Positions 1-64,000 of a stretch of DNA of 64,000 bases are shown one piece after another. This DNA is from Eubacteriales bacterium. GTDB lineage: Bacteria > Bacillota > Clostridia > Oscillospirales > CAG-272. How positions within the stretch are numbered: the first letter of the stretch is position 1; every line of letters begins with the position of its first letter. The stretch is taken from assembly GCA_045632345.1 (NCBI GenBank), contig JAZQWM010000082.1, positions 26,220 to 90,219 on the forward strand, read 5' to 3'. The position numbers were made by a program, and so were the translations under genes. The notes beneath the pieces were generated by a model. That model worked only from the letters and a program-made list of their open reading frames with translations, did not search any database and was not told where the DNA came from.

Positions 1-231
1 GTTGCTCTTGGCGTTAAGGTTGGTGAATTTATTGCCGAGAATGTTACTGACACTATGCTTGAAAACATGGGCAGTGAGGAAAACGTGAGCAGCGAAACAG
101 ACAATGCCGAGGTAAACCAAAGCGGCGGTATTGTGTTTGACAAAATTTATGCGGGAGTTCAAATTGAAGGTAACGGAACAAATCCTTTTTTTCTCCGCTA
201 CCGAATCCTACAACCCGGGCATAAATTATGA
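1..231 (+). CDS. partial ORF (frame +1) entering from upstream; probable upstream part of the LRR surface-protein gene, offset by one base at the T7 run 186-192
   Basis: Frame +1 is open from base 1 to TGA 229-231. Removing one T from the run joins ...GNGTNPFF to SATESYNPG... of the 131-1285 frame. The TTG at 131 has no convincing RBS. Confidence 0.5.
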   Translation, partial: VALGVKVGEFIAENVTDTMLENMGSEENVSSETDNAEVNQSGGIVFDKIYAGVQIEGNGTNPFFLRYRILQPGHKL

Positions 232-1285
232 GGTTGGCACAAATGAGCCTATTGAGCTTACCAAGATTGAAAGTATTCAAATCCCATATACAGTAACTCA
301 AATCGGCGAAGAAGCATTTTACGGCTGTGAGGACCTTGCAACTATAAATGCACACGCTTCTCTTTCCGCTATTGGCAAAGACGCGTTTAAGGAAACTGCT
401 TACTATAACAACCCACAAAACTGGGAGGGCGGTCAAGTATTATACCTTGGCAACTACCTTTTAACCGTATCAAGCAACTACACAGGCGAATTTACAGTTA
501 AAGAGGGTACGACAATGGTTGCCGACCAAGCATTCTATCAATGCTCATATATTACAACTGTAAATATGGCAGATACCGTTAAAACAGTTGGCAGCTACGC
601 TTTCTATGGCTGCACAAATCTTACAACCTACAATTTCTCAACCTCAAACACAATTACCTATGCAAACGGCGCATTTGACGGCTGTGTAAGCTTTAAATAT
701 GAAATTTTCTCACCTGACGGAACACTTGTAAATCCTGATGCAAAAGAGGAAGAAACAAGAAATCCAGCTGAATTTGACAAGGTTACAAGCGCGCAATTTT
801 ATGCTATAAAGGAAAATAAGTTCACAAATTACATCGCTGAAACAACGAATAATCAGGATAACTACAAGGAAATGATTTATGTTGATTCAACAAATCGTTT
901 CTACAATTTAATTCAAGATGATAGCATTATAAAGGAAATATGCGCTGATGATTTTGGCACATATATGTATGTAGGCAATAAGCTACATCCAACTATCGCT
1001 GAAATTCCTGATAAAATGGAAATTTTAAGTGAGCTTGAATATGAGCATTTAGAAATTTATGATGCAAAAGCAAAAACATACGCTTACCTTATTGGCGAAG
1101 GTGAAGCAAACAGAATTGAGCTTGGCTTTAAGGATGGCGACAAGCTCGTTTATTTAAAGATTATAATTGATGGCGAGGAAATCACAACATATTTCTACGA
1201 TTTTGGCACAACAAGCATGCCAAACATAGACAAATCTAACCTTGATGATAGCATCACAGTTGATGCAAACGGAAATCCTATTTAA
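131..1285 (+). CDS. BspA-type leucine-rich-repeat cell-surface protein (C-terminal part)
   Basis: Repeated I(P/G)xxVxxIGxxAFxGCxxL units (IGEEAFYGCEDL, VGSYAFYGCTNL, ANGAFDGCVSF) typical of BspA/TpLRR-like LRRs. Confidence 0.7.
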   Translation: MCLTKFMREFKLKVTEQILFFSATESYNPGINYEVGTNEPIELTKIESIQIPYTVTQIGEEAFYGCEDLATINAHASLSAIGKDAFKETAYYNNPQNWEGGQVLYLGNYLLTVSSNYTGEFTVKEGTTMVADQAFYQCSYITTVNMADTVKTVGSYAFYGCTNLTTYNFSTSNTITYANGAFDGCVSFKYEIFSPDGTLVNPDAKEEETRNPAEFDKVTSAQFYAIKENKFTNYIAETTNNQDNYKEMIYVDSTNRFYNLIQDDSIIKEICADDFGTYMYVGNKLHPTIAEIPDKMEILSELEYEHLEIYDAKAKTYAYLIGEGEANRIELGFKDGDKLVYLKIIIDGEEITTYFYDFGTTSMPNIDKSNLDDSITVDANGNPI

Positions 1286-1334
1286 GGAATTCAAACAAAA
1301 TCATTATTTTAAAACAACAATACATAAACACAAA

Positions 1335-1364
1335 ATAGCGAATATGCGTTTGCATATTCGCTAT
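1335..1364 (+). terminator. perfect 13-bp hairpin downstream of the LRR gene
   Basis: atagcgaatatgc-gttt-gcatattcgctat followed by a short T-rich tail. Confidence 0.5.
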
Positions 1365-1380
1365 TTCATATAACAAAAGG

Positions 1381-1412
1381 AGCCAAAGCGCATGTCACCC
1401 TACGCTTTGGCT
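1381..1412 (-). terminator. hairpin downstream of the HNH gene (minus strand)
   Basis: agccaaagcg...cgctttggct 10-bp stem. The minus-strand reading is followed by ccttttgtt. Confidence 0.45.
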
Positions 1413-1445
1413 TTTAGAAATTCAAATTAGATACGATTAATACCG

Positions 1446-2783
1446 TTATTTCTTTTCTAAGTTTTCTTTTACTTTTGTCCAATAATAGTCGTATTCATAC
1501 ACATAACATCCTACGCTATCAGTGCTTATTTTTTGGCTTTCGTTACGATTCTTTTTTGCATCAGTGTTAATTCTTACAAGCTCATTGATTAAAAGCTTAT
1601 CCTTTACATAATAGCCATATCCATTATGCTTATTTTGCGCTTTATAACACTTTAACTCATCAACTTGTGTGTGAGCCTCGCAAAAAATTGTATAACCACC
1701 AATGATTTTTTTGCGAAGGAAATAATACTTCAAATAACTGTTTAATAGCATACAGTCATCTAGCTGCTCTTGAGTCGTAGCATTTGTGGCAAGCCTGATG
1801 CCTGACACTCTTACGGTCATCTTGTAGTTTGAGTAGTAATAATCCTCATATTCCACAGATACGGAGTGTTCTCCAAAAAGCTCCTTGATAAAATCAACAA
1901 TAGCGGCATTTTGTGGTCTTTCAATTTCAATTGTAACTGATCCCCATAAATCCTTTTTATAGCTTTCATAGCATTTTATTCCGGCTGTGGTATCAAAGAA
2001 ATTTATTCCGCGATCTTCACCGCTTTGGTTAGCGGTATCACTAGTTTCGGAGTTGGTTGCGGTGTTTTTCACAACCGCCTTTTCTTTTATCTCGTGATGG
2101 TCGCCAACCTTTACAATTTCAAATTGCTTTCCATTAGCGATAAAAATAGGATAATTATCCGATTTTTCTTTTTCTGTAAGAAGATGAGCGCAAATAAGGT
2201 TGCTTTCTACAGTCTTTCCACCGTGCTTTTTAGGCAAAATGTGAGTAACGGTCCATCCATACTCGCTGCCTGACTGACCATACGCTTGCTTGTCAATTCT
2301 TCTTCCAGAAAAATCCTTTACAACCAAATCCTTGCCGTAGTGCTTTTTCCAAATAGCCATGGCTGTTTTGGTAGTAAGCTCTAAGGTAGGCTCATTGATT
2401 TTAGTCGTATCGCTCTTTGCTGTGTCTTGATTTTTTACAGTTGGTTGATTTTTAACGGTTGGTTTTTCTCTGATTTCATAATGGTTTTCAACCTTTATGA
2501 TTTCAAATTGCTTTTTGTTTGCGGTAAATACAGGATATTTATCCGCCTTTTCATCATTTGTTAGAATATGAGTACAGATAAGGTTGCTCTCGGTATCCTT
2601 TCCACCTCTGCTTTTTGGCAAAATGTGGTCAAGATTCCATCCGAACTCGCTTCCTCGTTGATCGTATGCACCCTTTTCCATTTCTCTACCTGCAAAGTCC
2701 TTTACTCTTGTTGCTTTGCCGTAGCGCTGCTTCCATAGGCGCATTGCGTTTTCTCTGTTAATATCCATTCGTTTTTCTTTCAT
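1446..2783 (-). CDS. tandem double-HNH nuclease-domain protein with an uncharacterised ~200-aa C-terminal domain
   Basis: Two ~110-aa internal repeats each carry an HNH-like motif (GWNLDHILPKSRGGKDTESNLICTHILTNDEK; GWTVTHILPKKHGGKTVESNLICAHLLTEKEK). AAGGAG RBS lies 8 nt upstream of the ATG. Confidence 0.7.
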   Translation of the reverse strand: MKEKRMDINRENAMRLWKQRYGKATRVKDFAGREMEKGAYDQRGSEFGWNLDHILPKSRGGKDTESNLICTHILTNDEKADKYPVFTANKKQFEIIKVENHYEIREKPTVKNQPTVKNQDTAKSDTTKINEPTLELTTKTAMAIWKKHYGKDLVVKDFSGRRIDKQAYGQSGSEYGWTVTHILPKKHGGKTVESNLICAHLLTEKEKSDNYPIFIANGKQFEIVKVGDHHEIKEKAVVKNTATNSETSDTANQSGEDRGINFFDTTAGIKCYESYKKDLWGSVTIEIERPQNAAIVDFIKELFGEHSVSVEYEDYYYSNYKMTVRVSGIRLATNATTQEQLDDCMLLNSYLKYYFLRKKIIGGYTIFCEAHTQVDELKCYKAQNKHNGYGYYVKDKLLINELVRINTDAKKNRNESQKISTDSVGCYVYEYDYYWTKVKENLEKK

Positions 2784-2874
2784 ATAAACTATCTCCTTTA
2801 AATTAAAAATTAAATTGTCTGGGAAATAATCTATATCTAAATGAACCTCCTTTGCAGTCCATTACAAATGCATT

Positions 2875-2953
2875 GACCGACCGTTAGGGTGACCTAATGC
2901 TGTAAGCCTCAAGGGGCAATCCTCATAACAGCGTTCCAGAAGATTTGTCAGTC
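2875..2953 (-). promoter_or_regulatory. unclassified GC-rich structured 5' leader (candidate three-way junction) of the HNH gene
   Basis: Minus-strand pairings: GACUGAC/GUCGGUC (2947-2953 with 2875-2881), GCUGU/ACAGC (2928-2932 with 2899-2903), UUAGG-UCAC-CCUAA (2884-2897). GC content is clearly above the flanks. Confidence 0.3.
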
Positions 2954-2998
2954 GCCTTTAATTAAAAAAGGGGGTAGATTCGTTGTAACTGCATATTT

Positions 2999-3027
2999 AA
3001 TATAACACAATTAAAATAAAAAATCAA
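2999..3027 (-). promoter_or_regulatory. putative sigma-A promoter for the HNH leader
   Basis: Minus strand reads TTGATT-17 nt-TATATT. Confidence 0.4.
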
Positions 3028-3086
3028 GGTTAAATTATGTTTTTTAAACCTTTTATAATTTGCAACTTAGTGTAAAAAACGCCTAT

Positions 3087-3752
3087 TCAGGCTTTTTTCT
3101 TTTCTATTATTCCGTAAGCTATAAAACCAACACAGAAAAGCGTTATCACAGAGCCGATTAAAATACCGCATCTTGCAAAAAATTCAAGGGGTAGTATTAA
3201 AATAATGCCATCGGTGTATGGGTCAAAATAGAAATTTTCCTTGCCCGGAAAGAAAATTCTATGGAAAATTGTAAATGCAATTTCAAAGTCTATTGAGCAT
3301 AGACCAATTATAAGAGCAAAGAAAGCTAGCGCGCTGACTCCACACGTAAACGTGAAATTATAGCCACAGGGACGGCAAATTGTGATTTTTTTCTTTTTGT
3401 GCAATATAAAAATCGTAACAACAACCACTAGCGAAATAAAAAACGCGGCAAGATTTAAATTAAAGAGATTTTTGCAATCCTTGAAATGACTTTTTCCGCT
3501 TTCGCTATACTGAAAAACGCCTGTTGAAAACTCTCTATTTGGCATTGTTAGATAATCTAAAAGTAAATCATATGCTTCCTTAATTTCCTCTTTTGTGTGC
3601 CATGTGTCCGCCTCTACGCCTAAATTATTAATTTGCATATAGTAAAACGGGCGAAAATATATAGGTAGCCCTATGGAAAATGTAATAACTAAAATTATCA
3701 AAAATACGCTTAAAATTGCTGTTAAAAGCTTGTTTAACGCAGTTTTTCTCAT
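3087..3752 (-). CDS. TIGR01906-like integral membrane protein
   Basis: N-terminal TM helix, soluble middle, C-terminal multi-TM region. The overall pattern resembles the TIGR01906/DUF1461 family. AGGGAG RBS. Confidence 0.55.
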   Translation of the reverse strand: MRKTALNKLLTAILSVFLIILVITFSIGLPIYFRPFYYMQINNLGVEADTWHTKEEIKEAYDLLLDYLTMPNREFSTGVFQYSESGKSHFKDCKNLFNLNLAAFFISLVVVVTIFILHKKKKITICRPCGYNFTFTCGVSALAFFALIIGLCSIDFEIAFTIFHRIFFPGKENFYFDPYTDGIILILPLEFFARCGILIGSVITLFCVGFIAYGIIEKKKA

Positions 3753-3997
3753 AGCATGCTCCCTTCATATTTTATATTCAATATTATAATGTAGCCGCCT
3801 GCGTTTGTCAAGAGGCACGCATTTTTTACCGCTTACGCCAAAAATTAACCGCTTGTGCCAAAGGTATTGCATTTTGCTTCTATTATAGTAAAATAAAATT
3901 GTAAAGAATTTTTAATCTAATCTTGCTGATAGCTTACTGCTGGCGGCTAAGATAAAAAGGAGAGAAAAATGAAAAGATTATTTCTATTTTATTAGTA

Positions 3998-6109
3998 TTG
4001 TTAATGCTTGCTTCTGTTTCATCATTGCTTATTAGCTGCAAGACTAAAATTGACAGCGGAAAAGAGGAGGCAAAGCTGCTTTTAGCAAATGAAAGACTTG
4101 ATGAAAAGGTGCTTGCGAAAATTGATTTAGGCATGGACGGAACACAGGTTGCCAACCTAAATTCAGGCACACCGTTAAAGCTATCAAGCGATAGCCAATA
4201 TATGCGCTTATCAGACACCTTTGGCGTTCATTACACTTGGACGGAGTTTGAGCAGCATTCACACTCAATGGTTGAGTTTACACAGTTTATGAAATCCATT
4301 GAGCATCACGTTGAGGGGGCTGCAAGCGACATTGAAAGAATGAAAAATAGCATTGGCGTTACTGACAAGTGGGTTGATAGCGGCATAATTTCAAATGAGG
4401 AGCTTATGCTTCGCGTTTACGAAAACATGGATATGCTTTTAGTGAAGCAGCTTGAGCATAACGCTCTTGATATTTGCATACGCTACACAAACGAAAGCGC
4501 CAAGGACGTGTACGAAATTTACAGCTACTACAAATACACCGACGGCTCAACTGCAAGAATGAAGCTTGTTTATATTCCTGGCGAAAGGTACGAATGGTCA
4601 AGCCAGCATTCAACAGGCTTTGGCGATTACTTTATTGCGGAAAACAGCCGCGGATATTGGATAGCCACAAGATACGGCTTTAATGAAATGAACGCTAGCT
4701 TTACTCCGCTTATTATCAAGGACGGTCTTGGATACGGCGGATACGTTGATATAAACGCACCTTTCCACGACAGAGACGAATCAAGCATTGTAATCGGTGC
4801 GTACTCTGTTTTTGACCCTATAAATAACCGTGAGCTATTCCGTGTATATAAGACAGATTCAATGGCGGACATTGAGGTGTACTTCACAGCGATTAAGAGT
4901 GGATTTGTGTCCGTTTCAACCGACGATGCTTCATACGATGCAGAGGATAAAGTATATCAAACTGCTGTCCTTAATAAATTGGTTACGAAAAACGGTGAAT
5001 ATATAGCAGACGATTCAGATACCAGCTTAGGCAATTTTACGTTTAGCGGTGGCTACGTTCAGCACTACTACGGCGATAATTTTGACTACGGCAATATTAG
5101 ATTTACAATAAATTATGAGGACGGCAAGGACTTAAACGATTACGTTTTAGGCTTTGACGATTACTTAAAGTCATTAGGTCTTGAGCTTTACTGCAACATG
5201 GAAACGGTAAAGAAATCTCTTTACCACGGAGAGCTGTACTGTCAAGAATTTGACACCGCTTTTGAATGGAACGGGATTAAAATGTCAAGCTTTGAAAACG
5301 CGCTAAAAGCAAAGCAGATATTCCTTGACGCTACGGAAACAGCTCTTGGCTACTACGAAGAGGTTAAAGACTATCCAAAAACCAACACAAAGCAAAAGCT
5401 TTCAAGTGATGCCGATTTTGCAGATATTGATAATATCGTAATGGGCGAAAATACGTATTCAAACGGTGTTATTTCCGTTTCAAACGTTGGAATTTCCATA
5501 ACAGACACCGCCCTTTTTGAAAACGGACTTGAATACGTATTAAAGCTCGGTCTTGCTCTTTGTGATGAAAGCGGTAATCCGATTAGTGTTAACACGGTTG
5601 CCTTAAAGAGCGAAAATGAAAGCCCAATTTCATACACAGATGGCGACATAATGCTTACCGCAAGCGGAAATTACGTTGTGCCGAAAAATCTTGCAGAGGG
5701 CGATTACGTTTTAGTTGTGTATGCTGCCGACACAGACGGAATACGCGTGAGCAAAATGGAAAAGCTTGCATTTGTGCCAATAGATGAGGGCAAGCTCGAT
5801 TCAAGTGCTATGGATATTGAAATTTCAAGGATAAACGACAATTTCCATGCAACGTACACTATTAAAAATACACGCTACATTGAGTTGGCTGCCACAAAGG
5901 ACACATACTCCTATGAGGAAGTAAGACGTGTAATTATGCAAGAGGTTTTAGCATACGGCTATCCTGACAGCACTGCGGTATTGGAATATGAAAACGGAAG
6001 TGCGGTCGAGAAAAACGCTTCCCTTGGCAAAGGTACTTACCGAATGGTTGCATATTTCCCAACAAGCGATGGCATTGCACAAAGCTATGTGTATCTAACA
6101 ATAAAATGA
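3998..6109 (+). CDS. lipoprotein of unknown function (probable true start ATG 3969, out of frame by one base)
   Basis: Lipobox LLISC at the ORF N-terminus. ATG 3969 has a strong AGGAG RBS but hits TAG after 8 codons. One extra T in the T4 run 3987-3990 would give MKRLFLFLLVLLMLASVSSLLISC. Confidence 0.75.
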   Translation: MLMLASVSSLLISCKTKIDSGKEEAKLLLANERLDEKVLAKIDLGMDGTQVANLNSGTPLKLSSDSQYMRLSDTFGVHYTWTEFEQHSHSMVEFTQFMKSIEHHVEGAASDIERMKNSIGVTDKWVDSGIISNEELMLRVYENMDMLLVKQLEHNALDICIRYTNESAKDVYEIYSYYKYTDGSTARMKLVYIPGERYEWSSQHSTGFGDYFIAENSRGYWIATRYGFNEMNASFTPLIIKDGLGYGGYVDINAPFHDRDESSIVIGAYSVFDPINNRELFRVYKTDSMADIEVYFTAIKSGFVSVSTDDASYDAEDKVYQTAVLNKLVTKNGEYIADDSDTSLGNFTFSGGYVQHYYGDNFDYGNIRFTINYEDGKDLNDYVLGFDDYLKSLGLELYCNMETVKKSLYHGELYCQEFDTAFEWNGIKMSSFENALKAKQIFLDATETALGYYEEVKDYPKTNTKQKLSSDADFADIDNIVMGENTYSNGVISVSNVGISITDTALFENGLEYVLKLGLALCDESGNPISVNTVALKSENESPISYTDGDIMLTASGNYVVPKNLAEGDYVLVVYAADTDGIRVSKMEKLAFVPIDEGKLDSSAMDIEISRINDNFHATYTIKNTRYIELAATKDTYSYEEVRRVIMQEVLAYGYPDSTAVLEYENGSAVEKNASLGKGTYRMVAYFPTSDGIAQSYVYLTIK

Positions 6110-6110
6110 T

Positions 6111-6139
6111 AAAAAGCTCCACCAAGTGTGGAGCTTTTA
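6111..6139 (+). terminator. rho-independent terminator of the lipoprotein gene
   Basis: agctccac-caagt-gtggagct followed by TTTT. Confidence 0.8.
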
Positions 6140-6174
6140 CTATTTTAGCGGTTGGTGGCTGGTGGCTGAGTATG

Positions 6175-6280
6175 TCTGCTTCGCAGAGCGATATAACCGA
6201 ATACATTCGGTAGCGATATGCTTTCGCCAAACGAAAGCACGATATTCCGCCTAAGGCGGAGCGATATGCACCTTCGGTGC
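6175..6280. repeat. mini-hairpin array A1 (five hairpins joined by GCGATAT-type linkers)
   Basis: tctgcttcgcaga-GCGATAT-aaccgaatacattcggt-aGCGATAT-gctttcgccaaacgaaagc-aCGATAT-tccgcctaaggcgga-GCGATAT-gcaccttcggtgc. Colinear with 15538-15666. Confidence 0.9.
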
Positions 6281-6364
6281 GTGCTGACCACTGACATAGC
6301 CTCCCTTGTGTAAAGGGAGGGGGACCACGAAGGTGGTGGAAGGATTGTCCTTTCACTGACAACT

Positions 6365-6396
6365 AAAAAAATCCACGGATTGCTCCGTGGATTTTT
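6365..6396 (-). terminator. bidirectional rho-independent terminator (serves the minus-strand gene ending at 6400)
   Basis: A-run, tccacgga-ttgc-tccgtgga, T-run. The hairpin core cacggattgctccgtg recurs at 15427-15456. Confidence 0.85.
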
Positions 6397-6399
6397 GTA

Positions 6400-8733
6400 T
6401 TATTTCTTAATCTTGTACGTTACGTGTACTGCGTTACCGCCTGTTAAGAGAATCATCTCAACTGCTGTCTTTGAGAAGTCGCCAGCCTTAACGATAAGTG
6501 GCTTATTAAGTGTTCCTCTTGCAAGAACCTTAACCGTCTTTGCTCTCTTATCAATAAGCTTCTTTTCCTTCATTGAAGCAAGGTTAACAATATCGTGAGC
6601 CTCGAATGCATCAGATAACGTATCAACGTTAACGATCGCTTTCTTTGTATCCTTAGCGCTAACGTACTCAACGCCTTCCTCTACGTGAACGTCGATATGT
6701 TGTTCCTCAGCGATTTGGTCTGCATCCTCTGCGCTGATTTCTTCAACGATAACCTCGTGCTCCTCGTAAACCTCTTCGATTACTTCTTCTTCGATTACTT
6801 CTTCGATAATTTCAACAGGAGCTTCCTCGATAACTTCCTCGGCCACCTCTGGGGCTACCTCTGGGGCTACCTCTTCGATAATTTCAACAGGAACTTCCTC
6901 AGCTACCTCTTCTACCACCTCAGGAACAGCCTCTTCAACTACTTCCTCGTTAGGTACTTCAGCAACTAATGCTTCTTCCTCAGTTACCTCTTCAACCGGC
7001 TTTGTTGATTTAACTATGATTGCATCATCAGGAATTAAGAGCTTAATTAAGCCACGCTCGATAAGTGGAGCATTTTCCTCATATGGATACATTGCAATAT
7101 AGTCAACTTCCTTAGCCTTTGGTTTTGTTTCAATTTCAAACTTAGCCATTACGATGTCAACAAGCTCCTTAGCCTTTCTAAGACCTAAGCCGCTCTTAAC
7201 CTTAACAAGCATTGGAACGTCTGCGAAGATTTTTGCATCGATTGCTTCGTGGTGATACTTGGACTTGTCAAATTCGTTAGGATCAAGGTTGCAGTAGAGA
7301 CAAATTGTCTTACCTCTTAGCTTCATCTTGAAGAGCTGATCTCTACCTCTGTTGTAGCTATCAAACTTCCAGCTAATTCTTGACTTAACGCCCTTGAATG
7401 ATAAAATGTAATTCTTTAATTCATTGTAATAACCCTTAACTGTGTCATCACTTTGAATGATGTTAGCAGTAATGCTACGGCTGAGCTTAATGTCAAGCTT
7501 GTTGCCGTCCTTATCAAAGTATGTAGGAACAACTACTGTGTTAGCTTCATCGGAAACCTCAACTACCTCCGGAGCTGGCTCCTCAGCCACTTCCTCGATA
7601 ATCTCAACAGGAGCTTCCTCGACAACCTCTTCAATAACCTCAACAGGTACTTCCTCAACTACTTCCTCAACTACTTCCTCAACCACCTCTGGGGCTACCT
7701 CTTCAGCTGCAGGGATTGGTTCTTCAACAACCTCAACAACCTCTTCAATAGCTTCCTCAGCAGTCTTTTCGGATTCTTCCTCAGCTACCTCTTCGATAAT
7801 TTCAACAGGAACTTCAGGGGCTACTTCCTCGGCTACCTCTTCGATAATTTCAACAGGTACTTCTTCAACAACCTCTGGGGCTACCTCTTCAACAACATCT
7901 TCAACTACCTTCTCAACAGGAGCCTCTGCTTCGAGAACGCCGCGTGAGAATAATTGAATTGTAAAGATAGATTCAGCGCCACTCTTATCAAGAATGATTT
8001 CGCCGTCCTTCTTAAAGCCCCAGCCTAAGAAGTTGTCATACTGCTCGTTTTCTTCAGGTAAAGAAAGCTTTAAGTAGTGTGATTCCTTATAGATATTTTT
8101 GTTAGCTACGCTGTCTGTAAAGAGAAGGTCAACGATAGCCTCGCTATTTGTTGGTACACCCGCTTGGCTAACTGGGCTTTCTTCAAATATTGGATAAAGA
8201 TTAATTACAAATGTTGCTTCAACGTCTTCCTTGGTGAGAATTGGCGCTTCATCAGGTGCAAAGCCCCAGCCATCAATTTCAACACCGTCGATTTGCTCAT
8301 CAGGAAGCTTTGTGTTAAGAACGAAGAATTCCTTCTTAACTGCTATATCCTCATCAGCGTCCATGTAATTAAACTCGATAGAAACTGCACTATTTGTTTC
8401 AACGTCCTCCCAAATTGTGTAAAGAGTTGTTGAACGAACTAAACAAAAAACAGAGTTTTCAATAGGCTTGGATTTACCAAGAACCTTTGACCAACCGATA
8501 AGCTTCTTGCCACTCTTTGCAGAGCCGTGGAGCTTAACCTTTTTGAAAAGCGGATGCTTTTCTGTGTGGATAACTACGTCGCCTTCTGTATCCACGTAAG
8601 TAATTGTTGGGCGAACTGTTAAAAGAACGATGCCCATTGTAAGAGCAATAACGGCAACAACGGCGAATAACCATGGGTTAACGTCGAAGATTGAAAGTGT
8701 TACTGCTTGGTTTAACAAACAAGTAAAATTCAT
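6400..8733 (-). CDS. membrane-anchored protein with InlB-B-like repeats, two acidic E/V/P low-complexity regions and a uL15-like C-terminal domain
   Basis: GGAGG RBS 7 nt before ATG 8733 (the track start 8787 is less likely). N-terminal TM helix. GW...TLYxIW-type repeats. C-terminus KVLARGTLNKPLIVKAGDFSKTAVEMILLTGGNAV resembles the ribosomal protein L15 C-terminus. Confidence 0.75.
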   Translation of the reverse strand: MNFTCLLNQAVTLSIFDVNPWLFAVVAVIALTMGIVLLTVRPTITYVDTEGDVVIHTEKHPLFKKVKLHGSAKSGKKLIGWSKVLGKSKPIENSVFCLVRSTTLYTIWEDVETNSAVSIEFNYMDADEDIAVKKEFFVLNTKLPDEQIDGVEIDGWGFAPDEAPILTKEDVEATFVINLYPIFEESPVSQAGVPTNSEAIVDLLFTDSVANKNIYKESHYLKLSLPEENEQYDNFLGWGFKKDGEIILDKSGAESIFTIQLFSRGVLEAEAPVEKVVEDVVEEVAPEVVEEVPVEIIEEVAEEVAPEVPVEIIEEVAEEESEKTAEEAIEEVVEVVEEPIPAAEEVAPEVVEEVVEEVVEEVPVEVIEEVVEEAPVEIIEEVAEEPAPEVVEVSDEANTVVVPTYFDKDGNKLDIKLSRSITANIIQSDDTVKGYYNELKNYILSFKGVKSRISWKFDSYNRGRDQLFKMKLRGKTICLYCNLDPNEFDKSKYHHEAIDAKIFADVPMLVKVKSGLGLRKAKELVDIVMAKFEIETKPKAKEVDYIAMYPYEENAPLIERGLIKLLIPDDAIIVKSTKPVEEVTEEEALVAEVPNEEVVEEAVPEVVEEVAEEVPVEIIEEVAPEVAPEVAEEVIEEAPVEIIEEVIEEEVIEEVYEEHEVIVEEISAEDADQIAEEQHIDVHVEEGVEYVSAKDTKKAIVNVDTLSDAFEAHDIVNLASMKEKKLIDKRAKTVKVLARGTLNKPLIVKAGDFSKTAVEMILLTGGNAVHVTYKIKK
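6700..7000. repeat. in-frame degenerate tandem repeats encoding (E-E-V-x) acidic tract 1
   Basis: Repeated gaagaagt/ctcttcgataatttcaacagg units. They generate spurious antisense ORFs. Confidence 0.8.
7550..7940. repeat. in-frame degenerate tandem repeats encoding acidic tract 2
   Basis: Same unit family as 6700-7000 (ctcttcgataatttcaacagg occurs in both tracts). Confidence 0.8.
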
Positions 8734-8920
8734 AAAAAACCTCCAAAAAATATTCGATACGTACTGTTCGTTGTTATAATTATACAATAATATTATTTAT
8801 TTGTCAACAAATAATTATTAAAATCAGTAAAGTTTTTTGTGAAATTTAGACACTCTGTCCACCGTTTTTTCATTTTGGAGCGTCTTGATTAACAAAAATA
8901 ACGTCAAACTAAATTTACTA

Positions 8921-8949
8921 TTGATTTTTGTCGCGTTTTATTGTATAAT
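8921..8949 (+). promoter_or_regulatory. putative promoter of glyA
   Basis: TTGATT-17 nt-TATAAT. Confidence 0.55.
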
Positions 8950-9040
8950 ATTTGCATTATGTACGAGCGTGCAAAAGCGTTAAGTGCGCGCCAAATTATT
9001 AAGTTTTAAATTATGCTTTATATTTTAGGGGGGAATACTT

Positions 9041-10285
9041 ATGGTATCCGAAATCATCAAAAAATTAACAGAATGCGACAAAGAGGTTGGTGAAGCAGTT
9101 AACAGCGAGCTTAAAAGACAAAAAAGAGGTCTTGAGCTTATCGCATCAGAAAACTTAGTTTCCGAAGCAGTTATGATTGCTATGGGCACACCACTTACAA
9201 ACAAATACGCTGAGGGTTATCCTGCAAAGCGTTACTACGGCGGATGTGAGTGCGTTGACGTAGTTGAAAATATCGCTATTGAAAGAGTTTGCAAGCTTTT
9301 CGGCGCAAATTATGCAAACGTTCAACCACACAGCGGCGCGCAAGCTAATACAGCAGTTTACTTTGCTTTAATTAAGCCGGGCGATACAGTAATGGGCATG
9401 AACCTCGCTCACGGCGGACACTTAACACACGGTAGCCCTGTAAATATTTCAGGTAACTACTACAATTTCGTTCCATACGGCGTAAACGACGACGGATTTA
9501 TCGACTACGATGAAATGGAAAGACTTGCTAAGGAAAACAATCCTAAGCTTATTGTAGCAGGTGCTTCTGCTTACCCAAGAACTATTGATTTTGAAAGAAT
9601 TTCAAAGATTGCAAAAGAGGTTGGCGCATACTTCATGGTAGATATGGCTCACATTGCAGGTCTTGTTGCAGCAGGAGAGCATCCATCTCCTGTTCCATAT
9701 GCAGACGTAGTTACAACTACAACGCATAAAACACTCCGCGGTCCACGTGGCGGTCTTATTCTCTGCAACGATGAGGAAATTGCCAAGAAGATTAACAAGG
9801 CTATTTTCCCAGGCACACAGGGTGGCCCTCTTATGCACACAATCGCAGCTAAGGCTGTATGCTTCGGCGAAGCTTTAAGCGATGAATTTAAAGCATATCA
9901 AGCGCAAATCGTAAAGAACGCAAACGCTCTTGCCAAGACACTTCTTGAGGAAGGCTTTGACCTTGTATCCGGTGGTACTGACAACCACTTAATGCTTCTT
10001 GACCTTCGTCCATTCAAGATTACAGGTAAGGAGCTTGAAAAGAGACTTGACGAGGTTTATATCACAGTAAATAAAAACGCTATCCCTAACGACCCAGAAA
10101 AGCCATTTGTAACATCAGGCGTTAGAATCGGTACTCCTGCCGTTACATCTCGCGGTCTTAAAGAAGAGGATATGGTAACTATCGGTAAGCTTATCAAGCT
10201 TTGTGCAACAGAGTTTGAAGAAAAGGCTGATTACATCAGAGCCGAGGTTACAAAAATCTGCGAAAAGTATCCAATATACGAATAA
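9041..10285 (+). CDS. glyA: serine hydroxymethyltransferase
   Basis: Full-length match by eye to SHMT, including the [17 protein letters not shown]-lysine motif. Confidence 0.97.
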
Positions 10286-10289
10286 TCAA

Positions 10290-10348
10290 GTTCGCTTCGC
10301 TCACAGGGGATAGGATATAGGAGATAGGGGCTCGCTTCGCTCACAGGG
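10290..10348. repeat. composite repeat: 18-mer / GWYAG heptad tract / 18-mer
   Basis: gttcgcttcgctcacagg (10290-10307), ggggataggatataggagatagggg (10306-10330, GATAG/TATAG/GATAG spaced 7 nt), ggctcgcttcgctcacaggg (10329-10348). Confidence 0.9.
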
Positions 10349-10637
10349 AAAATTACACATTGCTTAACAACGAACAAATTATTTCACAACCTGCAAAGCA
10401 AGCCACATTATGTTTTGCGTCTGCGGAATGTATCTTTACCACGCGCAATGCATATTGAAAATAAAAATTTTGATAAGTTTTTCTATAAATTTTGCATTGA
10501 ATATCAAGCAAATTGAAAAAATATTAAAAAATATTGATTTTTCTATTGATTTTTTGAAAGCTTTATGCTATAATACCATTCGCTTATGATTTTGAACACA
10601 TAACTGTTTACATAATAAAACTTACGGAGGATTAATT

Positions 10638-11039
10638 ATGAATATTTTTCTCGGCATACTATTATTACTTTCCGCATTATTCTTAATTGTTGCGGTATTA
10701 CTTCAAAACGGTAAATCAAAGGGTACAGGCGTTGTTACAGGCGGCGCAGAGACCTTCTTTGGCAAAAACAAGGGCAAGGCTATTGACAAGAGGCTTTCAA
10801 TGTTAACTACAATCGTTGCTATTGTTTTCGTTCTCTTAGTTATCATTGTATTCGTATCACAAGACTATGAAGACATTTTCGGCAAGGTTGACAGCGTTAC
10901 TACAACAGGCTCAGGCTCTGGCACAGGTACAGGCTCAGGCGATTTAGTTGTTGATACAGCAACAGGCTCTAACGATTTAGTTTTTGATACTGTAACAGGT
11001 AGCAACGACTTAACAAACGACATTCAGCCAAGAGACTAA
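10638..11039 (+). CDS. secG: preprotein translocase subunit SecG with a repeat-containing C-terminal extension
   Basis: N-terminal ~75 aa match the SecG pattern (LLQxGKSxG...). The conserved Firmicutes secG-rnr order is present. Confidence 0.85.
   Translation: MNIFLGILLLLSALFLIVAVLLQNGKSKGTGVVTGGAETFFGKNKGKAIDKRLSMLTTIVAIVFVLLVIIVFVSQDYEDIFGKVDSVTTTGSGSGTGTGSGDLVVDTATGSNDLVFDTVTGSNDLTNDIQPRD
10941..11014. repeat. 33-nt in-frame tandem repeat (about 2.3 copies) in the secG 3' extension
   Basis: gatttagttgttgatacagcaacaggctctaac / gatttagtttttgatactgtaacaggtagcaac, encoding DLV(V/F)DTxTGSN. Confidence 0.85.
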
Positions 11040-11049
11040 TTAAAAGATT

Positions 11050-11087
11050 TTACCGCTTTTGTTAATGCAAGAGCGGTATTTTTTTAT
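11050..11087 (+). terminator. terminator-like hairpin + T-run after secG
   Basis: taccgc...gcggta stem followed by TTTTTTT. Confidence 0.6.
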
Positions 11088-11116
11088 CCTTATTAAGCTA
11101 TATAGAAAGGAACAAA

Positions 11117-13417
11117 ATGAAAACGAAGATTAAAGATATTATTCTTTCCGTTATATATAGAGATAGCTATATTCCTCTGCTCCCTGCGGATATGTACTGT
11201 GAGGTAGCTCCAAGCCGTGAGTTTACTGAGGAAGAATTTTGGCGTACTCTATATGATATGGAAAACAATTTTGAAATTGCTCTTACTAAAAAGGGCAAGC
11301 TGATTAAAGCCGATGACGTTGGTATTTTCACAGGAACGTTCAGCGCTTCTCCACGCGGAGATTTCGGTTTTGTTGTTACAAGTAAGGGAGACTTTTTTAT
11401 ACCCCCTAAATTTACAAAAAACGCGTTAAATGGCGACACAGTAGCCATAAAAAAGATTGAAATGTCCTCAAAGTTTTACGGCAAGGGCAATGAGGCTGAG
11501 ATAATCGCAATCACTAAGCGCTCCCTTGATACGTTTATCGGCACGTTTAAAATAGTAGTTAAAAACGGCAACCGTTCAATAGCCAGAGTTACTCCGGATA
11601 ATGATAAAATCAAATTAGATATTACCGTTCACGCTAAGCATTTTAATGGCGCTACCGATAATGACAAGGTGCTTTGCAAAATTACGTCATTCCCTGTTAG
11701 TGAGCTTGCGACTGCAAAATGCCAAGTAATTGAGGTTTTAGGCAAATCTGACTCAAAGGAAGCTAACTACAAATCCGTTTTACTTGAAAACGGAATTATA
11801 ACCGAGTTTAGCGATGACGTTTTAGCTGAGGCAGAAAAAGTTGCAGCTGAGCCTCTTTCATTAAAAGGCAGAGCTGATTTAAGAAACGAAACCATATTCA
11901 CAATAGACGGTGCAGACGCTAAGGATCTTGACGATGCTATTTCCGTTAAGAAAACCGCGGACGGATATATTTTAGGCGTACACATTGCCGACGTTTCCCA
12001 CTACGTGCGTGAGGGAAGCAAGATTGATACTGAGGCTATCAACCGTGGCACAAGCGTTTACTTTACCAATAAGGTTGTGCCTATGCTGCCAAAGGCGTTG
12101 TCTAACGGAATTTGCTCACTAAACGGCGGCGTTGACAGATATGCGCTTTCCTGCATTATCACTCTTGATAATAACGGTAACATTCTTTACACAGAATTAA
12201 AGAACAGCGTTATAAATTCCAAGGTGCGTGGCGTTTATTCTGAGCTTAACGATATTCTTGAAAACAAGGAAAACAGCGAATTTTACTCAAAATACGCACA
12301 CGTCATGGGAGATTTTGACACCATGATGGAGCTTTATGAGGTATTAAAGCAAAAGAGTATTAGCAAGGGAGCTATGGAGCTTGAAAGCGAGGAAAGCAAG
12401 ATAATTTTAGATGAAAACGGTCATCCTGTGGAAATTATCAAGCGTGAAAGAGGCACTACCGAAAGACTTATTGAGCAGTTTATGCTCTGTGCTAACGAAG
12501 CGGTTGCTACCTATTTATATAGTGCATCTATTCCGTGTGTTTACCGTGTGCATGATGAGCCTGACACGGAAAAGATTTCCGCGTTTGCAACCTTTGCAAG
12601 AAATTTAGGCGTTGACGTTTCCTCACTTAATCCAAAAAACAAGATAACGTCAATGCAGCTTTCCAAGGTGCTTGAAAGCTCACAAAAAACAGGGCACTTC
12701 TCCATTGTGTCAAACGTGCTTTTACGCTCACTTATGAAGGCTAAATATTCAAGCGTGCCATCTGCCCATTTCGGTCTTGCTACCGATTTATATTGCCATT
12801 TCACTTCCCCAATAAGAAGATATCCCGACTTAACGGTGCATAGAATTATCAAAGCGTTGCTTGATGGCAAGATTGATGAAAAAACCTTCGAAAAATACGA
12901 TAATTTCGCAGCTCTTTCCGCTCAGCTTTCAACTGAAAATGAAATTAAGGCGGTGTCTGCCGAAAGAGATATTGACGATCTATATAAGTCAATTTACATG
13001 GCTGACAGAATCGGCGAGGAGTATGACGCTATTATTTGCTCCGTTACAGGATTTGGCTTCTTTGCAAGAACGGAAAACCTTTGCGACGGTCTTGTGCCTA
13101 TTGAATCTCTTGGTCAAGGCTTTATGTTTGACAAGGAAAACCTTATTTTGCAAAGAGGAAAAACAACCTTCCGCTTAGGTCAAAGAGTTAGAGTCAGGGT
13201 TGAATACAGCGACGTATCATTAAGACGCGTAACCTTTACGCTTCTTGCGTATGAGGAAATTGACGCTCCGAAAATTGATATAAGCAAGGCGAAAAAGACA
13301 ACGTCCGTGTCAAAGCCCGCGTCAAAAAAGCATTCACACCCCAAAAACAAAAGAACAGACAGAAACGGTAAGAAAACACTTACAAAATCACTTCGCAAGA
13401 AAAGACATAGAAAATAA
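11117..13417 (+). CDS. rnr: ribonuclease R
   Basis: RNB catalytic motif (IDGADAKDLDDAISV), S1-like C-terminal region and basic tail. Confidence 0.95.
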   Translation: MKTKIKDIILSVIYRDSYIPLLPADMYCEVAPSREFTEEEFWRTLYDMENNFEIALTKKGKLIKADDVGIFTGTFSASPRGDFGFVVTSKGDFFIPPKFTKNALNGDTVAIKKIEMSSKFYGKGNEAEIIAITKRSLDTFIGTFKIVVKNGNRSIARVTPDNDKIKLDITVHAKHFNGATDNDKVLCKITSFPVSELATAKCQVIEVLGKSDSKEANYKSVLLENGIITEFSDDVLAEAEKVAAEPLSLKGRADLRNETIFTIDGADAKDLDDAISVKKTADGYILGVHIADVSHYVREGSKIDTEAINRGTSVYFTNKVVPMLPKALSNGICSLNGGVDRYALSCIITLDNNGNILYTELKNSVINSKVRGVYSELNDILENKENSEFYSKYAHVMGDFDTMMELYEVLKQKSISKGAMELESEESKIILDENGHPVEIIKRERGTTERLIEQFMLCANEAVATYLYSASIPCVYRVHDEPDTEKISAFATFARNLGVDVSSLNPKNKITSMQLSKVLESSQKTGHFSIVSNVLLRSLMKAKYSSVPSAHFGLATDLYCHFTSPIRRYPDLTVHRIIKALLDGKIDEKTFEKYDNFAALSAQLSTENEIKAVSAERDIDDLYKSIYMADRIGEEYDAIICSVTGFGFFARTENLCDGLVPIESLGQGFMFDKENLILQRGKTTFRLGQRVRVRVEYSDVSLRRVTFTLLAYEEIDAPKIDISKAKKTTSVSKPASKKHSHPKNKRTDRNGKKTLTKSLRKKRHRK

Positions 13418-13429
13418 AGGGGTATTACT

Positions 13430-13777
13430 ATGGAAAAGAAATTATTAGTTAAAGACAGCGATAATAAGCTTATTCACAAATTTTCCGAAGCATTAAAAAA
13501 TCAAGGAATTACCGAGGGAGCTGACTGCTATTATATTGATGAAGCATTTCGTTTTCCATTTTTTAAAATTCCAAAAGCGTACAAAAAGGAAAACGAAAAT
13601 GACCCTGATGTGCATTTTGCATTTGTAGATATTGATGACAATCCGCCATTTTTAGAAAAGGAAGAATACTCTGTTCATGCAAATTATCATCATGAGCATA
13701 TTGCAAATGCTGATAATGCTGCTGAGCTTGTTAAAAAGCTGATAACAGGCCAGGTGGTTGAGGTTGCTCTCGTTTAA
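13430..13777 (+). CDS. hypothetical protein
   Basis: ORF with AAGGGG RBS. No recognisable domain. Confidence 0.6.
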   Translation: MEKKLLVKDSDNKLIHKFSEALKNQGITEGADCYYIDEAFRFPFFKIPKAYKKENENDPDVHFAFVDIDDNPPFLEKEEYSVHANYHHEHIANADNAAELVKKLITGQVVEVALV

Positions 13778-13800
13778 AGAATGGAAAAGCAAGCGTATTT

Positions 13801-14037
13801 ATGGAAAATACAGGGGACCCACAAAAGAATGTTGATAAATTTATGCAGGACTATACGGTAATTATGGAAAAGCTAAATGATGCAAAGCAAGGCGGACATT
13901 TCCACACAATCCATCAGCATTCATACCCTTACTACCTTTATTATGAGCTTGGTAATCAGCAGATGTTTGAGGGCTATAACGCTTATGCAGTATCCTCTGT
14001 ACTTGCAGAGCATCCGGAATTTTATATTTTAGGCTAG
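13801..14037 (+). CDS. hypothetical protein (possibly the frameshifted continuation of 13430-13777)
   Basis: No RBS of its own. Its frame is open back to 13762 and overlaps the upstream stop. Confidence 0.45.
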   Translation: MENTGDPQKNVDKFMQDYTVIMEKLNDAKQGGHFHTIHQHSYPYYLYYELGNQQMFEGYNAYAVSSVLAEHPEFYILG

Positions 14038-14064
14038 AAAGAGAGTTTTTACTCTCTTTTTTAT
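14037..14064 (+). terminator. rho-independent terminator
   Basis: gagagt-tttt-actctc followed by TTTTTT. Confidence 0.75.
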
Positions 14065-14138
14065 TTAACAAAATTTGTAATTGAAAAATCCTTGATTATA
14101 TGATACAATTTAATTAAATAAGGAAATGAGGTTAAATT

Positions 14139-15266
14139 ATGATATACAATAATTTTAAAGGACTACAAATTTCAGCTCTTGGCTTTGGCACAATGCGACT
14201 TCCAACCATTGACGGAAAATACGACCAAATTGACCAAGAAAAGGTAAATGAAATGTTTGACTACGCTATTGAAAACGGCGTAAACTACTTTGATACTGCA
14301 TGGGGATACCATAACGGAATGAGCGAAATTGCCGTTGGCAAGGCGCTTAAAAGATATGACCGCAGTAAATTTTATCTTGCCACAAAGTTCCCCGGCTATG
14401 ACGTAAGCAATATGGGAAAGGTAGAAGAAATTTTTGAAAAGCAGCTTGAAAAATGCCAGGTGGAGTATTTTGATTTTTATTTAGTACATAACGTATGTGA
14501 AGCAAATATTGAATACTACCTTGATGAAAGCTACGGCACTGTTGACTACCTTTTAAAGCAAAAGGAAAATGGCAGAATTAAGCACCTTGGCTTCTCTACC
14601 CATGCAAATTTTGACAATTTCATGCGATATATGGATAAGTATGGCAAATATATGGAGTTTTGCCAAATTCAATTAAATTATCTTGACTACGAGTTCCAAG
14701 AAGCGAATAAAAAATTAGATTACTTAAAGGAGCAAAACATTCCCGTTATCGTAATGGAGCCTATCCGCGGTGGACGTCTTGCAAACCTTAGCGAAAATGA
14801 ACAAAGTGAGATTAACAAAATCCGTGAGGGCATAAAAGCACCTGAGTTTGCATTTAGATTTATTCAGTCCTTTGATGAGGTGCTTGTAACACTTTCAGGT
14901 ATGTCTAATTTTGAGCAAGCCAAGGAAAATATTGTAACCTTTAGCGAAAATAAAAAGCTAAATCAAGAGGAATTTAAAAAAGTCCTTGACCTTGGCAAGA
15001 AAATGACAACCTGTGTACCTTGCACATCCTGTCGCTACTGCACAGAGTATTGCCCACAAGGTCTTGATATTCCAAAGCTCCTTAACCTTTATAACGAGCA
15101 GGTGTTCTCAGGCGGTGGCTTTATTGTGTCCATGAACTTAAATTCAATGAGCGAAAACGAACGCCCAAGCGCGTGTATTTCCTGCGGCGCTTGTCAATCT
15201 GTCTGCCCACAGGGAATTAAAATCCCTGAGATTTTAGCAGACTTTGTTGAAAGAAGGAAGAAGTAA
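14139..15266 (+). CDS. aldo/keto reductase with C-terminal 4Fe-4S ferredoxin-type domain
   Basis: AKR N-terminal pattern (GFGTMRLP...DTAxGY) plus two CxxCxxCxxxCP clusters at the C-terminus. Confidence 0.9.
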   Translation: MIYNNFKGLQISALGFGTMRLPTIDGKYDQIDQEKVNEMFDYAIENGVNYFDTAWGYHNGMSEIAVGKALKRYDRSKFYLATKFPGYDVSNMGKVEEIFEKQLEKCQVEYFDFYLVHNVCEANIEYYLDESYGTVDYLLKQKENGRIKHLGFSTHANFDNFMRYMDKYGKYMEFCQIQLNYLDYEFQEANKKLDYLKEQNIPVIVMEPIRGGRLANLSENEQSEINKIREGIKAPEFAFRFIQSFDEVLVTLSGMSNFEQAKENIVTFSENKKLNQEEFKKVLDLGKKMTTCVPCTSCRYCTEYCPQGLDIPKLLNLYNEQVFSGGGFIVSMNLNSMSENERPSACISCGACQSVCPQGIKIPEILADFVERRKK

Positions 15267-15267
15267 A

Positions 15268-15317
15268 GGTTCGCTACGCGAACAGCAGTCAGCGGTTAGC
15301 CGTCAGCGGATAGCGAG
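15268..15317. repeat. 18-mer variant hairpin + GWYAG heptad tract directly after the AKR stop
   Basis: ggttcgctacgcgaac (perfect hairpin variant of the 18-mer), then GTCAG/GTTAG/GTCAG/GATAG at exact 7-nt spacing (15288-15313). Confidence 0.85.
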
Positions 15318-15426
15318 ATTTCAAAACGATTTGAAAAAATCAAGCGGTCAGCAAGCAGTGCCACGCCCCCGTCCCCTGTCACCGCTAAATTGATGAAAAG
15401 TTTTCAGTATAACATATTGTTTTAAT

Positions 15427-15456
15427 AAAAAATCACGGATTGCTCCGTGATTTTTT
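15427..15456. terminator. bidirectional rho-independent terminator
   Basis: A-run, atcacgga-ttgc-tccgtgat, T-run. Same core as 6365-6396. Confidence 0.85.
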
Positions 15457-15537
15457 GTTGGAATTATTGCCCACAAATTACGATTTGTCGCATTAAAATC
15501 AAAAAACTAATTTTGCTGACTGCAGGCGGTTAACACA

Positions 15538-15666
15538 TCTGCTTCGCAGAGCGATATGTCGTGCAATGCACGCGCGATATAACCGAATAACTTCGGTAGC
15601 GATATGCTTTCCCTAGGCGAAAGCTCGATATTCCGCCAAAGGCGGAGCGATATGCACCTTCGGTGC
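15538..15666. repeat. mini-hairpin array A2 (six hairpins, GCGATAT linkers)
   Basis: tctgcttcgcaga-GCGATAT-gtcgtgcaatgcacgc-GCGATAT-aaccgaataacttcggt-aGCGATAT-gctttccctaggcgaaagc-tCGATAT-tccgccaaaggcgga-GCGATAT-gcaccttcggtgc. Confidence 0.9.
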
Positions 15667-15700
15667 GTGCTGACGGCTAACAGCTAACAGCTAACGGCTA
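15667..15700. repeat. heptad tract (gctgacg gctaaca gctaaca gctaacg gcta) overlapping the GH78 stop codon
   Basis: CTRAC core every 7 nt on the plus strand, which reads GTTAG on the GH78 coding strand. Confidence 0.85.
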
Positions 15701-17830
15701 AAAAATATATTTTCCTGCTGAAACGTTGTGTGTTACGCCGTCAATTATAATCGTGCTTTCAACAGGTGTTTCGATTTCGTAGCGGATTTTGTTGTCAACG
15801 TGGTACCATTTTGAGGACACAACGCCTTGCTTTGTTTCAATTTTTGCGGACAGGTGGCTAAGCTTGTCCGTTGGCTTTGGTGCGATTAAGATTTTTTTAA
15901 AGCCGGGCGCAAGTGGCTTAATGCCACAGGCTTCCTCGTAAATCCAATCGGCAACGCTACCATAGGCGTAGTGGTTAAAGGAATTCATATCCTTTGACCA
16001 GAAATCGCCCTGCTCGTTTTTGCCGTCCCAATGCTCCCAAATTGTAGTTGCGCCTTGGTTAACAGAGTAGAGCCATGAAGGGAAATCCTCTTGTAAAAGT
16101 AGGTTATATGCAGTTTCTGTGTAGCCATTTTGAGATAACGCGTGGAGTAAAAACGGAGTGCCAACAAATCCTGTTTTTAGCTTGTTGCCGTTTTTCACAA
16201 TCATGGTATTTAGCTGCTTTGCTACCTTTTCCTTGTCGGTTGCTATATCAAAATAAAGTGCCAATGCACACTCTGTTTGAGTTTTGTATTTTTTAAAGGT
16301 TTTTCTAATTCTACTAAGTATTCTTTCTTGTAGGTGGCGGTATTTTTTACTGCTTCTGCCTAAAATTTCGCACACATCCCCCACTATTTTAACAGAATTG
16401 TAGTAAAATACAGAGCCGATAAAGTCATCATTTGATGAGCCTTTATAATCTCCTGCAGGAGCGTCAAGTCCTAGCCAGTCGCCAAATTGCCAGCATCCGT
16501 ACCATAAATATCTTCTTGTGGTGTGAGTGCGAATGTAGTCAAGGTATCTAACCATTGTTTTAAGTTGATTTTTAAGGAAATCAACGTTACCATAGGTCAT
16601 ATACATTGTGTATGGAATAATAGTTGAGCTATCTCCCCATACTGCTCCGCTTTCCTCACTTGTTGACCAGTCCCAGCATACGGTTTGAGGGATAATGTTT
16701 GGAATGTTGCCCTGTTTACCTTGGTCAAGGCGCATATCCGTTAGCCATTTAGTAAAGAATTTTTCTACGTCAAAATTATATGATGCAGTTCTGCAAAAGA
16801 CGGTGGCATCTCCTGTCCAGCCCTGTCTTTCATCTCTTTGAGGACAATCGGTAGGCACGTCAAGGAAGTTGCCCTTCTGTCCCCAAATTATATTTGAAAA
16901 TAGTTGGTTAAGCTTTGGATTTGAGCTTTCAATATAGCCTGTTCTCTTTATATCGGAGTGAACAACGATAGCCTTGATATTTTCCTTTGTAATTTCAGTC
17001 GGGAAGCTATCAACGCGCATATATCTAAATCCCCAAAACGCTAGCTTTGGTTTATAGGTATTTACGCCCTCATGACAAATATACTCAAATCTTGCCTTGG
17101 CATCACGGTAATTTTCGTTATAGAAGTTGCCGTATTTATCAAGGACCTCACAAACGGTAAATTCTACCTTATCGCCTTTTTGGGCGTTTACGGTAAACTC
17201 AAAATATCCTGTTAAATTTTGACCGAAATCCACGATTGTATCGCCGTTTGGAGCTTTAAATATAGACACAGGTCTAATATTTTCCTGCTCTACGATTTTT
17301 TCGCCCTGTTGCTTTACGATAATTTCTTTAGTGTGGTCAAGTATAGATACAGGCACTAAGGTGTTTTCAAAATTGCTATCGTAAATTTCCCCATCGTAAA
17401 GCTCTGCAAAGCGTAATTTGTCCTTGCGCCCTTGCCAGCTATTATCTGTTACAATCGTTTCCTTAGCTCCGTCCTTATATAAAATTTCAATTTGGCAAAT
17501 TAAAGCTTTTGGCACATCGTTTGCTACAACGAAGTTGATTTTGCCGTTATACCAGCCATCTCCCACTAAAATTTCAAGGGAGTTTTCCTTTTGGAGCATG
17601 CTTATAATATCATACTCCTGATACTGCACTCTTTTTCTTGAGGTAAAGCCGGGGGCTAAAATAAAATTCCCAACTCTTACTCCATTTAACTCAGGATAGT
17701 AACAGCCTAAGGAAGTAACAAACAGCGTTGCTTTTTTTACTTCCTTATTTATATTAAATTTCTTAACGAAGCATGATGGCTCATATAAAATATTATTTGG
17801 ATGTGTTATCCATTTTGCATTTTCAAACAT
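15698..17830 (-). CDS. alpha-L-rhamnosidase (GH78 family)
   Basis: GH78 signature region DVPTDCPQRDERQGWTGDA. Start overlaps the upstream stop (TAATG). Confidence 0.9.
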   Translation of the reverse strand: MFENAKWITHPNNILYEPSCFVKKFNINKEVKKATLFVTSLGCYYPELNGVRVGNFILAPGFTSRKRVQYQEYDIISMLQKENSLEILVGDGWYNGKINFVVANDVPKALICQIEILYKDGAKETIVTDNSWQGRKDKLRFAELYDGEIYDSNFENTLVPVSILDHTKEIIVKQQGEKIVEQENIRPVSIFKAPNGDTIVDFGQNLTGYFEFTVNAQKGDKVEFTVCEVLDKYGNFYNENYRDAKARFEYICHEGVNTYKPKLAFWGFRYMRVDSFPTEITKENIKAIVVHSDIKRTGYIESSNPKLNQLFSNIIWGQKGNFLDVPTDCPQRDERQGWTGDATVFCRTASYNFDVEKFFTKWLTDMRLDQGKQGNIPNIIPQTVCWDWSTSEESGAVWGDSSTIIPYTMYMTYGNVDFLKNQLKTMVRYLDYIRTHTTRRYLWYGCWQFGDWLGLDAPAGDYKGSSNDDFIGSVFYYNSVKIVGDVCEILGRSSKKYRHLQERILSRIRKTFKKYKTQTECALALYFDIATDKEKVAKQLNTMIVKNGNKLKTGFVGTPFLLHALSQNGYTETAYNLLLQEDFPSWLYSVNQGATTIWEHWDGKNEQGDFWSKDMNSFNHYAYGSVADWIYEEACGIKPLAPGFKKILIAPKPTDKLSHLSAKIETKQGVVSSKWYHVDNKIRYEIETPVESTIIIDGVTHNVSAGKYIF

Positions 17831-18792
17831 TAGAATTTAATCTCCTTCATTAGCTTAATAAGATTATTAGCTATCATAATTGAGCCGTAGGTGCTTGGAT
17901 GTACGCCGTCGCTTAGCGTTACGTAGTCGTTTGGCATCATGTCCTTGCCGTCTGCTACATATGTGTTTTCGTATTTTAATGCTTCGCGCTTTATTACTGC
18001 TCTGCACCACTCAAATCTTTCCTCATTTAAGTCGCGTGTTCTGAAAAGCGGAGTCATAACAAGCTTTTTAACGCTTGGATAGATTTCGTTTAGTCTTTTA
18101 AAGTAGTCGCTTACTGCTTTTTCGTAATCGTAGTCATCTCTTTTTTCGTAGAAGTTAGTGCCAAGAGCTACTAAAATTCTATCAGGCTCAATTCCCTCAA
18201 CATTCATAAGATGTCCTGCCTCAAAGCGATATCCACCAATGCCCTGGTCAATAATATGGTACTTATATTCTCTATTTAAAATATTGATATAGGAAATGCT
18301 TGCAAACTCAGGTCCTGCTCCTTGAGTAATTGAGTCTCCATAAGCTAAAAGTGTTTTCTTGGTATTTTTAACTGTTTTGTAGTTACCGTCTATTGTGAAA
18401 TTCTTGATTTTAAATATGCTTTCATTTGGGAAGTAAATTGACACGTGCTTTTCGCCCGAAGGAAGTGTAAAATGCACGCTTCCCTTTAAATTTTCCTCTA
18501 TTTTATAGACACATAATAGCGTATTATCAATATAAAGGTCAACTGTGTTGGCTCTTGGGTGTGAGCATGATGCTATATAATCAAATGAAATATTTTCGCT
18601 ATCCGTTTTAAATTCAAGTCTGACTCCGCCTGTATATCTTGACCAGTTACGCCAGCCCCTATCAAAGGTATCTTGATTTATAAAATCTCTTTGGTTTTTG
18701 CCAAAGCGTGAAAATAATATATATCCGTTTTCCTTGGTGTAGCCAATTACACCTCTTGCAAATTTCATTAAAGTCTTTTCAGTAAGCTTCAT
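17830..18792 (-). CDS. SGNH/GDSL hydrolase (carbohydrate esterase-like) with N-terminal beta-sandwich domain
   Basis: GDSITQG block I and DGVHP block V motifs. GAGGTGG RBS favours ATG 18792 over the track start 18804. Confidence 0.85.
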   Translation of the reverse strand: MKLTEKTLMKFARGVIGYTKENGYILFSRFGKNQRDFINQDTFDRGWRNWSRYTGGVRLEFKTDSENISFDYIASCSHPRANTVDLYIDNTLLCVYKIEENLKGSVHFTLPSGEKHVSIYFPNESIFKIKNFTIDGNYKTVKNTKKTLLAYGDSITQGAGPEFASISYINILNREYKYHIIDQGIGGYRFEAGHLMNVEGIEPDRILVALGTNFYEKRDDYDYEKAVSDYFKRLNEIYPSVKKLVMTPLFRTRDLNEERFEWCRAVIKREALKYENTYVADGKDMMPNDYVTLSDGVHPSTYGSIMIANNLIKLMKEIKF

Positions 18793-18819
18793 AATCCACC
18801 TCATAATTGTGATAATTAA

Positions 18820-18848
18820 ATTTTACAATATATAAGCTGATATGTCAA
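18820..18848 (-). promoter_or_regulatory. putative promoter of the SGNH-GH78 operon
   Basis: Minus strand reads TTGACA-17 nt-TAAAAT. Confidence 0.65.
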
Positions 18849-18900
18849 TAGCAATATAGCCTTACAGCCATAAACGTTATTAAATCAACAACTAATCTAG

Positions 18901-18959
18901 CTACCCGCTAACGGCTGGCGTTGCCCTGCTGACCACTGACCACTGACCACTGACCACTC
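18901..18959. repeat. heptad tract, nine units in register, ending in perfect (ACTGACC)x4
   Basis: ctacc..ctaac..ctggc..tgccc..ctgac x4, core positions 18901, 08, 15, 22, 29, 36, 43, 50, 57. Confidence 0.95.
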
Positions 18960-18992
18960 AAAAAAAAGCACGGCTACATAGGTAGCCGTGCT
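18960..18992 (-). terminator. rho-independent terminator (minus strand)
   Basis: agcacggctac-atag-gtagccgtgct with an 8-nt A-run on the plus strand (T-run on minus). Confidence 0.85.
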
Positions 18993-18997
18993 TTACG

Positions 18998-20482
18998 TTA
19001 TTTCGCTGCTTTCATTGAGTGGTTGTAGCCGTAGATTTTGATATCTCCATTGTCATCAGGCTCAAGCTGATACATAGTATCTCTTGTGTTGGCAATAAGA
19101 CGGTAGAAATCGTCGCTTGCTGAGCAGATTGCAGAAAGGAGCAAGGAGCGGCCGGACTGCGCCTCGGACTCCTTATCGTCAAGAGCGCCAATTAAAAGGT
19201 ATAGAACGCCCATAGATTTCATCTTGCGCTTTACAAAACTTACCGCTTGCTGCTCAATCTCGCGGCAATCGTGCATCTTGGCAGTCTTTTCCTTATCTGA
19301 CACAAGGTGCATAAGACTACGGAGAGCGGAAAGCTTGGTTTGGCACTTGTTAAGCTCCTCTATGATTTGCTTTCTATATCTGTAATCGTTATCCTTGATT
19401 TCGCATTCAAGCTCAGGTAAAAGCTGTGAAAGTGTAGTCATTTCGTCGCCCTTACGGCGTGGGGACTTGTGGATTTCTGTCTTGATTGCATTTACAACCT
19501 TTTGCATTGAGGTCTTAACCGTATCGTCATACTTAGCGCCGGATGTGCTATCGGACTTCTTTGAATACTTAAAGAACTGTGGCTTATTAAGCTTGTTGCC
19601 GTTTGCGTCCTTGGTGGACTTATTACGGATAGCTTTAAGGATATCGCCGGACTTTACGCCGTAATCGCGCTTTGCTCTGTCAATTTCCATACCTGAAAGC
19701 ACCGCGAGCTTGCAGATTTCAAGGTATAAATCCTTATCGTCCTCTCCCTTTGAGAGCTTGTCCCAATAGATACTGTTAAGGAACTGGGAAAGGTTTACAA
19801 TTTTGCCTATCTTGTTGTCGGAAATATCGTTATTCATTTGATAGATAGGAAGATTCTTGGACTTGGATTCAGCGCCGCAGTATGGCACAAGGAACTTGTT
19901 ATAGCTCTTCTTAGCTTCCATATAGCATCTAAGCTCAGGGTCGTACTTAAAATAGCCCTCTAAAATTGATTCCTCACATGGACATTCTACCTTCTTGTAC
20001 TCGTAGGTATCCTCGCCAATTTTATATTCGTCCTTGCTCTTATATGGAACAACAATAGCAATTAGCTTGCCGTCTCTTATACAAACGTTGTCAACTAAGT
20101 CAGTTGCAAAGTCAATACGGTATCATGCGCGTAAATAAACGTAGCCTGTGTGGGACTTCTTTTTGTTGAATTCAAGTAAATCCTTGTCAAAGGTAACGTT
20201 GATAACTGAAAGAGTTGCGCCTGATTCATCGTTGCCAACTGCATAGGTGCCAATCTCAAACTTGCCGTTTATCTTTCTTTGTGCTTTAGCCTTTTCGTAC
20301 TCTTCCTTAAGAGCCTGAACCTCAAGACTGTTATATAGAAATGAATTGAAGCGCTTTAAGTCAAGCTCTCCATCCTCATTGTTAACCTTAAAGGAGCTGC
20401 CTGCTAATTCGAGCTCTACTAGCTCCTTAGCGTCGATTGTTAAAATTCTGTACTTTGGGATTTTCATTTTCTTTACTCTCAT
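18998..20482 (-). pseudogene. 495-codon reading frame interrupted by a single in-frame TGA (20123-20125); unknown function, mobile-element-like
   Basis: Codon-by-codon check shows that track ORFs 20123-20482 and 18998-19921, plus the 67 codons between them, share one frame with no other stop. AGGAG RBS sits before ATG 20482, and there is none before ATG 19921. Confidence 0.7.
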
Positions 20483-20536
20483 ACTTTCTCCTAAGATATT
20501 GTAATTATAGCATTAAATTTTAGGTATTGCAACAGA

Positions 20537-20833
20537 TTATGCTGCGCGTCTTTTCTTGGCGGTCTTGTGTAAAATCGTAAGACCGTACTCTTGTTCAATG
20601 TAGCGAATGTAGGATGGGAGCTTGTCAAAAACCTTTAAGATTGATTTGTTTCTGTTTGCTAGTGAGTGGTTGAATGGTTTGTCAAGGGAAACGCCGTTTT
20701 TGTAAAATTCGTAAACGTCCTTGGCAAATGACTGTGAAAACAAATAATGACTTTCTCTGCCTGCTTCAACGTAAAAGCTGAGTCTGCGGTTTAAATTTCT
20801 GTCTGTGGTTTCTTTGCAAAATACTCTTGTCAT
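20537..20833 (-). CDS. hypothetical small basic protein
   Basis: ORF with GAGGAAA RBS. An inverted repeat ctctatat...atatagag (20907-20931) lies in its upstream region. Confidence 0.6.
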   Translation of the reverse strand: MTRVFCKETTDRNLNRRLSFYVEAGRESHYLFSQSFAKDVYEFYKNGVSLDKPFNHSLANRNKSILKVFDKLPSYIRYIEQEYGLTILHKTAKKRRAA

Positions 20834-21002
20834 TTTCTTTTCCTCACTGTAATTTTTTGTTGATTTTTGTTGTCCGCACCCTGCGGGATATCATTACTAC
20901 TGTTAGGCTCTATATTATAATATTATATAGAGATACCCCATCTGTAAAAAAATTAGCATTTTTTGTATGCATTTGTAAGCGCTGCCATTTTTGTGCTTCT
21001 GA

Positions 21003-21037
21003 CAAAACAAAAAGGACCTAGTCAAGAGACTAGATCC
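21003..21037 (-). terminator. rho-independent terminator of the YfcC-family gene
   Basis: On the minus strand, ggatctagt...actaggtcc followed by TTTTTGTTTTG. Confidence 0.75.
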
Positions 21038-21051
21038 AATTATGTATTTAA

Positions 21052-22488
21052 TTAGTAATTTATTGCCACGGCGAAGAATAGTACGCCAAGACTCATTGCA
21101 AGAAGCGCTATCTGTAGCTTCCAAGTCCATTTTACCCACTTGGAGTAGGACACGTTGGAAATTGATAATGCAATAAGCAATATCGGGTTTGTTGGTAAAA
21201 TAACGTCGGTAAAGCCGTCTGCCATACAATATGCTAGGATTACCAATGACGGAGATAAGCCAAGCGCTGTTGTAATAGGCATAACTATTGGCATTACTAA
21301 AAAGATTTTAGCAGATGCTGAGCCGATAAACACTTGAAGTATTAAAATCAGCACATAAATCAATATTACTGCAATAAACGGATTTTTGCCGTTTAAAATG
21401 TTAATGGCGTAATGCATTATTGTGTCAATAATTCCGCTTTCCGTCATTACAAGCTTAACGGATGAAGCAAAGCCGATTAAAACAACCGCCGGAAGCATTG
21501 ACTGCGCGCCCTTTAATAAATGTGCGAACACGCTTTTTTTATCCTCGCTTACCATAAGTCCGCAAATAATACCGCCCACTAAAAAGCTTACTGCTAAAAT
21601 TGGGATTGCATATTCGGAAATGGCTCTTACAAACGCGATTGAAAGAAGCACTATTGCTTGGAAAATGAAGAATACCGAGTAAACTCTGAATTTTTTGCCT
21701 GCGCTCGCGTCCTCGCTTTGTAAATCTAGCTGAAGATTTTCCTTTTTAATAAGGTCAACCTCATAGCTTGGGGATAATTCGGGCTTTTTCTTAATTCTTC
21801 TTGAGTGAACTAGTAAGAATGCGCATAGCATTAAGTAAGTAATTACAAAGAATACTATTCTTAACCAAACGCCTCTTGACGTAGGCACGCCTGCAATTTG
21901 TGAAGCAAGACCTACGGAAAACGGGTTCGTAATAGCTGATGCAAATCCGAAGCAAGCGGCAGCTAGGCATGCGCCTAAGCCTATCATTGTATCCATGCCT
22001 AAGGAAAGCATAAACAGAATTACAATAGGGAGAAGCGTTGCAAGCTCCTCAAACATACCGAAGAAGCTGCCAAAGAGCATAAACACCAGTATGGTTATCA
22101 TGACAACAGCCTCGTTTCTTCCGCGAAGCTTACTCATGATTTTGCTAATGAACATTTTTATTCCGCCTGTTTTATCAAGCAGATTAAATACGCCGCTCAT
22201 AATAAGCAAAAATACGCTTATCATTATAATAGTTACAGCGTCCTCTGATGCAAACACGCGTACGGGAGCAGTTAAGATACGCCAAATGTCGATACCGTCA
22301 ACGTTGCCCTCAACGTATGTGCCAACTATAATATTTCCGTTTTCGTCCCTTGAAAACTCGCCCTGTGGAATAAAATAGGACAGCGCCCCGCAAATAATAA
22401 TCACGGCTGAAAGAACTATTAAAACCGTTATAAAGGACTTAGCTTCAATGGTTGAAAATGATTTTTGTTTGTCTTTTGTTTTTTTCAT
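21052..22488 (-). CDS. YfcC-family (DcuC-like) membrane transporter
   Basis: Multi-TM protein with the NPFSVGLASQIAGVP motif, resembling E. coli YfcC. Confidence 0.75.
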   Translation of the reverse strand: MKKTKDKQKSFSTIEAKSFITVLIVLSAVIIICGALSYFIPQGEFSRDENGNIIVGTYVEGNVDGIDIWRILTAPVRVFASEDAVTIIMISVFLLIMSGVFNLLDKTGGIKMFISKIMSKLRGRNEAVVMITILVFMLFGSFFGMFEELATLLPIVILFMLSLGMDTMIGLGACLAAACFGFASAITNPFSVGLASQIAGVPTSRGVWLRIVFFVITYLMLCAFLLVHSRRIKKKPELSPSYEVDLIKKENLQLDLQSEDASAGKKFRVYSVFFIFQAIVLLSIAFVRAISEYAIPILAVSFLVGGIICGLMVSEDKKSVFAHLLKGAQSMLPAVVLIGFASSVKLVMTESGIIDTIMHYAINILNGKNPFIAVILIYVLILILQVFIGSASAKIFLVMPIVMPITTALGLSPSLVILAYCMADGFTDVILPTNPILLIALSISNVSYSKWVKWTWKLQIALLAMSLGVLFFAVAINY

Positions 22489-22502
22489 ATATTACCCGAT
22501 TT

Positions 22503-24449
22503 TCACGCTTCAATTAAGCTATTTTCGTGTATGGAGTCGTATAAAAGCTTTGAGGTTATATACCATTCAACGCAGCTTCTCTTTTCCTCTGGAACGAAGT
22601 AATAAAGCTCGCTGCCGTAATATACCTCAAAATCCTCGCCTGCTGCAAAAAGAAGTCTATAAACCTTGCTAAGTGGGAATTGAATTTCAAATTCGTTTCC
22701 GTCCTTAGTGCCTGTGTAGGTAAGCCCGTCCTTATTTAATACGCACGTGCCATTTCCGCTATGGTGAAGCAGCGTACTGCCGTCAAATGACGGAAGCTTC
22801 AGCTCTACCTTGGATTTTATACAATAATCGACGTTTTTCGCAGTTGCCTCGTTAATATCCTCAGCAATCTTGTCGCATTGGTATTTATACCAATCAGCAA
22901 AGGTTTTAAAGTATTGGTTGTCCTCAAACTCGTATCTGTCATTTAAGGTTAATGATAAATCGCAGCTTTCACAAAATACTCTGCGTTTTTTAGTGCGAAT
23001 AGTATGTACTCCGCCGCATTTCGGGCATCTTACTAAGATGTTTTCAAGTCCCTCGGCAAGAGCTTTTGACTTATATTTAACCTCGGGATGAGCTTTTAAC
23101 CATTCAAAATCGTTATAGTACATGCGTTTTTCAACAGCATCCTTGATTTCAGTAACGGTCATTTCCTCAACCTGCTCCTTGGTTAAAAGGATGTCGATTT
23201 CCGCCTCGATATAGGACTTACGTCTTAAACCGTTACCCCACTTTGGACAAGCGAAATAGTCTCCGCTGATTTTTACCGCATAAATCGGCACGCCTGCTTT
23301 TTTAAGGAACGAGTACGTTCCGTCCTGAATATCCTCAAACTCTCCGATAGTGGAAAGCCTTGCCTCAGGCATCATAGCAAGCACGTCGCCGTTTTTTAGT
23401 ACTCTTAAGCAGTTCTTTGCGCTATCAAGGTCAGAGGTAAACATGCTCTTAGGGAAGCAGCCGCCTTTACGCATGATTTTAGCGTAAAGCTTTTTATAGA
23501 AATAAAGTCTTGCTACGATAAAGTTCGGTCTCTTTTTACGGATTAATGCTCCTGCAAAGAAGAAATCGTAAAATGAGCCGTGATTGCTTAATACGATTGA
23601 CGGATTGTCAATTTCTCTGCCAACCTTGTTTGTATATTTAACCTTAACGCCCTTTATGAACAGTATGATTTTTGATACGATATACGCAGTATCAATAACA
23701 AACGGCGAGCATTTTTGCACAATGGTTTTTGATGAATATTTAGTATCAAGAGCCTTGTTGATTTTTGCAAAAATGACTTCTCTTTTAAGCATTAAAATTG
23801 TAAGAAGCACAATCAGCAACAGGCAAACCGCAATAGAAATAATCCAGCTAACCGTTATTGCAATATGTCCAAGACCAACGCCGATACAAATTGAAGGTAA
23901 TGCGCCGATAACCGTAAGCGCCATATATCTAGGGAGCTTTACCTTTACGCTGGCGGCAAGGAAGCAAATCATACCGTAAGGTATGGCAGGTAAGAAATAT
24001 AGTGCAAATACTGCCAATACAATTTGCTTTGAGCTTGATGCTTTATCAAAATCAAGATGAATGTTTTTTACAAAATAGTGATGTATTCTGTTGCCGTAAA
24101 GCTTATACATTACGAAAATAAATAAATTTCCTAATATAACGCCTATGGTACAGCATAAAACGCCAATTGGGAAACCAAACGCAATTCCCGCAATAACCTG
24201 CACAGGCTCTGCCGGAAGAAACGGTAATACAACCTGAAGCATAGCTAAAATCGTTATGGTTACGTAGCCCTTAATACCGAATTTACTGAGCTTTTCGCGA
24301 AGCTCATCGTTATCCAAATTTTCATCTGCAAAGATGCTTCTAAGAATGTCTAAATTGTCTCCGGAAAAGAGAAAGACCATTAAAAGAACAAATATGATAA
24401 ATACGCCAAACAGGATAAGTATCTTATTTCTCCTTGCTTTATTTTTCAT
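22503..24449 (-). CDS. fusion protein: TVP38/TMEM64 (VTT/DedA-like) membrane domain + PlsC-type acyltransferase + C-terminal zinc-ribbon domain
   Basis: VTT-like LPFLPAEPVQVIAGIAFG, acyltransferase NHGSFYD (HX4D) motif, and CPKCGG...CESC. Confidence 0.75.
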   Translation of the reverse strand: MKNKARRNKILILFGVFIIFVLLMVFLFSGDNLDILRSIFADENLDNDELREKLSKFGIKGYVTITILAMLQVVLPFLPAEPVQVIAGIAFGFPIGVLCCTIGVILGNLFIFVMYKLYGNRIHHYFVKNIHLDFDKASSSKQIVLAVFALYFLPAIPYGMICFLAASVKVKLPRYMALTVIGALPSICIGVGLGHIAITVSWIISIAVCLLLIVLLTILMLKREVIFAKINKALDTKYSSKTIVQKCSPFVIDTAYIVSKIILFIKGVKVKYTNKVGREIDNPSIVLSNHGSFYDFFFAGALIRKKRPNFIVARLYFYKKLYAKIMRKGGCFPKSMFTSDLDSAKNCLRVLKNGDVLAMMPEARLSTIGEFEDIQDGTYSFLKKAGVPIYAVKISGDYFACPKWGNGLRRKSYIEAEIDILLTKEQVEEMTVTEIKDAVEKRMYYNDFEWLKAHPEVKYKSKALAEGLENILVRCPKCGGVHTIRTKKRRVFCESCDLSLTLNDRYEFEDNQYFKTFADWYKYQCDKIAEDINEATAKNVDYCIKSKVELKLPSFDGSTLLHHSGNGTCVLNKDGLTYTGTKDGNEFEIQFPLSKVYRLLFAAGEDFEVYYGSELYYFVPEEKRSCVEWYITSKLLYDSIHENSLIEA

Positions 24450-24755
24450 TATATATCTCTCACTTAGTAATTAAAATTATAGTTTAACGCACACGCGCTC
24501 GCACATATTATAACATATTAGGCATATTTTATCAAGAGGAAAATTATCTTGAAGGACTTAACCCCTGTCGGAATAATTTGCCATATTATGAAATTTTAGG
24601 ATTTTTTAGCTTTTTCAGCATGAAATTATTGGCTTTTTAAAGCTTAAAGCTATGGGGTTTTTCCATTTTACTTTTACGCGCCGTAGCAAATAATTATTGA
24701 CATTGCATAATAAAAATGTTATTATATACTTGTATTATTATGTAGTGAGGTATTT

Positions 24756-27266
24756 ATGAAAAAATTTACTCTATTAATTTTAGCGATTGTATGTGTTTTA
24801 GCATCAGTATTGCTTGTGTCATGTGGTAATACAAGCTCCGATACAACACAAACAAGATGCAAGCACGAATTTAAGGCTCCTGTTGTATTAAAAGAGCCAA
24901 GCTGCGCTGAGGACGGTTATGAATTTACAGAATGCCGTCTTTGTAACTATGGTACCGTAGAGGTTATCTATTCAACAAACGGCGGCCATAAGGTTGAGAA
25001 AATTCCTGCAGTTGAAGCAGACTGCTTTAACGAGGGTCTTTCCGAGGGCGAAAAATGCTCACTTTGTGGCGAAATCCTTAAGGGTCAGCTTCCAACAGGC
25101 TTAGTTTCACACGCTTATGCTGACGGAATTTGTATGATTTGCGGCTCTAACGCCAACAGCGACGGTATTGAATACGTTCTTAACTATGACAAAACATATT
25201 CAGTTAAGTCAATCGGTACCTGTAAGAGCGAAAACATCGTTATTCCTAGCGAATACGAGGGTGCAGCAGTTACTGCTATCTTAGACGGCGCATTCAAAAA
25301 CTGTAAGAACCTTAAATCAGTTGAGATTCCATCATCTGTAACAAAAATCGGTCAAGGTGCATTTGCAGGCTGTGCTAAGCTTGAAAAGCTCGTTCTTCCA
25401 TTTGTGGGCGGCAAGCTTAATATAGACGGCGTAGCTTCAAAATCTACACTTTTCGGCTACATCTTTGGCGAAGAAAAGGCTGACGGCTGCTACGGTGTAA
25501 AGCAATACATAACAAAGAGCGAGGGCTACACGGTATATATCCCTAACTCACTTAAAATTGTAAGAATTGACAACGCTTCATCCTTACCATATGGTACGTT
25601 CTACGGTGTAAAATCACTTACAAGCCTTGAAATCGGCGGTGATTTTTCTGTAATCGGCAACAGAGCCTTCTATGGCTGTACCTCTCTTGCGGAGCTATAT
25701 TTACCTGAATCAATTATGGAAATTGAGGGCTATGCATTTGGCAACTGCTCCGCATTAAAGACTGCTCCTGATATGTCCTTAGTTGAATCTCTTGGCGAAT
25801 ATGCATTCTATAACTGCTCATCACTTGAATCAATCGAGCTTGCAAGAGGCATTTACACTATCGGCACATATACGTTCTATAAATGCTCTGCTTTAACTGA
25901 GGTTTCATTACCAGACAGTATTCGCAAGATTGAGTCCTACGCTTTTGCTGCTTGCTCAAAGCTTGCTTCTATTACTCTTGGCGATAACGTAATTTCAATC
26001 GGCGAGGGTGCATTTACAAAGTGTACTGCTCTTACAAGCATTAATATTCCTGCTTCAGTTGAAACGTTAGAGGATAGCGTATTCAGCGGTTGTACTGCTC
26101 TTACGTCAGTTTCACTCAGCAGCGGAATTAAGGAGCTTGGCGATAGCTTATTCTATGGTTGCTCAGGCTTACAAACAATCGTAATTCCTGCAAGCGTAAC
26201 TGAGTTCGGTCAAGATATGTTTATTGGCTGTACTTCACTTAACGACCTTCAAATTGATGAAAACAACCCTGCATACTCATTTGAGGACGGCGTTTTATAT
26301 TCAAAGGACAAAAAGACACTTATTCTCTATATGCCAGGCAGAGAGGGTATCGTATTTGAAATTCCTTCAAACGTAGAAAAGATTGAAGCGTATGCATTCT
26401 ACGGCAACGAAACAATCAAGGAATTAACGGTTGGTAACAGCGTTAAGGAAATTGGCGAATACGCTTTTGCAAAATCAATGATTACAACTCTTGTATTCAA
26501 TGCAGATATGGACACAGTTCCTGCAAGAGCATTTAACAACTGCGAAAAGCTTGTATCAATCACTCTTGGCGAATCTATTGAGAAAATCGGCGATTATGCA
26601 TTCTATGGCGCAGGCTTCGAGGAAATCGTTTTACCTGAAAGCATAAAGGAAATCGGTAAATATTCATTTGCTAAAAACATAAACCTTAAATCTTTAACAA
26701 TCCCATCGAATGTAAAAACATTAGGCGAAGCATCATTCTATGCTTGTACTTCACTTGAAGAATTAGCTTTTGAAATCGGAGTACAAAAGATTGGTAAACA
26801 CGCATTTAACGGTTGTACAGGCTTAAAGAGTGTAGATTTAGGAGAGGGAGTGTCTGCGATTGAGGGTCAAGCATTCAGTGGTTGTACCGCACTTACAGAA
26901 ATTAATATCCCATCAAACGTTAAAACCTTAGGCGACGGTGTGTTTAACGCATGTACTGCACTTGAAAGCGTAACGTTTGGTGACGGAGTGCAAACAATTG
27001 GTAAGCAAGCATTCTACGGTTGCACAGGCTTAAAGAGTATCGTAATCGGCTCAGGCATAACCTCAATCGGTAGCTCTGCATTCAGCGGTTGTACAGCTTT
27101 AATGGAAATCTATATTCCCATTTCAGTAACTTCAATCGGCGATGGCGCATTCAATAAATGCCCAGAAACAGGCGAGATCAGATGTGAGGCTTCCGAAAAG
27201 CCATCAGGCTGGAGCGACAAGTGGAACTACTCCAAGCTTGGTGTTACTTGGGGCGTAATTGACTAA
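24756..27266 (+). CDS. BspA-type leucine-rich-repeat surface lipoprotein
   Basis: Lipobox LLVSCGN and more than 20 LRR units of the IGxxAFxGCxxLxxIxIP type. Confidence 0.9.
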   Translation: MKKFTLLILAIVCVLASVLLVSCGNTSSDTTQTRCKHEFKAPVVLKEPSCAEDGYEFTECRLCNYGTVEVIYSTNGGHKVEKIPAVEADCFNEGLSEGEKCSLCGEILKGQLPTGLVSHAYADGICMICGSNANSDGIEYVLNYDKTYSVKSIGTCKSENIVIPSEYEGAAVTAILDGAFKNCKNLKSVEIPSSVTKIGQGAFAGCAKLEKLVLPFVGGKLNIDGVASKSTLFGYIFGEEKADGCYGVKQYITKSEGYTVYIPNSLKIVRIDNASSLPYGTFYGVKSLTSLEIGGDFSVIGNRAFYGCTSLAELYLPESIMEIEGYAFGNCSALKTAPDMSLVESLGEYAFYNCSSLESIELARGIYTIGTYTFYKCSALTEVSLPDSIRKIESYAFAACSKLASITLGDNVISIGEGAFTKCTALTSINIPASVETLEDSVFSGCTALTSVSLSSGIKELGDSLFYGCSGLQTIVIPASVTEFGQDMFIGCTSLNDLQIDENNPAYSFEDGVLYSKDKKTLILYMPGREGIVFEIPSNVEKIEAYAFYGNETIKELTVGNSVKEIGEYAFAKSMITTLVFNADMDTVPARAFNNCEKLVSITLGESIEKIGDYAFYGAGFEEIVLPESIKEIGKYSFAKNINLKSLTIPSNVKTLGEASFYACTSLEELAFEIGVQKIGKHAFNGCTGLKSVDLGEGVSAIEGQAFSGCTALTEINIPSNVKTLGDGVFNACTALESVTFGDGVQTIGKQAFYGCTGLKSIVIGSGITSIGSSAFSGCTALMEIYIPISVTSIGDGAFNKCPETGEIRCEASEKPSGWSDKWNYSKLGVTWGVID

Positions 27267-27276
27267 TAAAGCATAA

Positions 27277-27303
27277 AAGGACTTACCTTCGTAAGTCCTT
27301 TTT
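27277..27303 (+). terminator. rho-independent terminator
   Basis: aaggacttac-cttc-gtaagtcctt followed by TTT. Confidence 0.75.
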
Positions 27304-27332
27304 AAATTAAGAAAGCAAGCTCTTTTTAATTT

Positions 27333-27357
27333 AAAAACCCCACGTCTGTGGGGTTTT
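27333..27357 (-). terminator. bidirectional terminator serving the ACT-domain gene
   Basis: AAAAA-ccccac-gtct-gtgggg-TTTT. Confidence 0.8.
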
Positions 27358-27362
27358 ATTAA

Positions 27363-27794
27363 TTATAGCTTTGCAATATCGCTATCAGTAATAAGTCTGA
27401 GTCCTGCATTTTGCAAAATTGCTTCTGCCTCTTCGTTTTCCTCAACTCTTAATACCACGTAAGCATGTCTTTCTGTACGAGCCATGAAAGCGTACATATA
27501 TTCAATATTGATGCTTGCTTCGTCAAGCGCTTTAAGTGCTGAGGTTAGCTTGCCAGGCTGGTCTCCTATTTTTACGCCAACTACGTTGATTGTTTTAATA
27601 AGGTAGCCAGCCGCTAAAAGAACCTCTTCAGCCTTTTTAGTATCGTTTACGATAAGTCTTAAAATACCGAACGCCTCTGTTTCTGCAATAGATAACGCTC
27701 TTAAATTGATATTGTTGTTTGCAAGGATTTCAGTTACTGAAGCAACTGTTCCCTTTTCATTTTGTACGAATACTGTTACTTGCTTAATTGCCAT
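27363..27794 (-). CDS. ACT domain-containing protein
   Basis: Two ACT-like halves. This is the typical partner gene downstream of PaaK-family ligases. Confidence 0.8.
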   Translation of the reverse strand: MAIKQVTVFVQNEKGTVASVTEILANNNINLRALSIAETEAFGILRLIVNDTKKAEEVLLAAGYLIKTINVVGVKIGDQPGKLTSALKALDEASINIEYMYAFMARTERHAYVVLRVEENEEAEAILQNAGLRLITDSDIAKL

Positions 27795-27807
27795 TTTAAT
27801 ATCCCCC

Positions 27808-29115
27808 TTACACTAATTTACGCTTGTCAATAACGCGAACTGCCTTGCCTTCGCTTCTTGCGATTGTCTTTGGAGCAACTAAATGTACCTTTGGATTTAT
27901 GCCAAGCATTGCTTTCATAGCTTCGCTAAGTGATTTTTCCATAGAAATAATCTCGCCAACCTTATCGGTAAATTGCTCTGGTGCAAGCTCTACGTTAACC
28001 TCAAAGGTATCTGTATTGTTTACACGGTCAACTACGATTTGGTAGTTTGGCTGATAGCCCTCGTTTAAGAGAACTGTTTCAATTTGGCTTGGGAATACGT
28101 TTACGCCACGGATAATAAGCATATCATCAGTTCTGCCCATAGGCTTAGCCATTTTAACTAACGTACGACCACAGGAGCATTTTTCTCTTGAAAGAACACA
28201 AATATCGCGTGTGCGGTAACGAAGAAGCGGGAACGCTTCCTTATCAAGTGATGTGAAAACAAGCTCTCCCTTTTCTCCCTCAGGTAAAACCTCTCCTGTA
28301 TCAGGGTTGATAATTTCCGCATAGAAGTGGTCCTCATTTATGTGCATGCCTGTTTGCTCACAGCATTCAAATGCTACGCCAGGGCCAGACGTTTCTGTAA
28401 GACCGTAAATATCGTACGCCTTAATACCAAGTGTTGCTTCGATATTCTTTCTCATTTCCTCAGTCCAAGGCTCAGCACCGAAAATGCCCGCCTTTAAAGG
28501 AATATCCTCAGGCTTATAACCCTGCTCCTTTAAGGATTCGCCAATATATGCAGCGTATGATGGTGTGCAGCAAATAATTGATGCGTTTAAGTCCATCATA
28601 AATTGAATTTGTCTATCTGTGCTGCCTGATGACATAGGAAGTGTAAGACAGCCTACCTTATGAGAGCCACCGTTAAGACCTGCGCCACCTGTAAATAGAC
28701 CGTAGCCGTAAGCTACTTGGCACACATCCTTTTTGCTTCCGCCTGCTGCCACAATAGCTCTTGCACAGCAATCCTCCCATAAATCAATATCGTTTTGAGT
28801 GTAGAACGCCACAACTCTACGGCCTGTTGTACCTGATGTTGAGTGAATTCTTACACATTCATCAAGAGGCTTTGCTAAAAGACCGTATGGGTATGCATCT
28901 CTTAAATCAGCCTTTGAAAGGAAAGGAAGCTTATATAAATCATCAATTCCCTTAATATCCTCAGGCTTAACGCCTTTTTCGTCCATTAAATTACGGTAAT
29001 ACTCTACGTTTTCGTAAACGTGCTTTACCTGCTTAACAAGCTTTTCTGATTGGAGCTTTTTCATGTCCTCTCTGGACATGGTTTCAATTTCTCTTTGGTA
29101 ATAGTTTTTTTCCAT
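27808..29115 (-). CDS. phenylacetate--CoA ligase family protein (PaaK / F390 synthetase-like adenylating enzyme)
   Basis: Length and motifs (SSGTTGRxV, YGLTE, C-terminal GKAxRVIDxR) match the PaaK family. Confidence 0.88.
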   Translation of the reverse strand: MEKNYYQREIETMSREDMKKLQSEKLVKQVKHVYENVEYYRNLMDEKGVKPEDIKGIDDLYKLPFLSKADLRDAYPYGLLAKPLDECVRIHSTSGTTGRRVVAFYTQNDIDLWEDCCARAIVAAGGSKKDVCQVAYGYGLFTGGAGLNGGSHKVGCLTLPMSSGSTDRQIQFMMDLNASIICCTPSYAAYIGESLKEQGYKPEDIPLKAGIFGAEPWTEEMRKNIEATLGIKAYDIYGLTETSGPGVAFECCEQTGMHINEDHFYAEIINPDTGEVLPEGEKGELVFTSLDKEAFPLLRYRTRDICVLSREKCSCGRTLVKMAKPMGRTDDMLIIRGVNVFPSQIETVLLNEGYQPNYQIVVDRVNNTDTFEVNVELAPEQFTDKVGEIISMEKSLSEAMKAMLGINPKVHLVAPKTIARSEGKAVRVIDKRKLV

Positions 29116-29164
29116 TTCTTTTCATCCCTTCTTGCTTTAAGCATATGTTAGTATGCTTTATATT

Positions 29165-29479
29165 TTCTTTTCTCATGTAGAAAACAAAACGCCCTCTGCA
29201 TTCCGAAAAGAATACAGAGGACGAGAAACTATCCCGTGGTACCACCTCAGTTCGCCACCGTCTCACAACGGCAGCCTTTTCAGGTACTAACATACCTTAG
29301 TTCTATGACGGGAACACCCGTTGCATCCTACTAGGGAAACCCCATTCAGCGCACAGCTAACAGAATGAATTCGTGAAGGATAACTCCCTTGCCTCGCACC
29401 AAACGGCAATTCTCTGAACGGGTTATTCCAGCCTACTACTTTCTGCTCATCGCATTTACATGAATAATTTTTCATTCAT
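29165..29479 (-). promoter_or_regulatory. T-box riboswitch leader, specifier UUC (Phe), with intrinsic terminator
   Basis: On the minus strand: stem I GCGAUGAGCAGAAAGUAGUA, AGAGA box, distal GGUGCGA loop, specifier loop ACGAA-UUC-A (29369-29367), T-box core GAGGUGGUACCACGGG (29247-29232), terminator cctctgtattc-ttttcg-gaatgcagagg + U-run (about 29220-29178). Confidence 0.85.
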
Positions 29480-29485
29480 GCACAT

Positions 29486-29514
29486 ATTTTATCACTTTAT
29501 TTTTATAAAGTCAA
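29486..29514 (-). promoter_or_regulatory. putative promoter of the T-box leader
   Basis: Minus strand reads TTGACT-17 nt-TAAAAT. Confidence 0.65.
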
Positions 29515-29531
29515 TAGTTTTTTTGAATTTT

Positions 29532-31088
29532 TTATTCAACGTCATCAAGAGCAAAAATTTCTTCCACTCTTGCTTCGTTGTTCTCCTTATTTTTAGTAAG
29601 CACGCTTACTAAAGGAACAACAATCAAGGAAACTGCCATAGCGCATACGCCCATTTCAGGAGATTTGGAAACTGCGTTACTGAAGCTTGAACTCAGTGAA
29701 ATTACCAAGGTTGCTATGCTAACGGTAGCAAAGCCTGCGATAATTCCGGCAAATGCGCCAATTTTTGTGATTTTCTTTGAGAAAAGACCCCAAATGTAAG
29801 GACCGATAAAGCAGCCTGATATAATGCCCCATGAAAATGACATAAGGCTTACGATAATTGGAATATTTTGTGTTGCAAAGATAAATGAGCATGCAACGAA
29901 CACTAAGCAAAGAATACGCGTAAGCATCATTTGCTTGCCCTGCTCCATTTTCTTTTTGCTTACTGCAGGAATTAAATCTACCGCAACGGCTGAGGCTGAG
30001 GTTAAAACAACCGCCTCAAGAGTTGACATTGATGCTGAAAGCAAGAGAATCATAATTACAGCAAGAAGAATTACGCCAAGCGTTCCGCCGCTTAGCACCT
30101 CTAAAAGAAGCGTAGGAATTACCGCGTCAATTCCGCCCTCTGGGAGAGTACCGCCTAAAACCAATCTTGACGTACTGCCAATCAGGTATGCGCCGCAGCC
30201 GATTACTAAGCAGAATATTGTGGAAACGACGGTCCCTCTCTTAATAGCCGCCTTATCCTTTACGGCGTAGAACTTGCCTATCATCTGTGGAAGACCCCAA
30301 GTGCCGAAGCTTGTGAGCATAATATTTACACAGAGGAACTTAAATGCAGAGCCGCCGAAAATGCTGGTAAGCTGCGCGCCTGTTACAGGATTTGGGTCGT
30401 TTGGAAGTGATTCAAAGCCTTTGAGATTTTCAATTAAGCCTGAAATACCGCCAACTGAGCCGTGAGATAGCGTAGCAAAAACTAAGCAAATTACACCGAC
30501 AATCATAATAATGCCCTGTACCATATCGCTATACGTTGTTGCAACGTATCCGCCTGCCACTAAGTATATAGCCGTTAAGCAAGCGATTATAAGCATCCAT
30601 ACCCAAGTTTCAACTCCCGGAAAAACTGCGTTAAAGAGTGAGCCAAGACCCTTATAAACTGCCGCAGAGTATGGCACTAGAAATACGAAAATTATTGCTG
30701 CTGCAACGATTTTCATTGATTTTGAGTTATATCTTTTTTCAAAGAAATCGGACATGGTTTTAGCATCAAGCTTTTTTGTCATTTTTCTTGTTCTGTTTGC
30801 AAACAAGAGCCAAGATAAAAGACAGCCTAAAATAGCGTTGCCTATGCCTATCCAAATTGCGCCTATTCCTATATTCCAGCCGTGCTGTCCTGCGTATCCT
30901 ACGAAAACTACTGCTGAAAAGTACGTAGTTCCGTATGAAAATGCCGTTACCCAGCCGCCTACGTTTCTGCCTCCCATAAGGAAGCCGTCAAGTGTTTTTG
31001 ATTTGCCGTAGCTTATACAACCAATAAGCGCCATTGCTATTCCGTACACGCATAGCGCAACTATTGTGTAAAGTTGTGTCTTCTCCAT
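29532..31088 (-). CDS. sodium:solute symporter (SSS) family transporter
   Basis: 13-14 predicted TM helices and an SSS-type N-terminal pattern (GGRNVGGWVTAFSYGTTYFSA). GGAGG RBS. Confidence 0.85.
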   Translation of the reverse strand: MEKTQLYTIVALCVYGIAMALIGCISYGKSKTLDGFLMGGRNVGGWVTAFSYGTTYFSAVVFVGYAGQHGWNIGIGAIWIGIGNAILGCLLSWLLFANRTRKMTKKLDAKTMSDFFEKRYNSKSMKIVAAAIIFVFLVPYSAAVYKGLGSLFNAVFPGVETWVWMLIIACLTAIYLVAGGYVATTYSDMVQGIIMIVGVICLVFATLSHGSVGGISGLIENLKGFESLPNDPNPVTGAQLTSIFGGSAFKFLCVNIMLTSFGTWGLPQMIGKFYAVKDKAAIKRGTVVSTIFCLVIGCGAYLIGSTSRLVLGGTLPEGGIDAVIPTLLLEVLSGGTLGVILLAVIMILLLSASMSTLEAVVLTSASAVAVDLIPAVSKKKMEQGKQMMLTRILCLVFVACSFIFATQNIPIIVSLMSFSWGIISGCFIGPYIWGLFSKKITKIGAFAGIIAGFATVSIATLVISLSSSFSNAVSKSPEMGVCAMAVSLIVVPLVSVLTKNKENNEARVEEIFALDDVE

Positions 31089-31218
31089 TTGTCCTCCAAC
31101 TGTCTTTTTTTATAAAAGACTTGCTTTTCGCCTGAAAACATTGTATAATACTTTCAAGCATTAGTCAAGCGAATAGTTTTGATGTTTGCTATCGAAATTT
31201 TCGATAATAGGAGAAAAT

Positions 31219-32109
31219 ATGGAATTAAGAAATTTAATAACCTTTATACACGTGGCAGAGCTTGGCAGCTTTACAAAGGCGGCTGAGCAGCTTGGCTACT
31301 CTCAATCTACCATATCCTTTCAAATTAAACAGCTTGAGGATGAGCTGGGCTGTCTTTTATTTGAAAGAATAAATCATACAATCGCGCTTACCCAAAGAGG
31401 TCATGAGCTTGTTTCCTACGCTCATAAGGTAAGAGCCACCATTGACGAATTTAAGGAAAGTTTAGCTAACGAAAACGAATGTAACGGAAATATACATATA
31501 GTTTTGCCGGACTCCGTTTGTGAGGAGCTTATCCACAATTACTACATTGATTTTTATAATAAGTATCCCTTAATATCCGTTAAATTCACAACGGCAGATA
31601 CCTCGGTAATGTTTGATATGCTTGACCATAACGAAGCGGATATTATAATTACCCTTGACTCTCACGCGTATCAAAGGGACTATATAATTGATAAGGAAGA
31701 AAGGCTTCCTGTTCATTTTGTTACAAATGCGTCCTCTCCTCTTGCAAAAAGAAAAAATTTATCTATAAACGATATAATAAACGAGCCGTTTATTTTAACG
31801 GAGTTTGGACAAGGATACAGACGCGTTTTTGACAGAGAGCTTGCAAAAAGATCATTATCAATTACCCCCGCCCTTGAAATTGGTCGAACTGATATTATTA
31901 CCTCACTTTTAACAAAAAGTAATATGATTTCATTCCTGCCTGACTTTGTTACAAAATCCTACGTGGAAAGCGGTCAGCTTTGCTATCTTGACGTGGTTGA
32001 TATGAAAATTGACGTTTGGAAGCAGCTTATCTACCATAAAAACAAATGGCTTTCAAAGAGTCTTAAAACGTTTATTGAATTTATTGAAGAAACGGAGTTC
32101 CACGGTTAA
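31219..32109 (+). CDS. LysR-family transcriptional regulator
   Basis: N-terminal wHTH (MELRNLITFIHVAELGSFTKAAEQLGYSQSTISFQIKQLE). AGGAG RBS favours ATG 31219. Divergent from the symporter gene. Confidence 0.9.
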   Translation: MELRNLITFIHVAELGSFTKAAEQLGYSQSTISFQIKQLEDELGCLLFERINHTIALTQRGHELVSYAHKVRATIDEFKESLANENECNGNIHIVLPDSVCEELIHNYYIDFYNKYPLISVKFTTADTSVMFDMLDHNEADIIITLDSHAYQRDYIIDKEERLPVHFVTNASSPLAKRKNLSINDIINEPFILTEFGQGYRRVFDRELAKRSLSITPALEIGRTDIITSLLTKSNMISFLPDFVTKSYVESGQLCYLDVVDMKIDVWKQLIYHKNKWLSKSLKTFIEFIEETEFHG

Positions 32110-32187
32110 GATTTCGTAAATCAACGTTATTGACATTATATAAAGTAAGTGATAAAATATAAATATACTACTTAATGAGGTGATATT

Positions 32188-33036
32188 ATGTACAAAATCG
32201 GTTTATCCACAACAGGCGAAAAAATCAATGAGGAAACAATTAAGGAATACGCTGACAGCGGAATTGAATATATTGAAATTTCCACAAGCAAGGAAGCTAC
32301 TGACGAAATAAACTATGAGGATTTAAAGAAATGGACAGACAAATACGGAGTTAAAATCTGGTCATTCCATTTACCCTTTTATCCATTTAGTGTAATTGAT
32401 ATTTCAAGCGAAGCCTTAGCGGAGTTTTCCATATCATATTTAAGCGACATCATAAGAAAGGCTACGTCTATCGGCGTTGATAAGTTTATTATCCATGCAA
32501 GCGGAGAGCCTATTGACGAAAGCCAAAGAAAAGCACGTATGGAAACTGCGAAAAAGAGTCTTTATACACTCTGTGAGATTGCAAAGGAAAACGGAGCTAT
32601 AATCTGCGTTGAGGATTTACCAAGAACATGTCTTGGCAGATGCGCCGACGATATTTTAGAGCTTTTAACCTCACACCCGGATATTAAGGCGTGCTTTGAT
32701 ACCAACCACCTTTTAGGAGAGGACAATATTGAGTTTATCCGTAAGGTTGGCGATAAAATCGTAACGCTACACGTATCCGACTATGATTTTATAAATGAAC
32801 GCCATTGGTTGCCTGGAGAAGGTAAAAACGATTGGCAAGGAATTTTACAAGCCCTTAAGGATATAAATTATTCAGGCATTTGGCTATACGAAATCAACCG
32901 CGAATGCCCAAAAACTATTATTCGCCCACGCCGCATTGAATTTGAGGAATTTATCAAAAATGCCCACGAGGTGTTTGAAAATAAGGAAATCACAATTTTC
33001 TCTACTCCAAAGCCAAACCTTGGTTATTGGGACTAG
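32188..33036 (+). CDS. sugar phosphate isomerase/epimerase (xylose isomerase-like TIM barrel)
   Basis: Size and motif pattern (IEIS..., HASG, VEDLP, FDTNH, LHVSD, WLYE) fit the AP endonuclease 2 / xylose isomerase-like fold. Confidence 0.75.
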   Translation: MYKIGLSTTGEKINEETIKEYADSGIEYIEISTSKEATDEINYEDLKKWTDKYGVKIWSFHLPFYPFSVIDISSEALAEFSISYLSDIIRKATSIGVDKFIIHASGEPIDESQRKARMETAKKSLYTLCEIAKENGAIICVEDLPRTCLGRCADDILELLTSHPDIKACFDTNHLLGEDNIEFIRKVGDKIVTLHVSDYDFINERHWLPGEGKNDWQGILQALKDINYSGIWLYEINRECPKTIIRPRRIEFEEFIKNAHEVFENKEITIFSTPKPNLGYWD

Positions 33037-33057
33037 TAAACACGGATACGTGTTTAC
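33036..33057 (+). terminator. hairpin overlapping the stop codon (weak terminator, no clear T-run)
   Basis: gtaaacacg-gata-cgtgtttac. Confidence 0.4.
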
Positions 33058-33058
33058 T

Positions 33059-33161
33059 AGCTAAATTTGCGTTGCACGCAAGCTAAATTTGGTCGCGATA
33101 TGCTTTCGCCAAGCGAAAGCGTGATATGCACCTTCGGTGCGCGCTAACCGCTGACAGCTGC
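33059..33161. repeat. mini-hairpin array A3 + CTRWC heptad tract
   Basis: aGCTAAATTT-gcgttgcacgc-aaGCTAAATTT-ggtc-GCGATAT-gctttcgccaagcgaaagc-gTGATAT-gcaccttcggtgc-gcgctaaccgctgacagctgc. The last two hairpins are shared with A1 and A2. Confidence 0.9.
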
Positions 33162-33185
33162 AAACAACTGAAAGGAGTGAACCCC

Positions 33186-33908
33186 ATGTACTACATACAC
33201 GGCTCAGAGGACAGCACTGACAAGGATATAATTTTCGTTTTTGATACACTGCCGTCCTTTCAGGAATGTAAGAGGTTTTGCGACGGACGCGGAATTGAAA
33301 ACGGAAATATTGTTGTAATTAAGGACGGCGTTATTGCTTCCGCATATAAAGGAAGCATTGACGAAGTAAACAACGGACTTTTCCATACCTACAAGCTACA
33401 TGAGCAAAAGTTCCCTTTAATTATTGAAAAAAGCGTTGAGCGCGACGTGATTTTAAAGGACATTAAGGTTGTAAGAAAAATTCTTTCTACCTTTACAAGA
33501 ACTCAGTTTCGTGCAACCGTAAAGGAAGCTCTGCGTGGTAGCTGGGATATGAAGGTTTCCCTTTTGAAAAATCTTGACTATTACGCTATTGATTTTGATA
33601 ACGTGCAAAAGTCCACTAAAGCCGATTTATTAAAGTCATTTGCCTTTCAGTTAGGACAGGCAATGGCGCTACATGAGGGGGTTGAGCTTTACACTAAACG
33701 CGAAATTGGCAGCTACTTCCCTGAGCTAAACGATTATTTACAAAGAAAAGAAGCAAGCGCTGATACTATAATTAAGTTTATAAAACGCTACGCTTCACTT
33801 CTTGAAGCTATTCCTACAACGTCAAACGGAAGCTCTGTATATTTCGGCGCGCCGTTCAATAGACGATACGATATAAGCAAGGAAGAATTTATTTCAGCTA
33901 AAGATTAA
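33186..33908 (+). CDS. hypothetical protein
   Basis: AAAGGAG RBS 8 nt before ATG 33186. The track's 20-codon N-terminal extension only translates the repeat. Confidence 0.7.
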   Translation: MYYIHGSEDSTDKDIIFVFDTLPSFQECKRFCDGRGIENGNIVVIKDGVIASAYKGSIDEVNNGLFHTYKLHEQKFPLIIEKSVERDVILKDIKVVRKILSTFTRTQFRATVKEALRGSWDMKVSLLKNLDYYAIDFDNVQKSTKADLLKSFAFQLGQAMALHEGVELYTKREIGSYFPELNDYLQRKEASADTIIKFIKRYASLLEAIPTTSNGSSVYFGAPFNRRYDISKEEFISAKD

Positions 33909-33913
33909 AAAGA

Positions 33914-33941
33914 AAAGACTTGATTTTCAAAATCAAGTCTT
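33914..33941. terminator. bidirectional terminator between convergent genes (overlaps the rSAM stop)
   Basis: aaagacttgatttt-caa-aatcaagtcttt flanked by A- and T-runs. Confidence 0.75.
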
Positions 33942-34769
33942 TTTTATAAACCTTTGAGCATATCCGCATTTTTTGCATAGCTCCTCAGATGCTTTGCCTA
34001 CCTTAAAGCATTCCACCATTATTTTGGCTCTTTCTGAAAGAAGGATTTTTTCTAGGTCATCGCTGAATATATTACCTAAATTTATTACTCCGTCGCTGTC
34101 AAGACAGCAAGGCACTACCGTGCCATCAGAGAGTATGCCGAATTGGTCCTTAAGCCCGTAGCAGAAAAATTTGTTGCCCTTGATTTCTCCCTCTATATCG
34201 GGCCATTCAAATCTTTCGCCCCACTCTAAAAAGAGCTTTGGGCGTATTTTAATGCCACGGCTGTTTTCTTGCCACTCTCCGTCTATATTTTTCCTTAAAA
34301 TATCAAGGGATGTGTCGTTTATTCCACCGTCGCACCCTTTATTCCATAATCTAAAAACCACAATAACGCCATTATCAGATGCTTCCTTTGCAAACTCAGA
34401 TAGCTCAGTTACGTATCTTTCGTGGTCCCTTTCGCTTCCGTTTTCAAAGCTATGCAATGAAATATTTACCTTATGTAGTCCGCTTTCTAAAAGCTCCTTG
34501 CCTCTTTTTTTAAGCAGCGTGCCGTTTGTGGTTATAATGGACTTATATCCCCTCTCCCCCGCCATTTTCAAAAATTCGGGTAAGTCATTGTGTGTAAGGG
34601 GCTCCCCCATTAAGTGATAATAAATATACTCCGTATATCCTTGAAGCTTTTCAAGTATCAAGGCAAATTCGTCCTTGCTCATTTTCTTAAGCGGTCTTTT
34701 ATGCCCATGACAAAAGGAGCAACTCATATTACAAGCGTTGGTTATTTCCACGTAAACCTTATTATACAT
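33933..34769 (-). CDS. radical SAM protein with SPASM-like C-terminal Cys cluster
   Basis: CxxxCxxC motif (NACNMSCSFC) near the N-terminus and C-terminal Cys-rich region (CCLDSDG...CKKCGY). Confidence 0.85.
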   Translation of the reverse strand: MYNKVYVEITNACNMSCSFCHGHKRPLKKMSKDEFALILEKLQGYTEYIYYHLMGEPLTHNDLPEFLKMAGERGYKSIITTNGTLLKKRGKELLESGLHKVNISLHSFENGSERDHERYVTELSEFAKEASDNGVIVVFRLWNKGCDGGINDTSLDILRKNIDGEWQENSRGIKIRPKLFLEWGERFEWPDIEGEIKGNKFFCYGLKDQFGILSDGTVVPCCLDSDGVINLGNIFSDDLEKILLSERAKIMVECFKVGKASEELCKKCGYAQRFIKKT

Positions 34770-34800
34770 AGGCTCTCCTTAAAGCAAAATTCATACTATT

Positions 34801-34829
34801 ATTTTATCACACAAGCAAATAAAAGTCAA
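34801..34829 (-). promoter_or_regulatory. putative promoter of the radical SAM gene
   Basis: Minus strand reads TTGACT-17 nt-TAAAAT with an upstream TG. Confidence 0.6.
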
Positions 34830-34860
34830 TTTGTCAAAGGTGTTGTAACAAAAAACGAAT

Positions 34861-35307
34861 TTATGCCCCATAATCTTCTAATAAGTCAATAAATCGGCTT
34901 CTATATTCTGCTTGTTTGCCCATATCATCTTGCCAACATGCAGTTGCCCAATGATATAAATCCTCATTTTCAACTTTGATATGCGGATTCGCACCATTTT
35001 CTAAGAGAAGCTTAACAATGTCCAAGCGAATTTCATTTTCTTCTGGATCGTCTTCGGAGTACTGTAAATTCCATAAAACATTTTCTGTTCCGTTGTCGTA
35101 CACCAAGTTGGGATCTGCGCCGTTTTTTAAAAGTAATTTTACCATTTCATAATTTGCGTATGTTGTCGCATAATCAAGCAATGTTGTGTTGTACCCATAT
35201 CTTAAAGTAACAAACTCTTGGTTAATATCGATTTGTTTCATCATTTGATCAGCTTTCTCTTTATCAAAATCTTTTATTAAACACATTTTTTCAAGCTCGT
35301 GTATCAT
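34861..35307 (-). CDS. ankyrin-repeat protein
   Basis: ANK motifs (LLKNGADPN, LLENGANPH). Confidence 0.8.
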   Translation of the reverse strand: MIHELEKMCLIKDFDKEKADQMMKQIDINQEFVTLRYGYNTTLLDYATTYANYEMVKLLLKNGADPNLVYDNGTENVLWNLQYSEDDPEENEIRLDIVKLLLENGANPHIKVENEDLYHWATACWQDDMGKQAEYRSRFIDLLEDYGA

Positions 35308-35385
35308 TTTGCTTCTCCTTTCTGTTTATATTATGTAACGCAAACTGTTGTCAAAAGTGTTGTCGCACAAAATTGCAATATGTAC

Positions 35386-35422
35386 AAAAAGTGGCTTGGA
35401 ATAAGGCTTCCAAGCCACTTTT
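35386..35422 (-). terminator. bidirectional rho-independent terminator ending the guaA 3' UTR
   Basis: AAAAA-gtggcttgg-(10 nt)-ccaagccac-TTTT. Confidence 0.75.
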
Positions 35423-35520
35423 AAACCTTATTTATTCCTTGTTTTTTAATGTTCGGCAAAGAAAAACTATGTCTTTGGCATATTCTTTTGCTTTGTTTCT
35501 CAAAACGCTATCTGACATAT

Positions 35521-35755
35521 CAAAACCTCAGAGTTTTGGTTTTATAGTTATGAGTTTGGCTCTGCCAAACGTTATGATGTGCTACCGCACAGTTATGATT
35601 TTGCCTACGGCAAAAGTTATGATATGATTGCCTAGCTAACTTCAAGCGTGGCTCCGCCACTCATAACTGCGAGCGTCGCGAGCATCATAACTACGCTAAG
35701 CGTATCATAGCTTGCCGTTAGGCAATCATAGTTGATTTTCGCGTTACGAAAATCA
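35521..35755. repeat. mini-hairpin array A4 with GTTATGAT linkers that switch to the complementary ATCATAAC/ATCATAG linkers midway
   Basis: Ten hairpins (e.g. gtttggc-tct-gccaaac, gtgc-tacc-gcac, ttttgcc-tac-ggcaaaa, gtggc-tcc-gccac, acgc-taa-gcgt, ttgcc-gtta-ggcaa, tgattttcg-cgtta-cgaaaatca). The last hairpin contains the guaA stop codon. Confidence 0.85.
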
Positions 35756-36757
35756 CTCCCACTCAATAGTGCCAACAGGCTTTGGTGTAAGGTCGTAGAG
35801 AACTCTATTGATGCCCTCAACCTCTGCCGTGATTCTATCTGTGATTTTGTGAAGAACCTTATATGGAATTTCTTCGATTGTTGCTGTAATTGCCTTCTTT
35901 GTGTTTACGGCACGGATAATTGCAGGCCATCCCTCATATCTTGCATCGTCCTTAACGCCTACGCTCTTGATGTCAGGAATTACAACGAAGTATTGCCATA
36001 CCTTCTTATTAAGACCGCACTTGTCAAACTCCTCACGAAGAATTGCATCAGCCTCACGGAGTGCGTGAAGTCTGTCTCTTGTGATAGCGCCTAAGCAACG
36101 AACGCCAAGACCTGGTCCTGGGAATGGCTGACGGTAAACCATAGAATGTGGTAAGCCAAGAGCTTCGCCAACAACTCTAACCTCATCTTTATATAAGAGC
36201 TTAAGTGGCTCAACAAGCTCAAATTTAAGGTCATCAGGAAGTCCGCCAACGTTGTGGTGGGATTTAACTGCCTTTTTGCCCTCTCCTTGCTCAATGCTCT
36301 CTAAAATGTCAGGATAAATTGTGCCTTGCGCTAAATATTCAACGCCTTCAAGCTTTCTAGCCTCTTCAGCAAAAACCTCAATAAATTCCTTACCGATAAT
36401 CTTTCTCTTGCTTTCTGGGTCGCTAACACCTGCTAAAAGGTTAAGGAAACGGTCTGTTGCGTCAATGTAGATAAGATTTTCGCCAAGCATTTTGCCAAAA
36501 ACCTCACAAACGCCTTCGCTTTCGTTCTTTCTCATTAAACCATGGTTTACATGTACGCAATATAATTGCTTGCCGATAGCCTTGCTTAAAAGCGCCGCTA
36601 AAACTGATGAGTCAACACCACCTGAAAGAGCCAAGAGAACCCTCTTATCTCCAACCTGGTTCTTGATTTCCTCAATTTGTTGAGCGATAAATGCTTCTGC
36701 TAATTTTTTTGTTTTGATTTCCTTCATTGTTTGTGGTCTTACTGCTTGTTGTGCCAT
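35753..36757 (-). CDS. guaA: GMP synthase ATP-pyrophosphatase/dimerisation subunit only (no glutamine amidotransferase domain)
   Basis: PP-loop LALSGGVDSSV and the canonical C-terminus ...GTIEWE. At 334 aa it lacks the ~190-aa GATase domain of single-chain bacterial GuaA. Confidence 0.9.
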   Translation of the reverse strand: MAQQAVRPQTMKEIKTKKLAEAFIAQQIEEIKNQVGDKRVLLALSGGVDSSVLAALLSKAIGKQLYCVHVNHGLMRKNESEGVCEVFGKMLGENLIYIDATDRFLNLLAGVSDPESKRKIIGKEFIEVFAEEARKLEGVEYLAQGTIYPDILESIEQGEGKKAVKSHHNVGGLPDDLKFELVEPLKLLYKDEVRVVGEALGLPHSMVYRQPFPGPGLGVRCLGAITRDRLHALREADAILREEFDKCGLNKKVWQYFVVIPDIKSVGVKDDARYEGWPAIIRAVNTKKAITATIEEIPYKVLHKITDRITAEVEGINRVLYDLTPKPVGTIEWE

Positions 36758-36812
36758 GATTTATCCTCCTTGTGGCTATGCCACGGTTAAATTAAGCTAT
36801 TTTTATAAATGT

Positions 36813-36841
36813 ATTTTAGCACAAGATTTTATCAATATCAA
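36813..36841 (-). promoter_or_regulatory. putative promoter of guaA
   Basis: Minus strand reads TTGATA-17 nt-TAAAAT. Confidence 0.6.
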
Positions 36842-36927
36842 CAAATTTTTTTAAGTTTTTTGCGATTTTTTCTTATATACAAAAACTTATTTATTTTTTC
36901 TTAAAAAAATGTGCAAATTTATCAAAT

Positions 36928-36958
36928 CAAAAAAAGTAGGAGTGTGTACCACTCCCGC
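36928..36958 (-). terminator. rho-independent terminator
   Basis: On the minus strand, ggagtg-gtaca-cactcc followed by TACTTTTTTTG. Confidence 0.75.
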
Positions 36959-36962
36959 TTCC

Positions 36963-37550
36963 TTATGCTATAACCTTGATTTCAACATGCTCAGCATGCT
37001 CCTTTACCTTTTTGGCAAATGCTACTGCGCTTACAAAATCGCTTGGTCTTATGGTAATTTCCGCTTTTAAATCTTCCTTTTCGTCTATAACCACGCCGCT
37101 GAACAGTGAGGTATTATCCGTTGCGAATACCACAAGCTTTTTAGACACCCAAATACATTTTATATCCTCATAATTTATTCTGTATTCCTTGCCGTAGTGA
37201 TAGCATACAAGCTTTTCGTCAATGAACGTATAAAATGAGCATTCTCCCCCTACCGTTACGCAGTTTTCAAGATACGTTTGGCTTGATTTTCCTCTATACA
37301 TAGCAACGATAACGCCTAGCTTTTCTAGATAGCTTACAAGCTCAAGGACTAAGCTCATATCCTTTTTCTTAAAGCTTACGTAGGTATCGTTTACGTTGAT
37401 ATATCCCTTTGACAAAAATCCCGGCTTTTTAATGAACACGCTTTCAATTTTGCCAAACGTAAACCTGTTTGCTTCGTACGTTCTTGTGATTAGTCCATCT
37501 GCACCAAGCTCAATGGAGCTGCCTGTTTAAAATTCAAATTTTTTACTCAT
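36963..37550 (-). pseudogene. hypothetical protein gene with an in-frame TAA at codon 8 (37527-37529)
   Basis: ATG 37550 has an AAGAGG RBS. The frame reads MSKKFEF*TGSSIELGADGLITRTYEANRFTFGKIES and runs straight into track ORF 36963-37439, which starts on a GTG with no RBS. Confidence 0.65.
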
Positions 37551-37627
37551 ATAGCTTACCTCTTAAAAATAATTAGGTTGTCTTAATAATATCATAAATT
37601 ATTAAGCACAGCCTTTGTTTTTTCCAA

Positions 37628-37657
37628 ATAAAAAGGCACCGTGTCTCCGATGCCTCT
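37628..37657 (-). terminator. terminator-like hairpin + T-run downstream of the esterase gene
   Basis: On the minus strand, aggcatcgg...ccggtgcct-like stem followed by TTTTTATTT. Confidence 0.5.
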
Positions 37658-37676
37658 TATCATTTATACCGTTATC

Positions 37677-38543
37677 TTAACGGCTTTTATATTCCTTTAA
37701 AATTTCGCCTGCTACGTAATCGTTTACTCTGCCCTGGTAGTGGATTAAGTCCCAACGGAAAATGTTACAGTCCCACGCGTATTCGTCATAAAGCGGGCAA
37801 GTCCTTACATCGTAAACTGACGCGTTTTTCATTTCCTTAGCAAGAATATCAAAGGTGTCATTGATATAATGCATGCTCTCAAGACGGCTTCCGCCGTCCT
37901 CTTTATCACGGTTAGCAAATACCTTATTAAATGGGAAGCGGTGGAATACTACGGGCGCATCACAACCGATAGCAGAGCGAATACCACCGAAGATTTCAAG
38001 ATACGTATCCTTTAAAAACGTCTCTAATTTAGACACAGGGTAGTCTGTTTCCTGCTCTCCTCCACGCCAATGTATGCCTACATAGTCAGGCTCTAGCTCA
38101 TTTGCTTCCATGTACTTTTTAAAGAGTGTTAGCACGTGAATAGCAAGAGGATACATGGAAATATCACAATCTCCAAGCTTACCTCTTATCATTTTTGGCG
38201 CACGCTTAGGGTCCCACATACCTGTAACCCCCTGTGAGCCAATAGCTATATGAATAATATAAAGGTCAGGTAATTCTACGCCGCTATCAATATCATTTTG
38301 CCAATGCTTAGCAAGGCAGTTTGCTATGGAATATGTGTTATCCTGTGTCTCTGCAAGATTCATACCGTAGCTTGTATAACCTGTAAACTTTAATTTTTCT
38401 GTATCGTATGATTGGTTAGGCTCTCTATTTAAGCCCCATACATTTTTAAGAGGCACTTTAATAATATCCTCTTCACTCATAGGCATAGCGTGGCCAACTG
38501 CATTTGATTGACCGAATAACATAAAAATAGCAATTTTTTTCAT
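37677..38543 (-). CDS. sialate O-acetylesterase-like (DUF303/SGNH-type) carbohydrate esterase
   Basis: N-terminal GQSNAVGH motif. The true start is probably ATG 38543 (MKKIAIFMLFGQSN), preceded by the shared leader TGACTGAAAGGAACGAA. The track's 26 extra codons translate repeat DNA. Confidence 0.7.
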   Translation of the reverse strand: MKKIAIFMLFGQSNAVGHAMPMSEEDIIKVPLKNVWGLNREPNQSYDTEKLKFTGYTSYGMNLAETQDNTYSIANCLAKHWQNDIDSGVELPDLYIIHIAIGSQGVTGMWDPKRAPKMIRGKLGDCDISMYPLAIHVLTLFKKYMEANELEPDYVGIHWRGGEQETDYPVSKLETFLKDTYLEIFGGIRSAIGCDAPVVFHRFPFNKVFANRDKEDGGSRLESMHYINDTFDILAKEMKNASVYDVRTCPLYDEYAWDCNIFRWDLIHYQGRVNDYVAGEILKEYKSR

Positions 38544-38574
38544 TTCGTTCCTTTCAGTCACTTCATTCAAGGAG

Positions 38575-39112
38575 TCAGGGGACAGGGGTTCGCTTCGCTC
38601 ACAGGGATAGTTAGTAAACAATTTTTTATAACTAATCCACAGCTATCTCGCATTTTTCCAAATCACCTGAATAAATCCTACCTTTAAAGTGCATTTAATC
38701 ATTTAGACTTAATTTTTTCACTATTGCATTTATTAGTTTAGCTACTTCTTTACAACCTTGCATAACAGTATCTACTGTTTCTTCTTTTTCAAAATAGCCA
38801 AGCATTTTACAAATTTCTAACTGTGTTTCAAGTTCTGCTCTTGACGCATTTGCGATAAATAAAAACTGTATGTATTCCTTTGTGCTTCTTCGCTCGTATC
38901 CTTCTGCAATGTTGGAAGGAATAGAAATAACGCTTCTTCTCATTTGATCTGCTAAAGCAAACCTCTCATTGTTTGGTAATTGATTTATAAGCCCATATGT
39001 ATCTTTTACCAAATCCATTGCTTTTTGCCAAACCACTAAATCTCTATAATCTCTCATAAACTAATCCCCCTGTGAGCAAGGCGAACCCCTGTCTCCTGTC
39101 CCTTGTCCCCTG
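38575..39112 (-). mobile_element. inverted-repeat-bounded cassette carrying a four-helix-bundle gene (IVS-like / MITE-like element)
   Basis: Left arm is tcaggggacaggggttcgcttcgctcacaggg (38575-38606). The reverse complement of the right arm (39066-39112) is caggggacaagggacaggagacaggggttcgccttgctcacaggggg. The core of about 25 nt matches with 2 mismatches. Confidence 0.65.
38695..39057 (-). CDS. four-helix-bundle protein (23S rRNA intervening-sequence protein family, Avd-like)
   Basis: MRDYRDLVVWQKAMDLV...ISIPSNIAEGYERRSTKEYIQFL...ELETQLEI matches the family signature closely. Its RBS (AGGGGG) lies inside the cassette arm. Confidence 0.9.
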   Translation of the reverse strand: MRDYRDLVVWQKAMDLVKDTYGLINQLPNNERFALADQMRRSVISIPSNIAEGYERRSTKEYIQFLFIANASRAELETQLEICKMLGYFEKEETVDTVMQGCKEVAKLINAIVKKLSLND

Positions 39113-39277
39113 TTATACTATTTCATAAGAAAACATTTCGTACTTCAAATGTGTGCCAATATCAACGCCCTCAGGCAATAATGCCATTGCGATAAATATT
39201 TCGTTTTCTGTGTTTTCCTCAAGTATGTAGGCGTATTCGCCCTCAATTTTTGTAACTACATAGTATTTTGTTTCCAT
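39113..39277 (-). CDS. small protein, DUF3006-like (54 aa; not in the ORF track)
   Basis: AGGGAG RBS. METKYYVVTKIEGEYAYILEE...LLPEGVDIGTHL resembles the DUF3006 pattern. Confidence 0.55.
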   Translation of the reverse strand: METKYYVVTKIEGEYAYILEENTENEIFIAMALLPEGVDIGTHLKYEMFSYEIV

Positions 39278-39298
39278 AATTTCTCCCTTTAGTACGAT

Positions 39299-39454
39299 TT
39301 ATAGCATACCGCTATTTGTAATACAAATTATAAAACCGATTATAGCCAGTCCTATCGCTATTCCAGCCACGATAAGTAATGCTTTTTCTCGTTTTTTAGA
39401 TTTTTGATATTGCTCGTTTTCCTCTGGTACTTCCTTAAATAGAAGCTCGCTCAT
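39299..39454 (-). CDS. small single-TM membrane protein (51 aa; not in the ORF track)
   Basis: Its ATG overlaps the upstream TGA (ATGA coupling). Hydrophobic segment LLIVAGIAIGLAIIGFIICI. Confidence 0.5.
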   Translation of the reverse strand: MSELLFKEVPEENEQYQKSKKREKALLIVAGIAIGLAIIGFIICITNSGML

Positions 39455-40050
39455 TTTTTCGATTTTCCCTTCTTGCATTTTTTGAAAATCGCTATAATAC
39501 CTAACATGATTAATATAGGTAAAATAAGCACAACTCCACCGATAAGCATAGCAAGGTCGCCATCTATGTCGGTTAAATTAAACAATGATAAAACACCACA
39601 GCCGATAGAAAAAAACACCAATGACAACACAATTTCCAAAAGTCCTTCTGAAATTTCGCCGTTTATGATTGATTTTATGTTTGCAAAATATTCTCCGCTT
39701 CGCATATCCTTTCTATCGGTTTTGTGGTTGGATAATGCTTTTTTGGTGTATGCTTTTTTATGGTCCTTAAAGAATATTCTTTCATCTCTTTCAAGCTTAA
39801 ATCTGCCTTGAAAATATCTTAATGAGTATCCGTAGTTGTAGCCATTTAAGTAAAAATAAAATGTTGCTTTTTCACATTCCTTGTGCATTAGCACAGATGC
39901 TTCAAAGGAATAAGTGCCTGCATAAAGAGTAATAAGTCTTTTCTTTTCCTGCTCCCTTAAAAACTCAAATACCTCTTTTGATGTAGAACGAAAAACGGCG
40001 TTATCAAAATCCTTTTCAAATTTTTCTCTTGCCATTACCCTTTCATCCAT
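39451..40050 (-). CDS. hypothetical protein with C-terminal TM helices
   Basis: AGAGGTG RBS favours ATG 40050 over the track GTG 40059. Confidence 0.65.
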   Translation of the reverse strand: MDERVMAREKFEKDFDNAVFRSTSKEVFEFLREQEKKRLITLYAGTYSFEASVLMHKECEKATFYFYLNGYNYGYSLRYFQGRFKLERDERIFFKDHKKAYTKKALSNHKTDRKDMRSGEYFANIKSIINGEISEGLLEIVLSLVFFSIGCGVLSLFNLTDIDGDLAMLIGGVVLILPILIMLGIIAIFKKCKKGKSKK

Positions 40051-40172
40051 ATTTTTCACCTCTTTATCTTATTGTAGCACAAAATAAGATGAAAATAAAT
40101 ATCAAAAAGTGCAAAATAGAAGTGTTTATTTTGCATTTTTTGCAAAATAGATATGTCTTTTTTTGCATTTAA

Positions 40173-40916
40173 TTATGAAATGAATTTTGATTTATAATTT
40201 TCAAAAAGAGAGGATATATCGTTTTCGCAAACTACAATATCAACATCATCAAGGGTGGCAAGGTCGCTAATGCAGGGCTCTCCGATTTTATGAGAGTCAA
40301 GGAGCAAAACAACCTTTTTTGACCTTGACATCATAGATTTGCGAATGATGTTTTCCTGTATGGAATTGTCGGTTAAGTGTCCGTTAATCGTTAAATTTGA
40401 CACAGAGAAAAAGCAAATATCCGCATTAAATGACTTTACAAAATTTTCTGCATAGCTACCAACTAAAGCATAAGCATTTGTGGCAAGCTCTCCACCGCAA
40501 ACGAAAACCTTTGCATCGGTTTCTGCAAGCAGGACAGGTGCTTTTGCGTTATTGGTAATAATTACAAGTGATTTTTTTGCTCCTATAATTCTTAAAAGCG
40601 GCAACACGGTAGATGAGCCATCTATCATAACAGTATCGCCATCGTTTATAAGATGCAAGCATTTTTGAGCAATTGCGATTTTAGCATCAACATTCTCTCT
40701 TTCACGAAAATCCTGTGGTAAATTCACTCCCGGCTCACTTCTGTAAATTGCTCCACCGTGAGTTCTTATAAGCTTTTTTGCATTATGTAATTTTGTTAAA
40801 TCGCGGCGCATAGTTGCTTCACTTACAAATAGCACCTTGCATAAATCCTCAACGCTTGCTTCCTTATGCTCCTTTAAATATTCAAGTATAGCAAGCTCTC
40901 TTTCCTTAAAAGCCAT
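40173..40916 (-). CDS. DeoR/GlpR-family transcriptional regulator
   Basis: N-terminal DeoR HTH (RELAILEYLKEHKEASVEDLCKVLFVSEATMRRDL) and C-terminal sugar-phosphate-binding domain. Confidence 0.9.
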   Translation of the reverse strand: MAFKERELAILEYLKEHKEASVEDLCKVLFVSEATMRRDLTKLHNAKKLIRTHGGAIYRSEPGVNLPQDFRERENVDAKIAIAQKCLHLINDGDTVMIDGSSTVLPLLRIIGAKKSLVIITNNAKAPVLLAETDAKVFVCGGELATNAYALVGSYAENFVKSFNADICFFSVSNLTINGHLTDNSIQENIIRKSMMSRSKKVVLLLDSHKIGEPCISDLATLDDVDIVVCENDISSLFENYKSKFIS

Positions 40917-41091
40917 TTTTCTATTCCTTTCATTGATTGTTGATTGTCTAAGAGTGATTGAATAATCATATTTTTGCTTGGTATAATCATAAATTGCACA
41001 TATTTTTCAATAAAATAATATGATATTGACAAAAACGGTCAAAAGTATTATAACATAAGTATAATATATAATCAAGTACAAGGAGAAAAAG

Positions 41092-44000
41092 ATGAGAAAC
41101 AAATTAAGAAAAGCGGTTGCGCTATTTTTGGCGGTGCTAATGCTTTTACCTTTAGTGCTTACTTGTGTTAGTGCAAGTAGTGGCGTTTACGATCCAACGT
41201 CAGAGGAAACGAAAAAGCTTGGCGCTACCTTTGATAGCAAAACTACGGCAAAAATGGAAAAGATTTTGCCATCTCTTCCTTACACCTATGAGGCGGAAAT
41301 TCAAATTAACAATTCTGCCCGTGGCGGTGTAATTTTAGGCAACTATTCCGGTAAGGGCTACTCTATTAGCTTTGAAATCGATACTAACGGTAACCCTCGT
41401 ATTTATGCGGCGTATGGAAACGATAACACAAGCACTACTTTTAAAAACGTTAGCGTTTTATCAACTGAGCTTGTTAGATTAACTATTACCGTTGATAAAG
41501 AAAAAAATATGGCACATTGCTACATTAACGGTGATTTAAAGCAATCATTACCATTCAGCTTTGAAAAAATTGGAAACACCATTCCAACCGGCAAGTGTTT
41601 AATGGTAGGCGGTGACCACCGTAATAACAATACCGTGCCTTTCCTTGGTCAAATTAAGAGTGTTTACGCATATAGTGATATGCGTACCGCTGATGAAGTA
41701 GCTAAAGGTACAGATTTAAACGATGATAACCTTTTAGTGGCTTATGAATTTATGCAATCAGGCGGTAAAAACCTTTCAAAATATGAAGGCTATGACCTTG
41801 TTACAACTGATTGGAAGCTTGATATTGCAGGCGAAAACGCGTTAACGTTTTCCGCCAACAATACTTATCAAGTAATTAAACCATTTGAAGAGCCGGGCTT
41901 AACCTATGAAGCGTTAGTTTACTTCCCACAAAGCTCCGACAACTCAAGAGGTGGCGTTGTGCTTGGTAACTACGAAACCGGTACAAACAAATGTATCAAC
42001 TTTGAGTTTAAAGAAAACGGCAACCCAAGACTTTATTTTGAGCTTGGCGGATACAGTAACGCAAGAGACTTCCACTTTAAAGAAATTGACGTAAGACAAA
42101 GCAGATTTGTTTTCGTTACAATTACAGTTGACCCAGCAAAGGGCGAGGGCAAATGCTATATTGACGGTGAGCTTGCACAAACCATAACGTTAAACCCATT
42201 TACAATCTCAGAAGTAGCTTATGAAAAAGCAATGTACCTTGGTAGAGATATAAGAACTACCGACGGTTACCCATTTAAGGGTGCTATTAAAAATCTTGCG
42301 GTATATAGCAACATTCGTACAGCTTCCGAAATTAAAGCGGATATGAACGAATTTAACGAAAATGACAACAACGTTATTGCAATGTACGAGTTTAACACCG
42401 ACACCGGTAGAAGAGATATAAGCGGTAACGGTTATCATATTTGTTATAACGGTGAAACAAAGCCTAATGATGACTTCAATCCTGACGTGCCTGAAAATCC
42501 TGACACACCGGATGAACCCGATACACCGGTTGATCCCGACACTCCAGATGAGCCTGACACACCAGATGAGCCAGACACACCTATCGAATTTGACGGCTTA
42601 ACCTTTACCTCAAATGATTTTGCTATTGTTGGTAAGACGTTCCCATTAGACAGCGAAGGACTTACCTTCGAGGCGGTTATTCAGCTTTCAAAGGACGTTA
42701 CAAATCGTGGCGGTATTATTTTAGGTAACTATAAGGATACTAATCACTTTGTAAACTTTGAAATTGTCAAAAACGGTGTTCCAAGACTTTGTATAACAAG
42801 CTATGGTAGCGTTGGCACAAGACACGATTTTCAATTCACAGGCGTTGACGTAAGAGGGGATAAGCCTGTGCATTTAGCCATCACTCTTGATAAAACAACA
42901 GGCCATGCGATTTGCTATATTAACGGTGAATTTGCAGGAAAGATAGAATCAAAAAAAGAAATTGCTCTTAACCCAGGCGTTAACGATTACTATATGATTA
43001 TCGGTAACGACCTACGAACAAACGACTTCCAAAACTTCAAGGGCGTTATCGGCTCTGTGGCAGTTTATACCGACGTAAGAAATGAAAACGAAATCAGATT
43101 AGACGCAAAAGGAATTAATCTTGAAAGCGATAACCTTGAAATGTACTTTAATTTAGCAGGCTTAGAAACTGGCGATAATATCGCCGACTTAAGCGGCAAC
43201 GGTTACGATGCTAAATATGGCACAAGAGTACAAGCGGAAAAATCTAACTGGATTTACAAGGATGAGGTTAAGGATTACCTTTACTCCTTTGCAGTTGTGG
43301 GCGATACTCAAATTATCGCAAACAGATACGGCAGCAGCTTTGGTAAGATTTACGATTGGATTTTAAATAACCAAGTATCTAAAAAGATTGCATACGTATT
43401 CGGTCTTGGCGACATTACCGACGGAAATAGCGCAAACGAATGGGCGCTTGCTAAAGAGCATATTTTAAATAAGCTTACAGGCATTATCCCTTACTCAGTT
43501 GTAAGAGGTAACCACGACGGCAAGACTCAAATTAATAACGTTTTCGCAACAGAAGAATATATGAGCCAATTTGACGGCTTCTACGCTGAAAACGATATTA
43601 CAAACTCATATAGATTCTTTGAAATTGCAGACACTAAGTATCTCTTTATCACACTTGACTACGGCGCAAATGATGATATTCTTAACTGGGCAGGGGAAAT
43701 TATTAAAGCAAACCCAGACAGAAAGGTAATTATCACAACCCACGCATACCTATATAGAGACGGTACAACTCTTGACCAAAAAGATGTTTGCCCACCTGCA
43801 ACAACAGGCGGCTCAAACAACGGCGACCATATGTGGGATAAGCTTATCTCAAAATATGAAAATATCTACCTTGTTATGTCAGGACACGACCCATATGCAA
43901 ACGTTGTTGTAACACAAACAGAAGGCGTAAACGGTAACATTGTAACTCAGATTTTAACTGACCATCAAGGCGTTGATACATCAACACCAACAGGTATGGT

Positions 44001-44667
44001 AACAATGCTTTATATAAAAGCAGACGGAAGCATTGAGGTTGAAACCTACTCAACAATTCAAGAAGCATACTACAAGGAAAACAACCAATTTGTAATTGAG
44101 GAAACTGAGCATAGCTATACTGAAAACGTATCATACGCTTATGCAAACGGCTACCTACAAAATGGTGTATTTAGTGCAACCTGTGAGCATTGCGGCAAAG
44201 TGGTTACAAAGGAAATTGCTCCTATAATCGTATTCCACGGATACTCAATAAAAGAGGATAATACCGCGATGTGTGTGGATTATTCGGTAAATTACACCTT
44301 ACTAAACGCTTATGAAAGCGCAAACGGTAAGAGCGTAATTTTAGGTGTTGTTGCATGCGGATATGATAACCTAGTAAACAAGGACGGCAAGCCAATAAAT
44401 GCAGATGGAAGCGTGGCAAGCGTAACTAGCGGAAGAGTTGTAAATAACGTAATTGAAAGCGAATGTACATCCGTTTCACTCATTATGCGCACATCAGACT
44501 GGTCAAAATATGCTGACCTTAACACAATTCTTTGCATGTATATAATTGACGAAAATGGTGTAAGCTACGTTTGCAATGAGGAAATCACAACAGCAAGCGC
44601 AATTTCCGTAACCTATAACGCTATTTTAAACAATCAAAGCAATGAAGGAGGTAATGATAATGAATAA
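41092..44667 (+). CDS. secreted multidomain protein: three LamG/concanavalin-like modules, Pro/Asp/Thr linker, calcineurin-like metallophosphoesterase domain, C-terminal domain
   Basis: Signal peptide; thrice-repeated RGG(V/I)(I/V)LGNY...F(E)(I/F)xxNGxPR(I/L) modules; phosphoesterase motifs (VVGDTQ, GLGDITDG, VRGNHDG). Confidence 0.8.
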   Translation: MRNKLRKAVALFLAVLMLLPLVLTCVSASSGVYDPTSEETKKLGATFDSKTTAKMEKILPSLPYTYEAEIQINNSARGGVILGNYSGKGYSISFEIDTNGNPRIYAAYGNDNTSTTFKNVSVLSTELVRLTITVDKEKNMAHCYINGDLKQSLPFSFEKIGNTIPTGKCLMVGGDHRNNNTVPFLGQIKSVYAYSDMRTADEVAKGTDLNDDNLLVAYEFMQSGGKNLSKYEGYDLVTTDWKLDIAGENALTFSANNTYQVIKPFEEPGLTYEALVYFPQSSDNSRGGVVLGNYETGTNKCINFEFKENGNPRLYFELGGYSNARDFHFKEIDVRQSRFVFVTITVDPAKGEGKCYIDGELAQTITLNPFTISEVAYEKAMYLGRDIRTTDGYPFKGAIKNLAVYSNIRTASEIKADMNEFNENDNNVIAMYEFNTDTGRRDISGNGYHICYNGETKPNDDFNPDVPENPDTPDEPDTPVDPDTPDEPDTPDEPDTPIEFDGLTFTSNDFAIVGKTFPLDSEGLTFEAVIQLSKDVTNRGGIILGNYKDTNHFVNFEIVKNGVPRLCITSYGSVGTRHDFQFTGVDVRGDKPVHLAITLDKTTGHAICYINGEFAGKIESKKEIALNPGVNDYYMIIGNDLRTNDFQNFKGVIGSVAVYTDVRNENEIRLDAKGINLESDNLEMYFNLAGLETGDNIADLSGNGYDAKYGTRVQAEKSNWIYKDEVKDYLYSFAVVGDTQIIANRYGSSFGKIYDWILNNQVSKKIAYVFGLGDITDGNSANEWALAKEHILNKLTGIIPYSVVRGNHDGKTQINNVFATEEYMSQFDGFYAENDITNSYRFFEIADTKYLFITLDYGANDDILNWAGEIIKANPDRKVIITTHAYLYRDGTTLDQKDVCPPATTGGSNNGDHMWDKLISKYENIYLVMSGHDPYANVVVTQTEGVNGNIVTQILTDHQGVDTSTPTGMVTMLYIKADGSIEVETYSTIQEAYYKENNQFVIEETEHSYTENVSYAYANGYLQNGVFSATCEHCGKVVTKEIAPIIVFHGYSIKEDNTAMCVDYSVNYTLLNAYESANGKSVILGVVACGYDNLVNKDGKPINADGSVASVTSGRVVNNVIESECTSVSLIMRTSDWSKYADLNTILCMYIIDENGVSYVCNEEITTASAISVTYNAILNNQSNEGGNDNE
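42481..42583. repeat. in-frame short tandem repeats encoding the PDTPDEPDTP linker
   Basis: cctgacacaccggatgaa / cccgatacaccggttgat / cccgacactccagatgag... degenerate 18-nt units. Confidence 0.8.
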
Positions 44668-44806
44668 ATATATTAAACCGGAATATGATATTTCAATGCT
44701 TCAAGCAAATGACGTTATCACAACCTCAGGCTTTGAGATAAACGAAGATAACGAAAACGATAAGGTTGATTACGTAATCAATCCAGGTAGCATTTTCGGA
44801 TTCTAA
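44660..44806 (+). CDS. small ORF (48 aa; not in the ORF track) overlapping the stop of the LamG gene
   Basis: GGAGG lies 9 nt before ATG 44660. The ORF ends 10 nt before a strong terminator. Peptide: MNKYIKPEYDISMLQANDVITTSGFEINEDNENDKVDYVINPGSIFGF. Confidence 0.5.
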   Translation: MNKYIKPEYDISMLQANDVITTSGFEINEDNENDKVDYVINPGSIFGF

Positions 44807-44816
44807 AATAAAAAAT

Positions 44817-44850
44817 TAGCTCTGCAAGTAATTTGCAGAGCTACTTTTTT
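44817..44850 (+). terminator. rho-independent terminator
   Basis: tagctctgcaa-gtaat-ttgcagagcta followed by CTTTTTT. Confidence 0.9.
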
Positions 44851-44870
44851 GATAATATTAAATATTTTCA

Positions 44871-44899
44871 TTGAAATATAGAATTTTATGTGCTATAAT
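44871..44899 (+). promoter_or_regulatory. putative promoter of pheST (extended -10)
   Basis: TTGAAA-17 nt-TATAAT with TG at -15/-14. Only about 40 nt remain before the pheS RBS, so there is no room for a T-box. Confidence 0.7.
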
Positions 44900-44939
44900 A
44901 CTATGTAAAATATTTTCTTTATAATATAAGGAGTTTAAA

Positions 44940-45977
44940 ATGAAGGAAAAATTAGAAGCGTTGCTTCGCGAAGGCTCTGAAAAAATTCAAGCAGCTAAGA
45001 CAGAAGCAGAATTACAGCAAATAAAAGGCGCATACCTTGGTAAACAAGGCTCTGTTACTGAGCTTATGAAGGAAATGCCTAAAATTGACCCTGCACTCCG
45101 TCCTGAAATGGGCAAGGCTGTAAACAATGTTAAAAATCTTTTAAGTGAGCAAATCGAAGGAAAGCGCGAGGAAATCAAGCTTAAGGCTGACGCTATTCCT
45201 GAGGATTTTGACTATACTCTTCCAGGCATTAAGCCAATGATTGGCGGTTTACATCCAATTACACAAATGTGCTACGACTTAAACGATGCATTCCGTTCAA
45301 TGGGCTTTGAGGTTTTCCACGGTCCTGAAATCACAAGCGAATATTACGCTTTTGATAACCTTAACTTCCCACCAAACCACCCTGCAAGAGAAAGCATGGA
45401 TACGTACTGGCTTGAAGGACACGATTCAGGCAAAGCAAGCGAAAAGCTTTGCTTAAGACCACACTTAACAGGCGGAAGCGTACGCTATATGCAAACACAT
45501 AAGCCACCATACCGCTTTGTATATCCAGGTAGAGTATATAGAAACGAAACTACTGACGCAAGACACGAAAGAGCGTTCTTCCAATACGAAGCGCTTATCG
45601 TTGATAAGGACTTTACATATACAGCAGGAAAGGTAATGATTAAGAGCATTCTTTCCAAGGTATTCGGACAAGACGTTCCTGTAAGAATGAGAGCGGGCTT
45701 CTTCCCATTCGTTGAGCCAGGCTTTGAAATTGATATGGGCTGTCTCGTTTGTGGCGGTAAGGGTTGTAGCGTATGTAAGCACGTTGGTTGGATTGAAATC
45801 ATGCCGGGCGGCACACCACATCCAAACGTACTTCGTTCAGCAGGTCTTGACCCTGATGAATACACAGGCTTCTACGTAAACATCGGTCTTGACCGTCTTG
45901 TTATGATGCGTTACGGCGTTGACGACGTTCGTTTATTCCATAGCACAGACCTTCGTTTCTTGAACCAGTTCAAGTAA
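44940..45977 (+). CDS. pheS: phenylalanine--tRNA ligase alpha subunit
   Basis: Class II aaRS motifs and overall PheS pattern (HPARESMDT..., FPFVEPGFEID...GWIEIMPGG). Confidence 0.97.
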   Translation: MKEKLEALLREGSEKIQAAKTEAELQQIKGAYLGKQGSVTELMKEMPKIDPALRPEMGKAVNNVKNLLSEQIEGKREEIKLKADAIPEDFDYTLPGIKPMIGGLHPITQMCYDLNDAFRSMGFEVFHGPEITSEYYAFDNLNFPPNHPARESMDTYWLEGHDSGKASEKLCLRPHLTGGSVRYMQTHKPPYRFVYPGRVYRNETTDARHERAFFQYEALIVDKDFTYTAGKVMIKSILSKVFGQDVPVRMRAGFFPFVEPGFEIDMGCLVCGGKGCSVCKHVGWIEIMPGGTPHPNVLRSAGLDPDEYTGFYVNIGLDRLVMMRYGVDDVRLFHSTDLRFLNQFK

Positions 45978-45985
45978 ACGTAAAA

Positions 45986-46170
45986 GGGGATAGGGTATAG
46001 GGGCTCATTGCATTCGCAGGGGTTCGCTATGCTCACAGGAGAAATTAGTTCGAACGAAAATAACGAAGAAAAGAAATAAGCACTTTCAAGTGGCGTGGAT
46101 AATATAAAATGTCAAAGGATAATGCGATAGAGTAATTACCCTATCCCCTATCCCCTGACCCCTGTCCCCT
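45986..46170 (+). mobile_element. gene-less inverted-repeat element in the pheS-pheT spacer (same family as 38575-39112)
   Basis: Left arm ggggatagggtatagggg (45986-46003) plus 18-mer ggttcgctatgctcacagg (46021-46039). Right arm ccctatcccctatcccctgacccctgtcccct (46139-46170). The arms pair at 16 of 17 positions. Confidence 0.65.
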
Positions 46171-46174
46171 TGAG

Positions 46175-46193
46175 TGACTGAAAGGAACGAAAT
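46175..46193 (+). promoter_or_regulatory. shared RBS leader TGACTGAAAGGAACGAA(AT) immediately 5' of the pheT ATG
   Basis: The 17-nt string is identical to the reverse complement of 38544-38560, upstream of the esterase ATG. A related ACTGAAAGGAGTGAAC lies at 33167-33182. Confidence 0.8.
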
Positions 46194-48638
46194 ATGAAGT
46201 TATCATTAAACTGGATTAAAGATTACGTTAAAATTCCTGACAATATGGATTTATCAAAGCTCGCTTACGACCTTACTATGTCAACAGTTGAGGTTGAGGG
46301 CGCGCACGAGCTTAAAAAGGACTTTGAAAACGTTGTTGTAGGCGTTATTAAAGAGGTTTTACCTCATCCAAATGCGGACAAATTAAGAATTTGCAAGGTA
46401 GATATTGGCGGAGGCGATATTAAGGATATCGTTTGCGGTGGTAGCAACCTTGAAAACGATATGAAGGTAGTAGTTGCTCTTCCCGGCTCATGGGTTAAAT
46501 GGCACGGAGAGGGCGAGCCTGTTGAAATTAAAGCCGGCAAGCTTCGTGGTGTTATGAGCTACGGTATGATTTGCGCAAGCGTTGAATTATGCCTTGGCGA
46601 CTTATTCCCATCAAACGATGACCACGGAATTATGGATGTTTCCTACCTTGATTGCGAGGCTGGTACACCTATTGCAGATGCACTTGGCTTTAACGATATT
46701 ATTCTTGAAATTGACAACAAGTCAATGACTAACCGTCCTGACCTTTGGGGTCATTACGGTATTGCAAGAGAAATTGCATCAATTTACGATTTAGAGCTTG
46801 TTGAGTTTGAAAAGTATGAGCCAACAGCTACTGAAAAGTATGACGTTAGAATTCTTGACGAAATCGGTTGCCCAAGATATATTGGCGCAAAGATTGAGGG
46901 CCTTGGCATTAAGCCTTCTCCATTTGAAATGCAATCAAGAATCTGGCGTGTTGGCATGCGTCCAATTAACGCACTTGTTGACGTTACCAACTACGTTATG
47001 CTTGCGTTAGGTCAACCAACTCACGTGTTTGATTCTAACCACATTATTGACCATATTGAAGTAAGACGCGCAAACGATGGCGAAAAGCTTACTCTTTTAA
47101 ACGGCAAGGAGCTTGAGCTTAAGACCGACGATCTTGTAATTGCTGACAGCGAGGGTGCTGTTGCACTTGCAGGTGTTATGGGTGGCTCTAAGGATTCCGT
47201 TTTACCTGAAACAAACAGCGTAATTTTAGAGGTTGCTAACTTTGACTCCCGTTCTATCCGCCGTACCGCTTTAAGATACGATAACAGAACAGAGGCTTCC
47301 TCAAGATATGAAAAGGCAGTTGACCCTGAAAGATGCGATCTTGCAGTATCAATGGCTATGAAGCTGTTTAGTGAGCTTTATCCAGATATGAAGGTTGTAG
47401 CTTATGAGGACAAATATCCAAACAAGCTTATTAAGAAAGAAATTGACGTTGACTTTGAATGGCTTGATAAGCGTCTTGGCATGAGAATTCCACAGGAAAT
47501 CGTATCAAGAAAGCTTGGCATTATGGGCTATGAGGTTACGTTTACCGATAAGGGTATGCACATTGTTGTTCCATCATGGCGTTCAACAGGCGACGTATCC
47601 ATTAAGGCTGACATCATGGAGGAGGTAGCAAGAATTTACGGCTACGAAAACTTCCAGCCAACTCCTATTACAACTTCATTTGACGGCGCTATCAATCAGC
47701 TTGATATGGACCTAACAAGAAGAGTTAAGGAGTATCTTGCATTCCGTTGCAACATGCAAGAAATCTTTACTTACCCATGGATGACAGATAACTACGTTAA
47801 TGCAATTTTACCAAATCTTCATGAGACACTTGCATTATCAACTCCACCGTCTCCAACTGAGAAATATCTCCGTTCAACACTTCTTCCAAACATCTGTAAG
47901 GCAGTAGTTAAGAACGAGCATTACTTTGAGGAATTTGCAATTTTTGAGGAAACTCAAATCTTTAAGGATACAAATTACACTTCTCCATACGATGAAAAGG
48001 AAAAGCTCCCATACCAAAGAAAGCACCTTGGCTGTGCATTTGTTGGTAGAAACGATAATATCGGCAATCTTTTCCGTCAGGCTAAGGGCGTAATTGAAGC
48101 AATGCCAAGATATACTCACATGGAAGCATTCACGTTTAAGCGTGAGGAAAAGCCATATTGGGCAGATGAAACCGTATGGGTAAACGTTTACCTTGATGAA
48201 ACAAAGATCGGCGATATTGCACTTCTTTCAAAGAAGGCTTCACTTGCTTGTGGTATGAAGGTAGCTTCCGCTATCTTAGTTGAGCTTGACATGGACGCAT
48301 TTAAGCCACTTAAGTCAAGAACAAACCGCTACGAAAGATTACCTGAGTTCCCAATGAATGACTATGACTTCTCATTCTTAGTTGACTCAATGGTTAAGTG
48401 GGACGATATCTACACAGCAGTTATGGAAAAGGTATCTGATACAACACTTCTTCGTAACGTTAAGTTCGTTGATGAATATAAGGGCAAGCAAATTCCAGAG
48501 GGCAAGAAATCCGTTACAATCCGTCTTGTTATCGGCTCAAACGAAAAGACTCTAACAGGACAAGAGATTGAGGAAGAAGCAAACAGAGTTGCTAAACGCC
48601 TTGCAAAGAAAATCGGCGCTGAAGTTAGATTTAAGTAA
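46194..48638 (+). CDS. pheT: phenylalanine--tRNA ligase beta subunit
   Basis: tRNA-binding N-terminal domain, B3/4 and B5 domains, and FDX-ACB C-terminus are recognisable. Follows pheS. Confidence 0.97.
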   Translation: MKLSLNWIKDYVKIPDNMDLSKLAYDLTMSTVEVEGAHELKKDFENVVVGVIKEVLPHPNADKLRICKVDIGGGDIKDIVCGGSNLENDMKVVVALPGSWVKWHGEGEPVEIKAGKLRGVMSYGMICASVELCLGDLFPSNDDHGIMDVSYLDCEAGTPIADALGFNDIILEIDNKSMTNRPDLWGHYGIAREIASIYDLELVEFEKYEPTATEKYDVRILDEIGCPRYIGAKIEGLGIKPSPFEMQSRIWRVGMRPINALVDVTNYVMLALGQPTHVFDSNHIIDHIEVRRANDGEKLTLLNGKELELKTDDLVIADSEGAVALAGVMGGSKDSVLPETNSVILEVANFDSRSIRRTALRYDNRTEASSRYEKAVDPERCDLAVSMAMKLFSELYPDMKVVAYEDKYPNKLIKKEIDVDFEWLDKRLGMRIPQEIVSRKLGIMGYEVTFTDKGMHIVVPSWRSTGDVSIKADIMEEVARIYGYENFQPTPITTSFDGAINQLDMDLTRRVKEYLAFRCNMQEIFTYPWMTDNYVNAILPNLHETLALSTPPSPTEKYLRSTLLPNICKAVVKNEHYFEEFAIFEETQIFKDTNYTSPYDEKEKLPYQRKHLGCAFVGRNDNIGNLFRQAKGVIEAMPRYTHMEAFTFKREEKPYWADETVWVNVYLDETKIGDIALLSKKASLACGMKVASAILVELDMDAFKPLKSRTNRYERLPEFPMNDYDFSFLVDSMVKWDDIYTAVMEKVSDTTLLRNVKFVDEYKGKQIPEGKKSVTIRLVIGSNEKTLTGQEIEEEANRVAKRLAKKIGAEVRFK

Positions 48639-48642
48639 CACA

Positions 48643-48670
48643 AAAAATCCGCTTGAAAAAGCGGATTTTT
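48643..48670 (+). terminator. rho-independent terminator of pheST
   Basis: aaaaaatccgc-ttgaaaaa-gcggattttt. Confidence 0.9.
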
Positions 48671-48683
48671 GTTATTTAAATTA

Positions 48684-48723
48684 GGCTCGCTTCGCTCACA
48701 GCCGTCAGCCGTCAGCGGTTAGC
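48684..48723. repeat. 18-mer + GWYAG heptad tract
   Basis: ggctcgcttcgctcacag, then ccgtcag ccgtcag cggttag c. Confidence 0.9.
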
Positions 48724-48765
48724 AAGTTTTGCTCAATGCATATTTTGACCATATAATTCATTGTG

Positions 48766-48795
48766 TAGCTACTAACCACTAGCCACTTACCACTA
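48766..48795. repeat. heptad tract (tagctac taaccac tagccac ttaccac ta)
   Basis: 7-nt periodicity. It reads as the GWYAG type on the minus strand, downstream of the minus-strand gene. Confidence 0.8.
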
Positions 48796-48823
48796 AAAAA
48801 GCAACCGAAATCGGTTGCTTTTG
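48795..48823 (-). terminator. rho-independent terminator (minus strand)
   Basis: AAAAAA-gcaaccga-aa-tcggttgc-TTTTG (bidirectional form). Confidence 0.85.
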
Positions 48824-48826
48824 TTA

Positions 48827-50788
48827 TCATTTCTCTACTACGAAAATTGGGTTTTCGCTTACGTTTACGGTTACAACGCCGTTTTCGTTTTCAAGGTCGG
48901 ATTGCTTACCTGCATATGCTTCGTTTACAAATTGAACAAGCTTAAAGTCGCCGTTTCCTACATTTAATTTATAGTCAGGAACCTTTGTGCCGTCTGATGT
49001 CTTGCACCATACTGCATACTTAGCTTTGCCCTCATTTGTTACGTACTTATAAAGCATTACGTTTTCGTTGCCTGAATCAAGAACTGAGTCAAAGTAGCAA
49101 TTCTTAAGCATTTCCTTTAAGGTATATACGTAATAGAAGGAATCCTTCTTATTACCTTGAATTACGTTTGTTGGGTCGATTTCGATTGGGAATCTGATAA
49201 GACCGCTTGAGCCATACTTACCAACTGCTGTTTCCTCAGGACCACAGTCTCTTGACATATACATAGCCGCCTTTTCAATACCGATTGATGAAAGAAGCAA
49301 GTATTCACGAACGAGCCACATAGCTTGAACCTGTCTGCCTGTGTATTCTCCATAAGCGTGAGCAGAGGTTGAAGTCTTAAAGCTTTGGTTAGTATCCCAA
49401 CCGAACTCTGTAAGCCAAATTTCCATATCCGGATAGTATCTATCGCGGAAATCACGGATTGTGTCAAACGCCTTGTCGATATTGCCCTCTTCCGGAGAAA
49501 CGCCTACCCAAATAGCTTGACCTTGGTCGCCACGGTCATCAAGGTTAACGTTACCGTATTTTGCTGCTACGCCGTCTGCATCAAGCTTCTTACCACAGTA
49601 GCAGTGAGCATTGATTACGTCAAACGGGAGCTTTCCGTCCTTACGGTTGTACTTGCACCAGAATTGCATTGCACGAAGTCTGCCATAATGCAAGCCTGCG
49701 CCGCCTGACATTGACATCATAAAGTTAGGGTCAGCCTGCTTAACGCCTACGTTCTTATACTTACCCTCGTGTCCGTCATAGCACATACTTAAAAATGCTG
49801 CATGCTCAAACGGTGTGTAGTATGGAATTCTGCCAAGCCATGTTCCGTCTGGCTCATTAAGTGGCTCGAGAGCCTTCATAACGCCAAGACCGATTTTCTT
49901 TTCTTGACCCTCAGCAACTTGAATTAAATCCGGGTCAATATCCTTATTGCTACCGTATCTTGCAACGATTTGCCAAAGCATTGCTGCATAGCTGTAATAG
50001 TTATATGGGTCTGTTGAGTCGCAAACCTGGTCCTTAGGGTCTCTCTTTGAGTGCGTTGAATAGGTTGGTACACATTCGATGCCCCATTTAGCAAGCTTTG
50101 TGTAGTATTCGTCAAAGTCCCAAGGTCCTGCAAATGATGGGCTCATTGCAAGCTTTGTGTTTTCTCTGTCCGGAACACATGACCATGTCCATGGGTGGTA
50201 CTCACGGATATAGTTAACTGCTCTTAATACGTCGTTACCATCGTTGATAAATGCGTTCATACCAACGAAATGCTCAAGAGACTTCTTCTTATGCTCTTTT
50301 CTTTCAGGAATTTCTTCAACTACATCCTCAACCTTATAGCCGTAAACGATAATTTCGCTTGGAGCTTGGTTGTTATTGAAGCTAAAGTTGATATATCTTG
50401 TCTTATAGTTAGTTTCAAATCCTGTCCACTTTCTTACCTCTGGAGCAAGCTCCTCATTATACTCCCAAGTAAATGGAGTACCCATCTTAACTCTAACCTT
50501 ACGAACGCCGTAGTCAGCCTTATCCTTTTCAGGCTTATGTTCGTCATAGTTATTGAAGATGTACATATTTGTAATTTGGTAAATGCCGTCAAGCTCAACA
50601 GTAAATGACATATCTGTTTGACCGATCCACCAGTGGTCGTGTCTATGGTGAATTTGTGGAATTTGTCCCTCTATACCGTATAGTGGGTCGCCATCATTAT
50701 CAAATTCGCAGAAGAGGTTTTCAACTCTTTCAATACCCATATCATTGATAATCATTTCTGGGGTAATTCTAATCTTTTGTGGTTTCAT
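48827..50788 (-). CDS. putative glycoside hydrolase: N-terminal discoidin-like domain + clan GH-A-like TIM barrel (cytoplasmic paralog)
   Basis: WLTEFGWDTN nucleophile-type motif. Paralogous along its whole length to 50813-52786. No signal peptide. Confidence 0.55.
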   Translation of the reverse strand: MKPQKIRITPEMIINDMGIERVENLFCEFDNDGDPLYGIEGQIPQIHHRHDHWWIGQTDMSFTVELDGIYQITNMYIFNNYDEHKPEKDKADYGVRKVRVKMGTPFTWEYNEELAPEVRKWTGFETNYKTRYINFSFNNNQAPSEIIVYGYKVEDVVEEIPERKEHKKKSLEHFVGMNAFINDGNDVLRAVNYIREYHPWTWSCVPDRENTKLAMSPSFAGPWDFDEYYTKLAKWGIECVPTYSTHSKRDPKDQVCDSTDPYNYYSYAAMLWQIVARYGSNKDIDPDLIQVAEGQEKKIGLGVMKALEPLNEPDGTWLGRIPYYTPFEHAAFLSMCYDGHEGKYKNVGVKQADPNFMMSMSGGAGLHYGRLRAMQFWCKYNRKDGKLPFDVINAHCYCGKKLDADGVAAKYGNVNLDDRGDQGQAIWVGVSPEEGNIDKAFDTIRDFRDRYYPDMEIWLTEFGWDTNQSFKTSTSAHAYGEYTGRQVQAMWLVREYLLLSSIGIEKAAMYMSRDCGPEETAVGKYGSSGLIRFPIEIDPTNVIQGNKKDSFYYVYTLKEMLKNCYFDSVLDSGNENVMLYKYVTNEGKAKYAVWCKTSDGTKVPDYKLNVGNGDFKLVQFVNEAYAGKQSDLENENGVVTVNVSENPIFVVEK

Positions 50789-50812
50789 TTTTCTTTTCTC
50801 CTTGGGGTTTAA

Positions 50813-52786
50813 TTATTCACAAAATACAAGTACAGGGCGTTCGCTAACGTCAACTGTTACTGTTTTATTTTCAACGGAAACGTTTGTTTTTACGCCTTCT
50901 GTTGTGCCGTATTCAAACTCAACCATGTAAGCGCTATCTCCGTCAATATTTAATTTAAAGTTATCTACCTCTACGCTATCCATTGTTGGGCACCATACAG
51001 CGTAGCAGGATTTGCCCTTACCGTTTTCAAAGCGGTAAATCCATACATCCTCATTGCCTGAATCAATAATTTCAGTAAAATACATATCGCCCATTGTGTT
51101 TCTTAATGTGTAGATGTAGTAGTAGGAGTCCTTATACTCCCCATCTCTTGCGATTACTCCACTTGTACCGTACTTACCTGTTGAGGTTTCATCATCTCCT
51201 AGGTCTGAGCACATATACATTGCGCAACGGTCAACGCCGATTGATGCAAACATAAAGTAAGCGCGTACAAGCCACATAGCTTGAAGCTCTCTTGCAGAGA
51301 ATTCTCCATATGGGTGGCAAGCATTTTCTGTTACGTAGCTGGTGTTTGTATCCCAACCGAACTCAGTTATCCAAACCTCGATTTCGGGATAATACTTATC
51401 TCTGAACTCAACTAGCTTTTTAAGCTCGCCTGTAATATTTCCAATCTCTGGAGCTACGCCGTAGCTTATGGTGTAGCCGTTATAGGTTTCTGTCTTACGG
51501 CAGTAGGTATGAACGTTGAACGCGTCCATAGCCACCTTGCCATCTGCACGGTTAAATTTCATCCAATGCACCATTGCTTTTACATATCGTGTGCCAACGC
51601 CTGCAAGACCTGCCATTGCCATTTTTAGATTAGGGTCAGCGTTTTTAACCCCTACGCCGCTGCCTGATGGAGCTGTAACTGTATTGCAATGTCCATCATA
51701 AGCGGTTGATGTAAGAGCTGCCATTTCATAAGGGTTAAAGCCGTCGTTGCCCTCGCCGTTTGGCTCGTTGCCTGCTTCAACCCACTTAATTAAATCAAGG
51801 TTGATTTTCTTAGGAGCGCGGCTATTTAAAAGCACTACAACGTCAGGCGTATTCATTGGGTTATTGCCGTATCTTGCGCCGATTTGGAATAGAAGCTCGC
51901 CATACATAGCGTATGCCTCAGGCAAGCGTGAGTCAATTCCCTCAATTTTAACCTCGCCTGTAAACATAAAGCAAGGTACGGGCTCAACGTTAAACTTCTT
52001 TAAATTAGCGTATGTACCGTCGTAAGCGTTTGCAAAGAATGAAGCAAACTGTGTGCCAGGGCGTGGATACTTTGCGTATTCGTAGAACCATGCCCAGTTA
52101 ATATAATCACGGAAGTAAGGCGCGCACGTTACACGGTTAACGTTGTTCTTATAGTCCTCTGTGTTACCGTTCATGCCTAAAAGGTACTCAAAGGTTTTGT
52201 TTTGGCGCTTTTCCGTATTTACAGGGTCAGCGTCTCCTGTTTGGTAGCCGTAAATTAAAACCTCACTTGGCGCTCTACCGTTTTGGAACGTAATATCAAG
52301 ATATCTTGTTTCTTGATTTACTTCAATTTTATTCCATTTCTTTACGCCGTTTTCAAAATTTATTTCGTTTTCGTAAGCAAACGGCGTGCCTGTTTCGATT
52401 TTAAGACCTGAGCCGTCGGTTTCAAAGTACACATACACGTACTGAACCATGTAAGGAGCAAAAAGGTCAACTGTAAAATCAAAATAGCCCTCCTTGTCAA
52501 CGTCGTCAATAGATCCGTTTGCATCGTAATCATATGCGCCTAAGGCAGTTTTTGCGTCTCCGCCCAGGTCACAGGACGGGTCGAGCGTATCCTGCTCATC
52601 GAACATCTTGCTAAAATCCTTTAATGATGAGCCGACAATGGTCATATTTTCGTAGTCAATTTTAATTAAGCGAGTGCTTTTGTCCACACCACAGGATACG
52701 AAAATTATTGACATCATAGCTATACATAATGCAACTAATGTAAGCCTTATGAATTTATTTAACTTATTTTTTGTAATCAATTTCAA
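50813..52786 (-). CDS. putative glycoside hydrolase lipoprotein, paralog of 48827-50788
   Basis: Lipobox IFVSCG, WITEFGWDTN motif, TTG start with GGAGG RBS. Confidence 0.55.
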   Translation of the reverse strand: MKLITKNKLNKFIRLTLVALCIAMMSIIFVSCGVDKSTRLIKIDYENMTIVGSSLKDFSKMFDEQDTLDPSCDLGGDAKTALGAYDYDANGSIDDVDKEGYFDFTVDLFAPYMVQYVYVYFETDGSGLKIETGTPFAYENEINFENGVKKWNKIEVNQETRYLDITFQNGRAPSEVLIYGYQTGDADPVNTEKRQNKTFEYLLGMNGNTEDYKNNVNRVTCAPYFRDYINWAWFYEYAKYPRPGTQFASFFANAYDGTYANLKKFNVEPVPCFMFTGEVKIEGIDSRLPEAYAMYGELLFQIGARYGNNPMNTPDVVVLLNSRAPKKINLDLIKWVEAGNEPNGEGNDGFNPYEMAALTSTAYDGHCNTVTAPSGSGVGVKNADPNLKMAMAGLAGVGTRYVKAMVHWMKFNRADGKVAMDAFNVHTYCRKTETYNGYTISYGVAPEIGNITGELKKLVEFRDKYYPEIEVWITEFGWDTNTSYVTENACHPYGEFSARELQAMWLVRAYFMFASIGVDRCAMYMCSDLGDDETSTGKYGTSGVIARDGEYKDSYYYIYTLRNTMGDMYFTEIIDSGNEDVWIYRFENGKGKSCYAVWCPTMDSVEVDNFKLNIDGDSAYMVEFEYGTTEGVKTNVSVENKTVTVDVSERPVLVFCE

Positions 52787-53022
52787 GCTAATTAAACCTC
52801 CTTCTTGTGCGTGCGTACACGCTTATTTATAATATACTACAATATTATCAAAAAGTCAATAAAATAAAGGTTTTTAATTGTTAAAAAAATACAAAAAAAG
52901 CAAATTATATTTGTAACAAAATTGTTAAAGGTATTGACTATTTTCAACATTAATGATATACTTAATAAGCATTTTTAATAAATTAACACTTAATTAACAA
53001 ATAATTCATAAAAAGGTGAAAT

Positions 53023-54276
53023 ATGGAAATATTTATTATAATAAGCAAGATTTTGTGCGTAATTTTTTTAGCTTTCTATGCATATCAATTTTTCTATATA
53101 GCAGTTCCGTTTTTTATAAAGGACAAGCCATATAAAGAAGCAAAAAATAACCGTATAGGAGTTCTTGTATCTGCAAGAAATGAGGAAGCGGTAATCGGAA
53201 ATCTTATACGAAGCATAAATAATCAAAGCTACAATAAAGAGCTAGTTACAATTTTTGTGATAGCCGATAACTGTACCGATAACACAGCTGGAATTTCAAG
53301 AGAGCTTGGAGCGGTTGTTTATGAAAGATTTAATAAGGAAAAGATAGGTAAGGGCTATGCACTTGAGCTTCTTTATGAAAATATAGTAAAGGATTATGGC
53401 GATAGCTATTTTGATGCATTTATAGTTTTGGATGCTGACAATGTTTTGGATAAAAAATACATTGAGGAAATGAATAAGGCTTTCTCAAGTGGCTATGATG
53501 TTCTGACAAGCTACCGTAATTCTAAAAATTATGGGGATAACTGGATAAGCGCAGGCTATGGACTATGGTTTTTAAGGGAAAGCAAGTATTTAAATCATTC
53601 AAGAATGCTTTTGAATACCTCTTGTGCTGTATCAGGCACAGGCTTTATGTTCTCGTCAAGCGTTATAAGGGAGGTAGGTGGCTGGAAATTCTTCCTTCTT
53701 ACAGAGGATATTGAATTTACCATTTACAATGTTACAAGGGGACATAAAATCGGCTATGCCTCAAAAGCTGAGCTATATGACGAGCAGCCAACAAAATTTT
53801 CTCAATCCTGGAATCAACGCTTGCGTTGGTCCAAGGGATATTTACAGGTATGGGGAAAATACGGCACTTTGCTTACAAAGCATTTGTTCTCCAAGGATTT
53901 TAGCTCATGCTACGATATGATAATGACAATTCTGCCCGCATTAATTATAAGTATTCTTACCTGTCTTAATATAGCTGTCGGATACATTTACGGTCTTGCT
54001 TGCAATATTGATTTATCTGCATTCACAAAAGCGTCACTGCTTACTGTGGCAGGAATGTATTTGACGCTGTGGATAATAGGGCTTATTACTACACTAACGG
54101 AATGGAATAAAATACATACAAGTGCTTTTAAGAAAATATTTTATACATTTACATTCCCATTTTTTATGTTTACCTATATTCCAATATCCTTTGTGGCACT
54201 GTTTAAAAAGGTAAAATGGACACCGATTACACATGACAAGTCGGTTTCACTTGATGAAATAACAAAAGAACACTAA
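53023..54276 (+). CDS. membrane GT2 processive glycosyltransferase (IcaA/cellulose-synthase-like)
   Basis: N-terminal TM helix, GT-A core (VLVSARNEE..., DADN), QRLRWSKG (QxxRW) motif, C-terminal TM helices. Confidence 0.85.
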   Translation: MEIFIIISKILCVIFLAFYAYQFFYIAVPFFIKDKPYKEAKNNRIGVLVSARNEEAVIGNLIRSINNQSYNKELVTIFVIADNCTDNTAGISRELGAVVYERFNKEKIGKGYALELLYENIVKDYGDSYFDAFIVLDADNVLDKKYIEEMNKAFSSGYDVLTSYRNSKNYGDNWISAGYGLWFLRESKYLNHSRMLLNTSCAVSGTGFMFSSSVIREVGGWKFFLLTEDIEFTIYNVTRGHKIGYASKAELYDEQPTKFSQSWNQRLRWSKGYLQVWGKYGTLLTKHLFSKDFSSCYDMIMTILPALIISILTCLNIAVGYIYGLACNIDLSAFTKASLLTVAGMYLTLWIIGLITTLTEWNKIHTSAFKKIFYTFTFPFFMFTYIPISFVALFKKVKWTPITHDKSVSLDEITKEH

Positions 54277-54292
54277 AATAGTGTTCTTTTTT
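54268..54292 (+). terminator. rho-independent terminator overlapping the stop codon
   Basis: gaacact-aaaat-agtgttc followed by TTTTTT. Confidence 0.8.
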
Positions 54293-54293
54293 G

Positions 54294-54322
54294 TTGACAA
54301 ATAAACAATTTCATAGTAAAAT
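54294..54322 (+). promoter_or_regulatory. putative promoter of the second GT2 gene
   Basis: TTGACA-17 nt-TAAAAT. Confidence 0.7.
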
Positions 54323-54338
54323 TATATCATAAGTAAAA

Positions 54339-54410
54339 CTAACAATCACTAATCTATCCCGCTGACCGCTATCGGCTAACCGCTGACAGCTGTGAGCGAC
54401 CGAAGGGAGC
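54339..54410. repeat. CTRWC heptad tract + 18-mer variant forming the 5' UTR and RBS of the GT2 gene
   Basis: ctaac..ctatc..ctgac..ctatc..ctaac..ctgac..ctgtg (69-73, 76-80, 83-87 and 90-94 in exact 7-nt register), then ctgtgagcgaccgaagggagc supplying AGGGAG 8 nt before the ATG. Confidence 0.85.
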
Positions 54411-54417
54411 TAACCTA

Positions 54418-55647
54418 ATGAAACTTTCAGTTATTATCTGTGTATATAACACAGAAAAGCAGTATTTCGAGGAATGCTTAAAATCAATTAGAAAATCAAC
54501 TCTTAAGGATTACGAAATACTTGTTATTGACGACGGCTCAACTACTGACTATTCGGACGTTATTGAGAAATATGAGCCAAGATACGTAAAAACAGAAAAC
54601 AGAGGTCTTTTTGCCGCAAGACTTTTTGCTTTAACTATTGCTAAGGGCGATTACGTAACGTTTGTTGACAGCGACGATTCCGTTACCTTCAACTACCATC
54701 AGCCTATGGTTAATGCGGCTATCAATCTTGATGCTGACGTTGTTATAAACGACTGGGCATTCCACACGGAAAGAACAAGATATTTCTGTGTAAACGACCC
54801 GCTTATCCGTGAAGATATTACCTTAAACGGCGATGAGTGCTTAAAGGAGTTTGCCGCACAGGAGGGACGCGCTCACTCATACTTTGTTCATTGGAATAAG
54901 GTTACAAAAAGAAGCGTACTCTTAAAGGCGAAGGCAGAGCTTGAGTCCACCCACATTATTATGCATAAGCATACGTATTCTGAGGACGCTATTATAAACT
55001 TCTTTGTGTTCAGAAACGCTAAAAAGGTTACAAATATCCACACAGGTTACTATTTTTACAGAATTCATGAGGATCAAAGCGTAAACGCTTCAAACAGGGA
55101 CAAGCTTATTTCTCAAATTGATGATATGGCAAGATCCTTTAATATTATGCTTGTAAATATCAGTAAGAATATGTACGCAAAGGAAATCAAGTACAGTATT
55201 CTTAAGTGGCGTGAGCTAATGTCAAGAACACATTACTCCTACGCTAAGGCTGGCAAGCATTCTGACCTTTACGATTACATTAAAGAAGCATACGAGGTTG
55301 ACACGCTTTCTAAGTCAACTACTAAGGACGGCGAGCTTTATGCAAAAACTCAGCTTTTAGGCGATAATTTCCTTGAAATTGATAAATGCCTACGCAACAT
55401 CTACTTTACAAAAGCAAACGTTACCGTAATGTACGATAAGAGCGACCTTTACGTTGTCCGCACAATGCGATACATTGAAAGAATGAAGCGAGGCGAAACG
55501 GAAACAGAGCAAAAAACCCTCTTTGTTCCAACCAAGGTAGTAAGCGCAAAAAATCGCTTCTTACATAACCATCTTGTGTACAACATAGGGCTACGCCTTT
55601 TCAAAAAGGGCTCAAAAATCCGCGCGTTTTTAAAGAGTAAATTCTAA
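54418..55647 (+). CDS. GT2 family glycosyltransferase (soluble) with C-terminal domain of unknown function
   Basis: KLSVIICVYNTEKQYFEECLKSI...YEILVIDDGSTD and DSDD motifs. Confidence 0.85.
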   Translation: MKLSVIICVYNTEKQYFEECLKSIRKSTLKDYEILVIDDGSTTDYSDVIEKYEPRYVKTENRGLFAARLFALTIAKGDYVTFVDSDDSVTFNYHQPMVNAAINLDADVVINDWAFHTERTRYFCVNDPLIREDITLNGDECLKEFAAQEGRAHSYFVHWNKVTKRSVLLKAKAELESTHIIMHKHTYSEDAIINFFVFRNAKKVTNIHTGYYFYRIHEDQSVNASNRDKLISQIDDMARSFNIMLVNISKNMYAKEIKYSILKWRELMSRTHYSYAKAGKHSDLYDYIKEAYEVDTLSKSTTKDGELYAKTQLLGDNFLEIDKCLRNIYFTKANVTVMYDKSDLYVVRTMRYIERMKRGETETEQKTLFVPTKVVSAKNRFLHNHLVYNIGLRLFKKGSKIRAFLKSKF

Positions 55648-55654
55648 TAAAAAA

Positions 55655-55685
55655 GACACATCCTAAAGGGGTGTGTCATTTTTTT
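55655..55685 (+). terminator. rho-independent terminator
   Basis: gacacatcc...gggtgtgtc followed by ATTTTTTT. Confidence 0.8.
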
Positions 55686-55864
55686 AGCCGCCAGCCGTTA
55701 GCAGTCAGCCCGCACCGAAGGTGCATATCGCTACGAAGCAGTGCTTCGTTTTATCGCTGAATTACGGAGTAATTTTATATTGCTCGCCGTAGGCGTATCT
55801 CGCTCTGCAAAGCAACGCTTTGCAATTTACCTGTTGCGAAGCAACAATTTACCGCTGGCGGCTA
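55685..55864. repeat. mini-hairpin array A5 (inverted orientation) enclosed by an 11-bp inverted repeat
   Basis: TAGCCGCCAGC (55685-55695) ... gcaccgaaggtgc-ATATCGC-acgaagcagtgcttcgt-tTTATCGC-...-gccgtaggc-...-tgcaaagcaacgctttgca-ATTTACC-tgttgcgaagcaaca-ATTTACCgc ... GCTGGCGGCTA (55854-55864). Confidence 0.85.
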
Positions 55865-55893
55865 AAAAATCCACACCTCTCGGTGTGGATTTT
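55864..55893 (-). terminator. rho-independent terminator (minus strand)
   Basis: AAAAAA-tccacacc-tctc-ggtgtgga-TTTT. Confidence 0.85.
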
Positions 55894-55896
55894 GTA

Positions 55897-56538
55897 TTAT
55901 AGCTTTGAGAAGCCGTGGCAGTTTACGAGGCCGTCGATTTTGTCGCCATTTTTGCAAAGTGGGCAATTATGGGATTCGTAGGTTGCGTAGCCGTCAAGGT
56001 CCTTAGGGTCAAATACGGATTCAACCTTATAGCCCATATATTCATCAATGGTTGCGAAGATTGAGCATACGCCTGCTACTCTGCCTCCGTAGTATTTTAC
56101 AGCGTCAATAGCTGCGCCTACCGTTCTGCCTGTGGCAACGGATGCGGCAAGAACTAAAACGTTTTTACCCTTGATTGTATTTACTAGATTATCTCTGAAA
56201 ATAAGCTGACTTCCGCTTGTTTGCTCCGGAGTTGTTACGTAAATAGTTTGATGAGCATTGATGCTTGCATATCCGCCCTTTGTAAGCTCAACTGCAAGGC
56301 AAGTGCCAACTACCTCCATTCCGTCAAGACATAAAATTGTGTCAACTATTGTGTTTGACTCGTAATAATTTACAAGCTCGCTTGCTACCGCCTGAGCCTC
56401 GGAAAGACGTGATTTTTGCATTGAAACGTCAATGTAATAGTTACTATGGCTATTGCTTGTAGCAAAGTGTCCCTTTAAAACTCTAAGATATAAATTCTTG
56501 TTTTTTGTTAAAACCTTAATCGCGTTTTTTTCTAACAT
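55897..56538 (-). CDS. phosphoribosyltransferase-like (OPRT-fold) protein with degenerate PRPP loop and C-terminal Cys motif
   Basis: GHFATSNSHSNYYID resembles the OPRT N-terminal motif. VLVLAASVATGRT replaces the usual acidic VLxVDDVxTTG. CPLC...CH at the C-terminus. The start could be ATG 56538 or 56565. Confidence 0.55.
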   Translation of the reverse strand: MLEKNAIKVLTKNKNLYLRVLKGHFATSNSHSNYYIDVSMQKSRLSEAQAVASELVNYYESNTIVDTILCLDGMEVVGTCLAVELTKGGYASINAHQTIYVTTPEQTSGSQLIFRDNLVNTIKGKNVLVLAASVATGRTVGAAIDAVKYYGGRVAGVCSIFATIDEYMGYKVESVFDPKDLDGYATYESHNCPLCKNGDKIDGLVNCHGFSKL

Positions 56539-56601
56539 GGTAAAAAACCCCTTTTTCTTTATCATATCATAAGTTTTTTACGGTGTCAACAAAAAAATTT
56601 A

Positions 56602-57105
56602 TCAGTTATCCTCTTCTAAACGGTAGATTTTTGCGCTATATGGCTTTATTATTTTAATTTTTCCGGTTTGGACAATTAGGAGATAGTATGTATCTCCCTC
56701 TGATGCATATGGCATTGTGTTAGGGGTATAGGTAACGAACTTTCCGCATCTTCTAAAGTGGAAAACGTCCTTTAGAGAATCTCTTCGGGAAAGCCAATTT
56801 AATTTATCTCTTTCGATTTTTTCAAGGGTGTCAGTTACTATACCAAAATATTCATGCTTTACGATATGCTTATAATGAAAATATCCGCCATAAAAGAGCG
56901 CACAAGGGAACAAGGTTATAACCCAAACCAGTATTGGCCAAAAGGATTTTTCGCCTATTACTATTGCTAAAAATTGTGGAAAAGCTCCTAATAAAAGTCC
57001 TACGATAAGAAAAACATTGGCGGTATGAAGTAAATCCTTTGTTTGTTTTTCAAGCTCTCTTTTGGCGCTTTCAAGATTTATTACTTCTCTTTCATCGGTT
57101 TTCAT
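56602..57105 (-). CDS. hypothetical membrane protein
   Basis: Two central TM helices. AGAGGTG RBS. Confidence 0.6.
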   Translation of the reverse strand: MKTDEREVINLESAKRELEKQTKDLLHTANVFLIVGLLLGAFPQFLAIVIGEKSFWPILVWVITLFPCALFYGGYFHYKHIVKHEYFGIVTDTLEKIERDKLNWLSRRDSLKDVFHFRRCGKFVTYTPNTMPYASEGDTYYLLIVQTGKIKIIKPYSAKIYRLEEDN

Positions 57106-57228
57106 AAAATCACCTCTTTACCATATTTTATCATAGAAAAATGCTTATGTCAATTGACATTAATGTCTATTTATGGTATCATTATTCTAACATGTGTCGC
57201 GGATGACACAAATAAAAAGGAGTTAATT

Positions 57229-59118
57229 ATGCATCCATTATATTCATATTTTAACAGCGATTTTTTATCCTGCACGTTTGAAAAAGCCAAGGGCAGGCTT
57301 GCTTGGTTTGGCGTTGAGTCAGGCGGTAGAGACAGAGACAAGCACGCAAGCTACAATCTTTTGCTTCCGGGCTACGGCGGTGTTTTTGGCGCATTTAAGA
57401 AAGCAAAGCCAAATAAAAATGATATTACCGACACCTGTGCATATTTTGAAAACGATAAGGGCGCAAGTGCAAAATATATTTTCTCAAATGAGAAAACTCT
57501 TGATATTGAATTAAACAAGGTTATTAAAAGCGATATTTTCTCAGTAAAATTTGCAATTAAGACTGCTCCGCCTACAATTTGGACATCTAAGAAGCCAAAG
57601 AAGCTAAAGAGCAGAAACCCTTTAGTGCTTTATAAGACAGAGTATTCTCTTCCTTTAATTATTCACTTCCCTGACTTTGGTACAGTTGAAATTACCGCTT
57701 CAAGTGATGACGTTTACTGCATTGAGGACCTTGAGCAATCAAAGGACTTTACAGGTCTTGACCTTGGCTATATGAATCACGGTTATAGCCATAACAGAAT
57801 GCACGGTCTTCACTATGGTAGCTCATTTTTAACATTTAAGTCAAGGAATGACATTGAGAGCGTTAACCTTAAATTCAGAGTTATGGAGGAAATTTATCCT
57901 GACTTAAAAGAGGATGGCGAAAAATATAATGGCTTAAAGCGTAACTGGTTAAATGCATTTGCGCTTAACAGAGAGCTTTTTGACATGTCCGACAACATCT
58001 ATTTCCACGGCACGGGACATCTTGCAATACATATGAAGTCCGATATGCTTCAAATCGTTAAGAAAAATGAGCCACTTTTCAAGACTATTCGTAAGACATA
58101 CGAAAAGCAGATTGAAAGAACATTTAAGACCTGTCAAGCATATGACGGAGAGGTAAGCGTTTCATTCTTTAATAGAAAGAAGGAGCATAACTACGGCTGC
58201 TCTGTTGACTCAACTCCAGGAGCAATTATTGGTCTTACCGGTATTTCAAATTGGAATTTACCATTTGCAAAGAAATTAGTGCCATATGCTATTAAGGCGG
58301 CAGACTTTATTTTAGCACAAGATACTGATAATGACGGTATTTTTGAGGTTAAGTTTGCAGGCGACTACATCGGTCAAGCAGGTGAATACGGCTGGCAGGG
58401 CAACTGGTGGGACAACTTCGCTTTTGGACACAAGGATATTTACTTTAACTACCTTTGCCACAGAGCCTTAAGAGAGCTATCTAAGCTTCTTCGCAGAATT
58501 GGAATGGACGACCAAGCCGAAAAATACGAAGCGCAGCTTAAATTATTTGATAAGAATTTCTTTGATACATTCTATAATCCCGAAACTGAGCTTATGGCAG
58601 GATGGATTAGCCGTAACGGCAAGGTACACGATTACGGATTTACCTTTGCCGTATCAATGGGTATTAACGAAGGACTTATTCCAAAGGACATTGGCAAGAA
58701 AATGATTAAAAAGCTTCTTTCCATTATGGATAAGGAAGGCTACGGCGACCTTCGCTTTGGTATTCCCGGCAACGTAATGCCTATTGGCGAGACAGATACA
58801 ATCAACTGGCCTTGCATGACTGACTGGGGCAGATACGAAAACGGCGGTCTTAACGGTATGAATGGCTTTCACTTCTTAACCGCTATGTACAATGTGGGAA
58901 TGACAGAGGAAGCGGACAAAATCCTCTTTGCAATTATAGACACCTACGAAAAGGATATGACACACACAGGTCTTATGCCGGGCTATTGCCAAAGCATTGA
59001 CTGGAGAACCCCTAAGGGCGTACCATGTGGCTATAATTATCTTGCAGATAACTATTATTTCTTAATGTCCACCTATGCAGGTAAGTTCAAAATGAAGCAC
59101 CCTGCGGTAAATAGATAA
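57229..59118 (+). CDS. putative (alpha/alpha)6-barrel glycoside-hydrolase-like protein
   Basis: AAGGAG RBS before ATG 57229 (the track start 57043 overlaps the opposite-strand gene). The C-terminal half has six-hairpin-glycosidase-like motifs (WWDNFAFGHKD...YFNYL). Confidence 0.5.
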   Translation: MHPLYSYFNSDFLSCTFEKAKGRLAWFGVESGGRDRDKHASYNLLLPGYGGVFGAFKKAKPNKNDITDTCAYFENDKGASAKYIFSNEKTLDIELNKVIKSDIFSVKFAIKTAPPTIWTSKKPKKLKSRNPLVLYKTEYSLPLIIHFPDFGTVEITASSDDVYCIEDLEQSKDFTGLDLGYMNHGYSHNRMHGLHYGSSFLTFKSRNDIESVNLKFRVMEEIYPDLKEDGEKYNGLKRNWLNAFALNRELFDMSDNIYFHGTGHLAIHMKSDMLQIVKKNEPLFKTIRKTYEKQIERTFKTCQAYDGEVSVSFFNRKKEHNYGCSVDSTPGAIIGLTGISNWNLPFAKKLVPYAIKAADFILAQDTDNDGIFEVKFAGDYIGQAGEYGWQGNWWDNFAFGHKDIYFNYLCHRALRELSKLLRRIGMDDQAEKYEAQLKLFDKNFFDTFYNPETELMAGWISRNGKVHDYGFTFAVSMGINEGLIPKDIGKKMIKKLLSIMDKEGYGDLRFGIPGNVMPIGETDTINWPCMTDWGRYENGGLNGMNGFHFLTAMYNVGMTEEADKILFAIIDTYEKDMTHTGLMPGYCQSIDWRTPKGVPCGYNYLADNYYFLMSTYAGKFKMKHPAVNR

Positions 59119-59119
59119 T

Positions 59120-59151
59120 AAAAAAGCACTTCGGTTGAAGTGCTTTTTGTT
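59120..59151. terminator. bidirectional rho-independent terminator; 32-nt exact repeat of 62051-62082
   Basis: aaaaaagcacttcggttgaagtgctttttgtt. Confidence 0.9.
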
Positions 59152-59161
59152 TTAGCTTATT

Positions 59162-61978
59162 TTAGTCCTCATAATTTCTATATGCAGTCGACCATTCGGC
59201 AAGCTTGCTTTCGGCCTGTGTTCTGCCTTCCGCATATGCATATATAAAGTAGTTTGAGTTGCCCACGATTGATGACGCTTGAATTGATGAGGTTACAAGA
59301 CCGTTACCGTCTCCGGCATATTGACCGTACGTATATCCAAGGTCGTACATAAGGTTAGGGAATATTTCCTTTTCAAGAATTTCCATGCTCTTATCACTGT
59401 AATTACTGCTAAGATTATCCCCAATGGTTTCAAGATATGCAGGCGTTACGTAATCTCTTGCGGTTTCTGAAAGAATTGTAATCATGCATTCAGAAAGCAC
59501 TCTATCGTCTGTTGCTCTTGGAATACATGCAACCGTTGCTTGAGTTGCAAAAGGCACGTAATATCTATCCTGTTCTGTTGAGAGCTTAGGGAACGGTAAT
59601 ATACTATACCCTACATCATTACCCATGGTAAATACCTTTTGAAGAATTTCGTTATAGAATAAAAGTCTATCCTCTGCAAAAGCTTGACCCACGCTTGACC
59701 AGCTACCCCAGCTTGTTCTTATGGAGCTTGGGTTATTTTGAGCATAAAGCATTTTTGAAATAATTGTGTTAACGTTTTCGTTTTGAATTGTTAGAGCAAA
59801 AACCTCATTACCCATAGCGTTTTTTGTTTTTCCTACCTGATACGTGCCGAAATATTGGTAGTATATAACAAGATTAGTTGTACCAAGACCGTACATATCA
59901 TTGTCAGTATATGCGCTATTACCGTCAAGATTTTTGCTAACACTGCCTGCTAAATCATACAGCGTATCAATAGTCCACGTACCGTCAAGCGCAGCAGCGT
60001 AAAGATTTGGAAATGCACTTCCAAACTCTTCTTTCGCCATATCTTCATTGAAGTATAAAACGTAAGCTGTTTGCTCATCAAGAAAGCTGATATCTCCGCC
60101 TACAAAGAAGGTGTGTCCTGCAAGAGTATATTGCTCAACGGAGTCCTTATTAAAGTAGTCCTCATTAAAATCAATGTAATTACTTCCGTTCATATCGTAA
60201 ACTGTTTCGTTTGTAAGTAGTGTCATTGTTTCAAAGGTATGTGGCAGTGCGACGTGAATAACCTCTTCGCCAATCATTCCTTTATTCATAGCCGCATTCA
60301 CAAGTCTATTATTCATACTTGCGCCACCGCAGCTCACCCAGTTTACTCTAACGCCGTATTGGTCATAAATTGCTTCGTTTCTTTCCATAACACCATTGTT
60401 GATAATGTAACCAAAGCCGTTTGCACTAAGATCCCAGTCTTCAACACAAAGCTCAACCTGCGCCCAAGGAGCTCCTGCCTCACCGTTAGTCCATGTGGTA
60501 GCTAAAACGTTGACGGTTTTGCCCTCATATTGCTTCATTGTAGAGGAAACAATCTCCTTAACGCTTGCCTCTATCCATTGAGCGTAAAGAATGTACGTTT
60601 CATTAGCTCCCATTGTATATGTAGCGCCGTTTTTATATTCAATCTCTCCGTTAACAGTAGTTGACCAGCCTGCAAAAACGTATCCGTTCTTTTGGTATGA
60701 AACGGTTGGCAGATACCTAGATTGGTCTGTTGCTATCGTTATATCGTCCATTGAGCCGCTTGTATGTCCGTTGCCAACAAATTTAAGTGTGTTTTTGTTA
60801 GCTTCCCATACGGCGTAAATTGTTATTTCGCTATTTGTACCAACAATGTATTCACTGCCCTCATTATAGCATCTTACTCCGTCAGACCACATGCTAAAGG
60901 TATAGCCGGGCTTTTCAAAGGTGCTATTTGGTAAAATAATAGTTTCGTGAGTTTTGGCGGTTACGTCCTCTAAAGATCCACTTGTTGCGCCGTTTCCGTC
61001 AAATTTTACTGTGTTTTCCTTGGCACCCCATATTGCATAGAGTGTGTACTGACTGTCGGTACCCATTTCGTAGGAATCGCCGCTTACGTATTCAACCTCT
61101 CCGTCAGGTGTGGTTGACCAGCCTATAAATTTATAGCCTGCCTTTACGTATTCGCAGTTAGGTGTAATAATTACTCCGTGGGTGGTTACCTTTATGCTTG
61201 ACATAGTGCCGCCTGTGCTTCCGTTACCGTCAAGGATAAGAGTATTTTCGTTTGCAATCCACTTAGCGTAAAGAGTCATAGGATTAGTTACCGCGTACAT
61301 TGAAAATTGCCACTTGTCGCTACCGTTGTACCAGCCGTCAAAGGTATAGCCTGCTTTTGTAGGCGGTGTTGGCTCTGTGGCTTTACCGTTTATATCAACC
61401 TCTTGTGGTTCAACAACCGTGCCGCCCTCAGATTCAAAGACAACAGTATTTGTTATTCTAACCTCCCATTTTGCAAAAAGGGTAATATTACCTGTTGTGC
61501 CTTTTATTATCTCAGTTACTCTCTCTGTTAAATTTTCATCACTGTACCAGCCCTTAAAGGTGTAGCCAAGCTGAACAGCCTTTGCAAAGGTAAATTCCGT
61601 GTTCACGTCATACACGTCAATATTATTTGTATCGTTTGTACCGCCGTTAAGCACGTACTCAATAGTGTACTTAATAGGCTTTTTAACAACGCTTACAAAA
61701 ATGTTGCCTTGAATATCGGTTAAATCCTTATCCTCCCAAGATAATTCATATCCCGTTACCCTTTTAGGCGTTGGAATGTCCGTTAAGGTTGCGCCCTTTT
61801 CAACGGTTTTTACAACATCGGGATAGCCGTCTCCCTGTGAAAAGGTTACCGTAAAGCTTTCGCTAACAGGCGCATTTGTTTCTGTGTCTGTATCGCCCGC
61901 TGTATCTCCACAGGAGAAAAGCGCAAGGATTACTAATAAAGCCATAGCTAAACAGCACAAAAGTCTTGCTTTTTTCAT
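59162..61978 (-). CDS. surface lipoprotein: ~6 InlB-B-type (Listeria-Bacteroides) repeats + C-terminal solute-binding-protein-like domain
   Basis: Lipobox LFSCGD. Repeated GY(T/K/V)FxGW...(Y/L)YAxW units. The C-terminal ~450 aa resemble extracellular solute-binding lipoproteins. Confidence 0.7.
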   Translation of the reverse strand: MKKARLLCCLAMALLVILALFSCGDTAGDTDTETNAPVSESFTVTFSQGDGYPDVVKTVEKGATLTDIPTPKRVTGYELSWEDKDLTDIQGNIFVSVVKKPIKYTIEYVLNGGTNDTNNIDVYDVNTEFTFAKAVQLGYTFKGWYSDENLTERVTEIIKGTTGNITLFAKWEVRITNTVVFESEGGTVVEPQEVDINGKATEPTPPTKAGYTFDGWYNGSDKWQFSMYAVTNPMTLYAKWIANENTLILDGNGSTGGTMSSIKVTTHGVIITPNCEYVKAGYKFIGWSTTPDGEVEYVSGDSYEMGTDSQYTLYAIWGAKENTVKFDGNGATSGSLEDVTAKTHETIILPNSTFEKPGYTFSMWSDGVRCYNEGSEYIVGTNSEITIYAVWEANKNTLKFVGNGHTSGSMDDITIATDQSRYLPTVSYQKNGYVFAGWSTTVNGEIEYKNGATYTMGANETYILYAQWIEASVKEIVSSTMKQYEGKTVNVLATTWTNGEAGAPWAQVELCVEDWDLSANGFGYIINNGVMERNEAIYDQYGVRVNWVSCGGASMNNRLVNAAMNKGMIGEEVIHVALPHTFETMTLLTNETVYDMNGSNYIDFNEDYFNKDSVEQYTLAGHTFFVGGDISFLDEQTAYVLYFNEDMAKEEFGSAFPNLYAAALDGTWTIDTLYDLAGSVSKNLDGNSAYTDNDMYGLGTTNLVIYYQYFGTYQVGKTKNAMGNEVFALTIQNENVNTIISKMLYAQNNPSSIRTSWGSWSSVGQAFAEDRLLFYNEILQKVFTMGNDVGYSILPFPKLSTEQDRYYVPFATQATVACIPRATDDRVLSECMITILSETARDYVTPAYLETIGDNLSSNYSDKSMEILEKEIFPNLMYDLGYTYGQYAGDGNGLVTSSIQASSIVGNSNYFIYAYAEGRTQAESKLAEWSTAYRNYED

Positions 61979-62050
61979 ATTATCTCTCCTTAATAATATA
62001 GTCTATAATATCATAATAGCACCATTTTTAGATGTTGTCAAGTGAGTACG

Positions 62051-62082
62051 AAAAAAGCACTTCGGTTGAAGTGCTTTTTGTT
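62051..62082. terminator. bidirectional rho-independent terminator; 32-nt exact repeat of 59120-59151
   Basis: aaaaaagcacttcggttgaagtgctttttgtt. Confidence 0.9.
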
Positions 62083-62084
62083 GT

Positions 62085-64000
62085 TTAAAAAGTTACTGTA
62101 AGTGTGCTATATATTGTTTGATTTATCTCAATACCTTCTGCGGTTTTATCAAAGGTGGCGCTTTTGCCGTCAAGCTCTAATTTTTGGCAATTTACCACAA
62201 GGAGTGTGGATAAATCAAGGGGTGCGCCAAGGACATTGAGTGTTAGATTTTTGCCGTTTAAAGACACAGTGCCGTAGGTTTCGCCTACGCTCCAAAGGTA
62301 TGTGCCCTTTTGAATTGGGTTAAAGCCTATTTGCTTTTTAGTCATATCGAAGGTAAAGCCGCTATATGCGTTCATAAGTCCAAAGGACGCCATTGAGCGG
62401 GCATAGTTGCTACCGCATTCGATTTCATTCCACGGGTTACGCTTTTGTCCGTCGTAGCGGTCTCTGATTGCTTTTACCATTTCCTCGCCGTATTCTCTTT
62501 TGCCCTCGTAAATCATAAGCACGGCCAAGGCATACTCAAAGCCCGTCATACATTCCTCGCAGTATGGAATTGGAATTGACGGGGATTTTTCATTACTTGG
62601 ATATGAGCAAATTATAGTACCCGCTTCATCATTTAAAGCAAAGTTACGCCACATATTTATAACGTCGCGCATTGATTTTTTAAAGTTGTTTTGATATAGA
62701 TATTCAAGGGCAATGTCCTTTTTATCCTTATCAAAAATACCATTTAAGCCAATTAGGTTGCTATGAAAGTCGGAGAGCATTTGGTCAATTATACTTCCGT
62801 TTGCTACTTGATATTTAATCTCCTTTGCTTCCTCATTCCAATATCCGCTTGTTTCAGGGTAGCTATCAATTATTTCCTTATTTGTTAAATCAATTTTATG
62901 GTAAAAATGCTGACCGTTAAATAGGTTTTCGTTGGTCCATTTTTTGCCGTTTTCGTATAAAGAGCGATACGTATCGGCTCTTTTTTTGTCTCCTACCGCT
63001 TCTGCAATTTTAGAGCCACAGTCAAGAGCTAAAAGATAAAAGCCTTGAAGCCAAGATGATGGTCCAAACGTTTCCATATCAAGAGTATGGTGCTGTCTAC
63101 CCTCTAAAACGCCGTCCTTATCTAAGTCCCATTTGTCGATGTTGTCAGGCGACCAAGCAAAGTCAAGCATTTTAAAGATTTTGTCGCTATAAGATTTTAG
63201 CCAATCGGTGTTACCTGAGATTTTCCATTCACGGTAGCATTTGATTATTTCGCCGAAGTGTCCGTCAACGCAGGCGCGAAACTCATCTCTTTTTTTGCCA
63301 AGGGGTAAATCTATTCTAAAATCGGTGCTACCTGTGTCTCTTAAACCGTATTTTAGCGTGTTTTCTCTTAGGCTTCTTTCAAGCCTAGGAAATAAAAACG
63401 GCAAGGCGTATGCGTAATTCCATACGTGCTGACAGCTACCGTCGCATGAGCCTTGGGTTTGCATAACACCCTCCCACGCCCATAGTGAGCCGTCCTCATA
63501 TCTTAAAACAGTTGGGGATTTTAAAACGGATAGATTACTGCTTACAGCGTCAATTACGTAAGACGGCAAGGTGCTACCAAAGACAGCATTTTTAAACGCC
63601 AACGTTTTTGTTAGCAGCATATCAAAGTTGTCAAGAGCATACTTTGCGCTTTCGTATGAGGTTTTAAACTGGGTTGCATAGTAGTTTTTCCAAGTGATAT
63701 ATTCGCCGTTTTCGTTTTTGTAATCGTGCCAATAGTTATACATATTAGGTGTATTCCACGCAAGCACGAATTTAATTTGTTTTTTCTCTTTTGCTTTTAG
63801 GTTAAATTTAACCGCTACTGTGCCGTGGTCGTTTTTACCGCTATCCTTATATTCACGCTTTTGGAGTTGGCTTTCCTGCATATTTTTATAGTAGGTGGTA
63901 ACGGAGTCCATCCATCCGCCACGGTACCAATATGCTTGAATGTGGCAATCGCCATCCGTTAGCACGCACATATCGGTATAGCCGATTTCGCTATCGCTTT
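62085..64000 (-). CDS. GH116-family glycoside hydrolase (GBA2-type beta-glucosidase/xylosidase), 5'-partial
   Basis: The frame stays open to the window edge. GSCDGSCQHVWNYAYALPF and RQHHTLDMETFGPSSW regions resemble GH116 catalytic-domain motifs. Confidence 0.75.
   Translation of the reverse strand, partial: SDSEIGYTDMCVLTDGDCHIQAYWYRGGWMDSVTTYYKNMQESQLQKREYKDSGKNDHGTVAVKFNLKAKEKKQIKFVLAWNTPNMYNYWHDYKNENGEYITWKNYYATQFKTSYESAKYALDNFDMLLTKTLAFKNAVFGSTLPSYVIDAVSSNLSVLKSPTVLRYEDGSLWAWEGVMQTQGSCDGSCQHVWNYAYALPFLFPRLERSLRENTLKYGLRDTGSTDFRIDLPLGKKRDEFRACVDGHFGEIIKCYREWKISGNTDWLKSYSDKIFKMLDFAWSPDNIDKWDLDKDGVLEGRQHHTLDMETFGPSSWLQGFYLLALDCGSKIAEAVGDKKRADTYRSLYENGKKWTNENLFNGQHFYHKIDLTNKEIIDSYPETSGYWNEEAKEIKYQVANGSIIDQMLSDFHSNLIGLNGIFDKDKKDIALEYLYQNNFKKSMRDVINMWRNFALNDEAGTIICSYPSNEKSPSIPIPYCEECMTGFEYALAVLMIYEGKREYGEEMVKAIRDRYDGQKRNPWNEIECGSNYARSMASFGLMNAYSGFTFDMTKKQIGFNPIQKGTYLWSVGETYGTVSLNGKNLTLNVLGAPLDLSTLLVVNCQKLELDGKSATFDKTAEGIEINQTIYSTLTVTF

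Follow-up and report, generated by a model that had tools for sequence, protein, structure and literature searches.

What are the strings of short, dissimilar hairpins, all joined by the same 7-nt linker, that recur between the genes of a gut bacterium, and which known system, if any, do they belong to? The question arises from positions 15538–15666 of a 64,000-nt stretch of an Eubacteriales genome (the whole stretch analysed, hereafter the window). An initial annotation, made from the sequence alone, had described six GC-rich hairpins there and related copies at 6175–6280, 33095–33140, 35521–35755 and 55712. It had called the architecture the inverse of CRISPR and had recognised no named family in it.

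Structure and setting of the hairpin arrays

The window contains one complete element with a decayed gene (35432–35755, see below) and four orphan arms, which we call arrays A–D. Direct reading bears out the strings of hairpins with a constant linker at 15538–15666: perfect Watson–Crick mini-hairpins alternate with N[CT]GATAT linkers there, at 6175–6280 and at 33095–33140, and in inverted orientation at 55712–55854. The arms and the composite beside array B are as follows.

15538–15666, + strand: array A, six mini-hairpins and five 7-nt linkers (GCGATAT four times, TCGATAT once)
6175–6280, + strand: array B, five hairpins and four linkers, colinear with array A minus unit 2
6281–6362, + strand: right flank of array B, a remnant of a CTGACCA-type tract and three further hairpins (CCTCCCTT..AAGGGAGG, ACCACgaagGTGGT, GGAAGGAttgTCCTTTC)
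33059–33140, + strand: array C, a hairpin with AGCTAAATTT on either side and, after it, units 4 and 6, preceded by GCGATAT and GTGATAT respectively
55712–55854, − strand: array D, a second subfamily, whose + strand reads GCACCgaaGGTGC ATATCGC ...

Array A has stems of 4–7 bp and loops of mostly 3 nt. Its first half reads TCTGCttcGCAGA GCGATAT (gt)CGTGCaatGCACG(c) GCGATAT (a)ACCGAAtaacTTCGGT(a) GCGATAT, and its second half, from unit 4, reads GCTTTCcctaggcGAAAGC TCGATAT TCCGCCaaaGGCGGA GCGATAT GCACCttcGGTGC. It is flanked by the stop codon of a minus-strand rhamnosidase gene (15698) and by a bidirectional terminator (15426–15455). Array B is, as first described, a colinear copy without unit 2 (90% identity to array A over 109 nt), and the composite on its right flank is also found 3′ of an array in another locus (L054). 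The supposed copy of the last two units of array A at 33095–33140 instead consists of units 4 and 6, with unit 5 missing; ahead of it, at 33059–33090, lies the extra hairpin flanked by AGCTAAATTT, and the whole of array C sits between two co-directional genes. The copy at 55712 is indeed inverted, but its terminal unit is all it has in common with array A. It represents a second subfamily, 97% identical to loci L074 and L075, with linkers that drift (TTTATCGC, TATATTGC, TATCTCGC and ATTTACC twice). All arrays in the window are intergenic, and they often lie beyond terminators, as had been proposed: array B is placed between two of them (6112–6138 and 6367–6396), and array D is 3′ of one (55655–55677) and 5′ of a hairpin followed by a T-run (55864–55893, read directly from the sequence).

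These arrays are real and their stems are under structural constraint. The motif DCGATAT occurs 50 times in the window against 21.5 ± 5 expected, a count that 0/100 shuffles reached, with five copies falling within ~100 nt, and a blind scan of the window for hairpin clusters recovers the array loci. Folding z-scores against shuffles are −3.9 for array A and −6.2 for the element at 35547–35755. Each arm is a run of 3–6 perfect Watson–Crick mini-hairpins in which ...GATAT immediately precedes each hairpin and a single base separates its end from the following [CT]GATAT, so that the unpaired linker is exactly 7 nt, as is the case in 102/152 unique units. Across stems we count ~900 Watson–Crick pairs versus 14 isolated mismatches, and G–U pairs are rare. 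Aligning 24 homologous right arms taken from different species shows both sides changed in 12/32 pairs (69 cells), a value reached by 0/500 shuffles and with slid controls far lower. Among module families, differences are located in loops and stems change pairwise (for example, CGTGC/GCACG to CGTAC/GTACG). The covariation of right arms and the comparison of module families thus uphold the early observation that loops and the first linker base vary between copies with conserved stems, and show that the stems are kept by compensatory change. Orthologues of array A in two other genomes (loci L030 and L033) are 96–97% identical to it, and the flanking genes 84–85%.

The arrays are embedded in GC-rich tandem heptamer tracts (CTGACCA, GCTAACN, CCCTATC and others), of which the window holds at least 12, all intergenic. 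Those that adjoin arrays A–D include the following.

15667–15701, + strand: heptamer tract, GCTAACN about four times (period 7, 3.7 copies), directly adjoining both array A and the minus-strand gene's stop codon
6148–6174, + strand: heptamer tract of TGGTGGC type, left flank of array B
33141–33161, + strand: heptamer tract (GCGCTAACCGCTGACAGCTGC) that separates array C from the RBS of the following gene
55687–55711, + strand: heptamer tract flanking array D, its AGCCGCCAGC complementary to GCTGGCGGCT at 55855–55864

Only these flanking tracts are tandem 7-bp repeats of intergenic DNA in the strict sense, whereas the arrays have hairpins between their 7-mers.

GCGATAT arrays are a linker variant of Gut-1

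A permissive Rfam scan matched Gut-1 (RF01706), a family with the consensus hairpin-GUGAAAU-hairpin-GUGAAAU-hairpin-GUGAAAU. The initial annotation had stated that a hit to a described RNA family would count against its claim of a class without a name, and Gut-1, which shares the architecture, is in substance such a hit. Copies in the window score 24–30 bits (30.1 at 6237–6302 and 23.9 at 15597–15678), below the gathering threshold of 50 bits, while sister arrays that carry the GCACCTTCGGTGC unit pass it (67.1 bits for L028, 54.7 for L008 and 53.6 for L005), their linkers being GTGATAT or ATGAAAT. GCGAUAU and GUGAUAU linkers are both present in the Gut-1 seed alignment, and the flanks of seed sequences include inverted AUAUCAC arms after a tRNA gene and terminator. 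The two traits by which Gut-1 is recognised also recur here: at least three consecutive hairpins with a conserved purine-rich linker of 7 nt (position 2 is different in GCGAUAU), and residence in non-coding DNA of uncultured gut Firmicutes (MAGs of Clostridia, Oscillospiraceae and Acutalibacteraceae from ruminant and other animal guts). A further Rfam match, to Staphylococcus-1 RNA, is misleading, since it points to the wrong organism.

Gut-1 and the window arrays have in common short, GC-rich, variable hairpins on a constant 7-nt linker (GUGAAAU or GUGAUAU in Gut-1), gut Clostridia as habitat, and placement after terminators and tRNA genes. They differ in that the window arrays use GCGAUAU throughout, extend to as many as six hairpins and have heptamer tracts on their flanks, whereas the Rfam model comprises three hairpins of one arm, apparently on the less favoured strand. 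The GCGATAT arrays are therefore a linker variant of Gut-1, within an extended family found in uncultured gut Clostridia, rather than a class of their own. Weinberg 2010 reports Gut-1 from human gut metagenomes, in no sequenced organism, and rates it as probably a non-coding RNA on the basis of covariation (PMC2864571). We found no further paper on Gut-1 in the literature after 2010.

A wider scan placed the arrays in named lineages. Among 185,579 species genomes searched with the 19-nt terminal module GATATGCACCTTCGGTGCG, 74 loci carry it. A few of these are evident chance matches (in a Pseudomonadota MAG; inside coding sequence), and the remaining loci belong to Eubacteriales, Clostridia, Oscillospiraceae and Acutalibacteraceae MAGs of animal guts, with the module present in dozens of species-level Clostridia MAGs. 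This recurrence across many independent MAG projects rules out an assembly artefact, an alternative raised at the outset. Two genomes, JAZSHT and JBGVPY, contain many window-type arrays, in which the module order is 1-2-3-4-5-6-7 and varying subsets are present. The GMP synthase encoded in the window has matches of up to 99% in MAGs of uncultured Clostridia and Ruminococcaceae sampled from ruminants. An exact search with the protein of one window gene gave no match.

Loop sequences are strongly polar with respect to strand. Read in the Gut-1 orientation, 100/220 triloops are TNC and 1/220 is GNA, and 46/94 tetraloops are TNNC and 0/94 GNNA, with UNCG in just 2/94; a 5′-C...G-3′ pair closes 193/220 triloops. 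It follows from the excess of TNC and TNNC that the strand opposite the Gut-1 sense carries C(GNA)G and C(GNRA)G caps, a one-strand preference that had been noticed early and proves far stronger than it first appeared. In array A the Gut-1 sense is the + strand, and the C(GNA)G strand, the − strand, is sense for the rhamnosidase 3′ UTR. GCGNAGC mini-hairpins are extraordinarily stable and nuclease-resistant, while hairpins with TTC loops are conventional (PMC13037366). Our nearest-neighbour DNA folding does not tell GAA from TTC loops, and standard parameters likewise do not separate them (PMC13037366). The position of the stable GNA and GNRA caps, opposite the modelled strand, suggests that the Rfam Gut-1 model is drawn on the less favoured strand. 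The polarity of the loops shows which strand matters and is compatible with either folded RNA or folded DNA. Wobble asymmetry, considered as a test of strand and of RNA versus DNA, was dropped because two counts disagree (12 A·C vs 1 G·T among internal mismatches in the Gut-1 orientation; 12 G·T vs 10 A·C in an alignment-based count).

Complete elements stand head to head upstream of PF05635 genes

Single arms are part of a larger architecture, in which two arms stand head to head, a PF05635 gene follows, and linker type tracks protein clade. The window itself contains one such element. The region 35521–35755 had been counted among the arrays of the same kind; it is a hairpin array, but its linker is different, GTTATGA at first and then the reverse complement TCATAAC, which makes it a head-to-head pair of arms.

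35547–35755, − strand: complete element, immediately 3′ of the guaA-C stop codon; a left arm with NNTATGAT linkers, a centre, and a right arm with TCATAAC linkers
35432–35518, − strand: PF05635-type remnant of 28 codons (MSDSVLRNKAKEYAKDIVFLCRTLKNKE*), directly downstream of the right arm

In a single comparison, this remnant is 63% identical over 27 aa to the N-terminus of the protein clade associated with ATATAAC linkers (E 3e-12); a Pfam search of the 28 aa gave no match, and the 64-kb window holds no intact PF05635 gene.

In other genomes the cassette is complete. Left arm, centre and inverted right arm are paired in L021, L064 and many other loci, and in the cassette a terminator comes first, then the left arm, the centre, the right arm (inverted, with the linker in reverse complement), a promoter or RBS, and the PF05635 gene. 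The gene right after the right arm belongs to PF05635 (23S_rRNA_IVP, an Avd-like four-helix bundle; 74.7 bits) and is the neighbour in ~20 species among loci selected by DNA, while divergent copies (48–60% identity) have arrays with other linkers upstream. Against selection bias, we also fetched 80 metagenome loci by protein alone, and nearly all of these have the layout terminator, left arm, centre, right arm, promoter or RBS. A strict detector, requiring at least two copies of a 6-mer followed by at least two of its reverse complement at a spacing of 14–45 nt, is positive for 30/45 upstream regions, compared with 1/68 control regions from the same contigs and 1/900 shuffles. The linker follows the protein clade (ATATCGC, ATATCGA, ATATCAC / ATATAAC, GCATCAT, ATTTAGC, ATTTCAC, ATTTCAT, ACTTCAC and CTATTCA), and the window element fits this pattern, with a remnant that resembles the ATATAAC clade and TCATAAC linkers. 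These findings suggest that the Rfam Gut-1 model describes one arm of a larger inverted element. We found no published report of a head-to-head element upstream of a PF05635 gene, and the available portions of the Weinberg 2010 paper and supplement mention neither the head-to-head form nor the PF05635 gene (PMC2864571).

The first hairpin finds a complement to its 5′ arm (plus loop or linker) in the short centre (AAATCCTCAC / GTGAGGATTT; ATTCGCCTCAC / GTGAGTGGCGAAT; GATATTTGCTT / AAGCAAATATC), so an arm can close into a multi-hairpin domain. When both arms are folded as a single strand, they zip through their linkers and the hairpins protrude (z −5.3).

A profile of the PF05635 neighbours matches PDB entries 2RLD (E 8e-39) and 2GSC, in each of which five chains are deposited. 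The homologue Avd is reportedly a pentamer that binds DGR RNA and DNA. The family was called functionally uncharacterised in 2024 (bioRxiv 10.1101/2024.02.27.582315), and its members have been remarked on as frequent guests of cas loci. A set of 2.9 million viral contigs contains just 10 relatives of the gene, so a phage origin was rejected. No transposase or RAYT-like gene lies next to any array in the examined loci, and we saw no intact PF05635 gene in the examined pieces of JAZSHT and JBGVPY, the two genomes richest in window-type arrays. Upstream of more distant PF05635 genes (L165, L169, L168 and L171) there are head-to-head heptamer tracts with zero hairpins. The 7-nt unit may therefore be the common denominator of arrays and plain tracts, with hairpins as optional spacers.

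Possible roles and comparison with known systems

From the observed association we infer that the best overall explanation is one in which the arrays are dispersed binding arrays for cognate PF05635 proteins, a reading that we hold tentatively and rate at a little under an even chance. The 7-nt linkers would then be repeated recognition sites of a cognate PF05635 oligomer, and hairpins with C(GNA)G or C(GNRA)G caps (on the ATATCGC/ATTTCAC strand) would keep these linkers single-stranded and adjacent. An arm would thereby offer a multivalent platform on one strand, either in UTR RNA or in transiently unpaired DNA. Located beside its own PF05635 gene, such a platform could mediate autoregulation, and orphan arms such as A–D might supply extra binding or stabilising sites elsewhere, spreading, by analogy, as REPs do around a RAYT gene.

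Several points weigh against PF05635 binding, among them the lack of an intact PF05635 gene in the window and in the examined pieces of JAZSHT and JBGVPY. The correlation between clade and linker could be plain cassette co-inheritance. A promoter separates the right arm from the gene in many cassettes, which places the arms outside that mRNA, and the GNA loops of the two arms are on opposite strands, so that one transcript cannot show both arms in the favoured form. Orphan arms lack a clear orientation bias relative to neighbouring genes, and an arm usually has four linkers, not five. A bolder version of the same idea is possible but doubtful: hairpin arrays and plain heptamer tracts would be two guises of a periodic 7-nt array that PF05635 four-helix-bundle oligomers recognise, with a separate 7-mer for each protein clade and with arrays that spread as orphan arms, in a widespread and unrecognised protein–repeat partnership akin to RAYT–REP. 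If true, this might also explain the STRRs of cyanobacteria and the embedding of the gene in rRNA intervening sequences and DGRs.

We weighed three rival explanations, none of which accounts for the exact 7-nt linker or for the correlation of linker with clade. The arrays might act as RNA independently of any protein, as extensions of 3′ or 5′ UTRs whose nuclease-resistant hairpins block exoribonucleases or insulate transcripts, like REP in E. coli, with the linker as a trace of unit duplication. We regard this as improbable, even though array A and the 35547–35755 element lie in 3′ UTRs, array C lies between co-directional genes, folding z-scores are strong, covariation is present, GNRA tetraloops are classic RNA caps, and mini-hairpins guard against 3′ exonucleases (PMC13037366). 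It leaves unexplained a conserved linker that stays fixed at 7 nt amid hairpin turnover, as well as linkers that track clades and the head-to-head form upstream of PF05635. Arrays B and D, moreover, lie beyond terminators, orientation bias is absent, and G–U pairs are rare.

Mobility brings in another explanation, that the arrays are selfish DNA of a MITE or REP/BIME-like kind, moved by an enzyme that reads ssDNA hairpins, with PF05635 as a frequent passenger or preferred landing site. Arms do move or get replaced as whole units, and hairpin-plus-linker units are also lost internally. Array B has a 99% identical counterpart, L065, in another species at a locus that is not orthologous, and the site orthologous to array B in L070 is occupied by a different subtype. 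Array C is missing from conspecific strains (99% protein identity), in which a heptamer tract stands alone at that site. The spot downstream of guaA, where the complete element lies, is variable between strains as well. Within orphan arms A–D, whole hairpin-plus-linker units are gained and lost. Arrays are found after terminators, after tRNA genes and at junctions of variable islands, and a crude ORF-based count of their orientation against neighbouring genes (10 '--', 5 '++', 6 convergent and 1 divergent) reveals avoidance of divergent (promoter) regions and otherwise no usable orientation bias. Near-identical copies at non-orthologous sites across species, replacement of subtypes, presence/absence among strains and this placement all favour selfish DNA, as do perfect Watson–Crick stems and C(GNA)G loops known from DNA mini-hairpins.

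Nevertheless, the absence of a transposase or RAYT-like gene adjoining any array in the examined loci, and hairpin sequences that, unlike those of REPs, are not conserved, make selfish mobility rather unlikely, and the clade–linker correlation points to the adjacent protein over an unseen enzyme. The strain comparison at the array C site indicates replacement rather than clean insertion, and no target-site duplication or clean insertion boundary is definable in it. A model in which each hairpin insertion duplicates a 7-nt target is conceivable: unit changes are always bounded by linkers (array A vs arrays B and C), but slippage or recombination between repeats would predict this equally well. 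Finally, Rfam files the family as a free-standing sRNA gene ('Gene; sRNA') on the GUGAAAU strand, the strand on which its model matches, in agreement with the covariation-based rating of Weinberg 2010. We consider this very unlikely, given that the loops of that strand are UNC or UNNC with 2 UNCG in 94 tetraloops, that the stable GNA/GNRA caps are opposite, that the motif usually lies after a terminator and lacks its own promoter, and that it is just one arm of a larger inverted element.

Binding by PF05635 proteins thus remains the reading we prefer, and the main value of the present results lies in showing Gut-1 in its full architecture, together with a partner protein family that is uncharacterised. 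Gut-1 has stood in Rfam since 2010 without organism, function or partner and is now placed in named MAG lineages. PF05635 (Avd, 23S rRNA IVS protein, 'four helix bundle protein') is a large family that is called uncharacterised outside DGRs. Tying the Gut-1 element to PF05635 genes through a clade-specific linker turns two orphan families into one testable hypothesis. The intergenic DNA of some gut Clostridia contains numerous orphan arms and heptamer tracts, which is relevant to annotation and, since contigs often break at these arrays, to assembly.

Several known systems resemble the arrays in part. Intrinsic terminators were rejected, as no array unit is followed by a T-run and the true terminators are outside the arrays. 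Integron attC sites and CALINs (57–141 nt, with R''-L''...L'-R' core sites of RYYYAAC / GTTRRRY type and extrahelical bases) were likewise rejected, the units here being perfect hairpins of 13–20 nt with linkers off that consensus. CRISPR shares the periodic alternation of constant and variable parts and the gain and loss of whole units. Its repeats, however, are 21–48 nt long, with non-palindromic spacers of similar length and usually cas genes nearby, whereas here an unpaired 7-nt segment is constant, what varies is a palindrome of 9–20 nt with no sign of foreign origin, copies are dispersed and cas genes are absent. The phrase inverse of CRISPR describes the architecture fairly without naming a mechanism. 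The STRRs of filamentous cyanobacteria are intergenic 7-bp tandem repeats, proposed to form hairpins or stabilise transcripts (PMC2670836). They resemble the heptamer tracts described here and differ in phylum and in sequence; we found no link between STRRs and PF05635 in the literature, and the connection is our own suggestion.

REP/BIME sequences with their RAYT genes (Enterobacteria, Pseudomonas) come closer. They too are dispersed intergenic arrays of palindromes with short conserved motifs between units, located mostly between convergent genes and after terminators, and there too inverted copies flank the cognate gene and the type of repeat is specific to the protein clade. The arrays are nonetheless not REP/BIME: REP palindromes are conserved, carry a GTAG-type head and alternate in orientation, while here hairpins differ within and between arrays, the linker is the conserved part and units all have one polarity. 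RAYT, moreover, is a Y1 (HUH) transposase, whereas the partner of complete elements in the examined loci is a four-helix bundle without a known catalytic motif. The remaining comparison is with relatives of that partner, the Avd of DGRs and the ORF of 23S rRNA intervening sequences. A reverse transcriptase, template repeat or rRNA context is lacking in our elements, and the partner of the protein is a periodic array. All three nevertheless combine a small PF05635 four-helix-bundle gene with structured nucleic acid: Avd as an oligomer bound to structured RNA, the IVS ORF inside a long inverted repeat of rRNA, and the genes described here beside head-to-head arms of hairpins.

Heptamer tracts with and without hairpins

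GC-rich tandem heptamer tracts occur at least 12 times in the window, every one of them intergenic, with units that include CTGACCA, GCTAACA, CCCTATC and CCGCTGA among others. Several lie immediately 5′ of a ribosome-binding site (RBS) or immediately past a stop codon, and some genes are bracketed by complementary tract types (for example, AGGGGAT at 45985 and CCCTATC at 46139). Head-to-head heptamer tracts also precede divergent genes of PF05635, the Avd-like family found directly downstream of the complete head-to-head hairpin array; these tracts have no hairpins between their units, which read TTACYTW five times and then its complement, TCATTAT and then its complement, or AATTCGT three times. 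Their position before divergent PF05635 genes ties the hairpin arrays to simple tracts of 7-nt units.

Heptamer tracts (window coordinates; L-numbers are loci from other genomes or metagenomes)
6153-6168; 10305-10328; 15284-15314; 15676-15701: window tracts 1-4
18929-18958; 39086-39113; 45985-46003; 46139-46170: window tracts 5-8
48699-48716; 48771-48796; 54359-54392; 55684-55710: window tracts 9-12
L165, about 1180-1290; L169, about 2770-2900: hairpin-free head-to-head tracts
L168 and L171, just 5′ of position 3001: hairpin-free head-to-head tracts

A module that recurs in the window, as GTTCGCTTCGCTCAC(AG) or as the complementary CTGTGAGCGAAGCGAAC, includes GCGAAGC and has a perfect-hairpin variant, GTTCGCTACGCGAAC. 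In other species this module ends the right arm of the array just 5′ of the RBS of PF05635 genes of the ATATCGC-linker clade. Several unrelated window genes have in common a near-identical segment, (G)TGACTGAAAGGA(A/G)(C/T)GAA..ATG, located 3′ of a heptamer tract, and at these genes the ribosome-binding region itself appears to belong to a repeated module.

Module and pre-start segment (window coordinates)
10290-10306; 10332-10348; 38583-38600; 48684-48700; 15269-15283; 39070-39086: GCGAAGC-containing module
33162-33188; 46171-46196; 38560-38590 (minus strand): shared pre-start segment

Arrays at variable sites, putative island borders and contig ends

The GMP synthase of the window is a separate C-terminal (ATP pyrophosphatase) subunit, guaA-C (334 aa, 35753-36757, minus strand), equal in length in relatives across the clade. 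The site directly past its stop codon is a strain-variable hotspot, holding a 111-nt spacer in one strain, a 2.6-kb insert (a sigma-70 factor and a 487-aa gene) flanked by duplicated GAGTGGGAATAA derived from the guaA 3′ end in another, and, in the window, an ankyrin-repeat gene (34861-35307) alongside the head-to-head array and the remnant of a PF05635-type gene. In two species, a duplicated 3′-end fragment of an rlmD-like methyltransferase gene (...CACGTGGAAAGTTTAGTTTGTCTGACGAAGCAGACAAACTAA) lies 5′ of the head-to-head array, in contexts that differ between the two. This looks like an island integrated at the 3′ end of the rlmD-like gene, with the array at its border.

Hotspot and duplicated fragment
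window 34770-35760; L001 11006-13650; L003 2366-2476: guaA-C 3′ hotspot
L021 2390-2600; L064 2340-2385: duplicated rlmD-like 3′ fragment

Many MAG contigs start or stop within or next to an array (L010, L020, L022, L041, L054, L063, L070 and others). Array repeats appear to break short-read assemblies, so array copy numbers in MAGs are probably too low.

Other repeats and a known RNA family

The BspA-type leucine-rich-repeat genes at 131-1285 and 24756-27266 have stretches of DNA in common that belong to repeat families D6, D10 and D13, and an 18-nt PD(T/E)P-type tandem repeat (42479-42581) lies inside the gene at 41092-44667. Finally, the segment at 2861-2986 (minus strand), 5′ of a 445-aa gene (1446-2783) in this Clostridia MAG, matches Staphylococcus-1 RNA (RF03112) over its full length and above threshold, at 107.9 bits, and the motif evidently extends beyond Staphylococcus.

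Follow-up and report, generated by a model that had tools for sequence, protein, structure and literature searches.

Tandem heptanucleotides in the spacer upstream of a promoter raise the question of whether they act on the adjoining gene, by changing length or by binding a factor, or whether they are the remnant of an element of another kind. This question is addressed here for a perfect four-unit array located upstream of an SGNH-GH78 operon in a 64,000-nucleotide stretch of DNA (hereafter the window) of an uncultured gut Clostridia bacterium. A sequence-only reading of the window had drawn attention to the array, to its distance from the -35 of the operon, and to its possible change in length by slippage.

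The array at 18929-18958 and its gap in relatives

The array and its setting comprise the following features:
18929 to 18958, minus strand: perfect heptad array, (GGTCAGT)x4 when read along the flanking genes, CTGACCA x4.3 on the plus strand
18900 to 18928, minus strand: degenerate continuation of the array, plus-strand GCTACCC GCTAACG GCTGGCG TTGCCCT
18960 to 18994, minus strand: intrinsic terminator of the upstream gene 18998-19921 (minus strand), hairpin 18965-18994 with a 13-bp stem, then T8
18820 to 18848, minus strand: promoter of the SGNH-GH78 operon, TTGACA (18848-18843), 17 nt, TAAAAT; 11/12 matches

The perfect four-unit microsatellite reported by the sequence-only reading is real, as TRF returned CTGACCA x4.3 at 18929-18958 with 100% matches and a score of 60. 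The same reading had counted nine heptads in register with a CT[GA][AT]C core, which holds for the four perfect units and for the unit at 18908 (CTAAC), but not for those at 18901 (CTACC), 18915 (CTGGC), and 18922 (TGCCC); the stretch 18900-18928 is therefore regarded as a degenerate continuation, in which one of four units has the CTRWC core and no more than a GCT frame is retained. The genes on both sides of the array are on the minus strand, and the T-run of the terminator (hairpin 18965-18994) is separated by 2 nt from the start of the array. The array thus lies between terminator and promoter, at a measured distance of 81 nt from the TTGACA (-35) hexamer, which agrees with the approximately 80 nt given before. 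SGNH and GH78 were assigned by Pfam, and the true start of the SGNH gene is ATG 18792. The strand of the flanking genes, the adjoining terminator, and the unit families in relatives had gone unnoticed in the earlier reading.

A complementary arm or an ORF belonging to the array was looked for in this genome's sequence and was not found. The unit is a 7-nt direct repeat and not a REP- or REPIN-like imperfect palindrome of ~35 nt. Self-structure of the (GGUCAGU)4 array was considered as an explanation and dropped, because the prediction gives weak G-U pairing only; the z-score of the region stems from the terminator.

Orthologous loci were obtained by homologue search followed by contig look-ups; exact-protein look-ups of both flanking genes gave no match, and a scan of JGI metagenome proteins revealed no orthologue of the flanking genes. 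The terminator is conserved at all orthologous loci and the promoter is conserved in the orthologues. The gap between them holds four units in the window, five in L001, 2+5 in L022 and L023, and approximately one in L002, a degenerate array in L025, and no units in L026, L027, and L029, and copy number thereby differs at one locus among close relatives (4, 5, 7, ~1, and 0), as in STRR-type repeats. Moreover, the orthologous gaps also carry other small modules, with 0 to ~400 nt between array and promoter, and a block of ~200 nt, bordered by a heptad-containing direct repeat, distinguishes L022 from L002. Since 0, 1, 5, or 7 units occur in the gap of relatives, the array changes length and is not a conserved regulatory site; the differing unit counts of these gaps (0 to 2+5) bear out the length change that had been anticipated for the perfect run. 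Most likely, the array has no specific effect on the SGNH-GH78 operon, and in practice it is a hypervariable strain marker rather than a regulator of the rhamnosidase operon.

Period-7 arrays of the window and their polarity

About twenty heptamer arrays, typically of 3-5 units, are present in the intergenic DNA of this bacterium. The lag-7 autocorrelation of intergenic DNA was 0.310, as compared to 0.282 at lag 6 and 0.286 at lag 8, with harmonics at 14 and 21, and coding DNA of the window displayed no lag-7 signal by the same analysis. In-register period-7 runs of the CTRWC core numbered 12 of at least two units and 6 of at least three units, against a mean of 0.8 and zero, respectively, in 200 first-order Markov simulations, and core runs at periods 5, 6, and 8-13 numbered 0-3. 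Eleven of the 12 runs are intergenic, although the window is 88% coding, and a stricter lag-7 scan retained 4 tracts, each of them intergenic and of period 7. Other STRR-type traits, i.e., head-to-tail 7-nt units in at least three copies and many dispersed arrays with a bias towards non-coding DNA, are likewise found in the window, and arrays also occur in relatives, where the same unit families in L001, L002, L022, and L026 extend the family beyond the window.

Among the 14 other tracts listed in the sequence-only reading, 11 are clear, those at 6281-6300 and 38575-38588 have two units only, and that at 15341-15385 is weak. The tracts form, as had been claimed, a real family in two flavours with a common CTRWC core, and the pentamer recurs in every array of this genome. 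Besides the array at 18929-18958 and the cassettes described below, the following arrays were annotated:
3925 to 3952, plus strand: degenerate 3'-arm-type array GCTGATA GCTTACT GCTGGCG GCTAAGA, preceding gene 3998-6109; absent from the list of the earlier reading
6146 to 6300, no strand assigned: G-rich array (TGGTGGC) after a terminator, then hairpin plus GCGATAT-linker modules, then GCTGACC ACTGACA
10306 to 10330, plus strand: GGGGATA GGATATA GGAGATA GGGG, between two GTTCGCTTCGCTCACAGGG units and 20 nt past the SHMT stop codon
15284 to 15317, plus strand: 5'-arm-type array AGCAGTC AGCGGTT AGCCGTC AGCGGAT after an aldo/keto reductase gene, preceded by hairpin unit GGTTCGCTACGCGAAC
15667 to 15700, plus strand: array GCTGACG GCTAACA GCTAACA GCTAACG, the complement of which starts at the GH78 stop codon, in sense
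33141 to 33161, plus strand: 3'-arm-type array GCGCTAA CCGCTGA CAGCTGC, overlapping the listed ORF start 33126, with hairpin-linker modules before it
48699 to 48796, no strand assigned: inverted pair GTCAGCC x2 GTCAGCG GTTAGC ... CTACTAACCACTAGCCACTTACCACTA between two convergent terminators
54339 to 54394, plus strand: 3'-arm-type array CGCTGAC CGCTATC GGCTAAC CGCTGAC in the 5' leader of gene 54418-55647
55686 to 55865, no strand assigned: inverted pair AGCCGCC AGCCGTT AGCAGTC AGCC ... GCTGGCGGCTAA, with hairpin-plus-linker modules inside and two convergent terminators outside

The ORF listed at 33126 probably has its true start later. The small modules beside the heptad arrays consist of variable hairpins and constant GCGATAT, GGTAAAT, or GTTATGA linkers, with hairpin units of ~13-20 nt, or ~20-27 nt including the adjoining linker. 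A DNA scan with GATATGCACCTTCGGTGC gave mainly chance matches in GC-rich contigs, as well as six contigs with similar hairpin-plus-CGATAT arrays, in which no extra heptads were found. At gathering thresholds, Rfam returned no family for any repeat module, and a scan of 38 window proteins detected no transposase, RAYT, HUH domain, or reverse transcriptase. The unit sequences, periods, or orientations did not agree with integron attC core sites (GTTRRRY), with TRAP- or CsrA-type binding repeats, or with Rho utilisation sites, which were therefore dropped as candidates.

The polarity of the arrays and their frequent inverted pairing had been missed before. When the arrays were re-read by core, GWYAG was in sense in 13 of 13 orientable arrays at 3' ends, and CTRWC was in sense in 8 of 8 at 5' ends, excluding the 5' arm (39086) of the four-helix-bundle (4HB) gene itself; a plain G/C count was less clean, with 11 of 15 at 3' ends. 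Read by core, the arrays thereby follow the rule of Rehm et al. (2015), with the G-rich strand in sense after stop codons and in antisense before starts. All six inverted pairs, recognised by eye in spacer sequences, run from G-arm to C-arm. Most arrays are found at the 3' ends of housekeeping genes, and sister arrays follow the stop codons of SHMT, pheS, and GH78. The 18929 array and several others are located beyond terminators, some of them beginning straight after the terminator T-run, and an RNA stem or RNA processing can therefore not be their role at those positions.

PF05635 cassettes with inverted heptad arms

The sole PF05635 gene of the window lies between protein-coding genes and is enclosed by heptad arms, and an ORF-less relative of this cassette occupies the pheS-pheT spacer:
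38695 to 39057, minus strand: PF05635 four-helix-bundle gene ('23S rRNA intervening sequence protein', bAvd-like), 120 aa, Pfam E 3e-37
39064 to 39110, minus strand: cassette 5' arm, GGGGACA AGGGACA GGAGACA GGGG plus TTCGCCTTGCTCACAGGGGGA
38575 to 38606, minus strand: cassette 3' arm, CCCTGTGAGCGAAGCGAA plus CCCCTGT CCCCTGA
45986 to 46170, plus strand: ORF-less cassette relative in the pheS-pheT spacer, GGGGATA GGGTATA GGGG ... CCCTATC x2 CCCTGAC CCCTGTC CCCT

The best PDB match of the 4HB protein is XCC0516 (entry 2GSC, E 4e-22). The 5' arm doubles as the source of the Shine-Dalgarno sequence of the ORF, and the 3' arm is followed by leader GTGACTGAAAGGAACGAA and then by the ATG of the next gene (38543). 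The arms of this cassette (38575-39110), which had not been recognised as stem arms in the earlier reading, pair in both the MFE and the centroid fold to give a predicted stem of ~40 bp that encloses the ORF (z -5.7). At the pheS-pheT locus (genes identified by Pfam) both ends align with the cassette ends, and the arms pair in the predicted fold (z -3.1). Hence, the terminal inverted repeats and long predicted stem of IVS-type elements are present at 38575-39110 and 45986-46170 and not at 18929, and an enclosed PF05635 ORF is present at 38695-39057 and absent from the 18929 locus and the pheS-pheT element. The window element is not in helix 25 or 45 of 23S rRNA, the Azospirillum locus discussed below being the only one in 23S rRNA. 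Most window arrays are not beside a 4HB gene, of which there is one in 64 kb.

Inverted heptad arms surround the PF05635 gene at 7 of 7 distinct Clostridial loci, the window's own included, and among plasmid loci (cyanobacteria, Bacteroidota, and the true Azospirillum 23S helix-45 IVS) heptad arms were found at ~15 of 16, at least 11 of which are inverted. In Xanthomonas, (GGGAATC)4, which is repeat #15 in the table of Rehm et al. (PMC4692102), overlaps the XCC0516 start codon; XCC0516 is the one PF05635 gene that was looked up within the set of 242 genes linked to 186 X. campestris repeats. Of 48 distinct PF05635 loci in IMG/VR, 26 had a period-7 tract upstream and 16 had one downstream, and the flanks were inverted at 38. 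With near-duplicates still included, the corresponding period-7 counts were 35 of 61 upstream and 22 of 61 downstream, against an expectation of ~2.7 per flank window, summed over the 61 loci; other periods gave 0-2. The strict period-7 test was passed by only 54% of the IMG/VR loci upstream and 33% downstream, the arm polarity was seen at about two thirds of the loci in this survey, and a few loci (Pseudanabaena, Oscillatoria, L137) have direct instead of inverted flanking arrays. In a 102 kb Riemerella control the only substantial period-7 arrays, A/T-rich simple sequence aside, were the two flanking the 4HB gene; a 50-kb Picosynechococcus control was uninformative, as TRF gave no hits even at the 4HB flanks, where the arms are short.

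Units vary widely from cassette to cassette and from phylum to phylum. The arms of the L080 cassette (CAGTGGGTAGTGGTTAGTGGTCAGT and CACTAATCACTAACCACTATC) belong to the unit family of the 18929 array, and the 5' arm unit of the P0219 cassette (GTTCAGT) is identical to GGTCAGT at 6 of 7 positions, with equal phase and orientation. STRR-like ATTGGGG and CAACAGC arrays flank 4HB genes at IMG/VR loci L089-91 and L111. Among the loci compared, no cassette recurred in identical form at a second site, and the comparable P0147 and P0219 contigs each represent one locus that was sampled repeatedly.

The periodicity, enrichment, polarity, and rapid turnover of the arrays, together with the association of inverted heptad arms and PF05635 genes in several phyla, are best explained by a common element family: the 18929 tract is probably a solo array of the 5'-arm type of a family of IVS-like elements, and one of the lineage-wide heptamers of the STRR or long-SSR type. 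The full element would be an IVS-like cassette, consisting of a 5' heptad arm, an optional small ORF that encodes an Avd-like four-helix-bundle protein (PF05635), and a complementary 3' arm, and would be inserted in sense, with co-directional genes on either side. Arrays of this type are polar: the purine-richer GWYAG-type strand (here GGTCAGT) points 5' to 3' out of the upstream gene, and its CTRWC-type complement reads into the downstream gene. In RNA, the arms may form a long stem, as is predicted around the cassette ORF, comparable to the stem that RNase III cuts in 23S rRNA intervening sequences, and this enzyme may process such elements outside rRNA as well. We infer that solo arrays derive from IVS-like cassettes, as we do the manner in which the elements spread. 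The 18929 array would occupy a dispensable gap, from terminator to next promoter, and may grow and shrink via slipped-strand mispairing or recombination. As a wider and only tentative proposal, the heptamer arrays of cyanobacteria, Xanthomonas, Beggiatoaceae, Bacteroidetes, and gut Clostridia might be the footprint of one widespread IVS-like cassette family, in which arrays are stem arms, solo arrays and ORF-less pairs are derivatives, and the encoded Avd-like pentameric four-helix-bundle protein recognises the heptads (approximately one subunit per unit), controlling processing or spread of the element.

Alternative readings and known heptamer systems

Arrays with a pentamer core common to the genome, a strict polarity, a usual size of 3-5 units, and in several cases a start right at a terminator T-run might also be functional binding arrays, in which each heptad is bound by a single subunit of an oligomeric nucleic-acid-binding protein and the arrays act as insulators or as 3'-end stabilisers by terminators. 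The binder might be a pentameric Avd-like four-helix-bundle protein, in keeping with the five chains of the XCC0516 crystal (2GSC; Lin 2006, as cited in PMC3936711), or a cold-shock-domain protein, in keeping with the cold-shock and S1 proteins proposed for TAACTGA heptamers (PMC4679880), on DNA or RNA. However, orthologous positions are not conserved, with 0-7 units or other modules in one and the same gap, and the units diverge so greatly among cassettes and phyla that a single binding specificity does not fit; both the binding function and these binders are therefore considered unlikely.

A comparably small chance is given to independent neutral microsatellites, which would arise de novo in any non-coding DNA, unrelated to cassettes, 7 nt being the easiest length for the polymerase to slip. 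Such an origin is in line with the differing copy number among close relatives and with the over-representation of heptamer SSRs in many bacterial genomes, for which a polymerase footprint has been suggested (Mrazek 2007, as cited in PMC4692102), but it leaves unexplained the common core and strict polarity, the inverted pairing inside spacers, the conserved flanking units GTTCGCTTCGCTCACAGG and GCACCTTCGGTGC, and the period-7-specific excess at PF05635 flanks in unrelated phyla (35 upstream and 22 downstream of 61, versus ~2.7).

Switching of the SGNH-GH78 operon by the array is not supported, and a phase-variable contingency locus, in which gain or loss of 7-bp units alters expression of the operon, is very improbable. 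A perfect four-unit run 81 nt upstream of the -35, the length of which differs in relatives, is reminiscent of the heptanucleotide SSR that controls expression in H. influenzae from a position upstream of hmw1A/hmw2A (according to the accounts of that locus in PMC8262952 and PMC12721329). Nevertheless, the array is outside the promoter core, and in none of the positions of contingency SSRs (-35/-10 spacer, 5' UTR, 5' coding region), relatives keep promoter and terminator despite 0-7 units and from 0 up to ~400 nt of other inserted modules, sister arrays follow the SHMT, pheS, and GH78 stop codons in a population of arrays mostly at housekeeping-gene 3' ends, and a run of four units is short by the measure of high-rate switches. 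An equally low probability is given to G-quadruplex or i-motif structures, which have been proposed for the GGGNATC and GGGGAYT repeats: in the GGGGAYA flavour (10306-10330, 39086-39110, 45986-46003) there are four G-tracts, as is preferred in Xanthomonas and Nostoc (PMC4692102), but GGTCAGT has GG tracts only, short of the at least four tracts of GGG+ on one strand that define a G-quadruplex, and the GTYAGCN family has none, and since these arrays match the G-rich flavour in position and polarity, G4 formation is not the common denominator.

The 18929 repeat is of a kind long known, and unexplained, in cyanobacteria and Xanthomonas, and the evidence links heptamer repeats to the paired arms of PF05635 cassettes, i.e., to the IVS-like family favoured here. 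In several bacterial phyla, heptamer arrays rank with the most abundant of the repeats that lack an explanation, and they have served in strain fingerprinting since the 1990s; PF05635 proteins are common too and, beyond a relationship to the DGR accessory protein Avd, have no assigned function. The physical link between arrays and PF05635 makes these two puzzles experimentally approachable and, if true, would explain the published polarity rule of heptamer repeats, the 'four helix bundle' genes inside cas, restriction-modification, acc, phe, and aro operons, and the breaks in metagenome assemblies at such loci in these lineages.

The STRR heptanucleotides of heterocystous cyanobacteria, reportedly described by Mazel et al. 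in 1990, are said to include the units CCCCART, TTGGTCA, and CAACAGT. They resemble the present arrays in their tandem 7-nt units, several families per genome, dispersal, and intergenic position; TTGGTCA is identical to GGTCAGT at 6 of 7 positions, and the window flavour CCCCTRT resembles CCCCART. They differ in host, since the window belongs to an uncultured gut Clostridia bacterium (T-box leader, Clostridia MAG relatives) and not to a heterocystous cyanobacterium, and a cyanobacterial origin, considered in view of the STRR-like repeats, was rejected on these two grounds; a literature search found no report of such arrays in Firmicutes. The small dispersed repeats (SDR) of Nostoc, reportedly found embedded in tandem heptamers by Elhai et al. 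in 2008 (a study cited in PMC3116915), share the interleaving of small hairpin units with 7-nt units, and the window sequences are unrelated to SDR families. REP, BIME, and REPIN sequences are ~35-nt imperfect palindromes that have a conserved 5' tetranucleotide and are mobilised by a RAYT transposase. They are likewise small intergenic repeats past gene 3' ends and between convergent genes, and strain-variable, but they are palindromes instead of tandem heptamers, and the 38 window proteins scanned include no RAYT.

The G-rich heptamer SSRs GGGAATC of Xanthomonas and GGGGA(C/T)T of Nostoc have the G-rich strand in sense just past stop codons and in antisense just before starts, favour spacers of aligned ORFs, number ~4 units, vary in length among close relatives, and are of unknown function; oligonucleotides of these repeats formed G4 in vitro (Rehm et al. 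2015, PMC4692102). The window unit GGGGAYA is one base apart from GGGGAYT of Nostoc and the positional rule is alike, whereas the 18929 flavour is not G-tract-rich. Rehm et al. drew no link from the repeats to PF05635 genes, despite the presence of repeat #15 at XCC0516 (PMC4692102). TAACTGA direct repeats of Beggiatoaceae, Cyanobacteria, and Bacteroidetes are intergenic, lie directly before start codons, number 2-6 copies or, in some species, as many as 43, and have a sporadic spread that suggests horizontal transfer (MacGregor 2015, PMC4679880). ACTGA is common to these repeats, to ACTGACC of the window, and to the ACTGAAN arm of the P0219 cassette, but the TAACTGA system has one dominant unit with a proposed role in translational regulation, whereas the window has several unit families and many arrays past terminators.

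In the 23S IVS of Coxiella, 2-3 tandem GACAGAT heptamers, in a strain-dependent number, precede the S23p ORF, and RNase III makes its 5' cut at the first heptamer; Coxiella is the only case in which cleavage of the IVS stem has been demonstrated (Warrier et al. 2016, PMC4990558). The window cassette differs from a 23S IVS in being located between protein-coding genes instead of in rRNA, with a stem known by prediction, and the 18929 array differs further as a lone arm with neither ORF nor partner. Nevertheless, the cassette shares with the 23S IVS (S23p / PF05635 ORF; Ralph & McClelland 1993) its terminal inverted repeats, its long stem, and an ORF of ~120 aa for a four-helix bundle, and the helix-45 IVS of Azospirillum has heptad arms, as does the cassette of the window.

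Period-7 arrays and other repeat modules

The sequence-only reading had proposed a heptad periodicity with the core CT[GA][AT]C (CTRWC; complement GWYAG), and this period-7 signal is real and specific. Autocorrelation at lag 7 reached 0.310 in intergenic DNA versus 0.28-0.29 at adjacent lags, with harmonics at 14 and 21, and no lag-7 signal was detected in the coding DNA of the window. The core formed 12 in-register runs of at least two units and 6 of at least three; 200 simulations gave a mean of 0.8 of the former and none of the latter, and periods other than 7 gave 0-3 runs. Intergenic DNA makes up 12% of the window, yet 11 of these 12 runs fall within it, as does every one of the 4 strict lag-7 tracts.

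Oriented by their core, the arrays nearest a gene 3' end carried GWYAG on the sense strand in 13 of 13 assessable cases and those nearest a start carried CTRWC (8/8, leaving out the 5' arm at 39086 that belongs to a PF05635 four-helix-bundle (4HB) gene), while inverted pairs in six spacers, read by eye, were always ordered G-type, then C-type. Rehm et al. (PMC4692102) described the same polarity rule for two heptamers, GGGAATC of Xanthomonas and GGGGAYT of Nostoc, which prefer spacers between aligned ORFs, count about four units and vary between close relatives. In our broad IMG/VR survey, the polarity was true of about two thirds of tracts.

Repeat modules of three kinds were present in 13 of the approximately 37 spacers:

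Heptad arrays, in two flavours as originally described: GCTRACN / GTYAGCN and CCCTRTC / GAYAGGG
Unit GTTCGCTWCGCKMACAGG, adjoining many heptad arrays
Runs of short hairpins with differing stems and constant 7-8-nt linkers (GCGATAT, GGTAAAT(T), GTTATGA(T))

Nine of 10 intergenic inter-linker units folded better than shuffled sequence. Hairpin-linker arrays lie at 6175-6280, 15538-15666, 33057-33140, 35540-35740 and 55711-55847, as well as in the compared loci L008, L010, L012 and L015-L017; their stems are all different, GTTATGA(T) also occurs as its complement, and heptad arrays usually abut them, resembling the Nostoc SDRs that are embedded in heptamers. The arrays at 6175-6280 and 15538-15666 have identical hairpins in identical order; at 55711-55800 and in L022 another inner set stands between an unchanged first and last hairpin. 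Similar CGATAT-plus-hairpin arrays were seen in unrelated metagenome contigs of 44-51% GC. Near-identical terminator hairpins occur at 6365-6399 and 15430-15462 (AAAAAATC(C)ACGGATTGCTCCGTG(G)ATTTTT) and at 59119-59161 and 62040-62084 (AAAAAAGCACTTCGGTTGAAGTGCTTTTTGTT); terminators may themselves be part of dispersed repeats.

Other features of the window are as follows:

2861-2986, minus strand: full-length match to the Rfam Staphylococcus-1 RNA (RF03112; 107.9 bits, gathering score 87.7), directly followed by the gene (1446-2783, minus) of a 445-aa protein that has an HNH endonuclease motif, an arrangement that recalls HNH-associated guide-RNA (HEARO/IscB-like) loci
29214-29459, minus strand: T-box leader preceding the genes of an AMP-binding (phenylacetate-CoA-ligase-like) protein (27808-29115) and an ACT-domain protein (27363-27794), an unusual T-box target
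6400-8787, minus strand: 795-aa ORF full of nested 12-72-nt tandem repeats (TRF matches 6773-7918), with a family match limited to its C-terminal 70 residues (ribosomal L15/L27A-type domain)

The array upstream of the SGNH-GH78 genes

The perfect run is CTGACCA x4.3 at 18929-18958, with zero mismatches. Nine heptads had been claimed, of which the four perfect units stand and 18900-18928 is a decayed tail: these 28 nt keep the GCT frame and have the core in one unit only. Both flanking genes are on the minus strand, which reads in this order:

Stop codon of a 307-aa protein of unknown family
Terminator hairpin (13-bp stem) and T8
GA, then (GTGGTCA)x4 and the degenerate tail
Unique sequence of about 50 nt
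Promoter TTGACA, 17 nt, TAAAAT, with 81 nt between array and -35, as had been estimated
SGNH hydrolase and GH78 rhamnosidase genes

Within the 64-kb window, neither a partner arm nor an ORF accompanies this array. A T-box leader and the closest relatives, which are Eubacteriales or Clostridia MAGs sampled from animal guts, indicate that the window belongs to a lineage of uncultured Clostridia. All relatives compared keep the promoter and the terminator, including its TTTTTTTGAG tail, and the interval between them is variable.

Contents of the orthologous gaps (amino acid identity to the window)
Window: 4 units
L001 (upstream gene, 88%): 5 units
L022/L023 (SGNH, 95%): GTGGTCA x2 and GTGGTTA x5, about 400 nt of small hairpin modules, (ATCCCCT)x5 abutting the -35
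L002 (upstream gene, 68%): about 1 unit and the second half of the L022/L023 block
L025 (SGNH, 85%): degenerate GCCGCCA array
L026/27/29 (SGNH, 80%): heptads absent, other hairpins present

L022 and L002 differ by about 200 nt, a block with a heptad-containing direct repeat at its borders. Because orthologous gaps differ in units and modules, the array changes length, in agreement with the earlier idea of a slippage-prone repeat family, and repeats of various kinds accumulate in the gap. No part of it is conserved in the manner of a regulatory site, and a regulatory role of the array at the SGNH-GH78 promoter is unlikely.

Heptad arms of 4HB gene cassettes

The window has a single PF05635 gene, whose product has XCC0516 of X. 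campestris as its best PDB match:

38695-39057, minus strand: 4HB gene (Pfam E 3e-37)
5' arm, sense: GGGGACA AGGGACA GGAGACA GGGG TTCGCCTTGCTCACAGGGGGA, then 6 nt and ATG ... TAA
3' arm, sense, about 90 nt past TAA: CCCTGTGAGCGAAGCGAA CCCCTGT CCCCTGA
Downstream of the 3' arm: leader GTGACTGAAAGGAACGAA and the ATG of the next gene

The arms are paired in both MFE and centroid folds, and the predicted stem, about 40 bp long, surrounds the ORF (-152.9 kcal/mol, z -5.7). The pheS-pheT spacer holds an ORF-less relative, both ends of which align with the cassette ends and whose arms pair in the predicted fold (z -3.1). A conserved leader, (T)GA(A)GTGACTGAAAGGAAC(G/A)AA, lies 3' of the 3' heptad arm and abuts the downstream ATG at several unrelated loci (window 38545-38562, 46171-46193 and 33165-33185; L030, L033, L079); the element seems to supply the downstream gene with a ribosome-binding site or to keep its site intact.

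Six more distinct Clostridial loci, with homologues of 58-79% identity, have a purine-rich 5' arm and a complementary 3' heptad arm (7/7 including the window).

Heptad arms (5' / 3') of the Clostridial loci
L030-32: GGGGACA GGAGACA / CCCTGTC or CCCTATC
L033/34 (same locus as in the window, 72% aa): GGGGATA or TAGGGAA / CCCTATC
L035-38: GTAGGGTATAGGATACAGGAGATAG / CCTAACT x5
P0147: GGGTGTA / CTACACC
P0219: GTTCAGT x5 / ACTGAAN x4
P0135: GGGGATA / CCCTATC

At all of these the 4HB gene is co-directional with both neighbours, and the apparent host operons include helicase-methyltransferase, YitT-asparaginase, prephenate dehydrogenase-DAHP synthase and topoisomerase-deaminase. Many homologues come from contigs shorter than 1.5 kb, which fits assembly breaks at repeats. 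At the P0147 locus (L059-L068), a 5' module of about 80 nt (heptad arm and next unique sequence) occurs once, twice or three times in tandem between metagenome samples, with the 4HB gene and 3' arm unchanged.

A tblastn search of 72,556 plasmids with the window protein matched 34 records, nearly all cyanobacterial, and also Riemerella, Gemmatirosa and Azospirillum. Among 16 inspected plasmid loci, short-period repeats accompanied the gene in about 15, and the arms were inverted in at least 11 (for example GGGAACA/TGTTCCC, GGGTGTA/CTACACC, GGTTYAA/AACCTTG, GGTGACA/TGTCACC, AGTCAGG/CCTGACT, GGGAAAA/TTTTCCC, GGAGATA/TCTCCTA). In Azospirillum the locus is a genuine intervening sequence (IVS) of 23S helix 45, with arms of heptads, and in a control of 102 kb of Riemerella DNA the two arrays at the 4HB gene were the only substantial period-7 arrays outside A/T-rich simple sequence. 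Exceptions were Gemmatirosa (L047; period-8 repeats, CCTGCCCT), Pseudanabaena (L046; AAAGCTA / AAAAGCC, 14 and 9 copies, direct rather than inverted) and Oscillatoria (L054; G-rich arrays on both sides, direct). In IMG/VR, 35 of 61 usable loci had a period-7 tract on the upstream side and 22 on the downstream side, 19 of them having both, against a background expectation of about 2.7 per flank window (summed over loci) and 0-2 for periods 5, 6, 8, 9 and 10; the 48 loci left after removal of near-duplicates gave 26, 16 and 14, with significantly inverted-complementary flanks in 38.

In the supplementary table of Rehm et al. (PMC4692102), Xcc repeat #15 (GGGAATC GGGAGTG GAGAATC GGGAATC) lies 6 nt past bccP and overlaps the start codon of XCC0516, whose PF05635 product has been crystallised. 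In the Coxiella 23S IVS, GACAGAT heptamers, two or three depending on the strain, precede the S23p start, with RNase III cutting at the first (PMC4990558). 23S_rRNA_IVP genes have been noted between cas genes (PMC3936711). Cassettes with heptad arms were seen between cas6 and cas4 in Anabaena sp. 90 and Pseudanabaena galeata and between cmr2 and cmr3 in Picosynechococcus PCC 7003 (cas/cmr loci L044, L046, L049/L058), which suggests that the reported cas-gene association of the family is cassette insertion into operon spacers.

Probable kinship of the array, and known heptamer repeats

Read in the direction of transcription, the 18929 unit is GGTCAGT, of the 5'-arm type and identical in 6 of 7 positions, in phase, to the P0219 5' arm GTTCAGT. 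Moreover, the arms of the L080 cassette (CAGTGGGTAGTGGTTAGTGGTCAGT / CACTAATCACTAACCACTATC) combine the GTGGTYA unit of this array and its L022 orthologue with the CTAACCA unit of window 48766-48796. In L080, where the arms are GTGGTYA / CTAAYCA heptads, the 4HB ORF (656-1021) lies within a single 504-codon open frame (103-1617) that reads through both arms and the 4HB gene in a different frame, and the flanks look like host-protein coding sequence; this cassette may have inserted in frame into the gene of a host protein.

We read the 18929 array as a putative solo 5'-arm-type array of the IVS-like element family. Against this reading, most heptad arrays have no adjoining 4HB gene, and an RNA stem cannot be the way in which a solo array, or one past a terminator, acts. 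Less probably, the heptads could be protein-binding arrays, or they could arise by slippage on their own and simply be put to use by 4HB cassettes. The scattered insertion contexts are the one ground for thinking that the cassettes may be mobile; among the cassettes compared, none recurred in identical form at a second site.

Judged from sequence, the PF05635 IVS-like cassettes of Clostridia, Cyanobacteria, Bacteroidota and Proteobacteria have predicted inverted arms that consist of heptamer arrays. This more interesting result falls outside the interval to which attention had first been drawn, and gives a testable origin to a repeat class previously without one. A literature search of incomplete coverage returned no general account that ties heptamer arrays to PF05635 genes, nor any paper describing such arrays from Firmicutes. 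The repeats look like the short tandemly repeated repetitive (STRR) heptanucleotides of heterocystous cyanobacteria, although their host here is an uncultured Clostridia lineage, and the 18929 tract is a new, Clostridial instance of such STRR or heptamer-SSR sequences.

Follow-up and report, generated by a model that had tools for sequence, protein, structure and literature searches.

The hairpin array behind guaA in a 64-kb Eubacteriales sequence: probable remnant of an IVS-type fold-back cassette

Between the stop codon of a guaA-type gene and its terminator, the 64-kb stretch of DNA analyzed here (64,000 nucleotides from an Eubacteriales bacterium, called the window in the following) carries a dense series of small hairpins separated by a short recurring word, which switches to its own complement halfway through the series. 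This arrangement raises a question: Is the array a regulatory 3' untranslated region (UTR) of guaA, folding into a long interrupted stem with side hairpins as the original prediction had it, or does it belong to an element of another kind? The answer that we favor, with moderate confidence, is that the array constitutes the cis-acting non-coding module of a fold-back cassette of the IVS type (intervening sequence, a kind of selfish element first seen in 23S rRNA genes) which has lost its open reading frame (ORF), which is probably processed as double-stranded RNA and which is tolerated by its host.

The layout of the locus, collected in table 1, bears out most of what had been described. Read in the sense of guaA, the stop-codon hairpin (hp0) is followed by four forward tags of the form RYTATGA, a centre, four reverse tags TCATAAC and a hairpin containing the sequence GAGG, so that both the tagged hairpins 3' of the gene and the inversion of the linker word are recovered where they had been placed. 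The four GTTATGA words of the plus strand and their complements are equally present, whereas the first reverse tag is cTCATAAC and not ATCATAAC. The mini-hairpins between the tags are perfect, with stems of 5-9 bp; altogether we count eight perfect hairpins instead of the approximately ten side hairpins claimed before, one unit being a direct repeat. The array does start inside the stop-codon hairpin, and a terminator does lie beyond it, with a perfect 15-bp stem that the terminator consensus scan missed because its A-run and T-run belong to the stem. The gene itself codes for a protein that matches Pfam GMP_synt_C (7e-35) and residues 189-512 of NCBIfam PRK00074 (3e-139), and thus covers no more of GMP synthase than its ATP-pyrophosphatase and dimerisation portion. 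Within the 186 nt of the array RYTATGA occurs eight times, against approximately 0.1 matches expected in such a length, and this is the sole cluster of the motif in the 64-kb window, which on both strands holds 56 matches (39 +/- 6 after shuffling). Two features of the tags, the identity of TCATAAC with the anticodon-loop sequence of tRNA-Met and the presence of ATG or GTG within the forward tags, are considered coincidental and are given no weight.

Table 1. Features of the array behind guaA, in window coordinates (motifs in guaA sense unless the plus strand is indicated)
Feature	Position	Strand	Description
guaA-type gene	35753-36757	minus	334 aa, from the ORF list; host gene, with its stop codon within the first hairpin
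hp0	35733-35755	minus	Perfect 9-bp hairpin TGATTTTCG/CGAAAATCA; includes guaA stop TGA (35755-35753); left boundary of the element
Forward block	35661-35732	minus	Tags ACTATGA 35726-35732, GCTATGA 35705-35711, GTTATGA 35685-35691, GTTATGA 35661-35667 (plus strand: TCATAGT at 35726, TCATAGC at 35705, TCATAAC at 35685 and 35661)
Forward-block units	hp1 35712-35725; hp2 35692-35704; direct-repeat unit 35668-35684	minus	Perfect hairpins TTGCC/GGCAA (hp1) and TACGC/GCGTA (hp2); non-hairpin GCTCGC..GCTCGC (plus strand GCGAGC..GCGAGC); alignable with the homologous units of 34 family members
Last forward hairpin, then centre	35623-35660	minus	Perfect hairpin GTGGC/GCCAC 35648-35660; centre, sense gcttgaagttagcTAGGCAATCATA
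P1 5' strand	35719-35730		Sense TATGATTGCCTA; first tag plus 5' arm of hp1
P1 3' strand	35623-35634		Sense TAGGCAATCATA; pairs 12/12 with 35719-35730
Reverse block	35547-35622	minus	TCATAAC at 35616-35622, 35592-35598, 35571-35577 and 35547-35553 (plus strand: GTTATGA at 35616, 35592, 35571 and 35547)
Reverse-block hairpins	35599-35615; 35578-35591; 35554-35570	minus	Perfect hairpins TTTTGCC/GGCAAAA, TGTGC/GCACA and GTTTGGC/GCCAAAC
GAGG hairpin	35521-35538	minus	Perfect hairpin CAAAAC/GTTTTG; Shine-Dalgarno-like GAGG in loop and 3' arm; just 5' of the remnant ORF start
ORF remnant	35432-35518	minus	28 codons plus stop, MSDSVLRNKAKEYAKDIVFLCRTLKNKE; deletion junction at approximately 35445-35448
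Terminator, Rho-independent type	35387-35422	minus	Perfect 15-bp stem, A-run and T-run inside the stem; common to guaA and cassette

The array is one member of a dispersed family, of which we collected 58 copies by combining a metagenome scan with the conserved centre, in which most pattern matches were microsatellite-like noise and were filtered out, with loci fetched later (designated by L numbers). All members share the invariant centre ATCATATCATAAC and the same architecture: a boundary hairpin, three to four units of RYTATGA plus a perfect mini-palindrome of 5-7 bp with a cTNCg loop, the centre, three to four inverted units in which a cGNAg loop accompanies TCATAAC, and finally TCTAAAC. 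The hairpins are a genuine property of the units, since five or more Watson-Crick pairs occur in 97 of the 120 distinct units between tags, versus 3/120 shuffled units, and yet their sequences hardly recur: there are 54 distinct 5' arms among the 58 elements, and stems differ even within one array. The loops, mostly of 3 nt, are coded by orientation, with TNC in 21 and GNA in none of the forward units as against GNA in 22 and TNC in one of the reverse units, and 88 of 95 units close their stem with a 5'-C..G-3' pair; hence, the reverse units are true inversions of the forward ones, and the two strands read alike from 5' to 3'. Forward and reverse tags are alike in number without always being equal (equal in 22/40 copies, by an approximate count which overlooks first tags of the ACTATGA type). 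Units are also exchanged or duplicated blockwise, as two reverse units are wholly different between the window and its relative L191 and one unit is present three times in L194, while comparable shuffling, replacement and duplication between copies is seen in L120.

The genomic contexts of these copies bear directly on the supposed link with guaA. Among copies with sufficient upstream sequence, guaA is the commonest neighbor (15 of 41), and in 80 species representatives the array follows guaA in L002, L026 and L070; in another of these representatives, L018, it lies 2 kb from guaA and adjoins a duplicated guaA 3' end, much as in L210-L212 only a displaced fragment of the guaA 3' end stands beside it. 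However, at least 20 copies have unrelated flanks, which include genes for an AraC-type regulator, GH25-like, RluB-like and EtfA-like proteins and rpsI, as well as a tRNA plus terminator. In the guaA tree, moreover, loci with the array are interspersed with loci lacking it: the array is missing from most close guaA relatives, and the array-less L008 branches beside the window and L191. The look at related genomes that had been proposed as a check therefore goes against any exclusive association with guaA. Two array-less loci, L009 and L062, have the window's terminator hairpin approximately 15 nt past the guaA stop, which indicates that the window carries an insertion of approximately 330 nt. 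At the guaA junction the only candidate for a target duplication is an ambiguous AATAA/TAA overlap. The insertions are oriented with respect to their neighbors: in 36 of 43 copies an ORF of the same strand ends no more than 160 nt upstream. The boundary hairpin hp0 takes three forms among relatives, namely the window type, a hairpin of 14-19 bp, or the host terminator; in L026, L070, L095 and L169 its 3' arm of 14-19 nt repeats the final guaA codons in inverted form. The window belongs to an Oscillospiraceae/Acutalibacteraceae-like lineage of gut Clostridia. For its guaA product the best relatives are 84-85% identical at the protein level, and exact-protein look-ups returned no match for it or for the product of the window's second S23p gene.

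The nature of the inserted element becomes apparent from what follows the array in its relatives. The closest full-length relative is L191 (77% nucleotide identity across guaA and array); there the Shine-Dalgarno (SD) hairpin and an ORF of 116 aa come after the array, and the stop codon of this ORF abuts a terminator of the window type. Intact ORFs of this family match Pfam PF05635 (1e-26), TIGR02436 "four helix bundle protein" (6e-29) and PDB 2rld (4e-27, five chains), which is to say the Avd-like "S23p" family of 23S rRNA IVS elements. The same array precedes an intact ORF in L191, L095, L169, L180, L187, L195 and others; at least 14 fetched loci have the ORF 3' of the array, and so do loci recovered by exact-protein look-ups, in most of which it stands behind guaA at a distance of 190-207 nt that is taken up by the array. 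What remains of it in the window aligns by tblastn with the N-terminus of the L191 protein over 26 aa (65% identity, E 8e-7), while 263 bp of L191 (positions 3734-3996) are missing from the window according to blastn. Such loss is not peculiar to the window, for the ORF is truncated in L002 and L026 and absent in L018, with arrays intact in all three and in many other ORF-less copies. The ORF had no defense-system match in PADLOC, the cassette encodes no recombinase, and the S23p ORF family has at least 8000 gut-metagenome matches per clade at E <= 1e-5. Taken together, the membership in a family, the position as the upstream module of an S23p cassette, the deletion of the ORF, the lineages with complementary words and the dispersal of ORF-less copies identify the array as part of such a cassette with a confidence that we regard as high.

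The lineages with other words extend this identification beyond the guaA array. A sister ORF clade with 53% identity (L032, L227-L246) sits behind a tRNA plus terminator in the same layout, with GTGAAG four times, the centre GGCACAC and CTTCAC four times, the outermost units being complementary over 28 nt. The third clade, which includes the window's intact S23p gene at 38695-39057, has no hairpins at all: bare tandem heptamers precede the ORF and their reverse complement follows it. In the window these arms, at 39068-39098 and 38576-38606, are 90% complementary over 31 nt, and in L249, where the words are AGGGTGT/AGGATGT, arms of 24-32 nt reach up to 100% complementarity; further tag words are TTCAGTG in L252 and ACAGGGG/ACAGGAG in L257, where inverted repeats of 24-32 nt likewise enclose the ORF. 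Depending on the lineage, both tag blocks lie upstream of the ORF or one lies on either side of it. Since in every word lineage the second block repeats the first as its reverse complement, fold-back complementarity is a conserved part of the design, and the change of the word with retention of its complement amounts, at the level of sequence families, to a covariation that supports either base pairing between the blocks or a need for inverted repeats.

Does the fold-back then take the form of the comb that was initially proposed? The folding energy of the array is well below that of shuffled sequences with RNA parameters (z = -5.0 for the minus and -5.2 for the plus strand) and further below with DNA parameters (z = -6.7 and -7.1 for the two strands). 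For the RNA of the window, pairing of the linkers in the comb is indeed more favorable than local hairpins alone (-61.9 versus -50.7 kcal/mol), close to the value obtained with the long-range helix P1 described below (-60.2). The minimum free energy structure (MFE, -83.8 kcal/mol) is instead an imperfect duplex between the halves, with cross-pairings that differ from the comb and are not conserved, and the pairs of the comb have a mean probability of 0.003. With DNA parameters the MFE of the plus strand holds 26 of the 28 linker-linker pairs, at an ensemble probability of 0.09, and the other strand favors another register. In an alignment of 34 copies the linker-linker helices have no pair changed on both sides, given that the tags hardly vary. 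The original view thus finds partial support: complementarity of the halves belongs to the design and their fold-back is energetically plausible, but the specific comb gains no compensatory support and has a low ensemble probability.

Covariation is found elsewhere in the same 34 aligned copies. The local stems have 96.6% of their cells paired, versus 76% in shuffles and 32-43% in slid-partner controls, and hp2 and hp4 present changes on both sides at every pair. Unguided, RNAalifold picks the helix P1, formed by the centre GGCAATCATA with the first tag and the 5' arm of hp1; this is the only long-range helix with covariation, having four pairs changed on both sides (e.g., UA 26/CG 8 and CG 11/UA 10) and the variants TTGCC/GGCAA, TCGCC/GGCGA, TTCGCC/GGCGAA and TTGCCC/GGGCAA. 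P1 and the local hairpin hp1 are mutually exclusive and both covary, resulting in a three-way covariation. As P1 joins the outermost forward tag to the innermost reverse tag, it is not nested in the manner of a simple inverted repeat. Wobble pairs would have helped to assign the strand, yet among roughly 560 stem pairs there are only three G-U, two A-C and three other mismatches, while P1 has seven G-U and four A-C; neither comparison discriminates a strand. The near absence of G-U pairs, along with the mirror-imaged loops of 3 nt, fits better with palindromes maintained at the level of DNA than with RNA under selection.

Among known systems the closest counterpart is the IVS of 23S rRNA genes in Coxiella, Leptospira and of the Salmonella type. 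The Coxiella element contains an S23p ORF preceded by tandem heptameric repeats GACAGAT in variable number, and RNase III cleaves the stem of 28 bp formed by its terminal inverted repeats; its ORF is decaying in some strains, a deletion of 176 bp included, and the authors of that study have suggested a greater importance of the RNA part than of the protein (PMC4990558). The guaA array shares with these elements the PF05635/TIGR02436 ORF, intact in relatives and reduced to 28 codons in the window, the heptameric repeats upstream of it in two complementary blocks that could pair into a stem, and the promoter-less condition of a passenger in the host transcript, in which the ORF decays by deletion and the RNA part persists. 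It differs in that the arms of the guaA lineage are interleaved with variable mini-palindromes and both blocks lie 5' of the ORF. Moreover, the rRNA elements sit in helix 25 or 45, whereas copies of the array follow protein genes, tRNAs and terminators, and the window contains no rRNA. Excision by RNase III has been demonstrated for the rRNA elements (PMC4990558), to which the guaA array is compared by sequence and predicted folding. S23p genes have been noticed also wedged between cas genes (PMC3936711), and the family is related to Avd, the accessory protein of DGRs (PMC10053308). The array element is best filed as a variant of IVS/S23p elements having an organization like that of REP/BIME, of which we found no description in the literature searched as regards the tagged-hairpin fold-back architecture.

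How could such an insertion be tolerated within the transcript of a host gene? By analogy with IVSs, a cassette without its own promoter would depend on transcription of the host gene; in the resulting RNA the tag blocks would fold back on each other, the palindromes protruding or cross-pairing, and form a double-stranded site of RNase III type, the cleavage of which would release the cassette RNA. The guaA mRNA would then end in the stop-codon hairpin, and this, we propose, is how the host gene tolerates the insertion. This part of the proposal is tentative, and we consider it somewhat short of an even chance. Several observations count against it, among them the linker-linker helices devoid of compensatory changes, the un-nested position of P1 and the scarcity of G-U pairs. 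Further, with both blocks of the guaA lineage lying 5' of the ORF, fold-back leaves the ORF unexcised, unlike in rRNA IVSs; helices of 7 bp interrupted by junctions are no classical substrate of RNase III; and several copies sit behind strong terminators, so that they may be poorly transcribed. The upkeep of near-perfect Watson-Crick palindromes probably occurs at the level of DNA, by template switching at quasipalindromes together with slippage of units, rather than through selection of each pair in RNA. In DNA, mini-hairpins of d(cGNAg) have an unusual stability, and palindromes are both perfected and lengthened when the template is switched at quasipalindromes. Such an extension of palindromes would account for the hp0 arms that copy guaA codons in L026, L070, L095 and L169.

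The same DNA-level features define the main rival explanation, according to which the array is a single-stranded-DNA element of the REP/BIME/REPIN kind, whose tag plus cGNAg mini-hairpin is recognized in trans by a protein, either a HUH/RAYT-like enzyme or the cassette's own pentamer, that copies or moves the cluster, transcription being incidental. Strands that read alike with orientation-coded loops and a C-G closing pair, the scarcity of G-U pairs, the shuffling, replacement and tandem duplication of units between copies (window versus L191; L194 and L120) and the dispersal over many flanks would all be expected of it, and the inverted host coding sequence in some hp0 arms requires templated DNA synthesis. 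REP clusters with conserved tags in head-head, tail-tail and head-tail arrangement are indeed known, and REP/BIME/REPIN resemble the array as extragenic palindromes with an end tag that occur in both orientations, with conserved linkers, in mosaic clusters at gene 3' ends (PMC3733652). However, REP/BIME repeat one imperfect palindrome genome-wide and conserve its stem, whereas the stems of the array vary within the family, and only its tags, loop class and architecture are kept. The array also pairs a lineage-specific 7-mer with a four-helix-bundle ORF instead of a GTAG or CGTC tag with a RAYT. No transposase and no Y1/HUH or RAYT gene is found among the annotated neighbors in the window and the fetched loci, and a pattern search of viral contigs gave nine matches, all simple-repeat noise. 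A role in RNA would suit equally well the preferred orientation relative to the upstream gene and the fixed place before SD and ORF. We judge the rival unlikely, though serious.

A second alternative is that the array serves as binding sites for a sequence-specific protein, most plausibly the Avd-like pentamer of the cassette, which would read the tags as single strands between hairpins for autoregulation or for packaging of the cassette RNA. The tags are invariant while the stems turn over, as the diversity of 5' arms attests, and they come as 4 + 4 in an element whose protein family is pentameric, with five chains in PDB 2rld and described as a homopentamer (PMC4990558); furthermore, the ORF clade and the tag word change together. 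But half of the tags on either strand are the complement, limiting a single-strand reader to one block, and arrays are intact where no intact ORF stands in cis, as in the window, L002, L018, L026 and many ORF-less copies, which renders this alternative improbable. The weakest rival, that of a guaA-specific 3' UTR in which a linker-linker stem with side hairpins set along it like a comb stabilizes or regulates the guaA mRNA, is favored by the position of the array between stop codon and terminator with hp0 including the stop, by the frequency of guaA as context and by the greater stability of the comb over local hairpins, but it is highly improbable, being largely contradicted by comparative sequence data in view of the scattered occurrence in the guaA tree, the recurrence of the array behind unrelated genes, tRNAs and terminators, its own PF05635 ORF on the 3' side in relatives, and a comb with no covariation and low ensemble probability. 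The array thus belongs to an ORF-deleted selfish cassette, seated between stop codon and terminator of guaA, and is not a regulatory 3' UTR of this gene.

Other known classes of repeats were considered and rejected. Cassettes of integrons resemble the array in keeping structure over sequence at attC sites, in having 7-nt inverse core sites at the ends and in lacking promoters; but attC reads RYYYAAC...GTTRRRY on both strands and the array RYTATGA...TCATARY, which is the reversed order, with a 5/7 core match, sister words (GTGAAG/CTTCAC) without GTT/AAC and no integrase gene. CRISPR arrays have repeats of approximately 23-50 nt, unique non-palindromic spacers and cas genes, whereas here the constant part measures 7 nt, the variable part is palindromic, the orientation flips and no cas genes are nearby. 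A cluster of Rho-independent terminators does not apply, because tags and not T-runs follow the hairpins, and the scan gave one weak match on the opposite strand. A promoter inside the array, TTGCCT-16-TATGAT (on the plus strand, and in canonical copies on the sense strand as well), was rejected as its -35 element and spacing are not conserved, with TCGCCT as a variant and a 19-nt spacer in the TTGCCC variants. The MAEB motif of Burkholderia also consists of successive hairpins parted by conserved linker sequence (PMC1950547), although its conserved positions are in the hairpin itself and it lies 5' of metabolic genes, in a single orientation and in another phylum. With Rfam 15, the gathering score was reached in the 64-kb window only by T-box and Staphylococcus-1, both elsewhere; in the interval 35350-35800, with E values up to 10 admitted, matches over the array were all weak (13-22 bits) and far below gathering scores, and the best match of that interval was L10_leader over the terminator (30.4 bits versus a gathering score of 44).

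Returning to the reading of the array as the module of a decayed S23p cassette, its implications may reach well beyond guaA. To our knowledge, IVS elements and S23p proteins have been known for more than 30 years with their function and way of moving unexplained, and they have been studied almost solely within rRNA genes. Here, S23p ORFs stand behind ordinary genes, always with a fold-back of lineage-specific heptamers. A broader proposal, which we put forward as a rather improbable one, is that non-rRNA S23p cassettes represent a widespread and so far unrecognized class of minimal selfish elements, in which a lineage heptamer fold-back, bare or with mini-palindromes, would be cut from the host transcript and thereby tolerated, the pentameric protein would read the tags, and many intergenic heptamer repeats and hairpin arrays of Clostridia, possibly also the cyanobacterial STRR, would be ORF-less remains. 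If this were true, the class would provide a model of function and mobility for a protein family that has had neither since 1993. Independently of this proposal, the many natural variants, which differ in tag word, in arms with or without hairpins and in the presence or absence of the ORF, can be used to test the role of the fold-back and the reader of the tags. Within the window one class explains several odd intergenic repeats, and for annotation it carries a warning: Arrays of this kind do not regulate the gene upstream of them.

Besides the array 3' of guaA, whose cassette has lost its ORF, the window holds an intact counterpart on the minus strand, in which the ORF at 38695-39057 matches the S23p family TIGR02436 (3e-38), with a weak match also to the related DGR accessory protein Avd. 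This ORF is flanked by a 31-nt inverted repeat, 90% complementary (39068-39098 vs 38576-38606) and made up of ACAGGGG-type heptamers, and the whole cassette lies wedged between genes of the same strand.

Further heptamer repeats and tagged hairpin arrays lie elsewhere in the window (see the table). The (GCNGTYA)n inverted repeat contains no ORF within 15284-15701 and encloses a terminator together with a hairpin array in one orientation (15538-15665, tag GCGATAT), which shares five units in identical order with the array at 6175-6280. The inverted array with the same tags lies between the two arms of a 26-nt inverted repeat (55673-55698 vs 55851-55876), and convergent genes flank the GCGATAT/ATATCGC-tagged arrays (6175-6280, 55673-55876) in all cases. 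The ORF-less intergenic fold-back has arms of 18 nt, 94% complementary and spaced 136 nt apart; the heptamers at 18929, 48699-48796 and 54359 had no inverted counterpart in the stretches that were tested.

Repeats, RNA motifs and open frames in the window
Feature	Positions	Strand	Details
Staphylococcus-1 RNA motif (Rfam)	2861-2986 (region 1446-2986)	minus	108 bits
GCGATAT/ATATCGC-tagged hairpin array	6175-6280
Open frame	6400-8787	minus	795 aa
Tandem heptamer AGGAGAT	10305-10328		x3.4, intergenic
(GCNGTYA)n heptamer-based inverted repeat	15284-15307 vs 15669-15692 (region 15284-15701)		24 nt, 88% complementary
Tandem heptamer CTGACCA	18929-18958		x4.3, intergenic
T-box leader	29214-29459	minus	97 bits
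Second S23p-type cassette, intact	38576-39113	minus
ORF-less intergenic fold-back	45985-46171		AGGGGAT-type heptamers 45985-46002; complement CCCTATC x4.6 46139-46156
Tandem heptamers CAGCCGT/ACTAACC	48699-48796		intergenic
Tandem heptamer CCGCTGA	54359-54392		x4.9, intergenic
GCGATAT/ATATCGC-tagged hairpin array, inverted	55712-55850

Directly downstream of the Staphylococcus-1 motif lies a 445-aa HNH-domain ORF with weak matches to the HNH region of IscB/Cas9d; the two may constitute an RNA-guided nuclease and its own guide RNA. The T-box leader does not precede an aminoacyl-tRNA synthetase but an AMP-binding/ACT gene pair (27363-29115). Ribosomal protein L15 accounts for the last ~75 residues of the 795-aa frame, while the ~650 residues before it are coded by tandem repeats of 12-72 nt with an acidic translation of EEV type; this is either a giant N-terminal extension or an over-long ORF call.

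The guaA gene itself (region 35753-37439) encodes only the ATP-pyrophosphatase half of the enzyme, a protein of 334 aa whose alignment with full-length GMP synthase covers residues 189-512 of the latter. Since the ORF upstream (36963-37439) gave no family match, guaA has no adjacent glutamine amidotransferase partner. At loci L018, L210-L212 and L217 of relatives, a duplicated guaA 3' end (gagtgggaaTGA...) still adjoins the hairpin array, with 0.6-2 kb of other DNA separating it from the preceding gene, which in L210 is a SIR2_2 gene. Several other relatives carry integrase-like sequence directly 3' of guaA. On the evidence of these displaced duplicates and this integrase-like sequence, therefore, the 3' end of guaA is an integration hot spot.
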